DNA of 64,000 bases from Lepidodermella squamata (taxonomy: Eukaryota > Animalia > Gastrotricha). Under the pieces are notes generated by a model that saw only the letters and a program-made list of their open reading frames with translations, made no database searches and was not told the DNA's origin. The DNA is taken from contig JBLDXI010000007.1 of NCBI GenBank assembly GCA_047495785.1, positions 2,108,001 through 2,172,000 on the forward strand, in the 5' to 3' direction. The position numbers and the translations under genes were made by a program. Shown here piece by piece: positions 1 through 64,000 of this stretch (position 1 is the first letter of the stretch; every line of letters starts with the position of its first letter).

Positions 1-1814
1 GCGCAGCGGTACCCTTGCACATTTTACTTGAATACAAAGGCTATTTCGCAAAATTGCTCTTCTATTGTTGCCCAAAATCAAAAGTTGTTGAAACAGCAGC
101 TTTTTCGGCGCCGTTGATTTCCCAAAATTCCTATGCGGCACGGTATGGAGAAATAAATTTGGATTTTCTCGATGAAGTCTCTGAATCCAATTCGAAAATC
201 GGTGGGAATTCGACTCCTACTTCAGAAATCGAGGGGAATCCGACTACTTCAGGTTAGTTCAAGCTTCAAGCTATTATTCGCTGAGAGTACGTTGGTTTTT
301 TCCGTACCATTATAGCGTTATATAAATTATTTGAAATCAGGCATTCGAATACTCATGAATTTTTCTTTGGATTGTATTTTTACTACCTACTTACTGCAAG
401 CGTCGTCTCAACGCTCAACCCCTCTTTCAAATATATATTTTTTCAGATGGACTAGTTTCCTGCATTCAAAGTCCCAAAGTGAGCACTGATGTGACTACTG
501 ACCCCTCTGCTGTGCGAATCGCACCTCACGCCAGTCGATCATTCAAGATTGTCGTGAAATCCAAACCCTCATCGGAACCTCAGAAGTTGATCTGTCAGGC
601 ATGCGGGAAGATTTACAAAAAGAAAGCCTGGCTTGCGAAACACGAGGCGAAACACGCTGCCCTGAACAAAAATCTGATTGCGAGATTTGCGGACGAATCT
701 GACAATGAAGTCGATAAAAGTTTTCGAGAAAGACTGCAGCAAATGACGTTTGAGACAAAAAATCCACCTCCTGTTGAACCGAATGATATTTTAAACTGGG
801 CTACAACAGAGCCTCGTTTCATCGATCCAAGTGACAGTGCTGGAGCCTTCATTTGGCCGGATAATGGTGGTCGCGATAGCCTCCAAGTTGTAACCAAAGC
901 AACTGTTGCTTTAGATAGCATCGCGTTGGCTTTATTCGACGCCAAAGAGTTGTTATGCGATGGTACATTAAAGAGCTATCTGCGAGCTCATCGCGGCTCT
1001 CGTCTGCAGGACATACACAACAACAGGGCCGAGTTTGTGAAGCATACTTTCCCTGAAGTTGCTCATATTCGAGGAGACGGCTGTGTTGTTTACGACCTGG
1101 AAAGATTGTCTTTGGTTGAAGTTTGCCGAACGATCTTTCAGCGCCAAAACTGCGGATTGGGCCATGGAATTAGCCGCCTTTACAATCCGGTGTTGGTAGT
1201 CGAAAGCGCGGAAAACAACCCGTTTGTTGATATAACACCCTTGAGAATTTGATCGCACTTAAATTCCACCGATTTTTTTAGATTTCGAGAAGACGCCGCA
1301 CAGTCCCTTCAAGATTTACTCGACGGATTATTTTTGAATCGTGTGAATTCCACCAGGTAATATTTGGAAATAGTCGGTGAATAATAAATTAATTATTTAA
1401 TCATCTATTTGATCCAGAGAGCAGCAACCGCAAATCACATTTGCGACGGTTCTCTTCCCGTGCCGGTTATAGCAATTGGCATAGTGCCGCCGATCGCAAT
1501 CCCCGACGTATTCCGAGGCGAAACGATGATGCTCCAGTTCCAAGCAACTCGGTATAGCTCCTAAAGGCTAATTGGTCGCAAATTCATGAGACTTTTTTCA
1601 TTTATTAATCAGGTACCGCCTATCGTCTGTCATCGCCGAAGAAGTGGATAGCTCACGTTTGGCAGTCATAAAACCCGGCGAGAGGGGCGTTGATGTCTGC
1701 GTGCCCAATGAAAAGAGAAAAATCCTCGTCAGAGAAGACCGCGTCGAAGTCTCCGACATCCGATTTGATCTTTGGCATCCAAAGATGCTCATTTTCGCCT
1801 TAGCCAACGACTAG
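1..1814 (+). CDS. C2H2 zinc-finger protein with a possible degenerate USP/USPL1-like C-terminal domain; multi-exon, 5' end probably outside the window
   Basis: The exon ending at 252 (G|gttagt) splices in phase to the acceptor at 447. The ORF contains CQACGKIYKKKAWLAKHEAKH (CX2C-X12-HX3H). Further exons lie at ~1282-1356, ~1418-1551 and 1613-1814 (ending YRLSSVIA...PKMLIFALAND*). Internal splice choices are uncertain. Confidence 0.6.
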
Positions 1815-2369
1815 AAATTGATCACCAAATCGCTTCCAAATTCGAGACAAATTAGCAAATTATAATTCTCTTATTCGTGAGCTCAACTTTTTAATGAAAC
1901 ATTTTTTCGAAGTCGAGGTATTTCAGCAATCATATCTCTCATGTGCAAATTGAAAATAAATTTCGATTTTAAGGTTTTATTATGTATGAAAACTTTTTTG
2001 ATGACGGAGATACAGAGATACGGAGATTATTAATTTTGCCGTTTTTCAGCCAAAATTTTTCATCAATAAGGAGCATCGAATCGCTAAATGAATATCATAA
2101 CAAGATTCAGCATATAGTCGAATTAATAATTCCTCAAAGACTGGCGCTCATAACAGCTGTGCCGAGCACAGAAGCTGCAAAAACATGTCTCGAAACACCC
2201 TATTTTAAATGAAAAGTGTCCCGAACTGGGTCATAACAGTTTCCAGTCTGAAATCTGACGCTGCCACTAGAATCAGCAGGGTCGAAAACTCTCATAACAG
2301 TCATCTGAGCACGAGAAGCCACATAATAACCGCAAAAGCTAAGAAAATTGTGTTGTGGACACCCTAAAA

Positions 2370-2533
2370 CTTGAAGTCACAAGCCAAATTTGGCTTCAGA
2401 GCGACAGGTGCACCGGGTATTGACAAAATTGGTGTCAATCGACTCCAATGAGCTATAACAACTTCCCCACAAAGCGGCAAGTCTATAACAGCGGTGGTTT
2501 TCACAGAAGCCAAATTTGGCTTGTGACTTCAAG
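2370..2533. repeat. Perfect 28-bp inverted repeat within a region of recurring (C/T)ATAACAG motifs; probable MITE or transposon remnant
   Basis: cttgaagtcacaagccaaatttggcttc at 2370-2397 and its exact reverse complement at 2506-2533. Each arm contains the palindrome aagccaaatttggctt. Confidence 0.7.
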
Positions 2534-3078
2534 GCAGTTATTATATAGTATTATGGTTTTGGCCTTAATGCAGACACAAAAATCCTTGCATACGAAGTAA
2601 GTTTGGTGAATATTACAATAACATTTTTCATTTTCAATTGAACAGTTGAAACAAAAAAATTGAGAATCGGGAAGAGGCGATTCCTTCAAAGCAATATGCC
2701 GTTAACGTGAAGTGAACACAGCGTGTTTTTCAACAATTCGTTGTTTAAATTTGCGGTTTCGGAGTGTAATTTTGGAGGGTGAAGACCGATTTTCTTGCGA
2801 TTTCAGCCACATTTCACCCTTGTTGGTGTTTAAAAATATCTCGTTTGGTGCTAAAAAATACATTTTTAAACTGCTCAGAAAAACACTGATGACCCTCTCC
2901 AACAATGAACAGGACAATCGCGACCTGAAAGCAGGCTGGGTTTCTTGTGTTTGAAAACTGAATTCATCCTTTTTTCCTGTGAAGTTAATGAAGATGCTCT
3001 GCGATGAGGTAAAAAACCGATTAAAGTTGAAATAATGACTACATAGTTCCTCTTTCTCTTTCCCTGTAGGTATAGGAA

Positions 3079-3350
3079 ACTTAGAAAGTTTGTCATACCA
3101 ATATTGAATTATAATTTTTGACAATAATTGAAGAATGCTAAGAATGTATATAGCATTTTCTGCCTTTGGATGGGGGCTGTTAGCTTTCAAGTTTTATAGT
3201 CCATCGTAGCTTCGAATGAGCCATTTTATCAGTGCTGAATCCTTGAGAAACTTGAGAAAGTTTGCCATCCCAATATGGAATGATAATTGTTGATAATAAT
3301 TGAAGATTCGAAGCTTCGGCAGAGCCCTTTTATCAGTGCTGAATCCTTCA
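3079..3350. repeat. Degenerate local direct duplications
   Basis: ~3079-3135 resembles ~3250-3305 (agaaagtttg...ccaatat.gaat.ataatt.ttga.aataattgaaga). ttttatcagtgctgaatcctt occurs at ~3224 and ~3328. Confidence 0.55.
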
Positions 3351-5215
3351 ACCTATAAATCTCTCTAGATAGTCTTCCTACCTTTCCTACCTCTGGCGAT
3401 TGCATTTCTACCGCCGATGTTCGTCGTTAAAGGTCAAACTTGGGCTCAAAAGGAAGCTCACGCGCAGCTGCGTTTAGATCCATCGACAATTGTTTCAATT
3501 TCACTTTAATTCTTGTCGATTTCCCATTTTATCTACAGGCTCAAAAACTTCGAAATGCATTTTGTATTATTTTGGAAAAATCATAAAATCACAAAGAAAT
3601 AACCATCTCGTTCATTTTAAAATTCTCTTCCAGGTTCCATCAACAAACTTGAGAGAAGCAGCTCGATCGAAGAAAAACCAGTTTCTTTGTTTTCTTTCTT
3701 ACCGAAATTTGTATATTTCTTCATGATTCAGCTGAACATCTGCGACCCATAGTGTTCCGCTCTTTCCTCGTGAGTAGTCAGTCTATCTTAAATTATATCT
3801 ATGGAAATCACTGGTGAGGGTAACATCTGCGTACTGCAAAAAGTTAATATCAATCAACCTAAAATTGAGCTTTATCTTCCAAAGTGATCATCTTAACTTG
3901 CCGCGCGAGCTCGTCAAATGACTCTGGGCGGTATCACGGTTGAGTCTAGAGTTGCTCATTGGTTTCCCTAATATTTTTGGGTTTTGCTTTTCGCGTATCA
4001 CCCAGCGGATGGTAAAACGCATGAATATTCTCACGTAACGTCCGGAACATTCAACATCTTGATTCCAGTTCTGACCAGATTGGTTATAGAAGAATGACTT
4101 ATTGTGTTGTTCTCAAACTTGCTCAATGAATTCGAGCACCCATTATTCCAGTGAAATATTGCATCTTCTAGGCTACGACTATCAATTTCACTTCCGTTCA
4201 CGCAGAAAACCGATTAAAAATGAAAAAATTTATTCGTCAAACATTTTGCGTATGCAAGGATTTTATGCATTGATAAAATCCTAGAGAATACTGTGGCTAA
4301 GTGCAAAAAGGTCTAACATAATTCCATCTAATACAGGCTGGTCGTTCTGACTCACACACGCCGCATTTATTAGATGTTTTTTATTTGAGCCGTAATCCAG
4401 TAAATATGCTTCACTAAATCTACAATTAGACACTCCAGTCTAGATCCGCCATGTAAATTTAACGAAAAATGATGAAATACGGTCGAAAAACTGTTTTAAA
4501 TTCTCCCAAGCTGGGTTTTCGCTTCTTAACAATTCTTGCCTGACAGTGCTTTTTGCTACACAATTGGTCAGGATTATTTTGTGCGAGAAATTCAATAGAA
4601 GTGTGAACTTGCATCCAGTTTTTGCTATTCATAATCGTTGCATTAATGTGGGCTGCGCGCCATCGAACGCGAATCGCCCTGAAGTGTACTTTTTAACGTC
4701 CGCAACTTTCGACGCAGCAATTGCCAATAGGCCACAGTTTTATAGAAATGCTGAAAGACATGACAATGATTAATCAAGATTCAAGATTATCTACATTAAT
4801 CGTGTAAGCCTTTGCAAGAAGCTTACAATGCGTTTAGAGAAAAATAACTAGCTTATACGTTGATGGCGTCCTAATCGCCCTAATTGATACGTCACGAGTT
4901 TATTTGTTCAAAATGCGAGGGACAAGGCACTTCTTGGAGTAGCGTGAATTAGAAAAAGTGAAAAGGTTCGCAAATTCAAACAATCAAGGTATTACTGAGC
5001 CCATAAGTGTACATTCTTGTGAATTTGTAAGAAATGGATTAACGATGAGAAGCGATCGTACCAATTGTTTTATGAAACTCGAACCTCGTCATGCTCGTAT
5101 CATCTAAAAGATGGAATAAAGGAGGCTGGATTGGAAACATTTGCACTTGAAGTAAGAAAAGTATATCAGGCGGTTATACACTGGGATAAAACATCATTGA
5201 TATCCAAGGAACATG

Positions 5216-6565
5216 TTAAATTGCATTGGCGGCAATCCAATCTAAGTGCGATGCCACACGGGTCTGAATGGTGTAGCCGGCGTAATTGCAGGCCATGGTG
5301 CTAATCGAAGTGATGCCACACAGCTTGTAATAGCCCTGCGAGTATGACATGACAGGGGCGCCAGAATCGCCTTGACACGCCGATACACCCGCATTTTCGT
5401 ATCCTTTTTAAAATAACTCGATTAGCAACGTTTTTACGCGGAAATAATCGCCATGCCTGTGCACATAATTGAGTCGGCTATCGCGAGTTTATATGGAGTT
5501 TGACAAGCCGCTTTGCCAACAATCGGCGTTGTGGTGTATCTCAGCACATGGGAAAAAGCCCCTTCGCGATTTGTGCGACCCCACCCTGACATTCAAAATC
5601 AAACAAGTAAAAATTCAAACCAAACGAGTTGATATTTACCAGCAGTCACAGCTGCCGTACCAACACTGCAATCGTCGGAAGCTGATGTTGGGAGGCAGAT
5701 TTTCTGAACAGCCCAGGTCGTGAAGTTCAGTGCAGCTGTAAAAACGTTTTTTTTTAATTAGTTTTTACAAATTATTGTTAGTAAATTTGAAAGTGAAACG
5801 AGTTATTGCAAAACGTACCTGACAATTTAACAAGTCCGATATCATTCACAAAATCGATACCGTATGAAGCGTGATACTTCCATGATGCAGCTTGTACCGT
5901 GAATTCGCCATCGGAGGCAGTTGTATTGTGTTCGGCGATGGTCACAGTAATGGACCTTGAAGAAAATATAAACTATATTGAAAGCTCTGGGGTTAGTTGC
6001 TATTCGGAGTTACTGGATATAATTGCCGAGGCAATGGGCTGCAGTTAACACATATCTAAGCGGAAGAACGAATATTATCGAGTCGAAAATTACCGTATTT
6101 CATCGATTAATAGCCTCCCTCGAACAATTGTGTTTTCGGAATTTTCGAGATTTCGGAATTTTTTAGCAATGGCTATTATTTGATGAAATACGGTAATTAG
6201 AAAGGGAAGTTGCTTGCCTTTCGCTTATGATACTGCCGGTGCAATAGCTTGTTTGCTTCAACCCTTGTACGGTCTCAGCAATGCTCAGACGCACAGCCCT
6301 GTTGCATACGTGAGCTACAGCAAAGAAGCGCTAATTTAAAAAATGCATACCATGGGAATTGATTCTGCTGAGCGACCGAGCCTCCGACGATACCGGCACC
6401 GGGGGCATCTCGACTGTTGTAGTACCTCGAATGGCCGCACGTTTTTGAAACAGTTGTCGGCGGGGGTGTCGATGGAACCAGCTGATCCATGACGGTTTTT
6501 ATCCAAGGCAGGGCCATATTGGCAACAGCAGCAGCAAAGCTGCCGCAGTAGCGCCGGGGTGAACC
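5216..6565 (-). CDS. Trypsin-family (S1) serine protease, multi-exon; preceded by the tail of a probable second, degenerate protease-like domain; 5' end unresolved (to ~6910)
   Basis: The spliced translation gives IVGGSVAQQNQFPW|AVRL...YCTGSIISER|YVLTAAHC...NDIGLVKL...KICLP...GWG...MCTG|YENAGVSACQGDSGAP...TRVASHLDWIAANAI*. The His/Asp/Ser triad is intact, with Ser at the S1-pocket position. Two introns need GC donors (6217 and 5456). Confidence 0.9.
6093..6193. mobile_element. Tc1/mariner(pogo)-type MITE, 101 bp, in a protease intron
   Basis: TIRs ccgtatttcatcgattaatagcc / ggctattatttgatgaaatacgg, flanked by TA at 6091-6092 and 6194-6195. Confidence 0.8.
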
Positions 6566-6959
6566 TTTGAGATTGAAGAGAACAATGATGGTAATTCTAC
6601 CTGGGAACTAACGGGTAAGGCCCGAATCGAGCCTGCTGTAATCTCTACGCATGCCAAGACCAAGATCCAAGACCAAGACCCACTGTAACCTCCCATATCC
6701 TCACCCAACGGGAGCACTAAGCGAACGGCGTTACCACACAGCGGCGTTGAATGCGCAACATGAAGAAAGGCACGCCTGGCAAGCGACAGCAGTGCTCGAG
6801 GAAGTAGACTCTGACGTAATATTCGTAGGACGGAATCTCAGGATGGCGTCCTGCGTCCTGCGCCTTGCGAAGGTAGCTGGGTAAACGGGGGAGACCAGTT
6901 AAGCACACCCTGTACAAAAGAGGTGACACCTCTAGCACCACCGATTCATACCGTACATA

Positions 6960-7096
6960 TGAGACCCGCCAAGCGATTTCGTCCCTTATTAATCATTTGA
7001 AAAGACAACATCTGGCGCATAGTCCCAATTGCACAACACCCACTTTTCGAATGATTGAACACCGAGAACAGGGCCGAAATCGCTTGGCGGGTCTCA
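6960..7096. mobile_element. MITE, ~137 bp, with ~26-bp TIRs
   Basis: tgagacccgccaagcgatttcgtccc / gggccgaaatcgcttggcgggtctca (1 mismatch), with TA on both sides. Confidence 0.75.
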
Positions 7097-7279
7097 TACC
7101 GTAGTTCTAAGCCACGACTACGGTAGAGCTCGGCGGCACGGTAATTCTTCAGCACGGTGCCGTAGTTTTAACTTGAACATTTTCTTCTATAGAAATGAAA
7201 GTTTCCAGAAACTGTCTTGTTTGAAACTAACGCGAAAAACAATTCAGGGACACCTTCAAAAGACTAGCATGTCCGGGAC

Positions 7280-7350
7280 TGCACGATAGCTCAGTTGATA
7301 AGGTGCCTGGCTTCGAGTGTTGAATTGAGGGTTCAAATCTCATCTGCTAC
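7280..7350 (+). pseudogene. tRNA-Arg(TCG)-derived remnant or SINE head
   Basis: A-box TAGCTCAGTTGA, GATAAGGTGCCTGGCTTCG (resembling eukaryotic tRNA-Arg GATAAGGCGTCTGACTTCG), B-box GGTTCAAATC and T6 at 7356-7361. The acceptor and anticodon stems do not pair, so this is not a functional tRNA. Confidence 0.65.
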
Positions 7351-7499
7351 TGTCATTTTTTCATTCTGTCCACCTACGATATCGTGCTAAATGGCAACGT
7401 GATCTGCGATTGAATATTAAATTTTCTGAGGTTCTTTAATTGATAATATTTACTCGACGCTTCCCATCGCGCCACAGCTTTGAGGAAGTTTACTGGAGT

Positions 7500-8180
7500 A
7501 TGGCTACACCAGCGAAGAAGCCATTTGGAATGACTGTCGAAGAGCGAGCGAAGAAGCTGCGGGTCGACGATCTTACGGTCGATCAAGTTGCTCTCGTCAT
7601 GCAGCTAATCCAGCAGTTACGCTCGGAGAATGCTGACACCGTTCCGTCGTCTCCCTGCCCGCCGACTGGGCAGTCCCCTCCTCACCTGTCTTCGTTCGGT
7701 GACCTTCAGATGTCTGTTGACAGTCCACCGTCCTCCCCACCCCCGTCGTCAAGTGGGGCGTCGAACCAGCCGTGGCAGCAAGCGTCGCCCAAGCGTAAAG
7801 TGGCGCGCAAGGAAGACCCGCCGCCGCCGCCGCCCCCGACACGTACATCTGCTCCCCACCCGTCTATTGGACCTCAAGAGGCGCCTGTCAACTACAAGGT
7901 CGTGATAATCGACCGCGTCACTGGCATGACTCGTGGAGAGCTCGAGCCAGAGTTGGTCCGCGTTGCGCCATGGCTGGCGCCCGTCGCTGTCGATGTCATG
8001 AGCAGCGGCGGCCTCCGCGTGAAGTGCGCCACTGCGACGGACGCTGACAAGCTACTCAAGCGTGCCGGCTTCCCTAAGGGTGCGTTTCGCGACTCAGACT
8101 TCCGCATTCACTATCCGGGCCGGCCTGACCCGACTGTGACCGAATCAGATCGCATTTTGAAAGACAAACGCTCGGCCATA
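7500..8180 (+). CDS. LINE ORF1 (gag-like), N-terminal part, broken by the insertion
   Basis: ATG at 7500 begins a Pro-rich ORF ending KDKRSAI. It is in the same frame as 11874-12674, and joining the two gives KRSAI-YLNRLP (RNP2-like). Confidence 0.8.
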
Positions 8181-8699
8181 TGATACCGCCAAATCTCGTC
8201 TCCACTCGCCTACCGGCTCGTTCCGCCTCGATTTCACTCGTTTCATTCGTTTTACTCGATCTATATTTCGTGCTTCACTCAAATATAGATTCCTATTCAT
8301 GTTATATCATACAAATATCGAATTGTCAAAGCTACTCGACCTATATTTCTGGCGACAATTCGGCGACAATATTTGTTAGTATTGTTAAAAGAACCATTTC
8401 GAACATTTTCGCTTTTTATTGGGTAAGATGGTGCATGTAGCTCTGGTAATATAGCCTTTGCGTTATTTGTTGCGAAGTCAATTATACCTTTATTCATATA
8501 ATATTATCAACATATTTATGATAGGTCTTTGGAATTCTCCATTCAAGCCTGGCGAGTAGTCCCGTATAACTATAATTTCCAGTATTATTAAACAACGATT
8601 CGTTGAAATAGTCGATATTTAATAGAAATTAGTCTAATCGAAACATTTCACCGACTAATTATCATCGTCCAGCATTCACCTAGTTAATAATTTTCTGGC

Positions 8700-10642
8700 T
8701 TATGGAAAAAGCCGTTTCCATAAAGGAGACGATCTCATCTTATCCATTAAAGCTTTGTCTACCTCTTTTTGTACATCCCCAATTATATGATCTATACTTG
8801 TGATTGGCTTTGGGTTGGAAGTTGCTAATTGCAGGATTTTCTCAATCAAATATTTACGCATGGTTACAACACGGGAAATGTATCTTCGTTTATACGTATC
8901 CTGATCAGACTTATCGAGCTCAATGTTCTGAATTATTTGTTCGTATAAATCCTGGTCGAAACACCCAAATCTGGCGAAGCCTTTGCGACAATATTTTACG
9001 ATTTGTGACAATTCCTCAGATTTCTCCCACTCGTCAAGCTTCCCCGAAGGATACTGGTCGCAGTGCGTGAGTACCATCATGCTGCATTCTGCAAGTTCAG
9101 GTCCCAAGAAGTCTCTTACTTTTTGAAACAAGTTCATGTCCATTATTTCCGTTCTTCCAGCCTCGGAAACAAACCAGACTGCATGCAGCTTAGTTATGTT
9201 GCATCGCAAGAATGTACTTATCAAGTGCAATAGACTTTCAACACTCGGCTCTGATCCATCACTGAAATATGCTTGGAAACCTGGCGTATCAATAAAGTTG
9301 ATCTGGTAACATTTATCGCGGACATTGATGGCGATTGGTGCCAAAACGGGATGTTTTGTTTGCGAGAAACCTTTTCTTGACGCGCCTATATAAGGATTTA
9401 TCAGTGTTTGAATGATTGTCGACTTTCCAACAGAGGTTTTTCCAAGAAGTAAAATATTGATTGATTGGCAATATTGTACCGTGAAATCTGGCTGGTGGTG
9501 ATCGGACATTGCCGCGATTTGTTTGGTTATGTATTGTTTTCCAATCACCTGATCCATTGAAGGTCTTACAATAGGATCACGTACCAATAACTCCTTAACA
9601 ATGAATTCTTTAAGTTCATCGCTAACATTAGCCGCAATCGGGGTAATGGGGTCACTCCGAATGTTACGAATCAGGCGCGGCACATCGAAAACGCCTCGTG
9701 CTGGTGGAAACTAAAGCAAAGAGCTGAAAAATTCGTGAGTAGTAAGAAAGAACAAAACTTACAGGCAGTGATAAAGCTGCTATTTCGTACACAACTACAC
9801 CGTAACTCCAAACTTCGCATTTTTCATCATATGTGATGTTTCCAGATTCCAAGGTCACTAGCTCTGGTGAGAAATGTGTGTATGTTCCAACTAAACCTTC
9901 AACCTGCTCACTTCGCATAAAAAGGAGTATAAAAAGGTACTGGAACTAAGTAAACACCTTGAATAACAGACCTGTCGAACGATTTAGCAATGCCGAAATC
10001 TCCCAATTTTATCGACCGGTTCTCCATTAAGAAGATATTCTGAAGGTCATAGTTTAAGGTTTAACAAACTAACACAAAATCCACTAACCTCTGTTTTGAC
10101 GTCACGGTGTAGGATGCGCTTACTGTGTAAATGCTTCAGAGCGACGGCAAGTTGAGCTGCCCATTTCGCGATGTCGCTTTCTGAGAAGGGCTTTCGACTT
10201 TGCTGTTCGATGGCGTCTTTTAAAGTACCATTTTTGAAAAACTCCATTAATATATGAAGCGTCGTGCACTCTTATTTTTCGAAAGTGATGTAGGAAAAGG
10301 TAGGTCATAAGCTTACAAATCAGTTTTACCAATGAAGTGACCAAAAACGTGTACCACGTACTCATGGGGAAGGACAGACATCATTTTAACTGCCTGAAAA
10401 TGATTATATGCTACATACAGAAAACATGTATATGTGATGAGACGATTGTTTACCTCTTTGCAAACCATATCTTTAACCTCTTGCTGTGAAAATTTAGTAA
10501 GATCAACTTTTTTTAGCGCAAGAGTAATTCCATCCCTCTTGCTTTTGACCATCCACACTTCTGTAGCTGCTCCAAAGCCTCCTTTTCTGATCTTACGGAT
10601 AGTTTCATACTCGTTAGAACTCCAGTCGGAAGAAGAATTCAT
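8700..10642 (-). CDS. NEK-like Ser/Thr kinase fused to a C-terminal AIG1/GIMAP-like GTPase; 6 exons
   Basis: Five GT-AG introns give a continuous frame. Kinase motifs: KGGFG, ALKKV, HFIECTTLHILMEF, HRDVKTENIF, KLGDFG, GTYTHFSPE, EVWSYGVVVYE, RDPIVRPS. GTPase motifs: GKTSVGKS (G1), SQT (G2), DTPG (G3), THCD (G4), followed by a helical tail. Confidence 0.88.
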
Positions 10643-10805
10643 GATTGGAACAGTCAAATGAAAGGAAACAGGAAGAAATCTCTTTATTGCACTCTCAAAG
10701 CACCTCTTATTAATACCCTACCATTTGCACAGCATATTTCTTTCGTTTAGTAAAGTTCTTATGAAAGTGTCTTATCTATTACGAAAGTTGCTATCCAACT
10801 GATTA

Positions 10806-11300
10806 CAGTGCTCTCTCGATATAAGCAACCCCGATAAGAGCTACTCGCTACTAGCAACTTTTCCTGGATCCCGTTGCTTTTATTTGTTAAAAAAATCTTT
10901 TTCGACAAATTAAAATTTTGTACATGATAATTTTTAATTTACATGAAGAATTTGTTTACGTTAGCAACAGAATTGTAACGCTGCTCCTGGCGTTTGTGAT
11001 TTTTCAGTTGGACGGCGGCGCGCCGTGATCACTTGATCTCCATCTTTACAGATCGATGTTTTTTATCTCAGCACTGGCTTCAATTTTGAGATCGTGCGCG
11101 CGTTTGCTCTCTCGTATTTTTTCATTCACAAACACTACACACTACTATACTAGCCAATGATGAGATTTTTTGAAGAATGATAGTGATTACGCTACGGTTC
11201 AGAAAAAATGATTTAAATAGCGATCAAAAGCAAACCGCTGATTATCTACTTTTTGACCAAAGAGTTGAGAACAGATATTCAAGCTTGTTGCATTCCATCA
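10806..11300 (+). mobile_element. Truncated pogo/Tigger-like element remnant
   Basis: TA|CAGTGCTCTCTCGATATAAGCAAC resembles a Tigger-type TIR start. No matching right TIR was found, so the right boundary is a guess. Confidence 0.35.
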
Positions 11301-11873
11301 AAGCACATCACGAGGAATTGCCGTGAATCTGTTTTAATTCAATAGAAATGTGAAAAAGTTAGGATGCAGCTTCGGCTCAAGATTCAAGCAAACTTCCAAC
11401 AAGATTTCAAAGCAAGTTTCGCCCCGAGTCCTTCAGTTTTTGTCACGGATTTATGAGAAAAGATGCGTTTCAATCTTGGATAGATTTAGGATCACATGCT
11501 CCTAGCCGAATTTTACCTAACATTGTTCGCTTATCCGCTAGTGTATCCATGGTTTGTCTTATTTGAACCTGATAGAATTGCTAAATTTAATTCTAATGAA
11601 GGCTTTCAAGCTTTGTTAACCTTCAAATTTCCAATTTTGGATCAATTAAATTAAAATGTCGCATTCCAATTAAATGGCTCTCAAATATCGCCGGGTAAAT
11701 TCGCGTAACCGAAGTGTCCTGATCATAAATGAAGAAATTATTCGATGAAATATTTTTCAGAAAATGTGAGAAAAAATGTCAGCCAGCTTAAAATACAATT
11801 GGAGTTCAAATGATCAAACTTTGCATATCAAATACTATCTACCACATCGAAAATAATTACATTAACACCAGAT

Positions 11874-12674
11874 TATCTGAACCGCCTGCCCTCCTGTTAC
11901 ACTGGCGCTACTCTGCGCCCACTTTTCCGGCCCGAGTATATCGAGGAAATCCGCGAGATTCCCCCGCTTCCTGGTAAGCAGACGTCGCCGATGGTGCTCG
12001 TCTTTCGAACGGCTGAGCATTACGAGGATGCCATGGCTAACGGTGTCAAGTTTCTGAATCGTCGCATTAAAGTCCACAAGTTGAAAAGCAAGGCTCTCCC
12101 GCCTACCTGTCTGAAGTGCGCCGCTTACGGCCATGTCGCTGTCGATTGTTCTCCGGACACCACGCAACGCTGCAGCCGCTGTGCTGCGACTGATCACACG
12201 ATTTCCACCTGTCTCGCTGAGCCTGAAGATCGTCGTTGCCCCCACTGCAGTGGCGGCGGTGAGCCTCATCATTCTGGTTCGTGGCGGGGCTGCCCTGCGT
12301 TCAAGACCGCCCAGGCTGACGAGGTAGCCCGTCGCCGTGCCATCGCCGTCGCCCGTGAAGCGAAAGCCGCCGAACGTGAAAAGCGTCGTCAACAAGCGAA
12401 GGTCCCCGAGCACCTGCGGGGTGGCCCCACGCACTTTCTCTCCACTCGTGACTTTGTCGGCGGACCAACGCCTGCTCCGTGGTCATCCCCTTCTCCTGCA
12501 CTCCGCGGTCACTTTCTGTCGCCTGATGGCGCCCGGCTCTTTAGTCTTATGGAAGAGCGGTTCCAGCGTATGGAAGCCGCTTTCGAGCGCCGACTCGACA
12601 CTGTCGGCCGCTTATTCGACCGGCTCTTCGCCTCCCCGCTGCCGCCACAAACCAGCTCGACTCGTAATGGCTAA
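11874..12674 (+). CDS. LINE ORF1 (gag-like), C-terminal part with three zinc knuckles
   Basis: CLKCAAYGHVAVDC, CSRCAATDHTISTC and CPHCSGGGEPHHSGSWRGC. The stop overlaps the ORF2 start by 8 nt. Confidence 0.9.
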   Translation, partial: YLNRLPSCYTGATLRPLFRPEYIEEIREIPPLPGKQTSPMVLVFRTAEHYEDAMANGVKFLNRRIKVHKLKSKALPPTCLKCAAYGHVAVDCSPDTTQRCSRCAATDHTISTCLAEPEDRRCPHCSGGGEPHHSGSWRGCPAFKTAQADEVARRRAIAVAREAKAAEREKRRQQAKVPEHLRGGPTHFLSTRDFVGGPTPAPWSSPSPALRGHFLSPDGARLFSLMEERFQRMEAAFERRLDTVGRLFDRLFASPLPPQTSSTRNG

Positions 12675-15536
12675 TACGCTGCGTACGCTACTACAATGGA
12701 ATCCGTGCGGCCTCCCCGGCAAGGAAGCTGAAACTTGTCAACAGCTAGAGACTTATAAACCCTTTGCTCTTTTCATAAGTGAATCCTTTCTTTTCTCTCT
12801 TTTGCGTGTAACCTCTAGGGATTATGCAATTTTTCGTTGTGATCGGGTACAGGACTCCGAGGATCTGTTGCTCAACGGCGCTCGTGGCGGCGCTGCTCTG
12901 TTTGTTCGGGAGGGCGCTCTCGTGGTCGCCGAGCGGCGGCTGGCTCTGACTGGTCGCAAGCTTAGTGAGTGGCTCGCTTTGGATGCTGTCCCTTTCGCTG
13001 GCTCGTCTGTTGTTCGTCTTCTTACCGGCTATTGTCCGCCGACGTCGTCCTTGGATCTCAGCTTCCTGGAAACCGAGTTCGCTGGGGCCTCCGCCTCCGG
13101 CCTCCCATCTTTAGCGGGGATCTCAATGGCAAGTCTCCACTGTGGGGTTCACAGTCCCACGATTTATGGAACCCTCACGGCGATTCCGTACATCATTTCG
13201 TCACCCGTCTCGGTCTGACTGTTCTCTCCTCGCCTCCCACGCACCTGTCGAAAGCTCACAAGACCCTGTCTACGCTCGATATCTGGATTGTCAACGACGC
13301 GGCGCTTCGCCTTCTCGATGGTGGCGTGTCTGTTGGCGACCGACTTAGCAGCGATCACTTCTGCACGTCTGTCAGGGTTCGTCTTCCGTCCGGCTCTGGC
13401 CCTGCTCACGTCTACGACCTCGTGGACCCTGCTCCTCGCTACGACATCTCCAGAGCCGATCGTTTTGGATTCTCTCGTACCCTGATCCGGCTGCTGTCCG
13501 AAATCCCGCTGCCTAATGTCGGCGACCCAGTGATTCGGATCGACTCGTATCGGCGCCAGGTTGGTGCGGCAATCGCCGAATCTCGCCGTGTTCACGTCCC
13601 TCTGCTCGACCGCACTCAGTTGAGAAAAGTTTCAATGACCCGCGACATGCGTAGCCTGCTCGAAAGAAAGAGGATTCTTGAACGTGGGCTCGGCAATCGA
13701 GTTGATGCCGGGCTTGTCGATAGGATCAACGCCTTGGACGCCCAGTTCCGCGCTGCGAAAGCGGCTCAGCAATTGCGGCGGGATATCTCCAACCTGCGGT
13801 ATGTTGAAGCTCTGTCGTTCCAGCACCGCTACCGAGAGGCTTATGCCCGCCTCCGTCGTCTCGATAAGTTTCGCCCTACCCCTGTTGATCGCCTGACCTA
13901 CATGAAGCTCGATGATGGCAGTGTCCTGCCGCCTTCTACTGCCCTTGCTGATGCACTGCTTGATCATTTCGTCAAACCGATGTCGCCCTACGTCGACCCC
14001 GATGCGGACGCTGCCACTCGCCAGTGGTGGCAACAAGTCGAGGACGATGTCGTTGCAGATCCTGACCTTCGGGCTTCCGATGTGATCCGCTTGCCCGCTC
14101 TCGGCGAGTTTTCTGTCAGTCAACGGATGCTCGCTGATGCTGTTAGCCGTTTGAAGTCCTTCAAGGCCCCTGGCTTGGATGGTATTCAAAACATCTACAT
14201 GAAGTGGGGTGGCCCTGTCCTGCAAACCCACCTTCGTCGGCTGTTCAACATGTCTCTTGGCAGTCGCTACGTGCCTCAAGCGTGGAAAGAAGCGGTTGTT
14301 GTGCCTATCCCAAAGGCCGGCAAGCCGCAGAACCATGACTCGTCACAGCGTCCCATCTCCTTGCTGCCGACTGACGCCAAGCTCCTGGAGTCGATCGTGG
14401 CTCGGTGGATGACCCAGTTTCTCGAAAGTCAACACCTTCTCCCTGAGAATCAGTTTGCATTCCGTCCGCACCATTCCGCGCCCGATGTCCCAGTTCGCAT
14501 CGTTCATCGCGTCCGCGTCAACCGCTCCCTGCGCAAGAAGACTGTCGTGGCCGGCTTGGATGTTCAGGCGGCCTACGATTCCGTGTGGCACGCCGGGCTG
14601 ATCCATAAGCTGGCCCAGCTGCCTCTCCCGCGAAATTTGGTCGGCTGGCTGGCCGACTATCTTCGCGACCGTCGTCTGCAGGCTCGCGTGGCGGGCTCGC
14701 TGAGTCGTCAAGTCGTCGTCCATTGCGGGGTGCCGCAGGGTTCCCCGTTGTCGCCGCTTCTCTACATTCTGTACACCGCCGATTTGCTGTCCGCCCCAAG
14801 CGTGGGTGGCACGTTGCTGCAGGCCTACGCGGACGATCTAACTGTCGTCGGCGAGGGTGGCACGTTCCCTGCTGCTCAGCGTCGCCTCCAATTGGAGCTC
14901 ACTCGTATTTCCGACTGGGCCAAGAAATGGCGCCAGAAGTTTAATCCCGCGAAGAGCGAAGTTATGCCCTTTGGTAACGCGTCCGTTGCTGTTAGGCTCA
15001 ACGGAGCCGTAATTCCGCAAGTCGAGTCGTTACGAGTTCTCGGTGTTCACTTGGACCCTAAACTGACGTGGAAAGTTCATGTGGACAAGGTCTCTGACCG
15101 TTGCCGCAGAAATCTGGGTTTTTTCAAACATCTCATGTTCACCCCTGGGCTGTCGCGCCGCTGGCGCCGCACCCTTTACTTGACTCTGGTCCGTTCGTGC
15201 TGGTCTTATGGGACCATTTGTCTGGCTACCGCCTCGAAGCAACAGCTTAATCGTCTCGCAGTCATCCAAAATGATAGCCTGCGTGCAATGCTCCACATTC
15301 GTCGGGACGACAGGGTCCGCGTGTCGGAGTTGGAATCTCGTTGCCGCATCCCGAGCGTCCCTCGGTTTCTGGAACAGTGCCAGCGCCGTTATGTCGCCAA
15401 AGCCGCTCAGTTTGTCCTGCCGCTGCGCGAGGACCTCGAGAGCGTCCGCCTGATGGCCCGCCCCCCTCCGCGCTCGCCCTTCGTGCTGTTGAGCAACAGA
15501 CTTCCTCGTGGTCCTCTGCCCGACTTCATAGGCTAG
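12667..15536 (+). CDS. LINE ORF2: APE endonuclease + reverse transcriptase, with one frameshift at ~13105-13115
   Basis: ATG at 12667. Endonuclease motifs: LQWN, ISES, GGAALFV, GYCPP, [frameshift], GDLNG..WGS, TLDI, SDH. RT motifs: RPISLL, QFAFR, LDVQAAYDSV, GVPQGSPLSP, YADD, LGV. No RNase H is evident. Confidence 0.93.
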
Positions 15537-15926
15537 GCTGTTATTCTCTTTTCTCCCATCTTCTCTCCTATATCTTCCCTCTTTTTCTTCATCTCTTCTT
15601 TCATGTTGTTTTTTTTCCTCTTCAGGCTGCCTTGCTTTTTTATAAAATTCCTCCGTTAGCTACCGTTGTCTCCGCCATATTTTCTCCTTTTTACTCTTAC
15701 CGCAATTCTCTGTAATGTGTTTCTCTCTGCTATCGATAACTACCCTGCAACTGATAAAACCCTCGCCATCTCCCTCTCCGTCTCTTACGTGCCCCATCAA
15801 TATGATGAGCATGGATACATCTTACTCGCACGCGCCTCTTGTTCCATAGTATTATTAGAGAGTTATTTTGTGTATTTTTTATTTGGAAAGAGGACAACAA
15901 TAAAGATTTTTATGTTTTTTTTTATC

Positions 15927-15964
15927 ACTACAGTAGAACTACGGTAAGAACTACGGTAAGAACT
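15927..15964. repeat. Short tandem 12-bp repeat (agaactacggta)
   Basis: ctacagtagaactacggtaagaactacggtaagaact. The same motif occurs in both orientations at ~7097-7170, on the other side of the LINE. Confidence 0.6.
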
Positions 15965-16236
15965 CAATTTTTGGTGCGCGCTTAATGTCACTAATGGTGC
16001 GAAGTACAGGGGTGCTGGGGTGTCGCGACATCTCAGTGCCCATTAGGCATTTTTCGAGTTTCGAGTTGCCGTTTTCGATCGAATAACAAAATATTGCCGA
16101 ATTGTCGTTGCTCAATTGTCACACAACCACGCAAGAATATGGGGAATCGCCTATTTGTGGATCCAACAAATCAAACCTGTGCACTTAAACGCGTGCGCAA
16201 AAGGCGTGCATAGATTGTGCGCACACTGGCGGCATA

Positions 16237-16276
16237 CAAACAAACAAACAAACAAACAAACAAACAAACAAACAAA
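16237..16276. repeat. (CAAA)10 microsatellite followed by small hairpins; possible Helentron-associated (HINE-like) element end
   Basis: Ten perfect CAAA units, then tgtca...tgaca and ggggg-tt-ccccc stems at ~16282-16320. Confidence 0.75.
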
Positions 16277-16405
16277 CAACTTGTCAACTCACAAACGGTG
16301 ACAGTATGGGGGTTCCCCCCGGCATTTTCGGCGTGTAACGCGGAAAAGCTTTATCCCAAAAATGCACAGTGTAATTAAATTGATAAATGAAGTTTTTTTA
16401 TTTTG

Positions 16406-18129
16406 TTAACACATGGAGTCGGACGTAACGCATTGCTGAGATCTCGGGCAGTATTTGGCCTGTCCTTTGCAAGCGGTGCAATTTTGTTCCTCATCTCCAT
16501 GTCGACAGTCTTCGCTGCCATCACACACCTTCTCAGTCGGGATGCAATTCCCGGAAAGACATTTATATTCAAAAGCAGTGCAAGGCCGGCAAATTTCATC
16601 GGATTTATCTTCTTCTCCGCAATCCTTTAAATTTTTGAAAAATAAATAAAAACAAAGAAAAAATGCGGTTGCTTTTAACTTACAAAATCACCATCGCAAA
16701 TGTATCTATTTCATCAATCGATTAATTCAATTCAATTAATATAAAGTATTCAAAAACTCACGTTTCTGGGATGCATGTTGTACTGTTCAAGCATTTGAAA
16801 GCTCGATCGGCGGGGCATTTCGAGCAGGTTGACTCATCCCAGCCATCATCGCAGTCTTTCTCACCGTCGCATACCATAGCGAAACCGATACACGCCCCTT
16901 CAGGGCATTTAACTCCACCGGAACCGCATGGGCAGTCTTGAAATTCATCGTCAGAACAATCTCTCTTGCCGTCGCAAACCCAGTACTTCGGAAGGCAATA
17001 ACCGTCACTGCAGCGGAAATCACCTTCCTCGCAGGGTAGGTCGTCGCAGTTATTCTCATCAGCACCACCTTCGCAGTCTTCGAAGCCATTACATCGATAG
17101 TCAGTAGCGCTAATGCATATCGTTGTATTCGGGCAATTGAAAGTTCTATCATCAAGGCCGCTGCAAGTCAGGCAGCCTACTTCGTCTTGTCCCGATGGGC
17201 AATCTTCTGATCCATCGCACTGTTTACTGAATTAAAGACTTACTTATTAGATTTTTTGGTCAAACATTTATTTTACGCTATTTTATTGAACTTTGAAATT
17301 TGAATTCAATTATACTGTTATTTAATTAATAAAACTTTAAATTTTAATTTTAAATTCGAATTTATTTTAAAGAGAAAACGAACCTTGCGCTGATGCATTT
17401 CGACGAGCCTTGGCATAGGAATGACCGGTCCTCTGGACATTTCTGAAAAAGCGTAATTATTTTTGTTAACAGAGTAATATTTTAATTAATTTTACCGAAC
17501 AGTTGCTTTCGTCCGACCCATCGTCACAGTCTTTCTCGCCATTACAAGTTAGACCCCAATCAGCCAGGCATTTTCCACTGCTTACACATTTGAACGTGAG
17601 ACACGGGCAGTTCTCTTCGTCATCCTCGCACTGCTTCATCCCATCGCATCGCTGGCTCGCGTCGAGACATTTGCCGTCCGAGCACTTGAACCGTGTAGCA
17701 GTATCACAGCAGTTAAGCTCGTCCGATCCATCCTCGCAATCGTCTTCTCCATCGCAAACGGATTCCTTGTGGATACAGGAGCCGTCTTTATTGCACAAAA
17801 ATTCATCAGGCGTGCACGCTAATGTTGGTTACAAAAAAAGTAGGTTAAACGCTGTTTTATTGCTGTGACCTCTCATCGCACTGACCTGCATTTGAGCAAT
17901 TAAGCTCATCAGCGCCGTCGGGGCAGTCTTTGTAGCGATCGCAAAGGTCGCTCGGCTGAAGTTTCTTCCCGTCCGAACACTGAAAACCGCCATCGCTAGT
18001 CTGTAATTGATAGATAAAAATGAGTACAACAATGTTAAGGATGCGCACCTTTTTTAATTGCCCCTCGATGATACATGTCAGCAGGGCAAAAACAGCTAAA
18101 AATCGGCAAAACTCGGTTATTATAGCCAT
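16406..18129 (-). CDS. Secreted protein made of ~10 LDL-receptor class A repeats; 8 exons including a 22-nt micro-exon (16684-16705)
   Basis: Signal peptide [23 protein letters not shown], then repeated C..F.C....CI....CDG..DC.DGSDE..C units. It ends in a partial repeat (VTSDSMC*) with no TM segment. Confidence 0.88.
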
Positions 18130-18444
18130 GTTATTTTCCAACACGAAAACCGTGGAATGAAGGAAAATATTGTCTAAAATCCTCTTGTTGCTCGCTGCTT
18201 ATTATTTCGTTACGGAATTAACGAAAATTGCCCTAATGAGTTGACTAAAATGTAAAGGTACGTAAGTTGTTTGCGGCCATGTTTTTCTGAGTCTCGCCCA
18301 CGCATAGACATGGGAAAACAGCGAAATAGGCAGAACAACATCAGACAAGATCAGAATCTTGGCCAGGGTCTAATCAGAATCCAAAAATGAAAAAAATAAT
18401 CAATATTGAAAAAATCGGTCAAAAAATAGTAAAAATGACACCTT

Positions 18445-21400
18445 TTATTGGTAATTGTTTAAAATCGAACAAAATTTTCTAGTTGGTCGGCACTCGAAAG
18501 CCGCCGCAAAGTCTTTATTATTCATAACGGCTCCCCTAACTCGAAGTGGAGCCGGGCTGTAAGTCGGCTCCGAAGCCGCTAAATCCGCCCAAGTTATACC
18601 AGGCGCCATAGCCGAACAATAGCCCTGCGCTTGGGCAATGAAAAACAACCTATCAAACTGGTTATCCCGATTCCGCCGCCGCTGGTACCAGCGATAGGCC
18701 ACCTGCAGGCCTACAACATCGGCAATGTCCTGCAGATATGTCCCCTGCGCGAAATTTCTATCGATTTTATACGACCCTGCGAGGGATGAGTAGAAATCGA
18801 CTATGCAAGACTTATGCTGGTAGAGTAAGCGAGGGTCGTCGCGGATGTAGAACGGCGAATTTCGGTCGAGAAATCGGGCTAAAATATGGCCGAGTTCGTG
18901 CGCAATAGCCGTCGCGACATTGCCGAACCTCACAGCGTCTAGATATTCAGGGTCAAAATTCGGCCTCTGAGCTGCCGGGTATTGAAAGACCACCGTATTA
19001 GTCGGGTTAAACATCGCAACGGCAACGTCTAACGGGCACATGGTGCCTAGTTCGAAGTTCCGACTGCCCGAGAAAACGGCCCGTAAATGTTGGCGAAAAT
19101 TAAACGCTCGAACTTGAAGTTTGTTAGTGAAATAACTAGCATTAGTAACGAAATTAAACGGTTGGTAAAATTGGTTTAGTTGCGTTTGATTGAGCGCCCA
19201 ATTAGGCGGACCGACGCGAAATGCGGTTTTGTCCAAAATTGACCTGATTTCGGACTTTGACCCAGGCGACAATAGCGGCGAGTCGGATACTGCTGTTGAA
19301 TAGCTTGCGATGATTTCGGACGCGATTTGGCGCAGTTCGTCTATATTTTGCCAGCCGTCGAACAGGTGTTTTCGGTAGATCGAGGCTACTGCGAAGGGTA
19401 GGGAGGTAGCGGTTTCGGTGAGACAGGCTTGTTGCAGCTCAGCTGTGATGTTCGGCGCATCGGTTTGGTTGATTATATCGACGTAAGGAAGGAAAGCTTT
19501 TGTGATGAGGTAGTCTTCAAGAATATCACGTCCCTGGGAAAAAAAAATAAAAAATATCATCATACTATTATGGCGCCTAATAACCTAAGTTGGGCGCGCT
19601 AAATTCGGGGTTCCAATGGGGTTCCAGCACTCAATTTCCCCAAATAAATGGTTTCCCGAGCTGAACGTTGAAGTTAACTTTGGAATCTAAACTTTTTATT
19701 GGGTATCTTGCCCAACCGATTGATGGCTGAGCCGATATCGATTTACCGTATCGAGTATCGATTTCAAAAATCAGTTATTTTTTCGATGTCACCTGACTTA
19801 TAGAAATTAACATTGAAATTGTGCCTACCTACATAATTGAGGTCATACTAGGTAATACAAAATCCAAGGGTCATTGGGTTCATCGATTTTAAAGTAGGAA
19901 TATTGAAATATTTAGACCCCTCCAGCCAAAATTGGTTCTAGATTTTCTTTTTGAGAACCTTGAAATAAAAACAAAAATCATTCATCCTTTATCATGTAAT
20001 TACAATTTCAATTTCAATTTCAAATTTTTCCTGATATTTCGGTTCAAATTTAAAAAATTCAAGAAGTTAACAAATTGAAAAAAATAATAGTTAATTAAAT
20101 TAAATTTTAATTTCTATTTTTTCCACTCACCTGTTTTGTGCTCATTTGATTTTCCATAAATTTGCACAGCCTCGTTAAATACGAGCAAAACGTAGATGTA
20201 GTGTAGAAAATCTGAATTCGCATCTCGTTATAGCCGACATTTTTAGCAAAACTGTCGATTATCGACGTCCAGTTCAACATATTGCAACATCTATTCAAAC
20301 GCACGGCGCTCGTCTCAACGTAAGACGCGTCTCGCCAGCCGCTATCCACCTCCACCAGTTGCTTCTCGAAAGTTTTAATTTTACCACGAACTCGAGAGAA
20401 ATACGGCCCTAAGAGGCGTTCGAAAAGCACGGAAACACTCTCGGCATGCTCTTCTGGCATCGCTGCGCCGCGAAATGACCCAACCGAGACGACAAACACT
20501 TGGTTTGAAGAGCCTTCTAGATTATCGACGTAAAATTTGAATAAATGATCATGGGTGTAGTAGCTTAGACGATTGATGCGTTCGTTGAGGCTTAAAATTT
20601 CGGCGCCGGTTTTCGAGCGGTAATAACTCCACCCACCGAGGTGGGCCAGGTGAGTTCGGAAACTGGCGTCATTTGACGCCCAATCACTGGCTCGGATGCA
20701 GGTATCATAAAAGGCCTTGACCTTTAGCTCGGAATCTTCGACAAATTTGGAAGGATCGCCTGTTAAAAAAATTAAAATTAAAATCAAATTTTATTAATAT
20801 TCATTTTAATAAATTTAAATGGTTCTACGACAACTGAGACCGGACAACCGAGACCAAAATATAAATAAATAATATTATTTTCGCTAACCGAGACACCGAC
20901 AACCGAGACCAAATAATTCGATTTAATAATTAATTAAATCTCGGACAACCGAGACTCCGACAACCGAGACACCGACAACTGAGACCAAATAATTATAATA
21001 AATTAAATTTTTAATAAAAGCCTAAATTGAAGCCGAATATTGAGCATATTGAGCATATTGAGACCCCAATCCAGCCCTAACCCTAACCCTAACCCTAACC
21101 CTAACCCTAAAACGTAAAGTATATGTGAGTAAGCCATTCCTTTGTAAATTTAATTTATTATAATTATTTGGTCTCAGTTGTCGGTGTCTCGGTTGTCGGA
21201 GTCTCGGTTGTCCGAGATTTAATTAATTATTAAATCGAATTATTTGGTCTCGGTTGTCGGTGTCTCGGTTAGCGAAAATAATATTATTTATTTATATTTT
21301 GGTCTCGGTTGTCCGGTCTCAGTTGTCGGAGTACGATTTAAATCGATAAAATAAAAATAGATTAAAAATTAATTTCACTGAAAATAAATTTAAATCTAAA

Positions 21401-21952
21401 ATATTAAATAATTTTGCGTGTTATCAATTTTTCTAATTTTTGAAAATTTGAAAATGCTTTCGAAAATTTTTGAAAATTAAAAAAATTGCAATTACCAAAG
21501 AGATTAATCATCTTAGTTTTTGCCAATTTTCCGAGATATCCGTTGTAGGTCGTGTAATTATCGCCCTCATCAACGGGATGAACGCGTTGATAATTACCGC
21601 ATACAAATTCGTAAAAATTATCGCAAGGATCGGCTCGTAAATTCATGTGGCCAAACATGGCCCTTATTTGATCTTCGCAAATGTTCGACGATTGGCATGA
21701 CCCTAACGCCGCGGCTTTGTTCAAAGGCGGAAATCGCGGCCGAGGAGTTACGGTGATTTTAAGGCTAGAATTTAAACTCGAAGCCGCCGTAGCTCCGGTT
21801 AATTGCTCCTCACGGATTCGTGCGGTGATAGCTTGTAAATTTTCGAGGTCTCGAATGTAATCTTGGCGAATTTTAAGAACCACTCCAAGAAAGAGAAGTC
21901 CACTGCAAAGAAGAAGCAGAAACAGTAGTAGCAACCACCATCTTGTCTTCAT
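18445..21952 (-). CDS. Neprilysin/ECE-like (M13) type II membrane protein, probably inactive; exons 21952-21496, 20759-20131, 19533-18445
   Basis: N-terminal TM, DPCDNFYEFVCG, KVKAFYDTC, GGW, HELGH, LFFIAQAQGYC, FAAAFEC. The ENIAD motif reads QDIAD and the HSP motif reads YSP. Confidence 0.9.
20821..21335. mobile_element. 515-bp non-autonomous foldback (MULE-like) element with ~185-bp subrepeat-rich TIRs and a central telomeric repeat
   Basis: The arms at ~20828-21010 and ~21146-21328 are near-perfect reverse complements built from gacaaccgagac units. An 8-bp TSD ATTTAAAT lies at 20813-20820 and 21336-21343. Confidence 0.9.
21075..21110. repeat. Interstitial telomeric repeat (CCCTAA)6, with an (atattgagc)~3 tandem just upstream
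   Basis: Six perfect ccctaa units, read directly from the sequence. Confidence 0.95.
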
Positions 21953-22494
21953 GAAGAAATTTCGCTCTTGGTGGAAGAGATGAAAAAAATCCGGAACTTT
22001 TTAAATGTAGCGGCCCGGCTATTGTGCCTCCATCAGAAATCGGCTTATTGCGGGCGGGCGTAGATAAGGTAGAACGCGTTTGTACGTAAAAACACTGCAA
22101 AAATGGCTAGCTTTTCGTCTGCTGCTTTTGTTTGTTTATCCCAAGTTGGTTGCACGAGTGCTTGAAAGAACTAGTTGTTTATTTTTATTGTTTTATCCCA
22201 TTTTTGCGTGGTGGAAATCACAGCGTTAAGTGTGCGAAGATATCGGTTATCCCTACGTTTCGATATAAAGATAACACTAATGTATAAAAAATGAATAATT
22301 CGATCGTTATACTCATAAATTGGAAATGAAAGATTTGATCAAAATTTTGAATATGCTAATTAAGTATTAGTATAACGCAGACCAATATTTTATTGATCAT
22401 TACAGCGTCCCTTTTAAGTTGCGCAACCATTTTGTAATTTCGCAAATTTTTGGAGAAAATTAAAGTAATTTTTTGAAATTGAGCGCACTAGAAG

Positions 22495-22590
22495 GATCTC
22501 CCATACGTTATCCACGATTTTACCGAAGAAATTTAAAATTTACCGGAGAAAAACCCGATGGTAACTGGTTCGGTATTTTTTGGTTTTTAA
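22495..22590 (+). repeat. Dispersed repeat fragment; related inverted copy at ~45105-45200
   Basis: aaaacccgatggtaactggttcggta matches the reverse complement of taccgaaccagttaccatggggtttt. Flanking similarity (cgattt.a.cg.agaaat) extends the match. Confidence 0.55.
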
Positions 22591-23126
22591 CTGGTTGGAT
22601 CACATTTCTTCGGATTTCTTTAACCCCATTCACAAGAAACATATTTGATTACTATTCTTATGGTGTTTTGGATTATCCTAAAGTTTTTTGGCCATGAGAT
22701 ATGACTTTGCCTCTCATTTTAGAGTTTCTGATCCCTTTTCCCCGTATTTTTTGTTTGCGTTAGGTACTTGTAGGTGGGATTGTGATTTAACAAGGCCTCT
22801 CTTCTACCGTACATTTTACCTCAATTTTTCTTTCGTTTTTCATCATTCAGCATTCATCATTACCAAGTATGCAACAATATCAAGCATTGTTTCCTAAACA
22901 AGTGGCCTGGGAATAATTTGCATAGAATAAGGAATAGAATCCACCCTAAATCGATATATACCAGCACCGCGTTATTAATATTTAAAACTCGCATCGACAC
23001 TTCATTATTAAGATGAGCTCGCAAAGAGACTTTCCCTCACACTCGTGCCGCGTAAATAATCGACAATGCCGGCTGCATCTCTAAAGGACAATTTCCTATA
23101 GTAATTTTCATTCACTGCCGACAAAC

Positions 23127-24703
23127 ATGAAAATTCTCACATTTTTGCCGAGGAATTTTCGCCAACCTTCTTTCTTTTCAATATTCCTGATTGCAGGTGT
23201 TTTCGTCGAGATTGCCGTCATTTTCCTATACTACTCGAGTGTGAAGACTCGAAACAATCTAGCCATCACCTTGAACCAACACCTTCCAAATGTCTTGAGA
23301 AGTAACCCAGGCAGCGCTGAGGAGGCCTTTAGAACCTGCCAATCCGCAAAGTTGTGGTGGTCCCAGCGATTTTTCCGAACTAAACGAGATAAGGACTCAA
23401 GCCCTGTGAGAGACTTTTCGAAAAATCCTATTAGAATAGGCGGCTCTAATTTCGACGAATCTTCCCTAATCAACAACTGCCCAGTTCCTTGCATTCACTA
23501 CCCACCAGAATCAAAGTTGAGCGACGAAGATAAGGGCATTTATTTCGACGCTAGTTTCGTGGAAGAACCCGGAATTGCTCGGGAAAAGCCTTACCTAGGC
23601 CTATCTGTCCTCCGAACCATGGAATCGAGTGTCTACTGCGAAAAATCTCGGTTAAAAGAGGCGAAATCTGCTTTTGACCTAGTTATGACGCCTAGACTTG
23701 ACAGCGTGTCCCTTACTTTTCATGGGAACTCTACGATATAATGAAGCCACCTCAAGAAAAAACTGCCGAGGCCCTGTCGTCAATTGTTGTCTCCAACTGC
23801 GAATCTCGCAACTTCAGACCAGAGGCTATTGAAGTCCTCGAGGACGAAAGCCGGCGATCTCCTGTGCCGATAGTCGAGGTCTATGGCTTATGTGGGCCTA
23901 ACCAAAAGCGGCTGGACTCTGACAAATTGGCAATCATGGGCAAGTACAAGTTCCATTTGGCCTTTGAAAACTCGAACGATATTGATTACGTAACTGAGAA
24001 GTTTTACCAAAGTCTAGCTGAAGGGACTGTACCTGTTGTCATCGGAGCTCCTAACATTCGCCTATTTCAACCCTCGAATAACTCAATTCTAGTCATCGAA
24101 ACCCTGGCTGAGGTCTTAAATATTGCGGATAAGATGCAACAACTCTCCGCTGATGAGAATGAGTATCAAAAATTGCTGGCGTGGAAGAAAACTGGTCCTT
24201 CGCAACAGTTCAAGGCCCTGGTTGATCTATCAGTGGTCCATTCAAGCTGCAGACTATGTATCAAAATTGCAGACCGTATCAGAGGTTTGGAGAGGGCAAA
24301 GTCGAAACAGCCAGAAGTCTGTAACTGCCAGCTTAACTCAACAACAATTGTCTTCCGGTTTCAAGTCCGAGAACGTGGCAGATTCAACTTCAGCGAAGGT
24401 TTCATCTACAGCTCAGAATTAACCTATCACCGCCTTAATCAATCGATTTTCGAGGCGGTAACTAAGGGCAAGGAGTACTGGCCGATTTGGAGTTGGGTCA
24501 GGGACGAAATTGGCCGTCGGCACCCGCAAGGAGCTTTCCCTCGTAAAAAACCGCCTACTTTCAACCTGTATCGAATCTACGAGGTCGGGACACCTCATGG
24601 TCAAGTTCTATTCGGTCGTTCGGCAATTGATTCCGACGAGAAAGTTGTTCGTCTCTTCAGCTCGAAAAAAGACTGCATCCAACTCGAAGTGATTTTTGTG
24701 TGA
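23127..24703 (+). pseudogene. Plant-type core alpha-1,3-fucosyltransferase (GT10) copy 1; intronless and frameshifted at ~23706-23711
   Basis: Type II TM, VLRTMES, [shift] PYFSWELYDIM, VSNC, YKFHLAFENSNDIDYVTEKFYQSL, VHSSCRLCI, VRERGRF, LYRIY, LEVIFV*. It is 7 nt shorter than the paralog at the shift. Confidence 0.85.
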
Positions 24704-24734
24704 CAAAAGTCTTTCATGAATAAAAAACAATGAT

Positions 24735-25931
24735 TTATTTTTGAGCCGGAATTTCGTAACCAAATAACTTGTAGTCAGTTGAAAATAGTTTAGTTAAGAC
24801 TTGAGAAACTAAATTACGAGGTAATTTGTCAAGTTCAGCAGTTACTAAATCCGGGAGAGGTTGTAGCACTGGTCCAAACTCCATTATTTGGTCCTTCCCG
24901 ACCAGTCTTTGGCTCAAATCTTGGAAGTCAGACGTGAAAGTCTCCAGACGGAAGCGGTGGTCGTATTTGATATCACAAGGCTTGCAGATGTCGTAGTAAG
25001 GCGTGAACAATCCACCTCCGAGCAGCACAGATTCGTCAGCTGGAGTCATCGTGTTAAGGAAAGTGAAAAACTCTTCGTAGGTAATGTCAGGCTGAGAGTA
25101 TGCTAAAATCGCCTTTGGTCGCATCTTCTTGATAATTCGCACAACTAAATCCTATAACAACAAATTCATATTAAGGCGAGTATTTGCCTGTGATTCCTAA
25201 TTACCGCTACAGGGTCGAACGAATATCTTGGCCGCATGATGTAATCATCAAGATTGCTATTCATCAGCTGTAGCACATCGAGTATTCGATTCAGGGGGTT
25301 TCCGACCAATGCAATCCATGTAAAACCTTTTGGAAGTCGCGGATTTGCCAATCGAATCGCTTGGTCTTCAAGGAGCATTAAACGCTTGGTCTCAAGGTAT
25401 TCCTGTTTCTTCGACTCTGCAGCTAGCATTTTCTGCAGGGCGCTAATTAGAGCTTCGTATTTCGGCGACGGACTTCCGATGAAGTCAAAGTAGTGCTGAA
25501 CAGCTTCGAAAGCTGGCTCGTCACGATTGCTGTGGAAGCATATAAAAATTGAGGGATATGCATGAGAAACCCTGTGTGCCTTACAAGCATACGATGAAAT
25601 TGTAGCGTTCGTTCACAATACTGTAATATAGGGAGTAATTGATCGTTTGGTTAGAAGCCATATCGGAAAAATCTTACAAATTCCCACTCAGAAGCATTTG
25701 CCCGAAAAAGTAAGGGTCATGCATTAAGGAAGCGTTGTAAGTTTTGTTTTGGCCCGCGCAAACGTCTGCCGCTTGAGATGGGAACTGGCTGTATGCATCC
25801 AGCCTTTGCCATTTGTTGGAAAGCCTTTCGAGTTGCCACTGTTTATACAGCCCGCGAAGGACCAGAAAAACTGGAACAGTTGAAATCAACGCTGCCACAA
25901 CTAACGCGGCTCGATACGGGGAAGCAGTCAT
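24735..25931 (-). CDS. Carbohydrate sulfotransferase-family (Sulfotransfer_2) type II membrane protein with degenerate PAPS-binding motifs; 4 exons
   Basis: N-terminal TM, IVNERYNFIVC, ITYEEFFTFL, CKPCDIKYD, RLETFTSD, DYKLFGY. The 5'-PSB position reads FNRDEPA and the 3'-PB position reads VGNPLNRILDV. Confidence 0.8.
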
Positions 25932-26502
25932 AATTGATCGAAAATCATCTGCTGTTTAACCAATTTTACCATCCTAAACAAACGGTCATTCGAAATGAGG
26001 AATTGTGCACAATTTGTGGACTAATGTGTGAAAAGCGTTAGCTAGCCAGTTTTTTATGCACAAATTTGAAACTCTCACAACAATGCGAATGCTAGACGTA
26101 CTGTAAAAGGAGACCACAGTTTCGCATACAGTGTGATCTTGTAAACAGCCTTTTGTGTTGTGTGTGTAATAAGTGCCAACGCATACCTAGATACTGCAAC
26201 AGCAAATGCAATTACAACGGCGTAAGGTTTAACCTGACCTCGCGTTGTGCTTTTTATGAGCGTAGATAGCCACGTTCCACCAGAAATGTCGCCTCTATCT
26301 AATCGATCGCTCATAAACGGGTGCGATTAAGGTGGATTAGATAATGGATACAACATTCGCACACTTTATTACAATTCAATAATATTACAAATGTATACGT
26401 TTGGTACGCTCAGTAATGCTATGTTAAGTTTGAGAGTCCCAATGGATATGTCTACGCCTTCAGTAACACAGCTAGTTCCAGACGTTGTTTACAGGCTAGC
26501 AC

Positions 26503-29065
26503 TTAAGTATTTAGCACCATGATTACTTTGGGCGCGAAGATCACACTAAAGCATAGTCCATGGATGGCGAAGATTCCCGCAAAAAATACCGTTTGAATAG
26601 TGCCAGGATCGCTATCTTTGAAAACGGCGACAATCAAAGCGCCACAAGCTATGAAAACTATGCCAATACAGTAGGTGACAGTTCTGGTGAAATGCAAGTC
26701 GTTGATTTCGTCGAGCTCAAACTTCTTCAAAGCGAAAACAAGATACAAAGAACGCAAGAACACCAGCACGTAGCAAATGACGAAGAAACCGATGAAGCCA
26801 ACAGAGATTGTTGAACTTGCCGCTATTTCACAGCCTATTTGATAGGGTTTGTAACCCAAACTCTCATGAACGATTTGAAGATCGCCATGGCGGACAGATG
26901 TTCCTATCGGCTCGATGGCGAACCAAAGACTCATAAATGCGATTTCGATAAGAACATACATGACCACAGCAATGCAGCAACGCTTGATATTTCGGTCGAA
27001 AAATTGACGGTCTATTATTGTTTTGACTTTTGGGGCTGGAGTCATCATCATGCTACTAGCACTTTGGCTAGGCCCTCGGCTATTAGCGCTGGCCCTAGGG
27101 GAGGGTGCTGGAGCTACCCCTAAACTAGGACGAGAAGCTCCGGATTTATTGGTTGAGGCTCTGGAATTATTCAGGTTTGCAGTCAAAGTCTTCGATTTAA
27201 CACCAGTGGCGTAGGCAAGATGGAGTTTACCCAACAAAGCTGCTGCTATCATCGTAAAGCCGATGGTGAATGAGAGGGACCCTGCCATACAGTACTTACT
27301 AGCTTCGTGACTAGAGGCCCGAGGGAAGATGAAGACCGTGCATACCATCAGAATGCTACCAACAAGTACGAGGGTGCTCAACTGTACCACTGAATTCTGT
27401 ATGATAGGAGATGATCTTTTGAGTAAGAAGATGAGTACTACACCCAGGTCCATTGTGAGTAGGATTGCTGCAATAATCGATACTACCACGTCTGTCATGA
27501 ACGTCATTATCGGGGCTTTGGTAGCAAGAATCCTGAGCGAGTCGGCCGGTGCCTGGCCATCCGTAGTTCTCCATTTGATGTTGAATGGGCCATATCGAAC
27601 TAGAACAGGGCTGTAAGTCGTGTCAACAGAACCAACAGGGTAATATCGGACCCGCTTTCGATAACTAAGTTTTGTGTCATCCGACACCTGGACTTGATAC
27701 ACCGCACTAAGGGCTTTGAAGCTGTGGATGGGTAGAGTGCTTTCGAGGGTGAAGCTTTCATACTTCAGATCTTCAGTTTCACTTCTAATAATAGAACTTA
27801 TGAGGTCTCCGTTTTTTCTAAAATTTCCGCCCGAGGTCAGCCAATCCTTAATGGTTCCTAGACCAGCTTCCGCCAAACGCGCCTCCGTTCGATTAAGCAC
27901 GACTGCGCCAGAAATAACCTCACTGTAATAATGATCGCGTACAAAGTGCCACTGCGGCAGAAATTCAGCGTCAGGAATTCTAGATTTCATCATACTATCG
28001 AAAACACGCCCTGACATGCCAACGACATCTTTTGCATCGGGGAATACATCCAACCTCTTGCCGTGAGAGAAGTAGATGACAGACTTCAATATCTCAAACA
28101 AATGATCTTCCGAGCAGAATGGAGGCTTAGCAGGCGAGTCAGGGTAGAAAATCGTGTTTCCATTGAAGAGTATGACATACTGCGAGCCGTAGAGCTTGTA
28201 TTTATACAAATAGCACGAAATTACGACTGTCATGGCTGTGTTGAAAATCATGACCCGAGGGTCGAGACTAGCCAGCTCTCCAATCACTTGACCAACTGCT
28301 TCGTGAGTTGGGAGATTAGTGCCATCGAACGTTATTCGTACTACCCCAGCAACAGTCATATTTACATCTTGCATACCAAGACTTATCGAATCGTCAAGAA
28401 ACTTGCGAGTTTGTAAGGTTTCAGTCAGAAGGAAAACCCTCCTCCAATTTTGCGAGGCGAGAAAGTACGGCAGCGCATTGTAAATAGCATCAAATGACGG
28501 CATCAAGCCCATCCTGGATCTCCCAACCGATACGGCCCAAGTTGTGAAGCTTATCACATTATTAGGGCCAAATGCTTGGCCAGCGAAAGTTCCACCTGGG
28601 CAGTGAGGACCCAGCATTAGTGGAGCGTAATTCACCTTACCGTTCCACATGTTGTCAAGCATTTTAATGAGCATATCGACGCCGAAAGCGGCATTACATC
28701 TGTCATCAAACAGCTCGATGACTATTTCGTAGTTCGAGAATAGATTCGTGGAATTCATTAGGGCGTCGAGAGCGATTTGAATGCCCTCAAATGCAAGAGG
28801 TCCATGGGCGTTTTGAAGACCAGCTGAAGACCAGAAAAAGAGGGTTATCACTGTTATTGAGCGGCGTAATAAACAAGAAATTACCGATGCTTCCAATAAG
28901 AGGGATCCTAATTTGAGTCCGCGACTTGTTTGATTGCAGTGTATTAGACATATTGGCTCTCATTATTTTCGGCCATTCCGACGGAGCTTGAGCAAAAACC
29001 AGCAGTGAGCTTGAGCAAATGGTTGCCAAAACGAAGATCCTTGTTAGTTCTAGATATGATTTCAT
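26503..29065 (-). CDS. GABA-B-like class C GPCR (Venus flytrap domain + 7TM); exons 29065-28885 and 28823-26503
   Basis: Signal peptide, DDRCN..., LGPHC, WRRVFLL, seven hydrophobic helices, INDL before TM6, FAPKV at the TM7 end. No cysteine-rich domain; long Ser-rich ICL2. Confidence 0.88.
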
Positions 29066-29606
29066 TTTCTAAAAGGGATGACTGATTTTTTTATCTTGCT
29101 GATCTTCAAATAGTTCAAAAACAAACGTCGCGAAACCTGACGCTGACCTTGCGAATAATTTTTCATCTTTCTGAGGGGGCGGTGGCTTGAATAGATGGAG
29201 GCGGTATGTTGTGCCTACATCAATTCAAGGGGCTCCTATGATGTTATTTCCGTGCGAATGATAGATTTACTGCTAAACTATGTTTCACTTTCAGCCGAAT
29301 ATGGCTGGCAACAAAAAGAAACTCAACACTTGAAAAGGTTCTATATCGAAGCTAGCGAAAATTATGTTCGAAGCTGGACGCTAATAGCTTGACATCGGAG
29401 AACCTGAAGTATTCTGTTGAAGTAGGATCTGTTTGGCACGAAGGCTGAAACCGCTTCAGTGTGGACAATAGTTCTGCATTTGATTCACATTGAGGTCTTA
29501 TTTCTCGAATGCTACAAAATAGCTTCGGCACAACTGTTAAATCTCAAAATGCTCCTGATGTGCGATATTTAGCTGATATTTACTTGGCATTTTGTATTCC
29601 ACTCGG

Positions 29607-32031
29607 CTAGGATTGCAAAACTTTCACATTTTTGCGAATATTAGGTACCACTAGAACACAAACAACAATTCCACAAATTGCTAATACACCCAGAAAAATG
29701 ATGATATCCAAGGTTTCTGGATCTGCCTCCCTGAAGAACGCTAGAATAGCGGTCGCCGCCGCAATTACTACGATACCAATGCTATAGCTCACAAACCGAG
29801 TCGAATGAATGTCGCTCAGTTCGGCTGTTCTAAACTTCCGCAGACAAAACACCAAATAAAGAGTTCTCAGATATAGCAGCAAATAAGATGCGGCAAGAAA
29901 TAAAGAGAAACCGATAGAGTGATTTGACCCAGCTGAGAACCTGCAACCATATTTCACGTCTTGTAAAGCCAGGCTTGGATTAACTACCTCCAAACTGCTG
30001 TAAAACAAGTAGGTTTCATATGGATCAGCTAGAAACCAAGCGGTTGTAACAGCCACGTGCATAAAAACGTAGCCCAAAGAAAGCAGTATAGTAGGCCTCT
30101 GAGACGCTTTGATCAAGCGAATTATTTCGGGATTCGGAGGCGTTAGTTTCTTCATCTGATTGGCTAACAACGCTGGCTGTATTGAGGGTTTGCTCTTCCG
30201 CTTTTCTTTAACAACAGTTTTGCTGTGGAAGAATGCAACGACGTATGCAACATGAAGATAACCCAGTAGTCCGCAAGAAATCAAAGAAATCCCTGCAACG
30301 ATTGTCGCAGCCCCCGCCATGCAGAAAAAGTGATCATTCGCCGATCCTTTTTGAGGGAAAAAAATTATGGAAATCGCTAAAATGATTGTGCCTAATGAGG
30401 TTAGCATAGATGTAGGTAGAGTGGAATCTTGATATTTCGGTGATTTGCGTAGGACCAAGCTCAAGAGTATGGATAGAAGGAGGATGGCGACAAGAATTGA
30501 CGCCAGAGTTTTGAAAATTATGCTTCCCAAAATATTCATTGCAGGTATATTTATCTGGTAAATTGTGAATCTGTCTAGAGGTGCACGTCCATCGAAGGTC
30601 CTCCATTTCACTTTCGCTGGCCCTTGCCCGTACTTGGGAGGTTCGAATTTTGTGTCGACAGTTGCAATCGGAACTGATCTGATGCGCTGGGTGAGGGGAA
30701 TTCTAGGGTCATCAATTGTTTGAACTTGATAGAAAGCACTTAGAGCTTTCAATGTCCGTAGAGGTTGTTCAGGCTCCATAGTGAAGCTATCAAAACGCAA
30801 GTTGATGACTTGTTCACGAATGACAGAACTTATAAATGTTCCATTTTGTTTGAATTTTTCTTTGTAAGAAACCCAGTCCGCCAGGGTCTGGCCACGGTCT
30901 CTAAGTAAAGCTTCTGTTTTGTTGAGCACAACAGCAGCAGCAACGACTTCTGTGTAGTAATGGTCCCGAACAAAATGCCAGCTGGGTAGAAACTCAGCAT
31001 TAGGAATCCTTGACTTTAATAATTCGTCAAATTGCCGACCAGTCAGTCCAAGAACATCTTTTAAATCTGGATATATATCAAGCCGTTTTCCATGTGAGAA
31101 ATAAATGACCGATTGAAGAACTTCGAACAACATTTGGTCACTGCATCCCGAAGGTTTGTTAGGAGCATCGGGTAGAAAAATTGCATTACCTGGTGCCAGT
31201 ATCACGTATTGAGGACCGAAAAGATTAAAATCATATAGTGCGCATGCAACACTCACTGTCAATGCAGTATTCAAAATTATGATACGAGGGTCCATTACTG
31301 CTAACTCGCCAACAGAGCTCTGGATAACTGAGTAGCTGGGTGGTTCCGCCCCGTCAAAAATTACTGTTACGACCCCGGCTAAAGTTATATTCAGCTTTTG
31401 AAATCCTTCCGCGAGAAATTCATTGAGTTTACGACGCGTGATGAGACTGTCGGCGAAGAGAAAAACGCGTTTCCAGCCGTTGCCGTTGATGAAATACGGT
31501 AAAGCCATGAAGACTGAATCAAAAGAAGGCATCAAGCCAAACCTGGAGTCGCCAACTGCTAGAATCCAGGTCGAGAAGCTGATTACATTATTGGGGCGGA
31601 AAGCTAAGCCTGCAAAGGTTCCCCCAGTGCAATGTGGACCCAGTATCAGAGGAAAATTATGCGAACCGCCTTCTGTTATGCCATTCAGGATTCTGACGAC
31701 CATTGAGACTCCAACAGCAGAGTTGCAACGGTCATCAGTTGTATCAATTTCAAGGTTGTAACTTGTGATAAGCGTCGAGGAATTTTGAATAGCCTCAAGG
31801 GCAATTTTGATACCCTCTGTGGCCAGCTGTCCATGTTCGCCTGAAATAACACGAAAATTAAGTTGACATCCCACATTGAGAGACAAACTCACGTTGATTC
31901 GCAATCAATGGAATCCTTAGAGGAACTTGATCTAACACCTTTCCGTCATCTTTCGCAACATATTTGAAGATTTGGGCATTCAGTGGAGTTGCTAGCAGAT
32001 AAATGACTGCTATGGACGATGCAAGAATCAT
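29607..32031 (-). CDS. GABA-B-like class C GPCR, tandem paralog; exons 32031-31893 and 31840-29607
   Basis: It shares blocks with the neighbour (DDRCN, LGPHC.GGTFAG, GLMPSFD, SVIYFSHGKRLD, WHFVRDHYY), has 7 TM helices, and has the same single intron position. Confidence 0.88.
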
Positions 32032-32443
32032 TTTTGCAAATTATGTGAGTTGAATTTGATGTCTCTAAGATCTGGTTGACGCCCCCAGAGAAAAATATGT
32101 GCAGCCGCCTGACAAAGTTTTGATTTGAGATATTGGCTAATAAATCACGATGAAGCACCAGACGCACATCAAAATTAGGATACCGACTACAGTGTGTGCA
32201 CCTGAGCATCTCGTACATTCGAAATATATCCCAAGCTCAAAAAATAACGCCTTGCTAAAACAGCGAAATGAGAGGCTTGAATACTAATGAGCAGTAATTA
32301 TTTTAGGGTGACAAAACTGATGGGCCGAAATAGCAGGATTTGAAAATGAAAGTGACGTAGATTTTTCGTGGGTTATAATCCGTCAGGTAATGTTTGAACT
32401 GGTAAACGATTACTGAAAGCGGCGTGTTCTTTTATTTTGAGGT

Positions 32444-33952
32444 TTATCTGCTAGAAAACGCATCAGGCATTGGATAATCGAATACGGCATAGTCCATCAG
32501 ATAGTATCGAGTAATAATATCACGTATTAGTTCTGGCGGAACTGTCCTCAAATCAGCTTTCTTATCAACGTAACGCTCAGGGGGCAGAGGAACTCTCGGA
32601 ACAGTTGTCGCACCGCTAGCTTGGCGGGCAAGGTACTCCAGCTCCGCACCGAAGCCGCCATTTTCCTTGCTATCTAGATGGCCGATGAAGTCATACCTGA
32701 GATGGCAAGGGAGGCAGTTGTGCAAGTAAGGCCGCCTACATGAGGAAAAGTTCTTATGCAGTCCAAACTGATCAAATCAACACTTACCAATGATGATCCC
32801 ACTGTTGAGCATTTTGATCGACTAATTTCATAAATTCGAACAATTCGCTCAAAGCAACCGGGTAACCACGCTGGATCTCTTCCTTTGTTGCATTTTTCCG
32901 CACATTTTTTATCACAGTTCTTCCCAACTCCTATTGGAAAGGACCATTCAATATTGATCAAGAAAGTTTTCTCGAAGAGGACCTACCATTTGATAATGCC
33001 TGTTAGCCGATGGCATTCGAGATGCTGGCTCTTTGGTCAGCTTATCTTTCCAGGAGGAGACAAATCTTTCAAGCGGATCACGGACCAGCATGACTCGCTT
33101 GTAACTTGGATCGTTCAGCATTTGGAGCATTTTCTCTTTTGGGTAGTGAATCAACCATTTGAGGTGCGGAGTAGTGAAGTTGCGGGAATGAACCTTATTC
33201 ACTGCTGTTCGGTTGTAGCTGTAAGATTTCGTCAGCGACTCACTGATTTGAATGAGATAATTCAACAGATTTGTCGTTCCAACCTTGTAATTTCTAATGG
33301 GCAAAGGACATAGGAATTATGAGCAGCAACTTATATGCAAACTTACAGGCAGACAATCATTTTGTACTTTTCATTTACCATACTGGAAAATTGAAAATCT
33401 CAGATAATTCAGACTAAGATGTTCAGCAGTATCTTACTGAGATCTTGACCTCAAAATTGACAGCAGCAGATTATCGTCAACGGTAGCTTTCGGCTTTCCA
33501 TAATAAATATTGCAGATTTCAGCAGCTCGGTGTTTCCTCTTCTCGATCTCCTCCTCAATCCGTTTGTCCTTGATTTGATCCAGCTCGGCTAGACCCGGCT
33601 CCTCAAGTTTCGAAGATGGCTCGTAGACAGACTGTATATAGCTGTCTTCCCCTTGTCCTTGGTTGAATGCGTCCTGCGTCTTCTGCTCAGACGGTTGTTT
33701 GTAAGGAATAGAAATCGTTGCAAGCGAACCGAAGTCGTCATCTCTCTCTACGGCTTCATCTAGATCAGCATCGTAGTTTACTTCCTCCCGATGAAGGGCG
33801 CCAACGTTTTTATCTTGAAATGCGGGTAAAATCCTGCTTTCGGTCTTTCTGTTGTTTGGAAACAGAGTCTGGACTGCGGTTTTGAAATTCGCGAGAACCA
33901 AAATGGCGATCACAGTAATTGAAATAGCTTTGATTAGCATTCTTCGATTCAT
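32444..33952 (-). CDS. Carbohydrate sulfotransferase (CHST/HNK-1-type, Sulfotransfer_2); 5 exons
   Basis: Type II TM, spliced CLNYKVGTTNL (5'-PSB), VRDPLERFVSSW (3'-PB), WDHHWRPY, CLPCHLRYDFIGHLD, YLMDYAVFDY. Confidence 0.9.
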
Positions 33953-34354
33953 AACGTCAGCAAAGCATGACTTTATGCAGCATTCCCTACTTTGAAAACT
34001 TTAATAAAAGCTAAGAAATAGTTTAATCTTGGAGTGCATATATATTAAATATAATAAAAGTGTTATCTGCGTAAGACTAGACTACAACACAGTGTGTGCT
34101 CATAGCACTATTCAGCGTAGACTGCAATTGTCAAGAGAATGACCGCAGTCATTTCATGCCACAACACACCTGTAGATGTGTTGTTATTTTAACAATTTCT
34201 ATTCTCTCGTCTCAACGTTATTTGCTGCTATTTTAGCCGCATTTGAATACCAGGCTGCTTTGTGCTGTGCAAAAGCGCGGGATAAAAAGAAACCACTCGT
34301 CTTTGTTTTTTTTGAACGCCAAAATCATTTATTAAAATTTATAAAAAAATAATA

Positions 34355-35005
34355 TTAAGAAGAATGTAATTTAAACCCAAAAAGTTCGTAAGCGATTGCA
34401 GAGAAATTGATGTTTCGACTCAGTGACCGGATTTGTTTCGTCAAAGCAAGCCGTGGCAACACTGTTGTAGAGCTCGGGGCCTCATTTAATAGTTCAGATC
34501 TTGCTTGCACGGGTCGAATGGATTCTTCGCCATCTTTCTGCATGAGGTTCTTTCCTGTGTTGTGGTCCACATCGATCTGACGATACTGATTGAAGTCATC
34601 CATTCCAAGTTTGAAATCACCAGCTTCTAACTTGAGCGGCACAACATGTTCTCGAACGGGTGATTTTTTCTTGAAAGTTGAATGGCAATAAGGCCTCAAC
34701 ACAGCAATTTGTCTCGGGCGTCCTTTAGATGATGCCTTTATCTGGAGAACAGGAATGAATTCTTGATTTTCTTGTCCAAAATTACTTACAGATGAAGAAT
34801 GAGAGATTTTTGGCTCGGGTTTGCTTACAGGAATTATTGTTGATTCCTCCCCCTTCAGATACAAGAAAGCTCGATACAGCAATTCAATCCAGATCATTAT
34901 CCATATTAGAACTACAGCTCTTAGGGTGGATCTAAGAAGATGCACTGAGAATTTCACCGCCCCACTGATGGATGGAAGCTGCCATCTAAAGAATCGTTTC
35001 AGCAT
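34355..35005 (-). CDS. Hypothetical protein with an N-proximal hydrophobic segment
   Basis: 216-aa ATG ORF with a TM-like stretch (AVVLIWIMIWIELLY) and AATAAA downstream on the minus strand. No recognised family. Confidence 0.5.
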   Translation of the reverse strand: MLKRFFRWQLPSISGAVKFSVHLLRSTLRAVVLIWIMIWIELLYRAFLYLKGEESTIIPVSKPEPKISHSSSVSNFGQENQEFIPVLQIKASSKGRPRQIAVLRPYCHSTFKKKSPVREHVVPLKLEAGDFKLGMDDFNQYRQIDVDHNTGKNLMQKDGEESIRPVQARSELLNEAPSSTTVLPRLALTKQIRSLSRNINFSAIAYELFGFKLHSS

Positions 35006-35533
35006 AATGCGTATTTGTTGTGCTTAGTCAGGTTGAGCTGCAGTATGCACGGCCACTTCAGACCAAGAAATAATCTCTCTGGCTTTATCGTAGAATCTCC
35101 CTTAAATGCTGTGAATATGAGCGTATGTTCTGACGTGTTAATAATGTGAACGTATTTTTATCACGTTTTTCTCGACCATGCGAGTAAATAATGCACTCCA
35201 TCAGCATATTGTGATACAAGATACAACGTGACCAGGCATCGCTTGTAAAAATAATGAGCGGATCTCCCTCGCAACCCCTAGAGTTAAAATATGAGATTTT
35301 GTAATGTTCTGGTTAGTTCTATTGCTCAAATGCCAGTTTGGCCTGAGTTCAATAAGTACCCAAGCAGAGTATCATATAAAGACAACCTTATCCTACGTAG
35401 AATCGATAGCTTTCCGCATGACAGGAAGTTCGGGAGCACATCAACGCTGAAACAGCGTTTTAAGAGGAAATTTAGTATTTTTCGTAAATAATCGCTCAAC
35501 TACAATATCTGCTGCTAGCCGTGGCATCCATCG

Positions 35534-36043
35534 ATGGTCACAGCAGAATCTGTAACTTTAACCCCTGATTATGCATCACCAATTTACACGCTCGAAGAGC
35601 AGCCTCCGTCTTGCCGTAATATTTTGTTGTCCCGTGAATCTTTGCCTAGAGTCCTTGCCGAGGTACCTCCGGTTCCAAGAGCACCGTATCCGGACAGGTT
35701 TATACCGATGAAACATTCCCCACTGCGATCTGTGTTCTCAGCGCCGAATCTTGGAGCTTTAAATAAGCGTAATCCGAATCTTGTGAGGCCGCGAATAGTC
35801 GTGACAGATACAGATAACATCGACCACGAGGTGAAAAGGGTTCGAAAAGCTGCAATCGCTTTGGCTGTTATCTCTTTCCTCTTCGGCATTTGGTTCTTTT
35901 CAGTGCCTGGAATCGTCCTAGCGATGAAGAAGGCGAATAAAACTCGCATTTACTTCATTTCACTCAGCCTATCTGCTGTCGGAATATGCATTGGGATTGG
36001 AGTAGGGGCGAGGCTCATGACACTTTTCTCTGGGACAATATGA
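35534..36043 (+). CDS. Dispanin/CD225 (IFITM/PRRT-like) membrane protein
   Basis: Pro-rich N-terminus followed by two hydrophobic segments (LAVISFLFGIWFFSVPGIVLA; ISLSLSAVGICIGIG). Similar to 43703-44281 and 49765-50130. Confidence 0.6.
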   Translation: MVTAESVTLTPDYASPIYTLEEQPPSCRNILLSRESLPRVLAEVPPVPRAPYPDRFIPMKHSPLRSVFSAPNLGALNKRNPNLVRPRIVVTDTDNIDHEVKRVRKAAIALAVISFLFGIWFFSVPGIVLAMKKANKTRIYFISLSLSAVGICIGIGVGARLMTLFSGTI

Positions 36044-36594
36044 TGACTTTGAATGCTGAGTCATTTTGACAGCAATTTTTCCACTGTCATGGTTTTTTCG
36101 AAGTAAAAAGGCTGGATTATGCAGAGGCCGAATCGTGATTTTTTGAACTGTTTCGATTTTTGCTTCAACAGGACGAAAGACGAACTACGAAGAGGGAGCC
36201 AATGAACCGGATGGCTGCAAAATGCGTACATTTTAGATGCATTTTCATTGATAGAGAGGCGCAAAGTGACACCCGTCTGACTCAATGTGAGTTATTTTTA
36301 AAACCCGACATCACTGTTTCAAAAAGAGCCCAAGAAAGTACAACTGTAGCATCTAAATCATCAGCAATCCTACATATCTTTCAGATGACGAAGCACTGCA
36401 TCCGGAAACCAACGTTTTTGTGGATTTTTTGTTAACGCAGGTGAAGCTTTTATTACTCACGAATTGGTAAGAAATTCATATGCTTTAGCACAACAATTTA
36501 ACCTCAGCACGACAGACAGACATTTTATGGTATATAATCGCGCGAAGCGGCATTTACGCATGAAGTTTTTCAATCGGTGCTGAGACATTCTGAG

Positions 36595-36885
36595 ATGAAA
36601 GAACCACAGGAAAAGAGCTCCACTTCAACAGCTATCAAATCAATATCAGACGGTTCGTACAACATCGACACTATTTCACGCGAATCGCTGGATAATGCAT
36701 TCAAACCTGTCAATAATCCTACCTACATCATCAGATTGAGTAGTCATGACAACTTGGTATCTACCTCAAAAACCGACCACAGCAGGCTATGGCACCACCT
36801 AGTTGTAACTTTACTGGTGTTTACAATTTTTTTGGTTTTAACTGCAGTGATCACTCTTGTTTTGATCCAATATAATTTTCAATAA
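36595..36885 (+). CDS. Small tail-anchored membrane protein
   Basis: Hydrophilic N-terminus and a single C-terminal TM. The stop codon lies within AATAAA. Confidence 0.55.
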   Translation: MKEPQEKSSTSTAIKSISDGSYNIDTISRESLDNAFKPVNNPTYIIRLSSHDNLVSTSKTDHSRLWHHLVVTLLVFTIFLVLTAVITLVLIQYNFQ

Positions 36886-37333
36886 AACAACTGATTGCAT
36901 TTTATTCCCACAGAAGTATTCCCACTGTGAAAGGGAAGCAAATATTGGGTTGTCTCATCTCGATCTATTGATTTGCGCAAATTCAAAACCATATATTGAA
37001 TCGCGTGCTCTGGGCAAATTATACATGTTGACAGATCTGTAGAGTTTTGCTTCATGAGTGGGAGATCAAAACGGAACCGCCACTCCACTACCGGTCTTCA
37101 TTCAGCGGAGGCGCATAAATAATCTCAATAAAACAAGTGGTCACAAAATTATGTATGATCAGCCATCACCGGATGAAAGCTCGTTCTGATTTGCATAGAC
37201 CAATTCAATAGGAAACTTGGATTTTTACATTTTTCTCCGAACCCGTAGCAGAATGCATTCACAATCTTTATCAGCTATGAATTAGCGTGAGAGCAGTTGT
37301 TCACCTTACTAGAAGAAGAACTAGATTAACTAG

Positions 37334-39018
37334 ATGAAGAAAGTTTCGAAGATTTTTATTGTGATCGGGGCCGAAATTGTTTTATTCATCGGACTTTTGG
37401 CCATCGCAAGCATAGACACATTGGACGAGAATGTCAGTTTCATGTCACTAAGCACCAGCAGCCCGCGCCTGAATTCTCGTAGCAGAAAATTAGCCAACAA
37501 CTCTTTAGCTTGGGGTGCCATGTCTGGGCGATTCGCTGCGTATGACGCAAAACGGCGTCAGTTTAACAAATTTTACTCTGCTCGTAAGTTATCCAGCAGG
37601 GATTTCAAGGCCCAGCCTGTTGTGATCGGCAACTCAGATTCAGTTACGATCGCTCAAGAGGTCACTGATTGCGACATCAGGTAGGCATACAACATCTGTC
37701 ACAATATCATTTCGAATAATTATGGCTTCTATAAGGTGTATCTTATTGCCCTCGGTAGAACAAGAGGTAGTAACTGGTGAGCAGCCTGATATGGACGCAG
37801 CTTTCACCCTTTGGCCCTTCGAAAATCGATCGACTGTGTTATCCGTGTATCGTTCGATGGAATCAGCAGCATACGTTAAATTGAATGACCTCGAGACTGC
37901 CAGGCGGCTTTTCGATGTTGTGATGACTGTTCGCCTCGACAGCGACGTGCCAGTTCCTTACTTTTCATGGGCTCTCCACGACTACATGGCTCCTCCGAGG
38001 CGAAAATCAGCCATCGCTCTATCGTCTGCTTTCATTTCAAACTGTGATGCAATGAATTTCCGATTGAAAGCTGTTGAAAATCTTCAAAGTATATCTCCAG
38101 TATTGGTCGATTTTTTCGGCGGCTGTGCGCAGTCACTATACAGACGTAGGCGCAACGCCCTGTATGAGCAGAAAGAACATATCATCGGTAGATACAAATT
38201 TCACCTAGGTATGCCAGGAATTAAGTTGGATTTTGATTGCTTAGTTTTTCTGTTTTGCAGCATTTGAAAACTCGATCGAGACCGATTATGTAACTGAAAA
38301 GTTCTTCCAGGCCCTAAAAGAAGGCACTGTGCCTGTGGTCATTGGTGCGCCTAATATCGCAGATTTTCAACCTTCGAATCAATCAGTACTCGTTATAAAC
38401 ACCTTGGAAGACGTTCAAGCCGTAGCTAATCAAATGATCTCATTGTCGCAAGATGACTCGGCTTATGAAGCCTACCTATCCTGGAAAACAACCGGTCCAT
38501 CTGCTCAATTCCTGGCCCTTGTAGACCTTGCTAATGTTCACTCGAATTGTCGACTATGCATCCATGTGGCTGATCGCATTCGGCAGGCTGAATTTAAGCA
38601 AATTTCAGCCTCAGGCTGCATGTCTTACGGTAGTCCGTATCATCTTCATTTCTTTGTTCGAGAGCGTGGGAAATTCGACTTTCTCGACGCGTTCGTCTCA
38701 ATTGAGCAAGTTAATCTCGATAGCATTCAAACCGCTATCTCAGAAGCTTTTAGCTTCAATTCTGAAAATGACCCACTACAGCCGTTTTTATATCGACCAA
38801 TCTGGAGCAACTTTCGCGACGAAACAGGAAGAAGGTTAAACTCAACTATAGCTCACCCACGTTTCAAATTATACAAAATTTACGAGGCTCTCGGGCCTGC
38901 TCAACTAGCAAATCAAAGAGGTGCTTTGTACGGCGATGATGCTTTGGACTCTGATGTAAAGGTGACGCATTTATTTCAAAATCGTGAATGTATCTACCTT
39001 GAAGCAATTCTAATATGA
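37334..39018 (+). CDS. Plant-type core alpha-1,3-fucosyltransferase (GT10) copy 2, intact; exons 37334-37680, 37736-38208, 38261-39018
   Basis: Type II TM, SVYRSMESAAY, DSDVPVPYFSW, AFISNCDAMNFRL, YKFHL|AFENSIETDYVTEKFFQAL, GAPNIADF, WKTTGPS..F.ALVDLANVHSNCRLCI, VRERGKF, LYKIY, CIYLEAILI*. Confidence 0.9.
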
Positions 39019-39080
39019 GTCAAACATTAAAATTGGCGGCGCCTGTAAGCATTTAATGCCATTTTTCATTCGTGAATGAG

Positions 39081-42000
39081 TCACTTGGGCAAACTGGAGC
39101 TGGAGCTTGGCTCCGAGTCTAAACCTGTTTCTTTAGAGCCAGTGTTGAGGGAACCGGGCTGAGAGTCGAATTTGGATCCTGGCTGTGATGGAGGCTGGGA
39201 ATCATTGTTCGGAGCGGGAGTAGAAATCTCTATCTTTGGCATATCTTTATTGTTAATACGTCTCTTCGGTCGAGTTTGAAGATAATAGCCTTGCCGGAAC
39301 TGCAATGACGAACAAATTGGAATGATAATGCAAATAGGCCTAAAACAAACTTACCTTAGGTAAAAATACTGTCCCTAGGCTTATGCACACGATAACAACG
39401 GAAGTGAATGCGATGCCGGTTTGAACAACACTTCCGTTGTTGTTGAAGAAACAGGCAAGGAGAGTGGTTGCGGCAAGTACGAATATGCAGGTACAATAAG
39501 CGGATGTCGACACCAAGTGCAAATCATTCATGTACTCCAGTGAGCTCTGATGAATTTTAAAATAGTTGGATATCATTACTCAACTAAATTCCTTACCGTT
39601 CGAAGATAGAAAGCAAGTGGTATTTGCCTTAAAAGCAATATGGCGTAAATTGTAGCGAAGAGCCCGAGCAGAACGTTTGACGCAAGAGTCGGAGGGAGGG
39701 CACAGACCCTGGTATAATGCTGAATTCGAATGCTATCAACTGCATTTTCGAAGTAATTGTCCACAACTGAAACAGTAAGAGGCTCTACGGTAAACCAGAT
39801 GATACTATAAACCAACATGATCGAAGGGCCGATAGTGCATAGCGGTCGCAGCTTCTTTTTGTAGTCTTCAACACGCTTTCTCTCCCGCTGCTTGAGCGCC
39901 TCTAGATGCGTAGAACGCTGTTTCGATGACCAGTTGCTGTTGAATTTCATTCTTTTTGCTGATTCAAACTTCAGAGTAATAGTTTCACGGATCCAAATAG
40001 CTGCCATCATTTTGACTGACATGGCTGTTATAAGATTGATAAGCCCGATGTTGAGTAGACCAATTGTTGCCATGCACCTTGTCGAAGTGACATCCTGAAA
40101 CTCCGCTGGCGTAGCTAAAACGCCCAGAAGCAAAAACGTATCACTCATTAGAATCTGATAGTTTTGCAGCGGGAATGAGTTCAAAACTGCGCGGTTCTTC
40201 TGGCGAACTTTGACTGCATTGATAGCCGAAATGCAAAAGATTCCAACAAGCAAAGTGGCTGCGATAACTATTGGATTTCAAGAACATTATTGAACAAGAA
40301 ATATTTGGTATATGGACTTGCCTAGCAATATTGTACGGATTGAAGGAGAGATTAAATTATTGCCGATAACAATAGTTCGAATGGAATCATAAGGGGGTTT
40401 GCCTGATTTGGTTTGCCAGATGACTTTTCCTGGGGTATAAAACCACTTTCCTGAGTAGTTCCTCCAGTACGACCCGACCTGCTCAACTTGGATCGTTTCT
40501 ATCAAGTTACTTGTCCCATTCGAACGGCTCCTAATCTGATAAATTGTGGCGTTCCTAATCGCCTTGCTTGCACCGGTAACGTTGTCGAATTGCAGATCAT
40601 ACCCTAGCAGGGTTTTGTATCGGAGCCTATGCAATTCATTTTTGAAAGCTCCCTCAATAACTTGACCATTGTCGCGGAAATTCTTGCTGCCAGTTGCCCA
40701 ATCAATCAAGCTTTCGTTCCCTGAATAAATTACTGAGTTGAAAAGTTAAGTAGATAGCTAAAATAACTTGAATTCAAATAAGATTCCGTAGCATTTAGAA
40801 CTAAGCCACTCGCAACGATTTGGCTGTAGCAATAAGTTCTCCACTCCCACCACAAAGAATTCGTTTCTGGACGTTGAATGCTTGATTTCAAGCGATTTTC
40901 GAAGTCCCGAACCGTCATTCCGAGAGAATCACTCTGAGCTCCTAAAGGATCATCATTCGCCGCGGATGAGAAATCATACAGAAAAGTACTAAGCAAAATC
41001 TAGAAACAATAAGATGCCAATCTCCACCGAATCTAGTTGAAATCAACCCACCTTGAGCAGCATTGCCTCTGTGCACCAGCTTAGCTTATGGCTTCGGTCG
41101 TTCGGGTAATAGATTCCGTGGCCTTCTATAAGGAAGACGTAGCCACTTCCCGATATGTTGTAGCGGTGGAACCAGCAAGCAACTGCGGCGGTATGATACG
41201 TGTTAATCAGAAATATGTTAGAGTCGAATTTTATTGTTTCGACTACAGCAGATTCGAAATCCATCGAAGTTGGATCAGCGTCAGCAACCACCTTTGTAAC
41301 TCCTGCGATCGATATGTTGCGCAATTTCAGCTCCTTGGTAATGCACCCTTCAACCTGTTGAGCAAAACAAGCATTTTTAACACGTAAAATGGAATTTTGA
41401 AGCCAACTTCTTGCCAATAGCTGGTTGACTCAGATATCACAGCAATTTTTCTCCATCCCATTGAGTTGACGAATTCGGCGAGAGCTTGATAGGTGACTTC
41501 TGCCGGCGGGTTCATTACATAAAGATTGCGATACGCATTTCGCATTGATTGAACCTCACGAACTGGCGATATGGCTGTGATCTGAGATGCATTAAAATGG
41601 GATGAGAAAGCCAAGAAATACTGAAAAATCATACTACCCCAATCATCTGATAATGCTGAAGCATCCGCCCAGTGTATCGATGGAGGGAGCACATTGGCCC
41701 TGTCATAATTGGGACACGGTTGATGCCCTGGTCCTCCGAATTAAACCGTCTAACAATTCGCTCGACGCCAGGGTACAGGTAACACTGAGATCGATCAGAG
41801 TATAACAAAAATTATACAATAGGAAAAAATGCTCACCGTATCATCGATAAGCTCTGCCGCAAGCTCGTAATCAGGAAGAACATTGGCCTGCTCTAGGGCA
41901 TCTAGCCCGATCCGTAAAGCTTCAGTGCATAGTGGTCCTAATGGATATATCGATCCGTCTTCAATGAAAACATAGATTGAGATCATGAAGCAATGTCGAG

Positions 42001-42178
42001 ACGAAGTCCTACCGTAATTAATGGATGCTAAGATGTTCAGTCGCACTTTCCCGCTCCTCAAGCCACCTGAGGATGTTATGAGGCCCGGCATTGGTAGAGT
42101 CCAGTTGAACTTCGAATGCTGAGCTTCGATAACTGTGACGAAAGTCGCGAAGATTAAGATTGTATGACACAAGGTCAT
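39081..42178 (-). CDS. Divergent GABA-B-like class C GPCR; 10 exons, including a GC-AG intron at 40268-40321
   Basis: Signal peptide, LPDYELAAELIDDT|C, TGPMCS, GWRKIAVI, 7TM region, YMNDL, VFLPK, Ser-rich tail. All junctions keep the frame. Confidence 0.82.
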
Positions 42179-43077
42179 TTTTCCAAATTATATTGCAAAC
42201 GACTGGCCGTTTTGCAGGCTTTCTAAGATTATGGGATTCATATTCCGCTGCTCTTTGAAGCTGACAGGTCTTTGCCTCGCATTTAATTAACGTTAATAGG
42301 AAAGTCATTCTTGTTGTCAATTTTCTTGATGGTTCCGCACTTTCCGGGTGTCTTAAAATCCTCCTCAAATTACTTGAACCGACAACCCGATTTCATTCAT
42401 CCTCAAGATTGAACTTGAATATTAATAAGTTCCAAGTTAATTATATCGTTATAAATAAACCCAAGACGTCGGATTGCGAGGTGCGCAGATAATTCGAAAC
42501 GCAGCAGAATGATTGGCCAACGGTTATTGATGCTCGATGAAATGACGTAGGTACCCATTCCTGATGCTGATATTTCTGTATGAATCATGACGCTTGCGTT
42601 CTGCTTTGTAAATTGAAGTCATTGTTGAAAAACTTATTAACGTGGAAGGTGTAAGTTGTTGTCAAATAACGATACTTATGCCGGTATATACTTTTGACCC
42701 CAAGTTCAAAAACTTCGTCACGTTAAAGCTAGTATTATAAATTAGTGAGTCGACTGCTTTGAACAACTATGAAATTTTTAAGGCGACAATTTAATCTAAT
42801 TTAAAGTTTATGAAATATGCCGGGGTCAAACGTGAGTAAATGACTCAAATTTTCATATGATTAAAAGGCACGCCTCTTAGCCATTCTTGTTTGGCTATAG
42901 GACATACTATGATATATACAGTATGCACATACTATGATGAGTAATGTTCACGAAAAATGAACGCCGTTCATTGAGGACTCAATTTGCGGCAATACTTTCC
43001 ACGTTCCTTACACATAAAACGGTTGAAAGATTGCAAATAAAGCTGCTACAAGGAATATATAATAACTTCTCCCAACA

Positions 43078-43401
43078 ATGAGCTCATCTTCCGGCTTTCA
43101 TGCGTCACCTCTGACTCAGGACATTGAGCCGTTCGATGGGATGACAAGCATTTTCCCTGGCAGCAACTTGGATTCAAAGGCTCCAACTGCCGGCGACATC
43201 AATGGTTCCCATATCTTCGTCACTTACCCGCCGAATGATGCCGAAAATGACGATGACATTCCGGATGTGAAGCTCGTCGAAAGCGAAACTGGTTGCAAGA
43301 AATCAAATGTTAAATGCATCATTTTCTCAATCATGTCAGTGTATCTATTGCTCAGCTTTGTTATTATCATCCTTGTCTTACATGGCTATGATTATATATG
43401 A
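43078..43401 (+). CDS. Small tail-anchored membrane protein
   Basis: Acidic hydrophilic N-terminus, C-terminal TM (CIIFSIMSVYLLLSFVIIILVL), TATA-like sequence just upstream, AATAAA at ~43422. Confidence 0.55.
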   Translation: MSSSSGFHASPLTQDIEPFDGMTSIFPGSNLDSKAPTAGDINGSHIFVTYPPNDAENDDDIPDVKLVESETGCKKSNVKCIIFSIMSVYLLLSFVIIILVLHGYDYI

Positions 43402-43702
43402 AAAGCATTTAGGATGCACCCAATAAACAACTAATTACCTAAAATAGGTACATTTGTGCATATTTAGGTATCTTGTATTCAATAAAACGCGCAGATGAAA
43501 TTTCAATGACATTTTATCCTGGAAAAGACCAGGTGGATAGTAAATCTTTTGATCAAAAGAACTTCCATTAATGAAGTTGCCACGCTACAACATGCGCAGT
43601 GCATTGAAAAACCAGGTGCGTATCCCATTTCTGGTTCATCTATAAGACTACACGAACTCGTCCCAATTCTCTCTCATATTTAGAGGTTATGTTAGGCTTG
43701 TT

Positions 43703-44281
43703 ATGGTTGCACCAAACGAGCCTAAACCATCGAGCACTGGCCGGTCCCGAGTCGTTAATGCCGGGTCTAATAACAGCAATGCCTCCCCCAGACTACCCGA
43801 ACCCCCATCCTACAACGACGCCGTTCGAAACCGGCCGCCCTCGATCGCCTACAACGCAACATCCCCGATTCAACCGCAATATCCGACACCCGGGTTCTTC
43901 TCACCCTACCCAACCTATCAGCAAATGGGGCAGAACCCTCATATGATGACACCCCATGGTCGCATGTCGATGATGGCGGCTAGTTACGGCGCCGGGATAG
44001 CGCCGTATCACGACGAGCTTGAAGCGGCGGGTGGTGTGGTTGTAGTCGATGACCCGCAAATTCTAGGCATGCGCCGCGCCGCGCTGCCCCTCGCAATAAT
44101 TGCGCTCATCTTGTGCGCGTGGCCGTGCGCCATGCCGGCGCTCATTTTCGCATGCCGACCGCCCGGCGTCGCTTCCCGCAACGAATACCGATTGGCAATC
44201 ATCCTGGCTGTGCTCGGCATCGTCGGCGGCCTTATCACAGCCGCCCTACTCGTACTCAGATTTTATTTTAGATATTGGTGA
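43703..44281 (+). CDS. Dispanin/CD225 (PRRT-like) proline-rich membrane protein
   Basis: PPSY (PY) motif, P/Q/Y-rich N-terminus, LAIIALILCAWPCAMPALIFA, then a second TM. Confidence 0.7.
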   Translation: MVAPNEPKPSSTGRSRVVNAGSNNSNASPRLPEPPSYNDAVRNRPPSIAYNATSPIQPQYPTPGFFSPYPTYQQMGQNPHMMTPHGRMSMMAASYGAGIAPYHDELEAAGGVVVVDDPQILGMRRAALPLAIIALILCAWPCAMPALIFACRPPGVASRNEYRLAIILAVLGIVGGLITAALLVLRFYFRYW

Positions 44282-44313
44282 ACAATATTTCAGTAAAAAA
44301 ATGAATGATTTTA

Positions 44314-46311
44314 TTATTTCTTAATCGTTATGCTGAAAGCTCCGTTTGGCTCATATTTAATGTTAATTTCAAAGGGCACCGCATTTTGCCCGGTTGGCAT
44401 GTTCAATTGCGCCAAAATTTCGCCGATATTAACCGAAGATTTTGACGAATTTCCAGGTAACAAAATAGATTGTTCGACTTTCCTGCCCGAAGAAAGGTCC
44501 AAACAGCCATCACTTTCTGATTGATTATTCTCAGATTCTGAGTAACAGCGACTAGTAGACTCGATAGTAGGTTCCGCATCGCAGCTTAATCTCATTTGCT
44601 TCGGAGAAACTGGCTCGAAATTCGGCTGGGTGCTGTCGCAACTTGAAGATGACCCGTCCAAATTGTCGCGTGAATTTCGGTTTTTCGAACTTTGCTGCTG
44701 CCCATCCAATCCGCATTGGGTGTGTAGTTCGCGGACAAATCTTTCGAGGGAGTGGATACCGGCTGGAGAATCGGCGAACCATCGATCGGTTTCGCGGCGA
44801 ACATTCAAGGGTCGGGCGAAGAACCAAGGCTTTTGAAGACTTTCTGGCGGTACTTTGGACATGTAAAATTCGAAAAGGCGAACCAGACAACTGTCGTCGT
44901 TGTTGTAGCTGTCGGAGAACGGGTACACATCGACAAACTATGACAAAAAAATAGTTCTTTGGTCAACAAAATTAGTTGATAATTATTCATGATTGTTTAG
45001 ACACGAAAAAGGGTTCAGTAAATCTAAAAAGAGAGACGAAGTCACATCTCATGGCCAGAAAAATTGTAGAAAAGTTCATAAAATCCCGATAATAGCATTC
45101 AAGTAAAATACCGAAAATTACCGAACCAGTTACCATGGGGTTTTCCGGGTTTTTTTTATTTCTCCGTTTAAATCGCCGATAAAAGATGGAATTTTCTCTC
45201 AGAAGGTTTAATCAACAAAATTACCTGAATTTTCCTACAAAAAGTTACCAAATTAAAAAAACTGGGTCACATAGGAAAATCGCCGATTCTTCAATTTTAT
45301 GTTTCTAAGGTCTAAATATTATTTGCAAGTGAGTAAAATTCAGGTTTCAACCCTAAATTTAAGCACTTGATTTTCCGATATTTTGCTATTTTGAATTTTC
45401 CGTTTGTTTATTGATAATGTTTTACTTCAGCATCCTGGTACCCTCAGGCTAGATGTCCAACATTTTTCAATTTTTTAATTTTAAAAATTAAGGAAAAATT
45501 GAATTTCAAGCTGTAATTTTTTTGTGGCTCACATTTTTCTCAGGTTTCCATTTTTCGATGAGACAATCGGGGTAGGTGATCCGCAAAGCTTTGCCAAGTT
45601 CCAAATCGACAAAATCGAAGTGCCTAAATTCGAAATAGCGCAACTCCTCGCCGCTTTTCGCACCGGTGAACAGCCCAATTTTGTAGATCAACGAAGTGAT
45701 CAGCTGGTTCGGATCCGATTTGCCGCATTTCACGACTCCCCTCGCCTCAGCAGTATCCCACAGTCGCCTCTTTGAAGCCAGCCGGCTGTTCGGCTGGGGC
45801 GGTGTCGCATTTCTCAGCGCGACATCAACTGCTTGCTTGATGGATAAGTAGCTGGGGTCAGTCCGCCATGCGAATTGCCGGCCTTTCTCGCGCAGGTGCA
45901 TCATGAGGCAATCGACCATTTGGCATATGCTACGGCCGTTATAAGGAGTGCCATCAGCTCGGCGGTTTTCAACAGGAAATCGAGTCATTTGCTTCACGAT
46001 TTGGTCTTCGGGTAGCAGATGGATATCCATTGTCCAAAATTGCAATTCATCTTAAAAAAAATTATTTAAAAAATTATACAAAAAATTGATTTTCAATATT
46101 TACCCTCAGGAATTTCGTTATCGGGCTTTTTTAGAGTTTCTTGCCGCCAGGTCGTGAAGGAACCAAGAGCGAATTTGATCGTTTTCGCGGTGTTCTTGGA
46201 TTTTCGATTCGTGCTATCCGGCGCATTTTGACAGTTTTGCAATGGGGCAACAGGAATCAATTCGTCAGGGATGGCTTCTTCGGGTTGTTGTTTGACTTCA
46301 ACTTTCATCAT
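44314..46311 (-). CDS. Domesticated Crypton-derived DUF3504 protein (ZMYM/QRICH1/KCTD1-like); exons 46311-46104, 46050-45533, 44937-44314
   Basis: NTAKTIKFALGSFTTW, RRADGTPY, DPNQLITSLIYKIGLFTGAKSGEE, CLVRLFEFYMSKVP, FFARP, WFADSPAGIHSLERFV..L..QCGL. No HxxR or catalytic Tyr region follows. Confidence 0.82.
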
Positions 46312-48676
46312 GTAAAATTCTATTCCAGGGTTTTAGCTATTAAGAATAAATTTGAAAAAATTAACAGCATGGATAAAAATAGTAGAAAATAATTTTTCTG
46401 TAGATAAATGACAGACGACTGCGAAGGCTACGACTTATCCTAAATCGGCGTAGCAGATGATGCTGAACTTGATAGTCGCGTGTGTGAATTAATCCAATAT
46501 GGCGGGCATTTTTCAGCTAAAAAAAAATTTATTCATCCATCTCAAATATTTGTGGATTATTTTTCAATTTGAGACACGCCGTTATAAAAATTCGATTGTT
46601 CAAGGACATTTATCAGTGCGTTGTCACCCAAAAATGTGTGACGCAACATAAACCATAAGGGCCAATTTTATTAACTTGCTAATTATTTGAAGCAATTTGA
46701 AAAAAAACAGGTAAAATTGGTTGAATCAGAAAGTAATTTTTCTTTTTTTCAATCATTCATTTATATTAATTCGGAACCGCTCCTCTGAAAGTTGGGGCGT
46801 GTGATATGGTCGCCTCGGTTTTGTTGACATTAGCCCGTGATTTTTAATCACGTCGCCTCGCCAGGTGCGTGAGGTGCAAATGCCAAACCCACAACAGCAG
46901 TGAAGTTGATGCTTAATCGCCAATTAATCGCCCGCAAGAGACGCGCGCCAACGCGTCGCTGAGTGGGCGACTCGAACCAACCCGCTAAATGTCAATATTT
47001 TAAACATCGCGTGCTGGCAAACAAAATCTTGGCGTGTTTTCGTAGCGCGATGGTTGTTGTAATTAACCAGACACACCACCGAAATTCCGCATGTTATGCG
47101 GCTCCCATTAGTCGCGGTGTTTTCCTGGTTCTACCAGTGTGGTGAGAGTTTTGTTTTTCCACGTCTCGGTATTCGTGAAAGTTGCTCAGGTATTTGCTTA
47201 AGGTGTTGCCTTTTTCAATTTATTACGCCATCTTTCCTTTCATCTTTCAACACGCCGCGCACTTCCGCACTTGGCGCGCGATAACAATAAAAACGACTGA
47301 TGTGACCCAGATATGAGATAACGCAGCGGCCTATATAGATACAAAATTTTTATTACTATTCCATCGCGGTTATTATTAGACCTGTTCGTCGTCGTATAGT
47401 AAGTAGTTGCCGTCTTATTTTCACCAGCGAAACAGTAGATCTTTTCTTGCTTCGACAAACACGCACTTGAGGCTTGTTTCTTCAAGGTCAGGCTCTTTAT
47501 TCGCCGGGCGATAGCTGATGATGACGAAGAAGCCTTGTACCCGCTAAACATACACACATATACGGCGACCATTATTTGACCTTACCTGCGTTTTACCTTC
47601 ACGCAAACACATATCGCAATAATAAAACACGCTGCATGCATGTAAAAATACTAATATTATTATTTACCACCATGGCAGGCCTACCTACTACTACGACTAC
47701 TAGCAACTAACCAACCACAATAATGTTACTCAGTCTTATATCTGAGTTGTGTGTGTTATTCCTCGATGCCTTTTTACGGCTGCGACCATCCGCCCGCTTG
47801 TCTAATAATGAGACATTAGGCCGGCCGTTCCATCTCCAGCCGCCACCGCCGTGTCCCTACTACATTTATGATTATTTCTTATTCTCGTCGCCGCCACTGT
47901 CGTATTTACCTGTTTGCCGCGTCTCAGCATCAGGCAAGAAATAAGTATAGGCAAATCCGTATTTAGCACTTGAATCTCTCGCCGAAGACTCGAGTTCAAT
48001 TAACTATCGATTTTAAATCCGACAAAATTATTTCCGGTCTCAAATTTCAAGTGCGATGACCCCGTGCTGAGTGCCGCTCTGCTATTATTATCAGTATTTG
48101 CCGTCGCTTGCCACACGTCACTGATGGCAATGTATAGCGAGGGCCACCTTTCTGCTCTGTGTCTTTATTCTCTCGCCTCTCTTTAGAATTTCTCACACAC
48201 ACACACAGAGGGCGGGCGTTGTTATTACGCTTGCGTTAAGCTGAATGCATAACCAACAGAGTCTTATTAAACTCGTCTTCATTCACCTCATTCGCCTGTA
48301 TTCTTGACAATTAACCGACCTAGGTAGGCTTTTATTCATCTTTCTTGCTCACGGCTCTCATCTTCTTGATTTTTTATTAAAATTTTCCAGGTTTTAATTG
48401 AAGAAATAATTTAATGAGAACATTTTTGTTTGGCCGTAATCTTTTTATCTTAAGGTTTGCTTAGCAAATATTTCCCTAATTTATTTATTGATTTTTAATT
48501 GGAATATTTGCGCAAATTATAGCGCTAATTTTTGCGATTAATAATTGAGGTAAAACATTATGTTTTCCCAGAATTTTTGAGATCAGTCATTAATTACCAT
48601 TAAATCAATCGATTTATGTTTATACCCCGGTAGTCTAAATAGTAAATGGTGTTTTAATCAAAACTAGTGCAGAAAA

Positions 48677-48772
48677 GCGCCCCGGCACAGGCGACCCGGA
48701 AAACCAGACAACTGAGAACCCTTGCAAAGGGCTCCCGAAGCCGGTTTCCCGGGCCCGCCTGGGCCGGGGCGC
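48677..48772. repeat. GC-rich 96-nt imperfect palindrome (hairpin)
   Basis: gcgccccggcacaggcg pairs with cgcctgggccggggcgc. Inner stems are cccgg.aaacc/ggttt.ccggg and gag..ccctt/aagggctc. Confidence 0.75.
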
Positions 48773-49764
48773 GGTTTCGACACAAGTTCCATACTTCTGA
48801 AGCGGAAAAGCGGCATAACTACGAGCTAGACGAGATGAGCTAAGCCGGAAAAAATCATGGAACCACCTCTTTGGGTGAAGCGAGGATCGCCGCGCTGTCT
48901 GTTTTGCATATGCACAACAGTTTTTATTGCGAAAACTCGATAACAGTGCAACGAATTTAGTGCTAAGAGATCGCTCCCAGCTCGTGTTGCTAGTTTTTTT
49001 TTGTCAAATTGCACGCGCGCACAGCTCTTTTTTGCACACAAGCAAGTATGCATATGCAAATAATTGACCAGGAAGTAACGTAACCCATCGTAGCATGGGG
49101 CCTCAATCAAAAACTATCAAAAAAATTTCGATATCATAAAATGTTCTCCCGCCCGAACTTATGACGCAACACAAAAAACTACCAAGACCGGCTCACATGC
49201 TCGCTCCGCTCGCATGGTAATGGGGCTAAGTACTATCAGTGTGTGTGTGTGACTGTCAGCTATCAGCTAAAATCTCTGACTTAGCGTATTTTCTCGAAGA
49301 GCAGCGCAGCAAAAAAATGCAAAAAAAACATCGTCAATAATATGAATCATAGCTTGATTAAAGCACCATTTACTCGATTAAAGCACCATTTACCACTACA
49401 CACCTCCATCTCGTTATATAGCAATCATGTTTTCATTTGCACGCGGAAAAAATTAGAATTACTGCCTATAGCCGTGTCCTTACAGCCCTCACCTGATGGC
49501 GGCGGCGAAAAAATATTTCCGTCCGCTTACTCGATCAATTGCTTTTTTTCCCCTCGTTTCCTTTATAGCACGCGTGTAGCCGATATCGATCAATCGCGCA
49601 GTCGCGCTATGCCAACACAATATATTATTATTGTAAGGGGCTTGATTATTTAAAACATCGCAAAAATATCTGGCTTCATTATAAAAAACGCGTTTTTATT
49701 TCACACACACTCGAAAAATTGTCGAGTTTTTGACGTCGTGTTCGGATGATAAAATAACAGCATT

Positions 49765-50130
49765 ATGAAAGACGCGAACGATTCGGAAGATTTCGAATCG
49801 AATTGCAACGAAGGCGATCTTTTGCCGTCATCGTTAAGGCGGACAAGTAGGTGTGGTCGATTGCGTCGAATTTCGCGGCCCCTAGCCGCCGTCTCACTGT
49901 CTCTCTGCTGTTTGCCAATCGCAATTCCGGCGGTGATTTTGGCCTTCCGAGGTACAACATGCCGCCATCAGGCCATCTCCATCGTACTAAGCTGTTTAGG
50001 CATAGCGACGAGTCTTGCACTGACGGCGCTGTCTATTTACTACACACTCTACTACGGTAAACATCTTACATCGGTATCAGATGGCTCGGCTGCTAACACA
50101 CCAAGTCAAATAACTTCTACTCCTGCTTGA
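49765..50130 (+). CDS. Dispanin/CD225 (IFITM-like) membrane protein
   Basis: LAAVSLSLCCLPIAIPAVILA (CD225-type CC-x-P motif), followed by a second TM (AISIVLSCLGIATSLALTALSIYY). Confidence 0.7.
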   Translation: MKDANDSEDFESNCNEGDLLPSSLRRTSRCGRLRRISRPLAAVSLSLCCLPIAIPAVILAFRGTTCRHQAISIVLSCLGIATSLALTALSIYYTLYYGKHLTSVSDGSAANTPSQITSTPA

Positions 50131-51262
50131 TGAAATTTTCTTCTCAAACGTGTCAGCCGAAAAACAACACAGCTTCTGTTGTTTGTTATTACTTTTGGCT
50201 CTTTTTTAACTACTTCTTTTGTTCTCATCTCTTGATCGCATTTTGTAGATATTTTGTGCGAGGTACGAAAAAAATTGCGGAACAATCACTTTCACAATTA
50301 TGGTATTTTTCTTAATAATATACCATTAAAAATACCGCAGCAGCAATTAATTTGACAATAAAAGCGAGCGGCTGTTTGCTATTTGAAAACGGTTATTTTT
50401 TCGACTGTAAAATAATTATTTTTTTAGCGTTAAGGTGATACCTAGGCTATTGTCGCTGTGTTCAAGACGTTTAATCGGGTATTTTTTCCTCCATTGTGCA
50501 GGTGTAAAAGTTAATTTTTATGGCCACTTTAAATAATTAATTACTTTATTTATTTACATATAAATCCGACTGTCATTTCAACCAGTCTTATTCATGTTCT
50601 AATTTTTGAAAAAAAAATTCTCGCATTTGGACAATTTTTCGGAAGTAGCCCTACAATTTATCCTCAGCGGCATTTTTCCGCTTGACATGTGAATTTTTCA
50701 TTTTTCAAAATTTTTAAGGTGGAATTTTTCAAAGGCCTTATTTTTTAATTTTGAGTGGTTTAACCTGGTTTATTTTATTCAAGACTCTTGGAAAATTTTT
50801 CGTCTTTTAGTTCTGATTTTACAATTTCCCGTCGGGACTCACTTGTTCCGTGAAATTGCGTGCCAGATCGAAATTCTAAAAATAAACATGCAAACGCACA
50901 CGTGTTAGCAACATTTCGCAGCCTCCCATTCTGCAATACTAATAATAATTAATTACGCATTCCTAACCCCAGGTAACTACTGTTTAGTAACGACACACGG
51001 TCAGGCAAAAGTCGGTTGATACGAATAAATGCTAATTTTTCTACTGAAAAATCGTAGTAGCAGATGTTTGTAGTAAATTTTTTGTGTGTGCTCACTATAA
51101 TGAATCACGCATCATTACTAGCAGCCCACTCTTTTACTACTATAATATACTACAACCACTCCTCGTTTGTTTTCATCATAGGTATATTTATAAAAGAGAG
51201 ATTAGATAAAAACAGAAAAACTACTGTTTAAAGAAATGTCTCGATTGCTGTAACGTAAAAAA

Positions 51263-54200
51263 ATGACTAGCTCTGATCGCCATTTAATTCGGGCGTTGAA
51301 AAAGCCGGCGAATGAGCGCAGTTCAAAGGACGTTGACTACGCTGTTGATTTTATGAAAAAATGCGCCGATGACCAGTCGATTTTCGCCGGCCTATCGCAG
51401 GAAGAAACGCGCCTGCTTGCCGGCCAATCTCGCTACGAATGGCGCGATGCCGACGAGTTGTTATTCACATCGGAAGACGACGCTGAATCGACGTGTTTCA
51501 TCCTGATTTCAGGGCTGGTCTACGTCGACAACCGACTCGCCTACCCGGGCGCCGTTATCCGGGGCAGTCGAGCCGGCGGCCGTTTGACGGAATGCATCGT
51601 CCTCGAGCCGTCTGAATTTTTAGCCGTCGATTTTACTCGACGCGGCTCGGCCGGAATGTCCCGAGCGAATTACTCTGCAACGCCGAGTCGATCGTCGAAA
51701 AACTATCAAAACCAGCAGGCTTACATGCACATTTTAACGGATCCTTACCTGGAGGAGTCTTGCGTTGATGTCGTGGAAATGACGCCGGATTTACCGCCAT
51801 CGAACCGCTCGCCTAGCAACCACGAGGCGTCGGCAATTGTGCGAGGCGGGGCGAATAAATCTCCGGTTAAAAGGCGGCCGATCAGCGACGATGCCAGCTC
51901 GGTGTCGTCGTTTGCTTCGTCGAATATCGTGCCGGCTTCGAGTCATGTTGGCATGAGACGCGGCAGTACGACACAGCAGGGTTCGTCCCTGACTGTGGAT
52001 GACATTGACTTGACGGGTTTGACTGAGTCGGCCGTGGATTCCGATGACGATTTGTTGAGCCCTACCGAAGAAACTTCAACCTCAGATGTAAGTTTCGTTT
52101 TTTAATTTCTATTGCAAATTCGATTAGGAAATCCGCGTTCATTTGAAAACTTGACAATTTTTGATGAAAATTGGATTTTTAAGTTTTTACGGAAATTTTC
52201 TTAGAAATGGGTAATGACTGAGGTTCCATAAAAACGACTCATTTCAGACAGTTTTCAATTGATGTAAGAGTTCGAGGCATTTCGCCCTTAATTTGGGCAT
52301 TTTTTTTCCTAAATTTTCTCGATTTTCTCGAATAGTCTTGACTGGTTCTTCTACCATTTTCCACCATTTATAATCTGTTGCTGGGTAGTTTCCTAAAAGC
52401 TGTCTTCCGTCTCAAATGATTAAAAAATTTCCTTTCCATTTACCGATGGCGATCATAGCTGAACCATAAATCACCTTTCTTATGATCTCTTGATTGTATT
52501 TTAAATATTGTATTAAATATAATGGACCATTAGCTTTCAGCCAAAAATGTTAGCACTACCATGAAACATTCTAAATTTATGAAAAATGTGCTTTTCACAT
52601 TAAAATTGACCTAAAATAGCCTTCTGTCGAATAGAAATGGTCTATAATTCGCATATTTTGCTGAAAACCAGACAAATTATATTGGAGCCAATTTCGATTT
52701 TAGAATTCTATAATTTCTCCATTATCGGAACCTTGGAAATAGTTCAAATCACCCAAATCACTGTGAGAAAGATTTGATAGATAGAGGACCTAAATTGATG
52801 GCGGTTTCCGTTTCGTTGGCGAGAGCTTCAATTTGATGGTAAAAAGTCCCGAAATTGACGGTGAAAAGCCCTCATTTTGTGGTACGAAAATTTAGATCCA
52901 ATGTTTATTATATTGGGTTCAACTTTTCGATCGCCATCATCGAAAAATTCGAAAAACACCTCTTTTTCTCTTGGGGATAAAAAAATTCAAGTCTCGAAAT
53001 ATAAAATTTTTAAACTATCATACTCGAGATTGAATTTGTTGTTTTGCGCTCAATTTTAGTGTCCCAAATTTTCGAAAAAGGATTAAATATTGGATACCCT
53101 CTCCTTTATTATTCCAAACTGACTCATGGAGTTCCAGTTTCAAGATTTTCAGAGAGCTTCTTTGTCATTATAGTTCGTTACCAGAATTGAGCTTTTATTC
53201 TTTGAAACAATTGGCTTTCTGTTGATTTTAGTTATTTATTTTTTGTTTATTTTTTCACATTTTTGAAATCAGCGTAGTTTATTTAACGAGGCTCATGAAT
53301 TACGAATTAGGGCCCACTCGATTTTTCGCGGCTATGCACGTGTAATAATTGTTTTGTTTACGTTTGCGTTGTTTGTTTGTTTCAGATTTCCGACGTGTAC
53401 CGCGAATGTTTAGAGAAAAATCCAGGCCAGCGAAGCGAGCGCGAAATCGATCTGCTCGTCGATTTCGTACAAAATTTCCCGGCCTTTGCCGATCTGACGC
53501 AGAATGCTAAACGCAGCCTGTGCCAAGTTATGACGTACGCTATGGTCGAAGAGGCCGGCGCTGTTATTCTATCGGACGGCGACGACGTTGATTCATGGTC
53601 GGTCATAATCAATGGCGCCCTCGAGCACCGATCGCCCGACGGCAATGTGCGAGAACTCGGCGTCGGTGAAAGGTATGCTAATGATCGACACCTTTTACTC
53701 GAGAAAAATAAAAGAGCTTTTGTCTAAACTTCACAAACACATTTTGGGATATATAACCTATTTCCCTATATCTCGAATTTGAGGACGAAATCCGATCTTT
53801 CGATAGGTATTGAAGCCGGAAAAATCGTAAACATTTTTTAAATTTTTTAGCTAATTTCACCTAATTTGTATTTTTAAATGAACTGGCTGAGATCCATAGA
53901 GGAATAGAAACTATTACTATTACTCCATGCTGAGATCAGTCTCGACCTTAACAATGGAGCAAATCTATTTTCCATGCTAAAAACAAGCTTTTGCTTAAAA
54001 ATTCTGAAATTTTCAAACGATGATGAGCAAAATTATTCCCGATTTTTATAATTTTAAATCCAATTTTTGAAGAATTTAAAGGGATTTGGCCAGCCTGGGA
54101 CAATTATTGGCTAATTTGCATATGCACGGCATTGTGAGATTCATCATTTGTCTCTAACATTTGGCTAGGATCGTGAAGAAAAATAAGAACAATTTTTTCA

Positions 54201-57200
54201 ATTTTCAATGTCCGAAAATCATCAGTGAACACGGTTAATTTGTTTTTCGAATGGGGATTCAAAAACTAATTGAATTTTTCTGAAAATCGAATTTTGCTCC
54301 ATTCACTTTGTGTTGAGGTGATGAGACGGGATGATTTGAGCGAAAACTTCGATTTTTCTCGAATTCCAACTTGAAAAGTGCCGAGTGTTACCTTGCCCTT
54401 ATTACCCAGCTTTTTATCTCCCGATTTTATGGGTAAAATCAGATCTTTCGATTGGTATTTCAGTCGGAAAACATATAAAATTGGGAAGATTTAGTAAAAT
54501 TTCGATCATTTTTTACACTATTTTCAGCCATTTCCAATCGAATGGATAAAAATACTTGGAAAAAATCCTACCCAAAATCTTGTTACTTGTTATTGTTTGT
54601 ATGAAAATTATTCACATTCATGAATTTTTAACTAATATTTGTGCGTTTTGCGCGTTAAATCACGTCCAGCTTTGGCGTCGAATCGGCGCGCGACAAACCG
54701 GCGCGGCGGCACAGCGGTGTTTTGCGCACCCTCGTCGCCTACTGTCAATTCATCGTCGTCAGCCATACCGATTACGTATCCGTGCTGAGCCGCGCCGAAC
54801 AGGACAAACAAGTCGTCCGCGATAAAGGTTTGTTTTTGCACTATTTTTTTAGGTATATTGCCTCGTTCGTTATTCGTGATGGTTGGTTTTGCAAAGAAAT
54901 TTTCTTAAATTTTCATCGCGGCGCGTACAAATAATTGTCGGCATAATTTGTCCCATTCAAGTTTACACTTGATGACGCGAAGTGTGTCACTTCAACGGAT
55001 TATCTCCGCGCGAGTTCATTTCGAGTGCTATTTCATCAATTTTTCGCGAGATGAGCAGCGGAGATGTCGTTACCTCTCAGCTTTGAATACACAGCGTTAT
55101 AATGCCGTAATTATAACTGGAATTTCGCAGTTAGAATGCGAAAAAAATGATGATTATAACGGCATTATTTGCCGCGCGTTTTAATTTCTCGCGCACGGCC
55201 CTTTTCAAGCCACAAGATGAGCCCGGCTCGCGACGCGTCGCCAGGTGCCTGTTTTTGTTTGCGCCGTGCTAAGAAATACCACTGTGACTTGTTTTTGTTG
55301 CGCGCTTGTGTCGCACAAAAACTCACAGCTCAGCGTATTATTACCTTCACTTGCAATTTTTATGGCCCCGTCATTATGATTACGCACTTATTTCTTATCA
55401 TCGCCTTCCAGTCGAATGCGACGAGCGTGAATAGCTGCTAATAATAAAATACCATGCTAGCCGTTGCGCCGCCCTGGCCTTGTAGTGTTATTAATAAAAA
55501 AGTCCACCTTAATAATTCTACCGGGCTAATTTGCGTTGTAATTATTTTTAAAACACCGCGCGAAATCTGCGCCGTAATGGGCTGGTCGGCGGAATTTTTT
55601 CCCGATTATTATTTCACCGCCATCAATACAACAACCATCACGACGACGGACGGCAATAATTACACCAACGCGATTTTACTCACGAAAAAATTGCCCGCTC
55701 ACATTTCAGGTCATGTTGTACTCGTGATGGAAGAACGCGATTTCGTACTGCAGCCTGGTTTAGTGCCCCAATTTGCAACTCTGCCGCGTAATAATGGCGG
55801 TGACCCGACCCTGCCGCCACTGCCACATCGATCACGCCGCGTGCCGGTTGTAATTCGCGGCACAGCAGATCGGTTGATTCAATTAGTCGTGCCCGGGCAA
55901 AATGACTCGCCCGCGTCGGTTTCAGCTAATGCTGACCCGACGTTTTCGGAGGATTTTCTCACGACATTCCCGCTATTTATCGACACAGTCACGCCGATTT
56001 GTGAGTATCTGCTCGCCGCGTTGAAAGACCCGTCGCGGCAGAAAAAGGCGGCGAATGTTATCACGCACTGGATTTCGGCTGATTTCGGCCTGTTCGAGCG
56101 GGTTAACGAGCTGGGTGAATTTCTGGAGACGGTTGAGACGATTTTGGAGGAAAGCGGGCAGATACCGCAGTTGAAGTTGTTGCTACTGGCGACGCATAGC
56201 CGATCGCGGGCGCGGCCTGTGGTGATTACAAAGGCGGCAATGGCGCCTGGGGTGCCGAACCTCGACGCGGCGGGATTCCAGATTACAGGCGGCCTGGAAC
56301 AGCGGGCCGGAATTTTCGTGTCGCACGTCGTCAAAAACGGCGCGGCTTGGCGAGCGGGCCTGAGGCGCGGCGATCAGGTAAATACTCACTCACTTAACTT
56401 TGATGTGTGAAAATTGGGGCGGGCGGAAATGCGATATTATTAAGGCGGATTATATCGCACGCGCCGCTGCGATTGCGCAATGGGATTCGCGCTGGATAAA
56501 CACATTTTTAATTCTTCTCATCTTCATTTACGAAAAACAGATTTTACATGTTAACAATCACGATTTCGCGTCGATAACATACAACCGAGCGGTCGACATT
56601 TTGCAGGGCACTAGTCATCTTGCGCTAACAGTCAGATACAACAAGTTGGGTGAGTCATGATGGCGCCTATTACGAGTTTCTTAGGTCGTTAATTGTTTGC
56701 TTAATCCTCAATAACAGGCCTTCAGTCAATATCCGGTCTGGCGCCAGGTTTCAATTTGTCAGCTAAACAACAACACCGGCCGTCATTACCCGCTGCTCAT
56801 CAACATCAAACTGCTATGAAAAATTCGGCAACAAGTGGCAACGTTCGATCGGCATCGTCCGCCGATCAAAAGCATGGCACAAAGTTATCACGACTCGTCG
56901 CAAAAGTTTCAAAAAAACTGGCTGGAAAAGCCTCGAATCCCGCGATTTCTGTTGTCAGCGAAAATCAGCAACAAGATGTTGCCGCTAATTTACCCGCGCC
57001 GATTTTACCCGCTTCTAACCTGGTGCGATCGCGCTCGAACCCGGATTTAGTGTCTGGGATATTACCGAAACGCAGCCCGTTTCCCGACCCGCCTGACCAG
57101 GCTGTTATGGTGTACACGCCTGAGCAGGAGCATCGCTATTTTGCGATTCGATCTGACACGACGGCGGCTGATTTGATTGGCATGGCTGTTCGGGAGTTTA

Positions 57201-59654
57201 ACCTGGTTCGGGACGTTGGTCGCGGCGATCCGTTGGCGAACTATGCGCTGTTTGAGGTGACTGTTCACCCGACGACGCAGTCGGTGAGAACGCGCCGGCT
57301 TTTGGACGATCGGTCTGATTTAGCTGACCGGTTACCAGTCTGTGCCAGGTAAACAAATTATCTTCATTTTTTACTCGGGATCTTCATAAAATTGAAAGTT
57401 TTCAAGTTTTTTTTTAAATTTTAAGATCTGAATTTTTAAATTAAAATTCGAAAATTCAATTCCCAATTTAAATCCGGAAATAATAATTTCTGAAAAAGTA
57501 TAGTGTTTATGAACATTTATAAATTTTGATTTCAAGAAGTTTTAAATTTCAAATTATTTGAAAATTCATTTATTTTTAATTTGAAAATTTTCAGAATTAA
57601 ATTCAAATTGATAAATTTTTTTATCAGAGTGAAATCAACAAATTTTTTAAGGTTTGAAGAATATATTTTTCAGAAAATTTTTCATTTTTTTCGATTCATG
57701 TCCCAAATTTTCCCGGAACCCTGATTTTTCGAGCTTTCCCAATTTTGAAAATTACTTTTTTTGCCATCGTTCTTAGCTGGGCTTATTAGGCCCTTATCGA
57801 TTTCTGTTATCGATTTGCTAATTGGTGAATTTTTCGATTTCCGAAGTCATGAAAACCACCGAAGAACACTTTGGTCATGGGTCATCAAAATCGATTGAAA
57901 TAATTAGAATATCAGAAAAATCAGATATTATACTTTAATGACGTTTTAATGTTGGAAACGCAGTGTAGAGGCGCAAAATTCCAGATCGACATACAAATTT
58001 CAAATTTTCAAAATATTTCATTTTAAATTAAATTTATTTTTGCGCTGAAATACTATTAATAATGCTTTAATTTATGTTAATTTAATTCATTTTTATTTTC
58101 AGGTATTACCTTCGTCAAATTTCTTCTGCTTCATCTCAGTCGCTGATTGGCCCGCAAGAGGTGAACGAAGTGATCGGTGAAATGTCTAAAGTCAACCTGC
58201 TGACAATGCGACCCCGCCTCGTCGCCCTCGTACTCACCCTGGCGGAATTCGACGCCTTCGAACAAATCCAACCACTCGACTACATCGACGACGTACTCGC
58301 ACTAACAGACAGCCACAACACTCGACCAGCTCTACTCTCAAAAGGCGGCGGTCACGCTAGGGTTGAAGCCATGACAAACCTATCGAACCGGCAATTATTC
58401 TGGGTAGTATCGGAAATCACCGCGGAACATAAGCTGAGGCGAAGGGTTCAACTGATCCAATTTTTCATTAAATTAGCCGGATTTTGTTTACGGCTAAACA
58501 ACTTCGAGTCGACTTTTGCCGTAGTCGCCGGTTTGGGACATTCGGCCGTGGTCCGCCTTAATAATACCTGGGCCAGAGTTTCGCCGAAATACAAGAAATT
58601 ACTCGAAGATTACCGGGAGTTATTCGACCCGAGTCGAAATATGTCTCGCTATCGAAATCACATTGCGAGGCTGCAACGCGACGGCCGATTGTGCCCGGCT
58701 GTTCCGCTGTTCCCCCTCGTCAAAAAAGACCTCGCCTTTGTCCACCTCGGCAATTCGACTTTCGTCTCGGAAAATGACGCCGATCCTAACTCGGGCGCGA
58801 CTTTGATTAACGTTGAAAAGTTGAGAATGTTAGGCCGAGAGGTGAGGCAAATTCGTCAGTTATGCGCCGAACGCTACCCGGGCAAGGAACTATTCGACCA
58901 GGTGTACTTTGGCGCCGGGGCGGATCCTGGGCATAAGGCCGTCGTATCGACAGGGTGGCTAACTCTAGGCCGGCGGAAAGGCGCCGCGCATTCGACCCTG
59001 GGCCGGGTTACCGGGACAGACGTCGCCTCGGCTGGTCCGAAGCAGATTTTCGCGGCGATTCGAACGCGGAAACAGATCGAGTTCTACCTGAACAGCCGGC
59101 TGCACTTCCCGGCGGTGAAGCCCGAGGCGATACCGGTTGTTGACGAGTTGGCGAAGGTTTGCATCGACGAGCGGCAGTTGATGGTGTTGTCGCGGCTGTG
59201 CGAGCCGGACGTGATACCTGGTTCCGCTTCGAAGACGAGCTCATCGTCGTCGGCGCAGAACAACTACCCGGTCACGCCGGTAGCGCCCGTTGCGCCTAAA
59301 TTCGGCACGGCCGAGGGGCAGAATATCTCGAAGATGATGTCGCTATGCAAGGAGGTGAAGCCTCACCACGACAAGTCGAAACCGCTGCCCGGGTCGCTGA
59401 TTGTCAGCCACTCGCCGGCGCCGCCCGTTCCGGCTCAGTTGCGATCGCCGACCGGGCAGCGGATTCCGCGTAATTTGATCTATCAATACGTGCTGCAGCA
59501 GCAAATGACAGACATTCAGGCTGAGCTGAGGCGGCGCCCGATTGCGCGACTCAGCGCCGAGTCGTCCAGCGTTGTCCCGGCCTCGCTTCGATCACCCGGC
59601 GCCACGCCGGGCAATTACACGCGATCGCAATCGACAGCGAGCAGTTTCGCCTAA
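51263..59654 (+). CDS. RAPGEF2: Rap guanine nucleotide exchange factor 2/6 (PDZ-GEF); exons 51263-52087, 53386-53672, 54670-54827, 55710-56377, 56541-56649, 56718-57348, 58103-59654
   Basis: LKKPANERS, DIDLTGLTESAVDSDDD, cNMP-like DVDSWSVIING, REM (RGTADRLI, DPTFSEDFLTTF), PDZ (GIFVSHV...AGLRRGDQILHVN), RSRSNPDL, RA domain, RasGEF (LNNFESTFAVVAGL, FDPSRNMSRYR, KKDLAFVHLGN, INVEKLRML). Confidence 0.93.
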
Positions 59655-60389
59655 TAAAATTTGCGCGTTTTTTTCTGTAAATTTTTAAAATTATTATTTA
59701 TCTCTGATATTTGAAACAAAAATAATCATCGTGCTCTCTGAATTTTTCGGCGCTCATCTGCTTGTGTGTATTTTTGTATGGCGCTGAAAAAAAATATTTC
59801 CAATTTTGTTGCGTTTGCTCATTTTGATGCCTATACTTATATAATTGACTACGAAACAACACAAAATTTGCAATTTCTTCCGTGAAAAATCTCCGCCGCC
59901 GATATACTGCTTTGTATTGTTGTAAGATTTTATGTATGCATGTAACTACGTATCAATTGCAAAAACAGACGGATTTTTAAGGTATGCGCGTGTTTATATT
60001 GCGAGTATATTTGGCTGTTGCGCGTACGTAATTGATGCTTGAAGCGTGTTTTTTTTCTTTCGTGTTTTTTGCTACTATATTTCAAAGAAATATCGACGAT
60101 TTTTGCCTGATTTGAAAACTCAGTAATTGAAATAAATAATAGAAAAATGAAACAATCTCGTATTTGTCCGGTGGAACGAAAACTGATCAGGTTGGCGCGA
60201 ATCGCGACTGTTGGTTGACAAAAAATCAAGCTGTATTGGTAAATGAATCATGCCTTTCCGCATAATTTGGCAGACCATTCGCAGAATAGCTCAATAGTTA
60301 TTTTTAGAGTTCGAAAAGTCGTGCAGGGCTTGAGAGTTGTGGATTAACCCAGTGACGCAATATGCTTCTGGAAACAAAAATGACTGTCT

Positions 60390-61810
60390 ACAAGGGAAAA
60401 GAGGGGGTTGTTGGCAAAAAAAATTTGAATCTGAAATGCCGCCTTGAAATCAGGAAACGAAGGGTCGAATCCCATTGGGTCTCCACGTTGACCTGAAACG
60501 GTAGGACTTCTCGGCGAGCTGCCGGGTTCCCTTCTTTTAAGGAGGATGGGAGCATCCTGGAGGTCTGATATAAAAATTTTGAAAATGTGAAAGAAAAAGA
60601 TGATGAGAACACTGCGGAATGCGAGTTCCGTTCTTCTTCAAATAAACACACTTATTGAGATTTTCTGGATAATTCAGAAACTTCGTCAAACCCCTTTTTC
60701 AATTGTTAACGGTCAAAAATAATAACAGCTACGACAGCTCCATCAAGCTGCTGGATCCCTACGACTTACTACTAGAGAAGAACCTTGCGACTATTATAAA
60801 CGCATTAATGTAGCTGGGTGATTGGAACAGCTTCATTTTCAATCTTCACTGAATACTTCGAGCTGAAAGGAATGGAATGTCAAAACATTGAGGTATGCTG
60901 ATTTATCCGTTCCGTTTGGTACCATCGGCAAAACATAATATAACCAAATATGTACAAGTATAACTGGTTAAGTTACTGAGTCGTGATGGATTCAGAGAGG
61001 AGATTCCTTCTTGTCACGAATTCTGTTCCTGCGACCGAGACCGAAAAGTGACTGCTGAGACCTTGTAGGATCCCTCAATTTTCAGAATAAGCAAGAGCCC
61101 CATATCGTCAATTCTAAATTTCTAACGCCCTGATAAAATTTCGCAATCTCCCTTAATAATGAACAGTAACAGAGCATTAGATTCGACCAATTTTGTCAAT
61201 TAAAACTCGACGTAAACGCCAAATGAAAAAGGCCATTGGCAACATTGAGATGACAACATTCAAGGTCAATAAATTAGGAGTATAGAATCGAGGCTAATAG
61301 TCATCCGGGTTATAGAAAATGGGTTAGAAATATCCAAAATTGTGCATCTGTAACCTGAAGTTGGGAATCGAGCTAGCTAATTAAAAAATTGGTAAAATTA
61401 TGCCAGCGTCTCTACGTCAACCTGAAACGGTACACGTGGGGTTTACCAGGACTCTAAAGCTTGGAAAATCTACAAAATATAGTAACCGTAGTGGAAGCCT
61501 AGAATTTTTGTTCTTCAACTCAACACATTTGCGATTTGCTTGAAAAAGTGAAAAATTGCCAACTTTTCGTTTGGTGACGGTCACATTATTTCATCGCAGA
61601 AAATTTCTATCAGAAAGGTCTATAACTTGTGCAGTTCCGCTTATGCTATTTCCTCAGATTCCATCATTTCGAGAACGTCAGAAAATTTTTCATAGAGCCA
61701 GGTGATTGATGCCTTATTGAGTGATTCAGATTTTTTGCCGCGCATTGCCCTCATCATCGAAAATACCAACAGCTGATATTGACTGACAGATAATGGGTTC
61801 ATTTGGACAA
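60390..61810 (-). mobile_element. Two degenerate, related fragments resembling hAT transposase coding sequence
   Basis: ~60479-60715 and ~61408-61583 are diverged direct repeats. The minus strand reads PFQVNVETQWDSTLRFL and (frameshifted) PFQVDVE-RWHN, similar to the hAT 'DV.TRWNST..ML' motif. Confidence 0.35.
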
Positions 61811-62170
61811 ATTACACTGATGTTTATGAATTAATTAGGAACGGCTTTTCGAACTCGAAATTGAACCGACGTGAAAGCAGAAAAAAAACACGTGGCCGGT
61901 GTAAAAAACAATCGGTTCGACAGCTTGCTTAATCATAACATAATGCATACTCTGAACAACCGGCAAAGCGGGCGCGGCACTTGAGCACTCTGGAAATAAA
62001 ACACATAGGGGCGGCCTAATTACCGCGCGGCACGTACAGAAGCTACCTGTCATGACCACTGGCGCGTAATGCCGTTTCGGGCTATTAACGCATTATCATC
62101 AACGTTTTTTTACAGAGTCATCGCCGCATATTATTAGGTTTATTCCTATCGGGCGGGCAGACAATAAATA

Positions 62171-62942
62171 CAGGTGCAAAAGCGGCTGAGCATCTAAATA
62201 TAGGTCATAACAATGGCGTCGATGACAGGCGGCGAATCTGAGATGCCCACGCTGCCGGGCCGGGCCGTTCCTCTGTGCGAAAACCATAAACACGCGCCAC
62301 TGTTTACCCGGAACCGACTTGCCCATATAAGGCGCGTTCCCTCAAAAACCACTCGACGTGTGTAACCGTTGTCGCGCTATACCGCTAATTATTGAGTACA
62401 CAGTACACACACATACTATACGTTATACACCGGTTGTATAAACCGGGCTGTACCGAGAAATTCCGGGTTTTAACCGGCCAGGCCCGCCGCGAGCGCGAAC
62501 AACGTAATAATGCGCACTTCGGAGTCCGTTTATAGAGCCCTGTCGGCATGCACACGCACACACATGGCTGCTGAAAAGGCAGGCCTATCAGCAGCCCCAT
62601 CGACGCACAATATCAAGTATCATCGCCCGCGCGCCGTTGTTTTGACCGCGCACTGGAGCTAACAGACTGCCTGACTGACTGCTGGCAGTGATGCATTGTA
62701 TGCTATGTAGATTTTAGCGAAACAACATCACCGGGCTTACATCGTTGAAGCGGCCAATAGATGATTGCTGCTGCTGCTGCCTGCCTAAACAACAATGGCA
62801 GGCAGCAGTTTTTGGGCCGCCTGTTTTTGCCCGTGCGTCATCCTACCTACTGCAAAAATGGTGCCCGTCGGCACATGGCGATGATGTGTATATCTAGCCG
62901 GCAGCGTGTATATAAGTAGCCGTTTCTTATTGCCTTATAAGG
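62171..62942 (+). promoter_or_regulatory. Muscle-type cis-regulatory motifs upstream of actin: CArG boxes at 62323-62332 and 62933-62942, MEF2 site at 62194-62203, E-box at 62171
   Basis: CCATATAAGG and CCTTATAAGG match CC(A/T)6GG, CTAAATATAG matches CTA(A/T)4TAG, and CAGGTG is an E-box. Confidence 0.6.
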
Positions 62943-63290
62943 GCGGAGCAGCTTTCGGCTTTGTTATACAAGAAGTTCGCGTACAGGTACCTGGAGCATG
63001 CATATACAACGGCGCAAAAAGAGAGCGAAAGTCATCGCGTTTCTGCGCTCGCTCGTTCTTTTGTGTATATCCGCCGCGTGTTTAACAAAGGATAGTAGCC
63101 GCGCCACGTAACATCATACAGGTATCTATCGCCGTGCTGCTGCTGCTTCGTTTTGAATAATCATCATTTGTCTACATCTCAAGCCGAAAGCCGAGCAGGC
63201 AGCCGCTGCGGGTCATTGTACGTTTTTTCCAGCTGTAAAGTAACAAGCAGTTTCTCCTGCATTAACTCGCCTTTGCGCTTTGCTGTATAA

Positions 63291-63854
<564 letters not shown>

Positions 63855-64000
63855 TAAGACAACTTGGTAACCACCTTATGGCAATCCGAGTTTATGGCAT
63901 TTTCCCCGTAAAATGCGGGTATAAGCGTAAGATCGTTAGATCCTTCGTTATCTATGCCAATTCCACGATTAACGAGTTAGGCCTCTGGGGTCCATTTTAG

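Follow-up and report, generated by a model that had tools for sequence, protein, structure and literature searches.

A complete NEK-like kinase-AIG1 gene inserted into ORF1 of a young LINE in Lepidodermella squamata, possibly as a TIR-less, Crypton-like element

The window, i.e. the whole 64-kb stretch of Lepidodermella squamata DNA that was analysed, has a GC content of ~42% and genes with small introns. Those genes include a class C GPCR, an M13 peptidase, a fucosyltransferase, an Epac-like RasGEF and an actin, and the closest relative of the window among the matches is a metagenome contig ~72% identical in exons. The class C GPCR genes form a tandem pair of long single ORFs (26503-31904, minus strand), and two dispersed fucosyltransferase paralogues are present at 23127-24703 and 37722-39018 (both plus strand). 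An ORF region at 359-1810 (plus strand) harbours a C2H2-like zinc finger and has no Pfam or NCBIfam match. Repeated sequences include two imperfect, MITE-like palindromes of 110-130 bp (6088-6198 and 48662-48788). There is also a foldback element (20780-21375), apparently within an M13 peptidase gene. Its 231-bp arms share 94% identity, and it has internal repeats of 15 nt and, at its centre, a telomere-like (CCCTAA)6 run.

A full-length non-LTR retrotransposon (LINE) spans positions ~7400-15925 on the plus strand, with ORF1, ORF2, an AATAAA signal and a T-rich tail. Its 5' part (7400..8180) comprises the 5'UTR and the first 234 codons of ORF1 (ATG at 7479); the start at ~7400 is approximate, as it was placed by eye against the related elements L005 and L006. 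This portion of ORF1 is 48-56% identical to the ORF1 of the relatives L003-L006, through the final codon before the break. The 3' part of ORF1 (11877..12674, plus strand), which carries zinc knuckles with a CCHC motif, is 33-46% identical to the relatives, and the identity begins at its third codon. ORF2 (12667..15536, plus strand) codes for an APE endonuclease and an RT and is 50-59% identical to intact related LINEs. As the original prediction had it, ORF2 contains a single frameshift (near 13101-13107), and it is free of stops. We thus infer that this LINE copy is young and that the insertion into it is younger still, which supports the recent date proposed for the event. The AATAAA signal and T-rich tail (15899..15925, plus strand) have the same layout as the tails of L003-L006.

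Inverted copies of a 12-13-nt motif flank the LINE at 7097-7170 and 15927-15964, in tandem on the right, which suggests a small palindromic repeat as the site of LINE insertion. No TSD of the LINE itself was found. Just upstream, a decayed tRNA-like sequence followed by a T run (7286-7350) is possibly the head of a SINE; it was called neither by ARAGORN nor by Rfam. In L007 (1-10909), two different full-length LINEs of the same group are arranged head to tail. Both precede the same ~25-bp downstream sequence, which hints at target specificity in that lineage.

The insertion that interrupts ORF1 is real and free of deletion with respect to the LINE sequence. The two halves of ORF1 (7479-8180 and ~11877-12674) match adjoining residues of intact relatives, the break falling at residues 242|244 of L003, 371|373 of L004 and 305|307 of L005. 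Compared with five relatives, the halves join to the codon, which argues against an origin from unrelated LINE fragments. The original prediction was that ORF1 breaks off and resumes in the same frame. The halves are indeed contiguous, but the join proposed is one codon too long, as the stretch between RS and RLP is shorter by one residue in each of the five relatives. Three more bases were therefore assigned to the insert, and the alignments indicate that its length is most likely 3,696 bp (8181..11876) rather than the 3,693 bp first given. The register is uncertain by a few bases: 8180-11875 (T|T), 8181-11876 (A|C) and 8182-11877 (T|T) are equally possible, and the insert would be 8185-11880 if the exact repeat core described below marks the crossover. 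The A|T target proposed earlier is not established, since it rests on the join that is one codon longer than in every relative.

The insert had also been described as AT-rich. This holds relative to the LINE, but its GC content of 38% lies inside the host range of 37-45%. A horizontal origin was rejected, its composition being near the low edge of the host blocks and far above that of foreign loci. We also rejected the idea that the insert is spliced out as an intron, as the sole GC...AG pair at the junctions leaves ORF1 out of frame.

Within the insert we found, as predicted, a complete intron-containing gene of six exons (10642-8700, minus strand), with 553 codons, GT-AG introns of 49-61 nt and no internal stops. 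Exon 1 (10454..10642) contains the ATG and, as read from the sequence, the glycine loop and catalytic lysine of a protein kinase. It is followed by exon 2 (10330..10393) and by exon 3 (10089..10270), which codes for the HRD catalytic loop; the exons were searched singly, and exon 3 matched Pkinase with E=4e-13 and had NEK1 as its best PDB match. Exon 4 (9972..10039) carries the DFG motif, and exon 5 (9763..9910) the kinase activation segment with SPE and WSYG. Thus, the catalytic K, HRD, DFG and APE-like motifs of a NEK-like kinase are all present, with NEK as the best match. Exon 6 (8700..9710) codes for the C-terminal ~75 residues of the kinase, an AIG1/GIMAP-like GTPase and a helical tail up to the stop. 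Its Pfam AIG1 match has E=5e-13 and 49 bits against a cut-off of 27, its best PDB match is GIMAP1, and the AIG1 domain has the G1, G3 and G4 motifs. A structure prediction of exon 6 run without an alignment gave a pLDDT of 36. Two AATAAA signals are found downstream of the stop, at 8494-8489 and 8420-8415 (minus strand).

No close relative of the cargo was found above ~40% identity, and the window proteins checked are themselves absent from the protein collection (0 of 10). The AIG1 relatives, which include one of Adineta ricciae, are ~40% identical or less, and a kinase is seen in none of them. The loci L001, L002, L008 and L009 contain relatives of the cargo GTPase as single-ORF genes in AT-rich contigs, several of which occur in tandem or have RT, integrase or Tc1 sequences nearby. 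The architecture of the cargo is already known in kind: the Pkinase-AIG1 genes of Biomphalaria glabrata have the same domain order, with an N-terminal kinase followed by AIG1, and one exon encodes the AIG1 domain (PMC7053062). The likeness is one of domain order, whereas the nearest AIG1 relatives of the cargo are those without a kinase mentioned above. Given its link to the AIG1/GIMAP family, the cargo gene probably has a role in signalling of an immune or stress type.

A pogo-like remnant had been proposed in the insert. An unpaired pogo-like terminal sequence (10804..10860, plus strand) is indeed present ~160 bp upstream of the cargo ATG, with a TA|CAGT terminus at 10804-10809 whose partner end is absent from the window; pogo TIRs start with CAGT after TA (PMC3845634). 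Further upstream, positions 11150..11550 (minus strand) make up a heavily decayed candidate transposase remnant. We take this stretch to resemble pogo transposase at the level of motifs, but its pieces between stops have no Pfam or PDB match. The pogo-like sequence appears far older than the LINE and would therefore be a passenger in the insert rather than its vehicle.

The two ends of the insert are dissimilar. The left 220 bp are structured, whereas the right end is featureless. An array of eight YTCG motifs spaced by 9-12 bp (8191..8270, plus strand), the densest such stretch in the window, begins ~10 bp inside the left junction and looks like a transposon end. It is accompanied by a hairpin with a 10-bp stem (8259..8290) and by a direct repeat of 17 nt (8253-8269 and 8333-8349) whose first copy overlaps that hairpin. 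As a lead, we presume that the left 220 bp resemble certain non-autonomous repeats in aquatic invertebrates, which are either unclassified or labelled as Cryptons. Phage matches to the hairpin motif proved to be generic hairpins without link to the insert.

The ends were compared with those of known classes of mobile elements. There are no TIRs above chance, the longest terminal inversion being 4 bp, and no TC...CTRR pair, both as originally predicted; CTRR is missing in every register, and TC occurs on the minus strand only, in a register that puts ORF1 out of frame. Subterminal inverted repeats of 11-18 bp are likewise missing, the best inverted match (9/10) being within the range of shuffled sequences. 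The insert has neither the TIRs starting with GGA nor the AAA|TTT target of Spy, and it lacks the junction TIRs and exact TSD of Tc1/pogo or other TIR vehicles. Inverted recombinase arms of 11-13 bp at a putative circle junction were found at chance level only. The insert encodes no mobilising enzyme, including a tyrosine recombinase (R-H-R-Y), and the window contains no Rep or Pif1 motif. No copy of either end was detected in the window, JGI metagenomes, IMG/VR, GTDB or phages; these blanks are weak, as existing relatives of the LINE likewise escaped the scan of metagenomes.

A CryptonA-derived gene with a DUF3504/QRICH1 domain lies 33 kb from the insert (44317-46330, minus strand). This gene, the sole DUF3504 gene in the window, is devoid of recombinase catalytic motifs and shares no ends with the insert. 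It is interrupted at ~45000-45500 by a repeat that has an inverted copy at 22430-22739 (72-76% identity), and it is probably domesticated or dead.

The original prediction held that the insert has no TSD. No exact TSD exists in any register that keeps ORF1 open, the longest duplication being 1 bp, and a TA or TAT duplication would put ORF1 out of frame. Nevertheless, an imperfect direct repeat of 13 bp at the junctions had been missed. Its left copy (8178..8190) and its right copy, which is LINE sequence (11875..11886), match in 11 of 13 columns. They share an exact 6-bp core, ACCGCC, at 8185-8190 and 11881-11886. The spacing of the cores, 3,696 bp, is the register predicted independently from the five LINE relatives. 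In simulations, both post hoc, the chance of an exact 6-bp core in register was 0.0035 and that of the gapped match 0.002. Also post hoc, no other position on either strand of the LINE ORFs matches the first 18 nt of the insert as well as the insertion site does. Beyond 13 bp the similarity between the start of the insert and the LINE is not significant. The 13-bp repeat is unlikely to be a decayed TSD, as two differences are too many in so young a LINE. Had the crossover taken place within the exact core, ORF1 of an otherwise stop-free LINE would contain a stop codon; hence, the crossover must sit just 5' of the similarity. The likeliest geometry would thus be a crossover just 5' of the stretch in which the donor end resembles the target.

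What ORF1 contains is therefore a host-like block of 3,696 bp with a complete gene and its upstream and downstream flanks; over its first ~13 bases, this block is similar to the target sequence after the break. The interpretation that we tentatively prefer, while giving it somewhat less than an even chance, is that of a non-autonomous, TIR-less element, Crypton-like in its action, that integrated through short similarity between donor and target. Such a DNA element would have captured a host gene and depended for its movement on a site-specific enzyme supplied in trans, which pairs a short sequence from one end of the element with a similar target sequence. The best known analogue would be a tyrosine recombinase of Crypton type with an excised circle as its substrate, and the structured left 220 bp may represent the enzyme-binding end. 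We favour this reading because there is neither target loss nor an exact TSD, because the exact 6-bp repeat is in the register predicted by the relatives, because nowhere else in the LINE ORFs is the start of the insert matched as well as at the insertion site and because the densest YTCG array starts ~10 bp from the junction. Cryptons have direct repeats of 4-6 bp or, in animals, no terminal repeats (PMC3212892), and an active CryptonF inserts by means of a 5-bp terminus that matches a near-identical target (PMC9977147). Like the non-autonomous CryptonF and CryptonA elements (Kojima & Jurka 2011, PMC3212892; Lopez-Cortegano 2023, PMC9977147), the insert has no TIR and no true TSD and caused no target loss, and its short direct repeat may reflect similarity between donor and target. 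It differs from them in that no recombinase, autonomous partner or further copies were found and that the crossover is apparently beside the shared core, and we therefore call it Crypton-like in action without classing it as a Crypton. A limited literature search yielded no report of an animal Crypton with a complete host gene. Several observations count against a Crypton-like element: there is no second copy in the collections searched and no recombinase in the insert, the right end is without recognisable structure, the circle junction has no inverted arms, a crossover in the core implies a stop in ORF1, and the statistics are post hoc.

The same block may instead have arisen by a one-off duplication templated by repair (gap filling, SDSA or microhomology-mediated template switching) and be immobile since, an alternative that we consider a serious one without regarding it as probable. 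With comparable plausibility, the LINE would have suffered a staggered break or the stalling of a fork, followed by invasion of the donor through the 13-bp similarity, copying of 3.7 kb and rejoining of the other end. Repair accounts for the host-like composition, for a gene that comes with its flanks and an old decayed TE piece as in ordinary chromosomal DNA, and for imperfect homology at a junction without canonical element ends. Most single-copy captures within animal TEs also arise in this way, with microhomology at 67.6% of them, as shown for TIR elements (PMC8277862), and gene movement by filler DNA is known in grasses (PMC3445842). Single-copy Pack-TIRs formed by gap filling and filler-DNA movements share with the insert intron-bearing host DNA inside a TE and short homology at the breakpoint, but here the recipient is a LINE without deletion, the gene is complete and intact, and structure is seen at one of the ends. 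The absence of any loss of LINE sequence argues against repair, as does the structured array right at the junction; moreover, the left copy of the repeat carries the donor version, which needs chew-back or mismatch correction. A Helitron/Crypton-like vehicle or ectopic repair had been suggested at the outset; the Crypton-like vehicle and repair survive our analyses, but a Helitron fails on its defining ends. Rolling-circle (HUH) transduction by a Helentron/HLE2-like element or another Rep, with one true end and one read-through end, is improbable. Gene capture by Helitrons is known (PMC11417382), and the insert resembles HLE1/HLE2 (PMC11417382, PMC4067079) in its lack of a TSD, its intron-bearing gene and possibly a T|T target, which two of the possible registers would give. 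The repeat at 20.8-21.4 kb, with its internal microsatellite, resembles such non-autonomous elements, in appearance only. Nevertheless, the insert has neither TC...hairpin-CTRR ends nor subterminal inverted repeats of 11-18 bp with a 3' stem-loop, its nearest good hairpin is set back ~80 bp from the left end, the A|TC register breaks the reading frame, and the window is devoid of Rep/Pif1 motifs.

Retained introns were initially taken as proof of a DNA route. Such a route is by far the most likely, but intron retention is no strict proof: the gene is antisense to the LINE, so RNA in the LINE sense would keep the introns as well. In this orientation, an unspliced RNA antisense to the gene could conceivably have been reverse-transcribed by TPRT or template switching; the imperfect repeat would then be a damaged TSD, for which 10-13 bp is a typical length. 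We consider this route very unlikely, as neither poly(A) nor a LINE-like tail is present at the right junction, the antisense RNA would have to extend over 3.7 kb and cover both promoter and gene, and two differences in 13 bp exceed the decay expected in a LINE of that age. An artefact of assembly, or a resident gene that lies between unrelated fragments of two LINEs, would fit the fact that no donor was seen, but is scarcely credible given that the LINE halves join to the codon in five comparisons and that the junction repeat falls in the same register.

The event is thus real and unusually clean, a variant of known gene-capture processes for which the LINE supplies a precise empty site. If it was a repair event, it represents a well-dated, dispersed duplication of a whole gene with a readable junction, useful although the process is known. 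Taking the Crypton-like interpretation further, the insert might be one copy of a dispersed family of TIR-less elements, mobilised by a recombinase, that move a complete functional immune-type gene; this is rather unlikely. It is similarly doubtful that such a family is a small animal counterpart of cargo elements such as Starships (PMC10104507), the likeness being conceptual only, in recombinase-type integration and whole-gene cargo, whereas Starships are fungal, very large and carry a captain gene. Whole-gene cargo elements without canonical ends are little known outside fungi (PMC11162782). If the insert is mobile, it would be an animal element of this kind, in a class that annotation tools miss, and would provide a means by which AIG1/GIMAP genes could turn over rapidly.

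What the first reader, a model, noticed from the sequence alone, without database searches (positions are those of the whole stretch)
8700..10642. NEK-like kinase fused to an AIG1/GIMAP-type GTPase
Seen in sequence: a catalytically complete kinase continues in frame, within the last exon, into a GTPase with GKTSVGKS/T/DTPG/THCD. Established: AIG1/GIMAP GTPases are immunity-associated and normally lack kinase domains, and ROCO proteins use a Roc-COR module that is not present here. Inference: this is a GTP-gated signalling or defence kinase, and its position as mobile cargo fits a fast-evolving immune gene.
Basis: partly seen in the sequence, partly recalled or inferred. Interest (0 to 1): 0.8.

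Follow-up and report, generated by a model that had tools for sequence, protein, structure and literature searches.

The report
NEK-like kinase fused to AIG1 GTPase
An invertebrate animal gene, shown to be spliced into one transcript, joins a NEK-like protein kinase to an immunity-type (AIG1/GIMAP-like) GTPase that likely switches or positions the kinase; kinase-AIG1 fusions are already reported in a snail, salmon and fungi, but this one probably arose separately and lies in a DNA segment that interrupts a young retrotransposon.

Summary
The fusion is real. One RNA-type contig carries all six exons, with five GT-AG introns removed, giving a 553-aa protein. The GTPase passes Pfam AIG1, keeps G1-G4 and folds like GIMAP7/Toc33. 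The kinase keeps its catalytic Lys, Glu, HRD and DFG, but has a Gly-loop Gly-to-Arg and a subdomain-IX Asp-to-Glu change. NEK1 is the best match for 2 of 5 kinase pieces searched. The architecture is not new: Pkinase+AIG1 is reported in Biomphalaria, salmon and fungi (PMC7053062). The snail protein has a canonical-type GIMAP with broken G1/G3. This GTPase instead belongs to a non-canonical group, otherwise stand-alone and often CaaX-ended, whose named members come from bdelloid rotifers and an oribatid mite; none of 151 relatives seen has a kinase. The single-copy gene lies in a 3,696-bp segment with a 6-bp direct repeat that splits a young LINE. Best reading: a GTP-controlled dimerisation or positioning switch on a kinase (about 0.4); an immune role is untested. 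The scan had not noted this on other DNA. New variant of a known kind; interest 0.4.

The parts
10454..10642 (-). Exon 1 coding part (res. 1-63): Gly-rich loop, catalytic Lys44, alphaC Glu63; the RNA contig extends 5' to 10691
10330..10393 (-). Exon 2 (kinase N-lobe)
10089..10270 (-). Exon 3: hinge, alphaE and catalytic loop HRD; Pkinase E 2.5e-13; best PDB match NEK1 (4apc, E 2.5e-9)
9972..10039 (-). Exon 4: DFG and start of the activation loop
9763..9910 (-). Exon 5: P+1 loop, SPE and subdomain IX with Glu200 in place of Asp
9515..9710 (-). Exon 6, first part (res. 218-283): end of the kinase C-lobe; best PDB match NEK1 (E 0.035)
8825..9494 (-). Exon 6, AIG1-type GTPase domain (res. about 290-513) with G1-G4; intronless; linker to the kinase under about 10 residues
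8700..8824 (-). C-terminal helical extension and stop codon; no CaaX end and no membrane helix
8554..8699 (-). 3' untranslated region covered by RNA-type contigs
   Evidence: records 2 and 3
8191..11886 (.). 3,696-bp inserted segment that carries the gene; a 6-bp direct repeat (ACCGCC) stands at 8185-8190 and 11881-11886
   Evidence: joints 8184 to 11881 and 8185 to 11882 in X2
8191..8360 (.). Piece of a very high-copy repeat at the left end of the insert; other copies run on beyond 8191
   Evidence: depth and loose ends
10841..11880 (.). Multi-copy repeat upstream of the gene (about ten times unique depth); no transposase match seen
7402..8190 (+). 5' part of a non-LTR retrotransposon (LINE), ORF1 N-terminal half
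11887..15923 (+). 3' part of the same LINE: rest of ORF1, then endonuclease and reverse transcriptase, AATAAA and a T-rich tail

Best explanation
This spliced, transcribed, single-copy gene encodes a 553-aa protein in which a NEK-like Ser/Thr kinase is joined by a short linker to an AIG1-type GTPase, and GTP binding likely makes the GTPase domains pair up and so likely switches on or positions the kinase. Shown: the gene structure, one transcript, both domain assignments, intact G1-G4, and the inserted position. Inferred: (1) The GTPase binds and hydrolyses GTP. (2) It dimerises head-to-head through the G interface, as GIMAPs, Toc34 and septins do. (3) Dimerisation brings two kinase domains together and activates them allosterically, as proposed for NEK7, with hydrolysis as the off switch; Arg403 aligns with the conserved-box arginine of GIMAP1 and pea Toc34. 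(4) The output is probably a cell-intrinsic stress or defence signal. Inferred origin: an intron-bearing NEK-like gene fused inside its last kinase exon to an intronless member of a non-canonical, usually prenylated AIG1 group; the CaaX anchor was lost; much later the finished gene was moved as DNA into a young LINE.
For: One RNA-type contig with all five introns removed. Pfam AIG1 above cut-off. Model pLDDT 88.7, with top folds GIMAP7, GIMAP4 and Toc33 (Z 15.6, 15.3, 15.0), and GIMAP chains in all of Foldseek's first ten ranks. Both active sites are kept although the GTPase is only about 30-40% identical to its nearest relatives: 43 of 53 group-conserved columns are kept, while the other 39 members differ in 1-18 columns. 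This implies long purifying selection. Head-to-head dimerisation of GIMAP, Toc34 and septins, and GTP-induced GIMAP2 dimers: passages of PMC5084822 and PMC8201404. R-fingers in AIG1/GIMAP and Toc34: passage of PMC10996617. NEK7 activation by induced dimerisation: abstract of PMC4632185. Arg403 alignment.
Against: No biochemical or expression-induction data exist. Arg at the position of Arg403 occurs in only 2 of 39 group members. The group's own conserved Arg and Asp after G3 (29 and 30 of 39) and the P-loop Arg-x-Gln (32 and 28 of 39) are changed here, so the dimer or catalytic surface may differ. The kinase has Gly-to-Arg in the Gly-rich loop and Asp-to-Glu in subdomain IX. The activation loop has Gly173 where NEK kinases carry their activating Thr (NEK position recalled, not from a call), which argues against classic activation-loop trans-phosphorylation. 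Some GIMAPs bind GTP but do not hydrolyse it. Expanded nematode AIG1 genes have no shown immune role, and plant ones also answer abiotic stress.
Confidence: 0.4

Rival explanations
1. The GTPase is an address label, not an on-switch. The kinase would be active on its own (acidic activation loop), and the AIG1 domain would pair with stand-alone prenylated AIG1 relatives on a membrane to bring it to its substrates.
For: 21 of the 39 closest relatives end in a CaaX-like motif, and this protein does not. Soluble GIMAPs pair with membrane-bound ones (passages). Glu169 and Glu172 lie in the activation loop.
Against: No stand-alone paralogue in this organism was seen; no genome is held, and read laying only finds copies at 90% identity or more.
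Confidence: 0.25
2. The kinase is weak or inactive and serves as an interaction or decoy module on a GTPase that does the work.
For: The Gly-loop and subdomain-IX changes. The kinase is very divergent: the word-based search with exon 3 found 7 candidates and none at E 1e-5.
Against: Lys44, Glu63, HRD-x-K-x-x-N, DFG and the subdomain-XI Arg are all kept, and Asp-to-Glu is conservative.
Confidence: 0.15
3. Control runs within one chain, or the other way round: the nucleotide state of the adjacent GTPase blocks or frees the kinase in cis, or the kinase phosphorylates the GTPase (ROCO-like logic without Roc-COR).
For: The linker is very short (about res. 283-290), which forces the domains into contact.
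Against: No COR domain; Pfam Roc scores 13.7 bits against a cut-off of 27. The family precedent is dimer-based.
Confidence: 0.12
4. A recent, functionless chimera made during the insertion event and transcribed by chance.
For: It sits among repeats inside a young LINE; its branch is long; no fused relative was found.
Against: 553 open codons, five accurately spliced introns, both active sites kept at deep divergence, and even GC3 in both halves (0.415 and 0.409). No near-identical donor copy of either half shows in X2, where the gene body has unique-sequence depth.
Confidence: 0.08

Closest known systems
Biomphalaria glabrata Bg690 / BGLB000690, Pkinase(260)+AIG1(248); kinase-AIG1 also stated for Salmo salar and fungi (PMC7053062)
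   Same: Same domain order, N-terminal kinase then AIG1.
   Different: [quoted passage not shown] In the paper's alignment its AIG1 is of the canonical mollusc type (GNSILG, LKYGxRF, RxVLFNN) but lacks the G1 Lys-Ser and the G3 DxxG (read by eye). Here the kinase is NEK-like, G1-G4 are intact, the linker is short and the GTPase is of a non-canonical group. I saw no sequence for the salmon or fungal cases.
Non-canonical stand-alone AIG1-like GTPases (P0004-P0055 and others; named members from Rotaria socialis, Oppiella nova and, more distantly, Adineta vaga)
   Same: 27-42% identity over the GTPase, with the same motif pattern including THCD and the C-x-x-G motif; the window's domain lies inside this group (SH-aLRT 97).
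   Different: 0 of 151 relatives seen carry a kinase. Many end in CaaX; the window's protein does not.
Human GIMAP1/2/4/5/7 and plant Toc33/Toc34 (TRAFAC, septin-related GTPases)
   Same: Fold, G1-G4, an arginine at the conserved-box position, and C-terminal helices.
   Different: About 17-22% identity. The PGP part of the conserved box and the RxxxFNN IAN motif are not kept. These proteins carry no kinase and often have a membrane anchor.
NEK1 and other NIMA-related kinases
   Same: N-terminal kinase domain; NEK1 is the best solved-structure match for exon 3 (E 2.5e-9, next family 3.6e-7) and for the start of exon 6.
   Different: The exon 1-2 stretch and exons 4 and 5 match CDPK, PKR/GCN2 and CDPK/ROCK slightly better. 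The usual coiled-coil tail is replaced by a GTPase.
ROCO proteins (LRRK1/2, DAPK1)
   Same: A kinase and a GTPase in one chain.
   Different: No Roc-COR unit, and the GTPase is AIG1-type. A functional analogy at most.

Membership tests
AIG1 domain (definition in PMC7053062) | Pfam PF04548 above the curated cut-off | tested here: met
   49.4 bits against 27
AIG1 domain (definition in PMC7053062) | G1 GxxxxGKS, G2 SxT, G3 DxPG and G4 (TxCD/E in coral), in order | tested here: met
   res. 307, 333, 358, 432; motifs
AIG1 domain (definition in PMC7053062) | Conserved box between G3 and G4 | tested here: inconclusive
   HA..V...GR aligns with GIMAP1, but PGP and the RF/YTxE tail are not kept
AIG1 domain (definition in PMC7053062) | G5/IAN motif RxxxFNN | tested here: not met
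   The aligned stretch reads C-R-K-G-F-A-R-F-G, as in the non-canonical group. By that paper's strict rule this is an incomplete or divergent AIG1 domain, so I file it as AIG1-like.
AIG1 domain (definition in PMC7053062) | GIMAP/Toc34 fold | tested here: met
   GIMAP7 Z 15.6, rmsd 4.1, 203 aligned; GIMAP4 Z 15.3; Toc33 Z 15.0 (these three and one unrelated small GTPase at 15.0 are tied within 1 Z); GIMAP chains fill Foldseek ranks 1-10
GIMAP in the strict sense | Coiled coil in addition to AIG1 | not tested
   No coiled-coil predictor was run; the model has long C-terminal helices
GIMAP in the strict sense | Groups with vertebrate-type GIMAP domains | tested here: not met
   The seven rows with high AIG1 scores (my label) form one side of a branch at support 97, away from the query
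GIMAP in the strict sense | GTP binding and GTP-dependent dimerisation | not testable with these tools
   Needs biochemistry
Active eukaryotic protein kinase | Catalytic Lys, alphaC Glu, HRDxKxxN, DFG | tested here: met
   Lys44, Glu63, res. 139-146, res. 159-161
Active eukaryotic protein kinase | GxGxxG loop and subdomain-IX Asp | tested here: not met
   First Gly is Arg19; Asp is Glu200
NEK / NIMA-related kinases | Kinase domain most similar to NEKs | tested here: inconclusive
   NEK1 is best for 2 of 5 pieces searched, including the most informative one
NEK / NIMA-related kinases | Placement inside the NEK clade in a kinase tree | not tested
   No eukaryotic kinase relatives were retrieved
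ROCO | Roc GTPase followed by COR | tested here: not met
   Roc is below cut-off and no COR match appears on the last exon
Cargo of a TIR (Pack-type) transposon | Duplicated target site | tested here: met
   6-bp direct repeat at both junctions
Cargo of a TIR (Pack-type) transposon | Terminal inverted repeats | tested here: not met
   No pair joining the two ends among the 25 longest of 82 inverted pairs shown, nor in a self-BLAST

The most novel reading that the evidence does not exclude
An independent invention of a GTP-gated kinase. A native NEK gene captured a horizontally acquired, formerly prenylated AIG1 GTPase of a group scattered among transfer-prone micro-invertebrates (bdelloid rotifers, oribatid mites). 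The result uses GIMAP-type G-interface dimerisation to fire the kinase, a ROCO analogue built from different parts, and the gene is still being moved around the genome.
Probability: 0.2. Interest if true: 0.7.

Novelty: new variant of a known kind. Interest (0 to 1): 0.4.

Why it matters
If GTP-driven dimerisation does control the kinase, the protein is a compact (553 aa) natural test of how GIMAP-type GTPases signal, with a built-in enzymatic read-out; the GIMAP mechanism is still described as unclear (PMC8857920, passage). It would also show that kinase-AIG1 fusions arose more than once from different parts, and it points to a large, mostly unnamed group of CaaX-ended AIG1-like GTPases in small invertebrates. 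If the kinase is independent of GTP, it is one more lineage-specific domain shuffle in a family known for such shuffles.

Tried and rejected
Complex prediction of the GTPase domain as a homodimer with GTP and Mg returned 'no answer' (score 0.00), which says nothing either way. A second structure job on the whole last exon had not finished when I closed. The search for longer fused relatives (589-2000 aa) found none among 2,859 candidates, and the search with kinase exon 3 found none among 7 candidates; both are weak because they are word-based. The ESM Atlas gave no usable hit for the last exon; for relative P0004 it gave only eukaryotic AIG1/G-domain clusters. Three scans of viral contigs found no relative. 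The prokaryotic genome scan gave 21 short weak matches (best E 9e-7), and only 1 of the 21 matched the window's GTPase (E 4e-4), so a bacterial or viral donor is unsupported, though pattern searches can miss one. No run was on record as RNA; X1 is treated as RNA because it alone shows the spliced joints. Helitron, TIR and retroposition readings of the insert were considered and not supported: no CTRR end, no terminal inverted repeats, no poly(A), introns kept. Rfam found nothing credible in 5800-16700 (one match at E 0.43). Paper searches for a NEK-AIG1 fusion listed none by title or abstract start. Of the papers I opened, only PMC7053062 mentions kinase+AIG1; PMC3723955, PMC8857920, PMC12845241, PMC12258605 and PMC8778642 showed no such passage. 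No whole genome is held, so paralogues and the host taxon could not be checked.

Full report
Observation. Six-frame reading of 8500-10900 and a list of splice signals gave a six-exon minus-strand gene. Laying public contigs settled the model. In run X1 one 1,742-nt contig covers 10691-8669 with no other letters and skips 52, 61, 49, 59 and 60 nt at exactly the five introns. Run X2 covers 8313-10942 unbroken and shows none of these joints. X1 is only guessed to be RNA by the index, but the spliced joints show that it derives from a transcript. The coding sequence is 1,662 nt, or 553 aa. The kinase ends and the GTPase begins inside exon 6, so the fusion does not depend on a splice choice.

The kinase. 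Pfam Pkinase matched exon 3 above cut-off and exons 4 and 5 below it; exon 1 gave no family; exon 2 was not scanned. Against solved structures NEK1 was best for exon 3 (E 2.5e-9; Aurora A next at 3.6e-7) and for the first 70 residues of exon 6 (E 0.035). It was not best for the other three pieces: the exon 1-2 stretch, read through its in-frame intron (CDPK 0.16, NEK1 0.29); exon 4 (PKR, GCN2); exon 5 (CDPK, ROCK, then NEK2 and NEK7). So 'NEK-like' is likely, not proven. From recall only, four of the five intron positions and phases resemble those of animal NEK1-type genes; I could not test this. Lys44, Glu63, HRD-x-K-x-x-N, DFG, SPE and Arg266 are present. Departures: Arg for the first Gly of the Gly-rich loop with a 3-residue insert after it, Glu200 for the subdomain-IX Asp, and Gly173 where NEKs carry the activating Thr (recalled).

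The GTPase. Pfam AIG1 scored 49.4 bits (cut-off 27), MMR_HSR1 34.5 (21.9) and Roc 13.7 (27). The best solved relatives by sequence were GIMAP1 and Toc34. An AlphaFold2 model from a 40-row alignment (pLDDT 88.7) matched GIMAP7, GIMAP4 and Toc33 best. G1-G4 are intact, with the coral-type TxCD at G4; the conserved box is partial and the RxxxFNN motif is absent (motif definitions from passages of PMC7053062). Arg403 aligns with Arg117 of the GIMAP1 chain and Arg133 of the pea Toc34 chain. That these are the arginine fingers is recalled; a passage of PMC10996617 supports it in general terms. Against its importance, only 2 of 39 close relatives have Arg there.

Relatives. A full HMMER scan with the last exon gave 425 hits at E 0.001 or better, of which the best 150 were listed; that makes 151 proteins seen and 275 hits not seen. 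The listed best stretches begin at residue 50 or later of the 336-residue exon, nearly all in the GTPase part. A local phmmer with the kinase domain found no kinase in any of the 151 (best E 0.58), and Pfam showed none in 30 selected ones. The closest are stand-alone proteins of about 270-400 aa; 21 of the 39 aligned, and 57 of all 151, end in C-x-x-[MQLSI], and the window's protein does not. A FastTree tree of 168 rows and an IQ-TREE mixture tree of 47 of them both place the window's domain, on a long branch, inside a starred set of these proteins and apart from the high-scoring GIMAP-type rows (my label; support 97). Its exact sister is unresolved. Of 30 clusters looked up, 3 name an organism: Rotaria socialis (P0040) and Oppiella nova (P0029) in the near group, and Adineta vaga (P0101) in a neighbouring group. 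The metagenome scan gave 46 loci; the nearest are short intronless contigs, and L005 has rotifer-like gene content (my reading). No close viral or prokaryotic relative turned up. These libraries hold mostly contig-level gene calls, which split intron-rich genes, so the lack of a fused relative is weak evidence. The host is an invertebrate animal with short introns (actin, RAPGEF-like, neprilysin-like and class C GPCR-like genes; names partly recalled). An earlier unchecked note called the genome nematode-like; I did not test that. Horizontal origin of the GTPase is therefore possible but not shown. It has been proposed for nematode AIG1 genes (passages of PMC6872716), while patchiness by repeated loss is argued in PMC3723955 (passages).

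The setting. The gene lies between the 5' part (7402-8190) and the 3' part (11887-15923) of one LINE (RVT_1 and endonuclease). Removing 3,696 bp restores the ORF1 frame. X2 holds this uninterrupted form at depths 419 and 119 against about 47 for unique DNA, as well as the site without the whole LINE (joint 7401 to 15924). ACCGCC stands at both junctions. Four X2 contigs differ from the window's LINE at 15 substitutions in 1,739 bases (records 6, 9, 10 and 11), so the LINE, and therefore the insertion, is young. The gene body has depth 47.3, like unique sequence nearby (44.6-49.7), so it is single-copy at 90% identity or more. The insert's ends are repeats, with no terminal inverted repeat, poly(A) or transposase. 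The simplest reading is one DNA-level move of an old gene, by an unidentified element or by integration at a 6-bp microhomology. Caveats: X2 may be the source of the assembly, and no listed contig bridges a junction into the gene (many records were not shown), so the placement rests on the window's assembly.

Mechanism. GIMAPs, Toc34 and septins dimerise head-to-head and tie hydrolysis to it (passages of PMC5084822, PMC8201404 and PMC9111091), and NEK7 is proposed to be activated by induced dimerisation (abstract of PMC4632185). Joining the two gives a direct model: GTP on, dimer, kinase on; hydrolysis off. I put it at 0.4, against 0.25 for a targeting role through prenylated relatives, 0.15 for a weak or dead kinase, 0.12 for control within one chain and 0.08 for a neutral chimera. 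A defence role rests on family association only, with GIMAPs induced by bacterial products in coral and snail, and I rate it at about 0.4.

Comparison with what is known. PMC7053062 (passages, first part of the Discussion, rows of supplements 3, 5 and 6) reports one Pkinase+AIG1 gene among 91 complete AIG genes of Biomphalaria glabrata and says the architecture is also known from Atlantic salmon and fungi. Its NCBI name is ROCK let-502-like, and its AIG1 row lacks the G1 Lys-Ser and the G3 Asp while keeping canonical GIMAP flanks (read by eye). AIG1 domains are also often fused to CARD, death and Hint domains. Four paper searches listed nothing on a NEK-AIG1 fusion; subscription journals and bioRxiv supplements were not covered. 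The scan's own earlier findings held no look-alike.

Verdict. A real, expressed and probably functional fusion gene. The architecture is known, but this is probably an independent version with both active sites kept, a non-canonical GTPase and a recent change of address. New variant of a known kind; interest 0.4.

Noticed in passing
window 7402-7439 (+): The first bases of the LINE lie in a bin with very high depth in the RNA-type run (about 19,500), with many different sequences following at 7435-7439. This looks like a spliced-leader sequence copied into a retroposed LINE transcript. The kinase-GTPase contig also begins just after an AG at 10691. One copy in the window; no paper hit for part of it.
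   Followed up: partly
window 7270-7401 and 15924-16100: A high-copy repeat with tRNA-like A and B boxes (my reading) into which the LINE is inserted; the empty site is present in X2.
   Followed up: partly
window 23085-24703 and 37626-39018 (+): Two related GT10 fucosyltransferase genes (Pfam PF00852 for the first) that resemble plant core alpha-1,3-fucosyltransferases from recall; possible horizontal-transfer candidates.
   Followed up: no
window 26503-31904 and 39576-42187 (-): A cluster of class C GPCR-like genes, two of them as intronless ORFs of 765-818 aa (7tm_3 match for the first).
   Followed up: no
window 20763-21393: A 248-bp inverted repeat pair (90% complementary) with short internal repeats, MITE-like, between neprilysin-like exons.
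   Followed up: no
proteins P0004-P0151; loci L001-L018: A large, mostly unnamed group of stand-alone AIG1-like GTPases with CaaX-like ends (57 of 151), with named members in bdelloid rotifers and an oribatid mite; one search listed no paper describing CaaX-ended GIMAPs.
   Followed up: partly
window 63291-63857 (-): An actin gene with unusual substitutions near the N-terminus ([12 protein letters not shown]); it might help identify the host group.
   Followed up: no

Follow-up and report, generated by a model that had tools for sequence, protein, structure and literature searches.

In plants and invertebrates, core alpha1,3-fucose forms the epitope that underlies anti-HRP staining and carbohydrate cross-reactive allergy. 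Drosophila FucTA and C. elegans FUT-1 make this epitope, as does the plant enzyme AtFUT11, and in the animals that carry core alpha1,3-fucose their own GT10 branches are thought to be responsible. The Lewis-type fucosyltransferases such as human FUT9 (PDB 8D0O), H. pylori FucT (2NZW) and mango FUT13 (7YRO) also belong to the GT10 class and carry out inverting alpha1,3/4 transfer from GDP-Fuc; the same is predicted for the two proteins described here, which have the donor domain with its FEN...YVTEK motifs in common with them. AtFUT11 is a core alpha1,3-fucosyltransferase of GT10 (PDB 9S6A) in which Glu158 of the motif R-S-M-E-S acts as catalytic base and the G0 N-glycan acceptor is held by D120, M157, Y163, Y192, E197, H361 and S362 (PMC12929593).

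The window, that is the whole 64 kb stretch of DNA analysed, contains two genes of this kind on the + strand. Gene A (23127..24703) is intronless, has ~525 codons and encodes an AtFUT11-type GT10 fucosyltransferase with a membrane anchor at the N-terminus; its allele in the window is frame-broken and lies in two ORFs (23127-23741 and 23741-24703). Gene B (37334-39018) is intact in a predicted splice model with two introns. Here exon 1 (37334..37680) would run from the start codon through the membrane anchor and stem and would include the first Cys of the CxxxC pair. Exon 2 (37736..38208) would encode the N-terminal subdomain, in which RSMES with the catalytic Glu and SDVPVPYFSW are found, and would enter the donor domain with FISNC; exon 3 (38261..39018) would complete the donor domain (FENS, YVTEKF, CRLC) and add the C-terminal subdomain up to the terminal LEAILI. 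Both introns are of the GT-AG type, intron 1 (37681..37735, 55 nt) in phase 2 at codon 116 and intron 2 (38209..38260, 52 nt) in phase 1 at codon 274, within HL-A-FENS. Their lengths fit the ~48-57 nt of introns in neighbouring host genes, and the predicted spliced product is an open frame of 525 codons that can be aligned to its relatives across the junction. The Pfam family PF00852 (GT10; cut-off 23.9 bits) was matched by gene A (E 5e-29, 101.6 bits) and by exons 2 (30.9 bits) and 3 (69.7 bits, E 3e-19) of gene B. With PF00852 above its curated threshold and the GDP-fucose binding residues conserved, both genes are, judged from their sequences, GT10 fucosyltransferases, and the ORFs and Pfam matches confirm the identity and coordinates given in the first-pass annotation.

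Comparison with AtFUT11, to which the window genes are 40-47% identical, extends over the donor Rossmann domain and the C-terminal acceptor subdomain of both proteins; the N-terminal subdomain with the catalytic Glu was aligned for gene B, and for gene A mostly by MAFFT alone. HMMER aligned 9S6A to gene A at E 2e-63 (chain residues 103-361), to exon 2 of gene B at E 1e-27 (52-178) and to its exon 3 at E 9e-42 (182-356). An AlphaFold model (pLDDT 92) of a 333-residue piece of gene A, which runs from the end of the N-terminal subdomain through the donor domain into the C-terminal part, is predicted to match 9S6A with a TM of 0.82 over all 334 columns (Foldseek), and the sole full-length match in the Atlas shape search was a streptophyte cluster. 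The RSMES of gene B aligns to 9S6A chain residues 68-72 (residues 155-159), and RTMES of gene A occupies the same alignment column. The residues E158, M157, Y192, S218, N219, R226, K256, N271, E280, K281, H361 and S362 of AtFUT11 are conserved in both genes; S218 to K281 in this series are GDP-fucose contacts, while R248 lies in a loop without safe alignment to the window genes. Among the acceptor contacts M157, Y192, H361 and S362 are retained, and D120 (L in gene A, E in gene B), Y163 (C in gene A, V in gene B) and E197 (L in both) are substituted.

The window genes also agree with AtFUT11 in the cysteines of CxxxC and CRLC and in having an end of the LEVIFV type, and ~130 more residues follow the CRLC motif, folded as in AtFUT11 according to the model. 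The C-terminal extension described in the first-pass annotation was found in both genes, with VRERG(R/K)F, PIW and Y(R/K)IY leading to C..LEVIFV or C..LEAILI before the stop codon. Its other motifs needed amendment: RSMES holds for gene B but reads RTMES in gene A, SDVPVPYFSW is present in gene B but interrupted in the gene A of the window by seven missing nucleotides, and the proposed WK.GPS is actually WK..GPS, with two intervening residues rather than one. Unlike AtFUT11, the window clade has its own insertion of 5-9 residues with a GRR/GRQ motif after PIW, and the window genes lie outside the streptophyte clade.

The Lewis-type enzymes resemble the window proteins over a much shorter range. 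FUT9, HpFucT and FUT13 matched them over 76-115 residues by sequence (E 3e-7 to 1e-4) and matched the predicted structure of gene A over 145-196 columns (TM 0.33-0.41), stopping short of its C-terminal subdomain; for human FUT9 (E 3e-7, TM 0.37) the match is confined to the donor domain. The Lewis-type N-terminal family PF17039 (Glyco_tran_10_N) was detected in gene B only and below threshold (22.8 bits, cut-off 28.7). With this sub-threshold score and the ~130 residues beyond CRLC, the two proteins are not vertebrate or bacterial Lewis-type enzymes (FUT3-7, FUT9, HpFucT), and the earlier description of them as plant-type rather than vertebrate Lewis-type is supported by the far stronger AtFUT11 match. 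Both would be type-II Golgi membrane proteins laid out like the plant enzyme, in which the N-terminal subdomain would supply the catalytic Glu (R(S/T)MES), the Rossmann domain would bind GDP-fucose and the C-terminal subdomain, ending in LE(V/A)I(F/L)(V/I), would accommodate the acceptor. They would transfer fucose from GDP-Fuc, with inversion, to the 3-OH of a GlcNAc, by analogy with AtFUT11 most probably that of the N-glycan core; as three acceptor-contact residues are changed, the exact acceptor may differ from that of AtFUT11.

In the maximum-likelihood tree genes A and B are united with four metagenome proteins in a separate clade (99/99), in which gene A groups with P0002 (100/96). A close relative of the host is present in the metagenome sample from which one of these four proteins came, and contig L083, which belongs to a close host relative and is collinear with window positions 51950-59120 at 70-90% amino-acid identity, was found in the same metagenome sample as protein P0001. 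The window clade falls within a clade of 44 rows (100/99) whose backbone is a polytomy, with streptophytes, Rozella, stramenopiles and compact-genome eukaryotes as its partners and no supported sister. Closterium, Chara, Rozella, Heterosigma, Stephanodiscus, Pinguiococcus and Acytostelium all have members of the family, which occurs in several eukaryotic supergroups and within which the window clade forms a single deep branch. This tree, built without chlorophytes, holozoan protists and the canonical animal core FucTs (FucTA, FUT-1, FUT10/11), showed no broad metazoan clade. The identity between genes A and B is 44.6%, about the same as that of either to plants, and as each also groups with different metagenome proteins their paralogy is very old. 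They are probably two old paralogues from a set of AtFUT11-type GT10 enzymes that expanded specifically in the host lineage, has long been resident there and did not come from streptophytes.

With regard to the ultimate source of this expansion, a single ancient transfer from a non-plant eukaryote is slightly preferred here to vertical retention accompanied by many losses. Tentatively, and at a little short of even chances, an ancestor of the host lineage would have taken an AtFUT11-type gene from a non-plant microbial eukaryote, which then gave rise to a large diverged family with host introns and a private fucosylated-glycan repertoire. A substantial though smaller chance is held by vertical inheritance, in which an AtFUT11-type GT10 of the opisthokont or eukaryote ancestor persisted in the host lineage and in Rozella and disappeared from almost every other animal. 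Such retention agrees with the presence of the family in Archaeplastida, stramenopiles, Rozella (Holomycota) and, more distantly, Amoebozoa, with a depth of the window clade that equals that of the other major branches, and with the AU test, which did not reject the window clade plus Rozella (p=0.095 and 0.143). Neither composition nor introns bear a trace of transfer, GC, GC3 and codon usage of both genes being like those of their neighbours. The Rozella allomycis GT10 (EPZ31356.1 / RKP20571.1) and the homologues of compact-genome eukaryotes (P0125, P0129-P0142) have the same full architecture, belong to the same 44-row clade, carry VPVPYFSW as the window genes do and are intronless like gene A; they occupy separate branches of the polytomy from the window clade, and the contigs of the compact-genome homologues hold genes unlike animal ones, e.g. 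panB.

Vertical inheritance would, however, imply that the gene was lost many times independently within Metazoa and Holozoa, and the unconstrained tree does not group the window clade with Rozella. No named animal protein occurred among the best 120 named-database matches or among the ~31 representative clusters, about a fifth of 150, to which a taxon was assigned; Drosophila FucTA and C. elegans FUT-1 were likewise not retrieved among the labelled ones of these 150 closest clusters. Moreover, gene A and its metagenome relatives are intronless, as is often seen in acquired genes.

Whether one or two working genes are present depends on gene A, which could be read as a dead pseudogene that leaves the window with a single functional copy. 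The window sequence is 7 nt short between 23706 and 23707 (+ strand), so that the frame shifts within the SDVPVPYFSW motif, LDS and VPYFSW fall in two different frames and a stop follows at 23739-23741. Contigs of the public runs X1 and X2, however, carry 7 additional letters after position 23706, by which the frame and LDSDVPVPYFSW are restored, X1 representing an alternative allele and X2 a relative. The contigs and gene A differ at 33 listed positions (haplotypes or strains), 25 of them synonymous and eight non-synonymous; this excess is present on both sides of the break and argues that the locus has been under purifying selection. Across the 525 codons of gene A there is no further stop or frameshift beyond the 7-nt gap, and all catalytic and donor residues are conserved with the one exception of F216V, a backbone contact. 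The gap could reflect a null allele carried by one haplotype or an error in the consensus, and we regard a dead gene A as unlikely.

A transfer from a green-lineage or protist donor to an animal, followed by duplication into A and B, had been proposed in the first-pass annotation on the likeness to plant core FucTs. In favour of a green plant or streptophyte as the donor, the best named matches are all plants (42-44% identity, 99% of the query covered, E about 1e-65), and plants also supply the closest solved structure and the top match of the Atlas shape search. This lead of the plants is largely attributable to their heavy sampling; the unnamed proteins P0001-P0003 score above them. The embryophyte clade excludes the window clade (100/100), and the AU test rejected nesting of the window clade with seed plants (p=9e-6), a single clade of the window genes and all sampled streptophytes (p=0.006) and, marginally, a sister position to embryophytes (p=0.031); streptophytes alone as one clade were acceptable (p=0.24). 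The intron comparison revealed no position in common between gene B and the Brachypodium gene, and the divergence between A and B, equal to that from plants, together with their different metagenome partners does not agree with a simple recent duplication after transfer. Considering the AU rejections, the A/B identity, the lack of a common plant intron position and the host-like composition, a plant donor is not supported and we consider it very improbable.

Both genes are closely embedded among host genes. Gene A is convergent with a carbohydrate-sulfotransferase-like gene (Sulfotransfer_2, 24735..25931, - strand), the two stop codons being 31 bp apart, and two class-C GPCR paralogues (7tm_3) with a mutual identity of 43% follow at 26503..31904 (- strand). 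A third, multi-exon paralogue (39081..42000, - strand), located by tblastn of GPCR1 against 39000-47000, is convergent with gene B and has its last exon 62 bp from the gene B stop. As an X1 contig covers 24572-24900, gene A and the sulfotransferase gene are joined on one contig, and both boundaries of gene A are spanned by independent contigs of this run. M13 peptidase, RapGEF and LINE sequences lie elsewhere in the window. The neighbours at 31-62 bp, the host-sized introns of gene B and the case against contamination, all put forward in the first-pass annotation, were borne out by these data. Contamination or misassembly, with GT10 genes of an alga or plant mixed into the sample, has the plant-like best named matches as the sole point in its favour and is scarcely credible in view of the adjacent and surrounding genes, the X1 contigs, the host-like composition and intron size, and the low identity to any plant protein; A and B are integrated in the animal chromosome. 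Their host composition, the host-type introns of gene B and the purifying selection on gene A mark them as long-resident host genes.

The presence of a diversified set of enzymes with AtFUT11 architecture in an animal lineage widens the known range of this architecture, for which the AtFUT11 structure itself was solved only in 2026, and the window lineage offers natural variants at three acceptor-contact positions. The locus also calls for caution with alien-index style calls of horizontal transfer, as the best named matches are all plants, yet the tree and AU tests place the genes on a deep independent branch. If the transfer from a non-plant microbial eukaryote holds true, the host lineage would possess a private repertoire of fucosylated glycans made by a type of enzyme otherwise unknown in animals.

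Genes A and B, the two fucosyltransferase genes of family GT10 in the window, lie on the plus strand and were both assigned to Glyco_transf_10 in Pfam. Gene A (23127-24703) is intronless and is read in the window in two frames (ORFs 23127-23741 and 23741-24703). Gene B has exons at 37334-37680, 37736-38208 and 38261-39018 with two predicted GT-AG introns of 55 and 52 nt; once spliced, it reads through 525 codons without a stop, and both junctions are crossed by the alignment with its relatives. The products of both genes begin with a hydrophobic anchor, as in type-II Golgi enzymes. The plant-type motifs listed in the first-pass annotation were recovered in both genes, with the corrections that gene A carries RTMES and not RSMES, that the spacing reads WK..GPS and that SDVPVPYFSW of gene A is disrupted in the window.

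The plant-type character claimed for these genes is real. Three unnamed ENA metagenome proteins (P0001-P0003) matched at 47-52% identity; apart from them, the best 120 matches were plant and charophyte core alpha1,3-fucosyltransferases, with 42-44% identity across 99% of the query and with the C-terminal part included. Among solved structures, Arabidopsis FUT11 (AtFUT11, PDB 9S6A) was matched at E 2e-63, and mango FUT13 (6e-10), human FUT9 (3e-7) and H. pylori FucT (1e-4) were matched on the donor domain only. The AlphaFold model of a 333-residue piece of gene A (pLDDT 92) superposed on 9S6A over all 334 columns with a TM of 0.82, and on other GT10 structures over 145-196 columns only, with a TM of 0.33-0.41. 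A shape search of the ESM Atlas gave a full-length match solely to one streptophyte cluster, and a feature search of the Atlas with the C-terminal part alone returned no usable match.

Gene B and P0002, the closest protein in the databases, show the break in gene A to be an absence of 7 nt after 23706, inside SDVPVPYFSW. Contigs of three public sequencing runs were placed on 22900-24900. In run X1, one haplotype equals the window sequence and a second differs from it by about 2-7%; the contigs of this second haplotype (over 23439-24601) differ at 13 of ~600 and 19 of 260 positions. Either very high heterozygosity or diverged homologous copies would account for the distance between these haplotypes. 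A 608-nt contig of X1 (23439-24039) has 7 extra letters behind 23706, as does one contig of run X2, whose source is a different and more diverged organism, and the frame with the 7 letters put back reads LDSDVPVPYFSW. As 25 of the 33 coding differences listed for gene A are synonymous and 8 are not, and they fall on both sides of the break, the locus has been under purifying selection. The missing 7 nt in the window reflect one of two things, a null allele of recent origin on one haplotype or an error of the consensus. The X2 contigs on gene A, of ~100 nt each, represent a relative that is 5-10% diverged and cover coding parts only; they give no basis for claiming expression, since DNA of a relative would give the same picture and the identity of X2 as RNA is a guess; a look for RNA runs turned up none. 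All X2 contigs on gene A (23195-24438) have 'opposite strands' joints, more likely an artefact of assembling a low-coverage run than biology.

When 1.84 billion representatives were searched exhaustively, 80 clusters reached E<1e-30, and the C-terminal subdomain was common to most of the best 150 representatives of at least 300 aa. The labelled members were Closterium, Chara, Spirogloea, land plants, Rozella allomycis, Heterosigma, Stephanodiscus and Pinguiococcus, with Acytostelium more distant. No animal and no animal homologue of the AtFUT11 type was found among these labelled members, labels being available for roughly one in five of the representative clusters. A scan of JGI metagenomes yielded no member closer than 39-41%, and a limited scan of viral contigs found no family member and so gave no support for a giant virus as vector. 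The weaker loci of the metagenomes proved to be long ORFs of bacterial type that mostly end directly behind the donor motif, which makes them unfit as animal references. Two charophyte proteins, P0123 and P0124 of Closterium (1126-1141 aa), carry 600-800 additional N-terminal residues, so that N-terminal fusions to this type of fucosyltransferase also occur outside the host genome.

In the GT10 tree, genes A and B form a clade with four metagenome proteins, hereafter the window clade. Its metagenome members lie on compact contigs, where adjoining genes have teneurin-type EGF, INTS15, CCSMST1 and HMG-box domains; the first three domain families are taken to be mainly animal. Contig L002 bears at 435-4101 two tandem AtFUT11-type genes of 583 and 591 aa beside INTS15, CCSMST1 and HMG-box genes, and in both of them long insertions separate the donor domain from the C-terminal subdomain. 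In the sample from which P0001 comes (ERZ27333047), positions 1-4443 of contig L083 are collinear with 51950-59120 of the window at 70-90% amino-acid identity, over a RapGEF-like gene with cNMP-binding, PDZ and RasGEF domains that occupies 7.2 kb in the window versus 4.4 kb in L083. From this collinearity and difference in length, the sample holds a relative that is fairly close to the host and has shorter introns, and since P0001 and L083 come from the same sample, at least one metagenome protein of the clade shares its sample with that relative. The A and B paralogues appear to predate the divergence of the host and this relative. The comparison of introns with plant genes, proposed in the first-pass annotation, gave no position in common, as neither of the two introns of gene B coincides with any of six in Brachypodium. 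Introns are absent from gene A as well as from its homologues in Rozella and in the metagenome members of the clade.

The tree was inferred with IQ-TREE (LG+C20 PMSF) from 52 rows and 441 columns, with canonical animal core fucosyltransferases outside it. The window clade (99/99) comprises gene A with P0002 (100/96), gene B, P0001, and P0003 with a row from L002 (L002b); behind PIW its members share an insertion of their own, marked by a GRR/GRQ motif, and it sits within a 44-row clade (100/99), with a polytomy as backbone. Three environmental relatives on other arms of the polytomy come from eukaryote contigs that are compact and poor in introns and carry genes such as panB, in contrast to animal genomes. 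The embryophytes form a separate clade (100/100). Owing to the patchy distribution of the family, a single ancient transfer to the ancestors of the host, from a eukaryote other than a plant, is the parsimonious reading, and we give it close to an even chance; neither GC, GC3 and codon usage nor intron positions of A and B bear a trace of transfer. Vertical inheritance of a gene present in early eukaryotes or opisthokonts would need many losses, but stands unrejected because the AU test lets Rozella join the window clade (p-AU 0.095 with Rozella, 0.143 with the Rozella group), and we hold it as a tentative, lesser possibility. The green-lineage donor, one of the two options proposed earlier, is rejected for streptophytes: joining the window clade with seed plants (p-AU 9e-6) or with all streptophytes (0.006) was rejected, joining it with the embryophyte clade (0.031) was marginally rejected, and the embryophytes stand apart; streptophytes alone as one clade gave 0.24. 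The tree and these tests rule out a recent plant transfer. A recent duplication after a transfer is not supported either: A and B share just 44.6% identity, which makes their duplication ancient and rules out a recent tandem one; their mutual distance is about equal to their distance from plants. The original observation holds save for the broken motif, and its interpretation in part only.

Contamination is excluded, as argued from the start, by animal-type neighbours at 31 and 62 bp (distances confirmed from ORF coordinates), by X1 contigs that bridge both ends of gene A, by GC, GC3 and codon usage of A and B within the range of neighbouring genes, and by host-like intron size (about 48-57 nt in the neighbours). 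The animal-type neighbours include two Sulfotransfer_2 genes, three class-C GPCR paralogues, an M13 peptidase, an AIG1 GTPase, a PDZ-RasGEF gene and a LINE. Gene A is followed by convergent minus-strand genes (24735-33952) for a sulfotransferase, two class-C GPCRs and a second sulfotransferase, and gene B by the third class-C GPCR paralogue (39081-42000, also convergent on the minus strand), so that the same families trail both fucosyltransferase genes. This recurrence could go back to an old segmental duplication or mark a neighbourhood of glycan enzymes and receptors. The LINE (11862-15536) has endonuclease and reverse-transcriptase domains and a G+C of 0.54-0.58 versus a background of 0.38-0.45. 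An Atlas search with the M13 peptidase returned a generic label only, most commonly Arthropoda, and an Rfam search of the window gave no match. The RasGEF ORF as query retrieved nothing but unnamed metagenome proteins, its full-length relatives being too long for the length filter of that search.

In AtFUT11, the C-terminal 'extension' corresponds to residues 348-501, which form the acceptor Rossmann subdomain, and RSMES contains Glu158, the catalytic base of that enzyme (PMC12929593). Both A and B keep the AtFUT11 residues E158, M157, Y192, S218, N219, R226, K256, N271, E280, K281, H361 and S362, and its acceptor-glycan contacts D120, Y163 and E197 are replaced in the window proteins. A predicted specificity for the core GlcNAc is likely but not secure. 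As the listed residues are kept in both proteins, their predicted activity as GDP-fucose transferases is well supported by inference.
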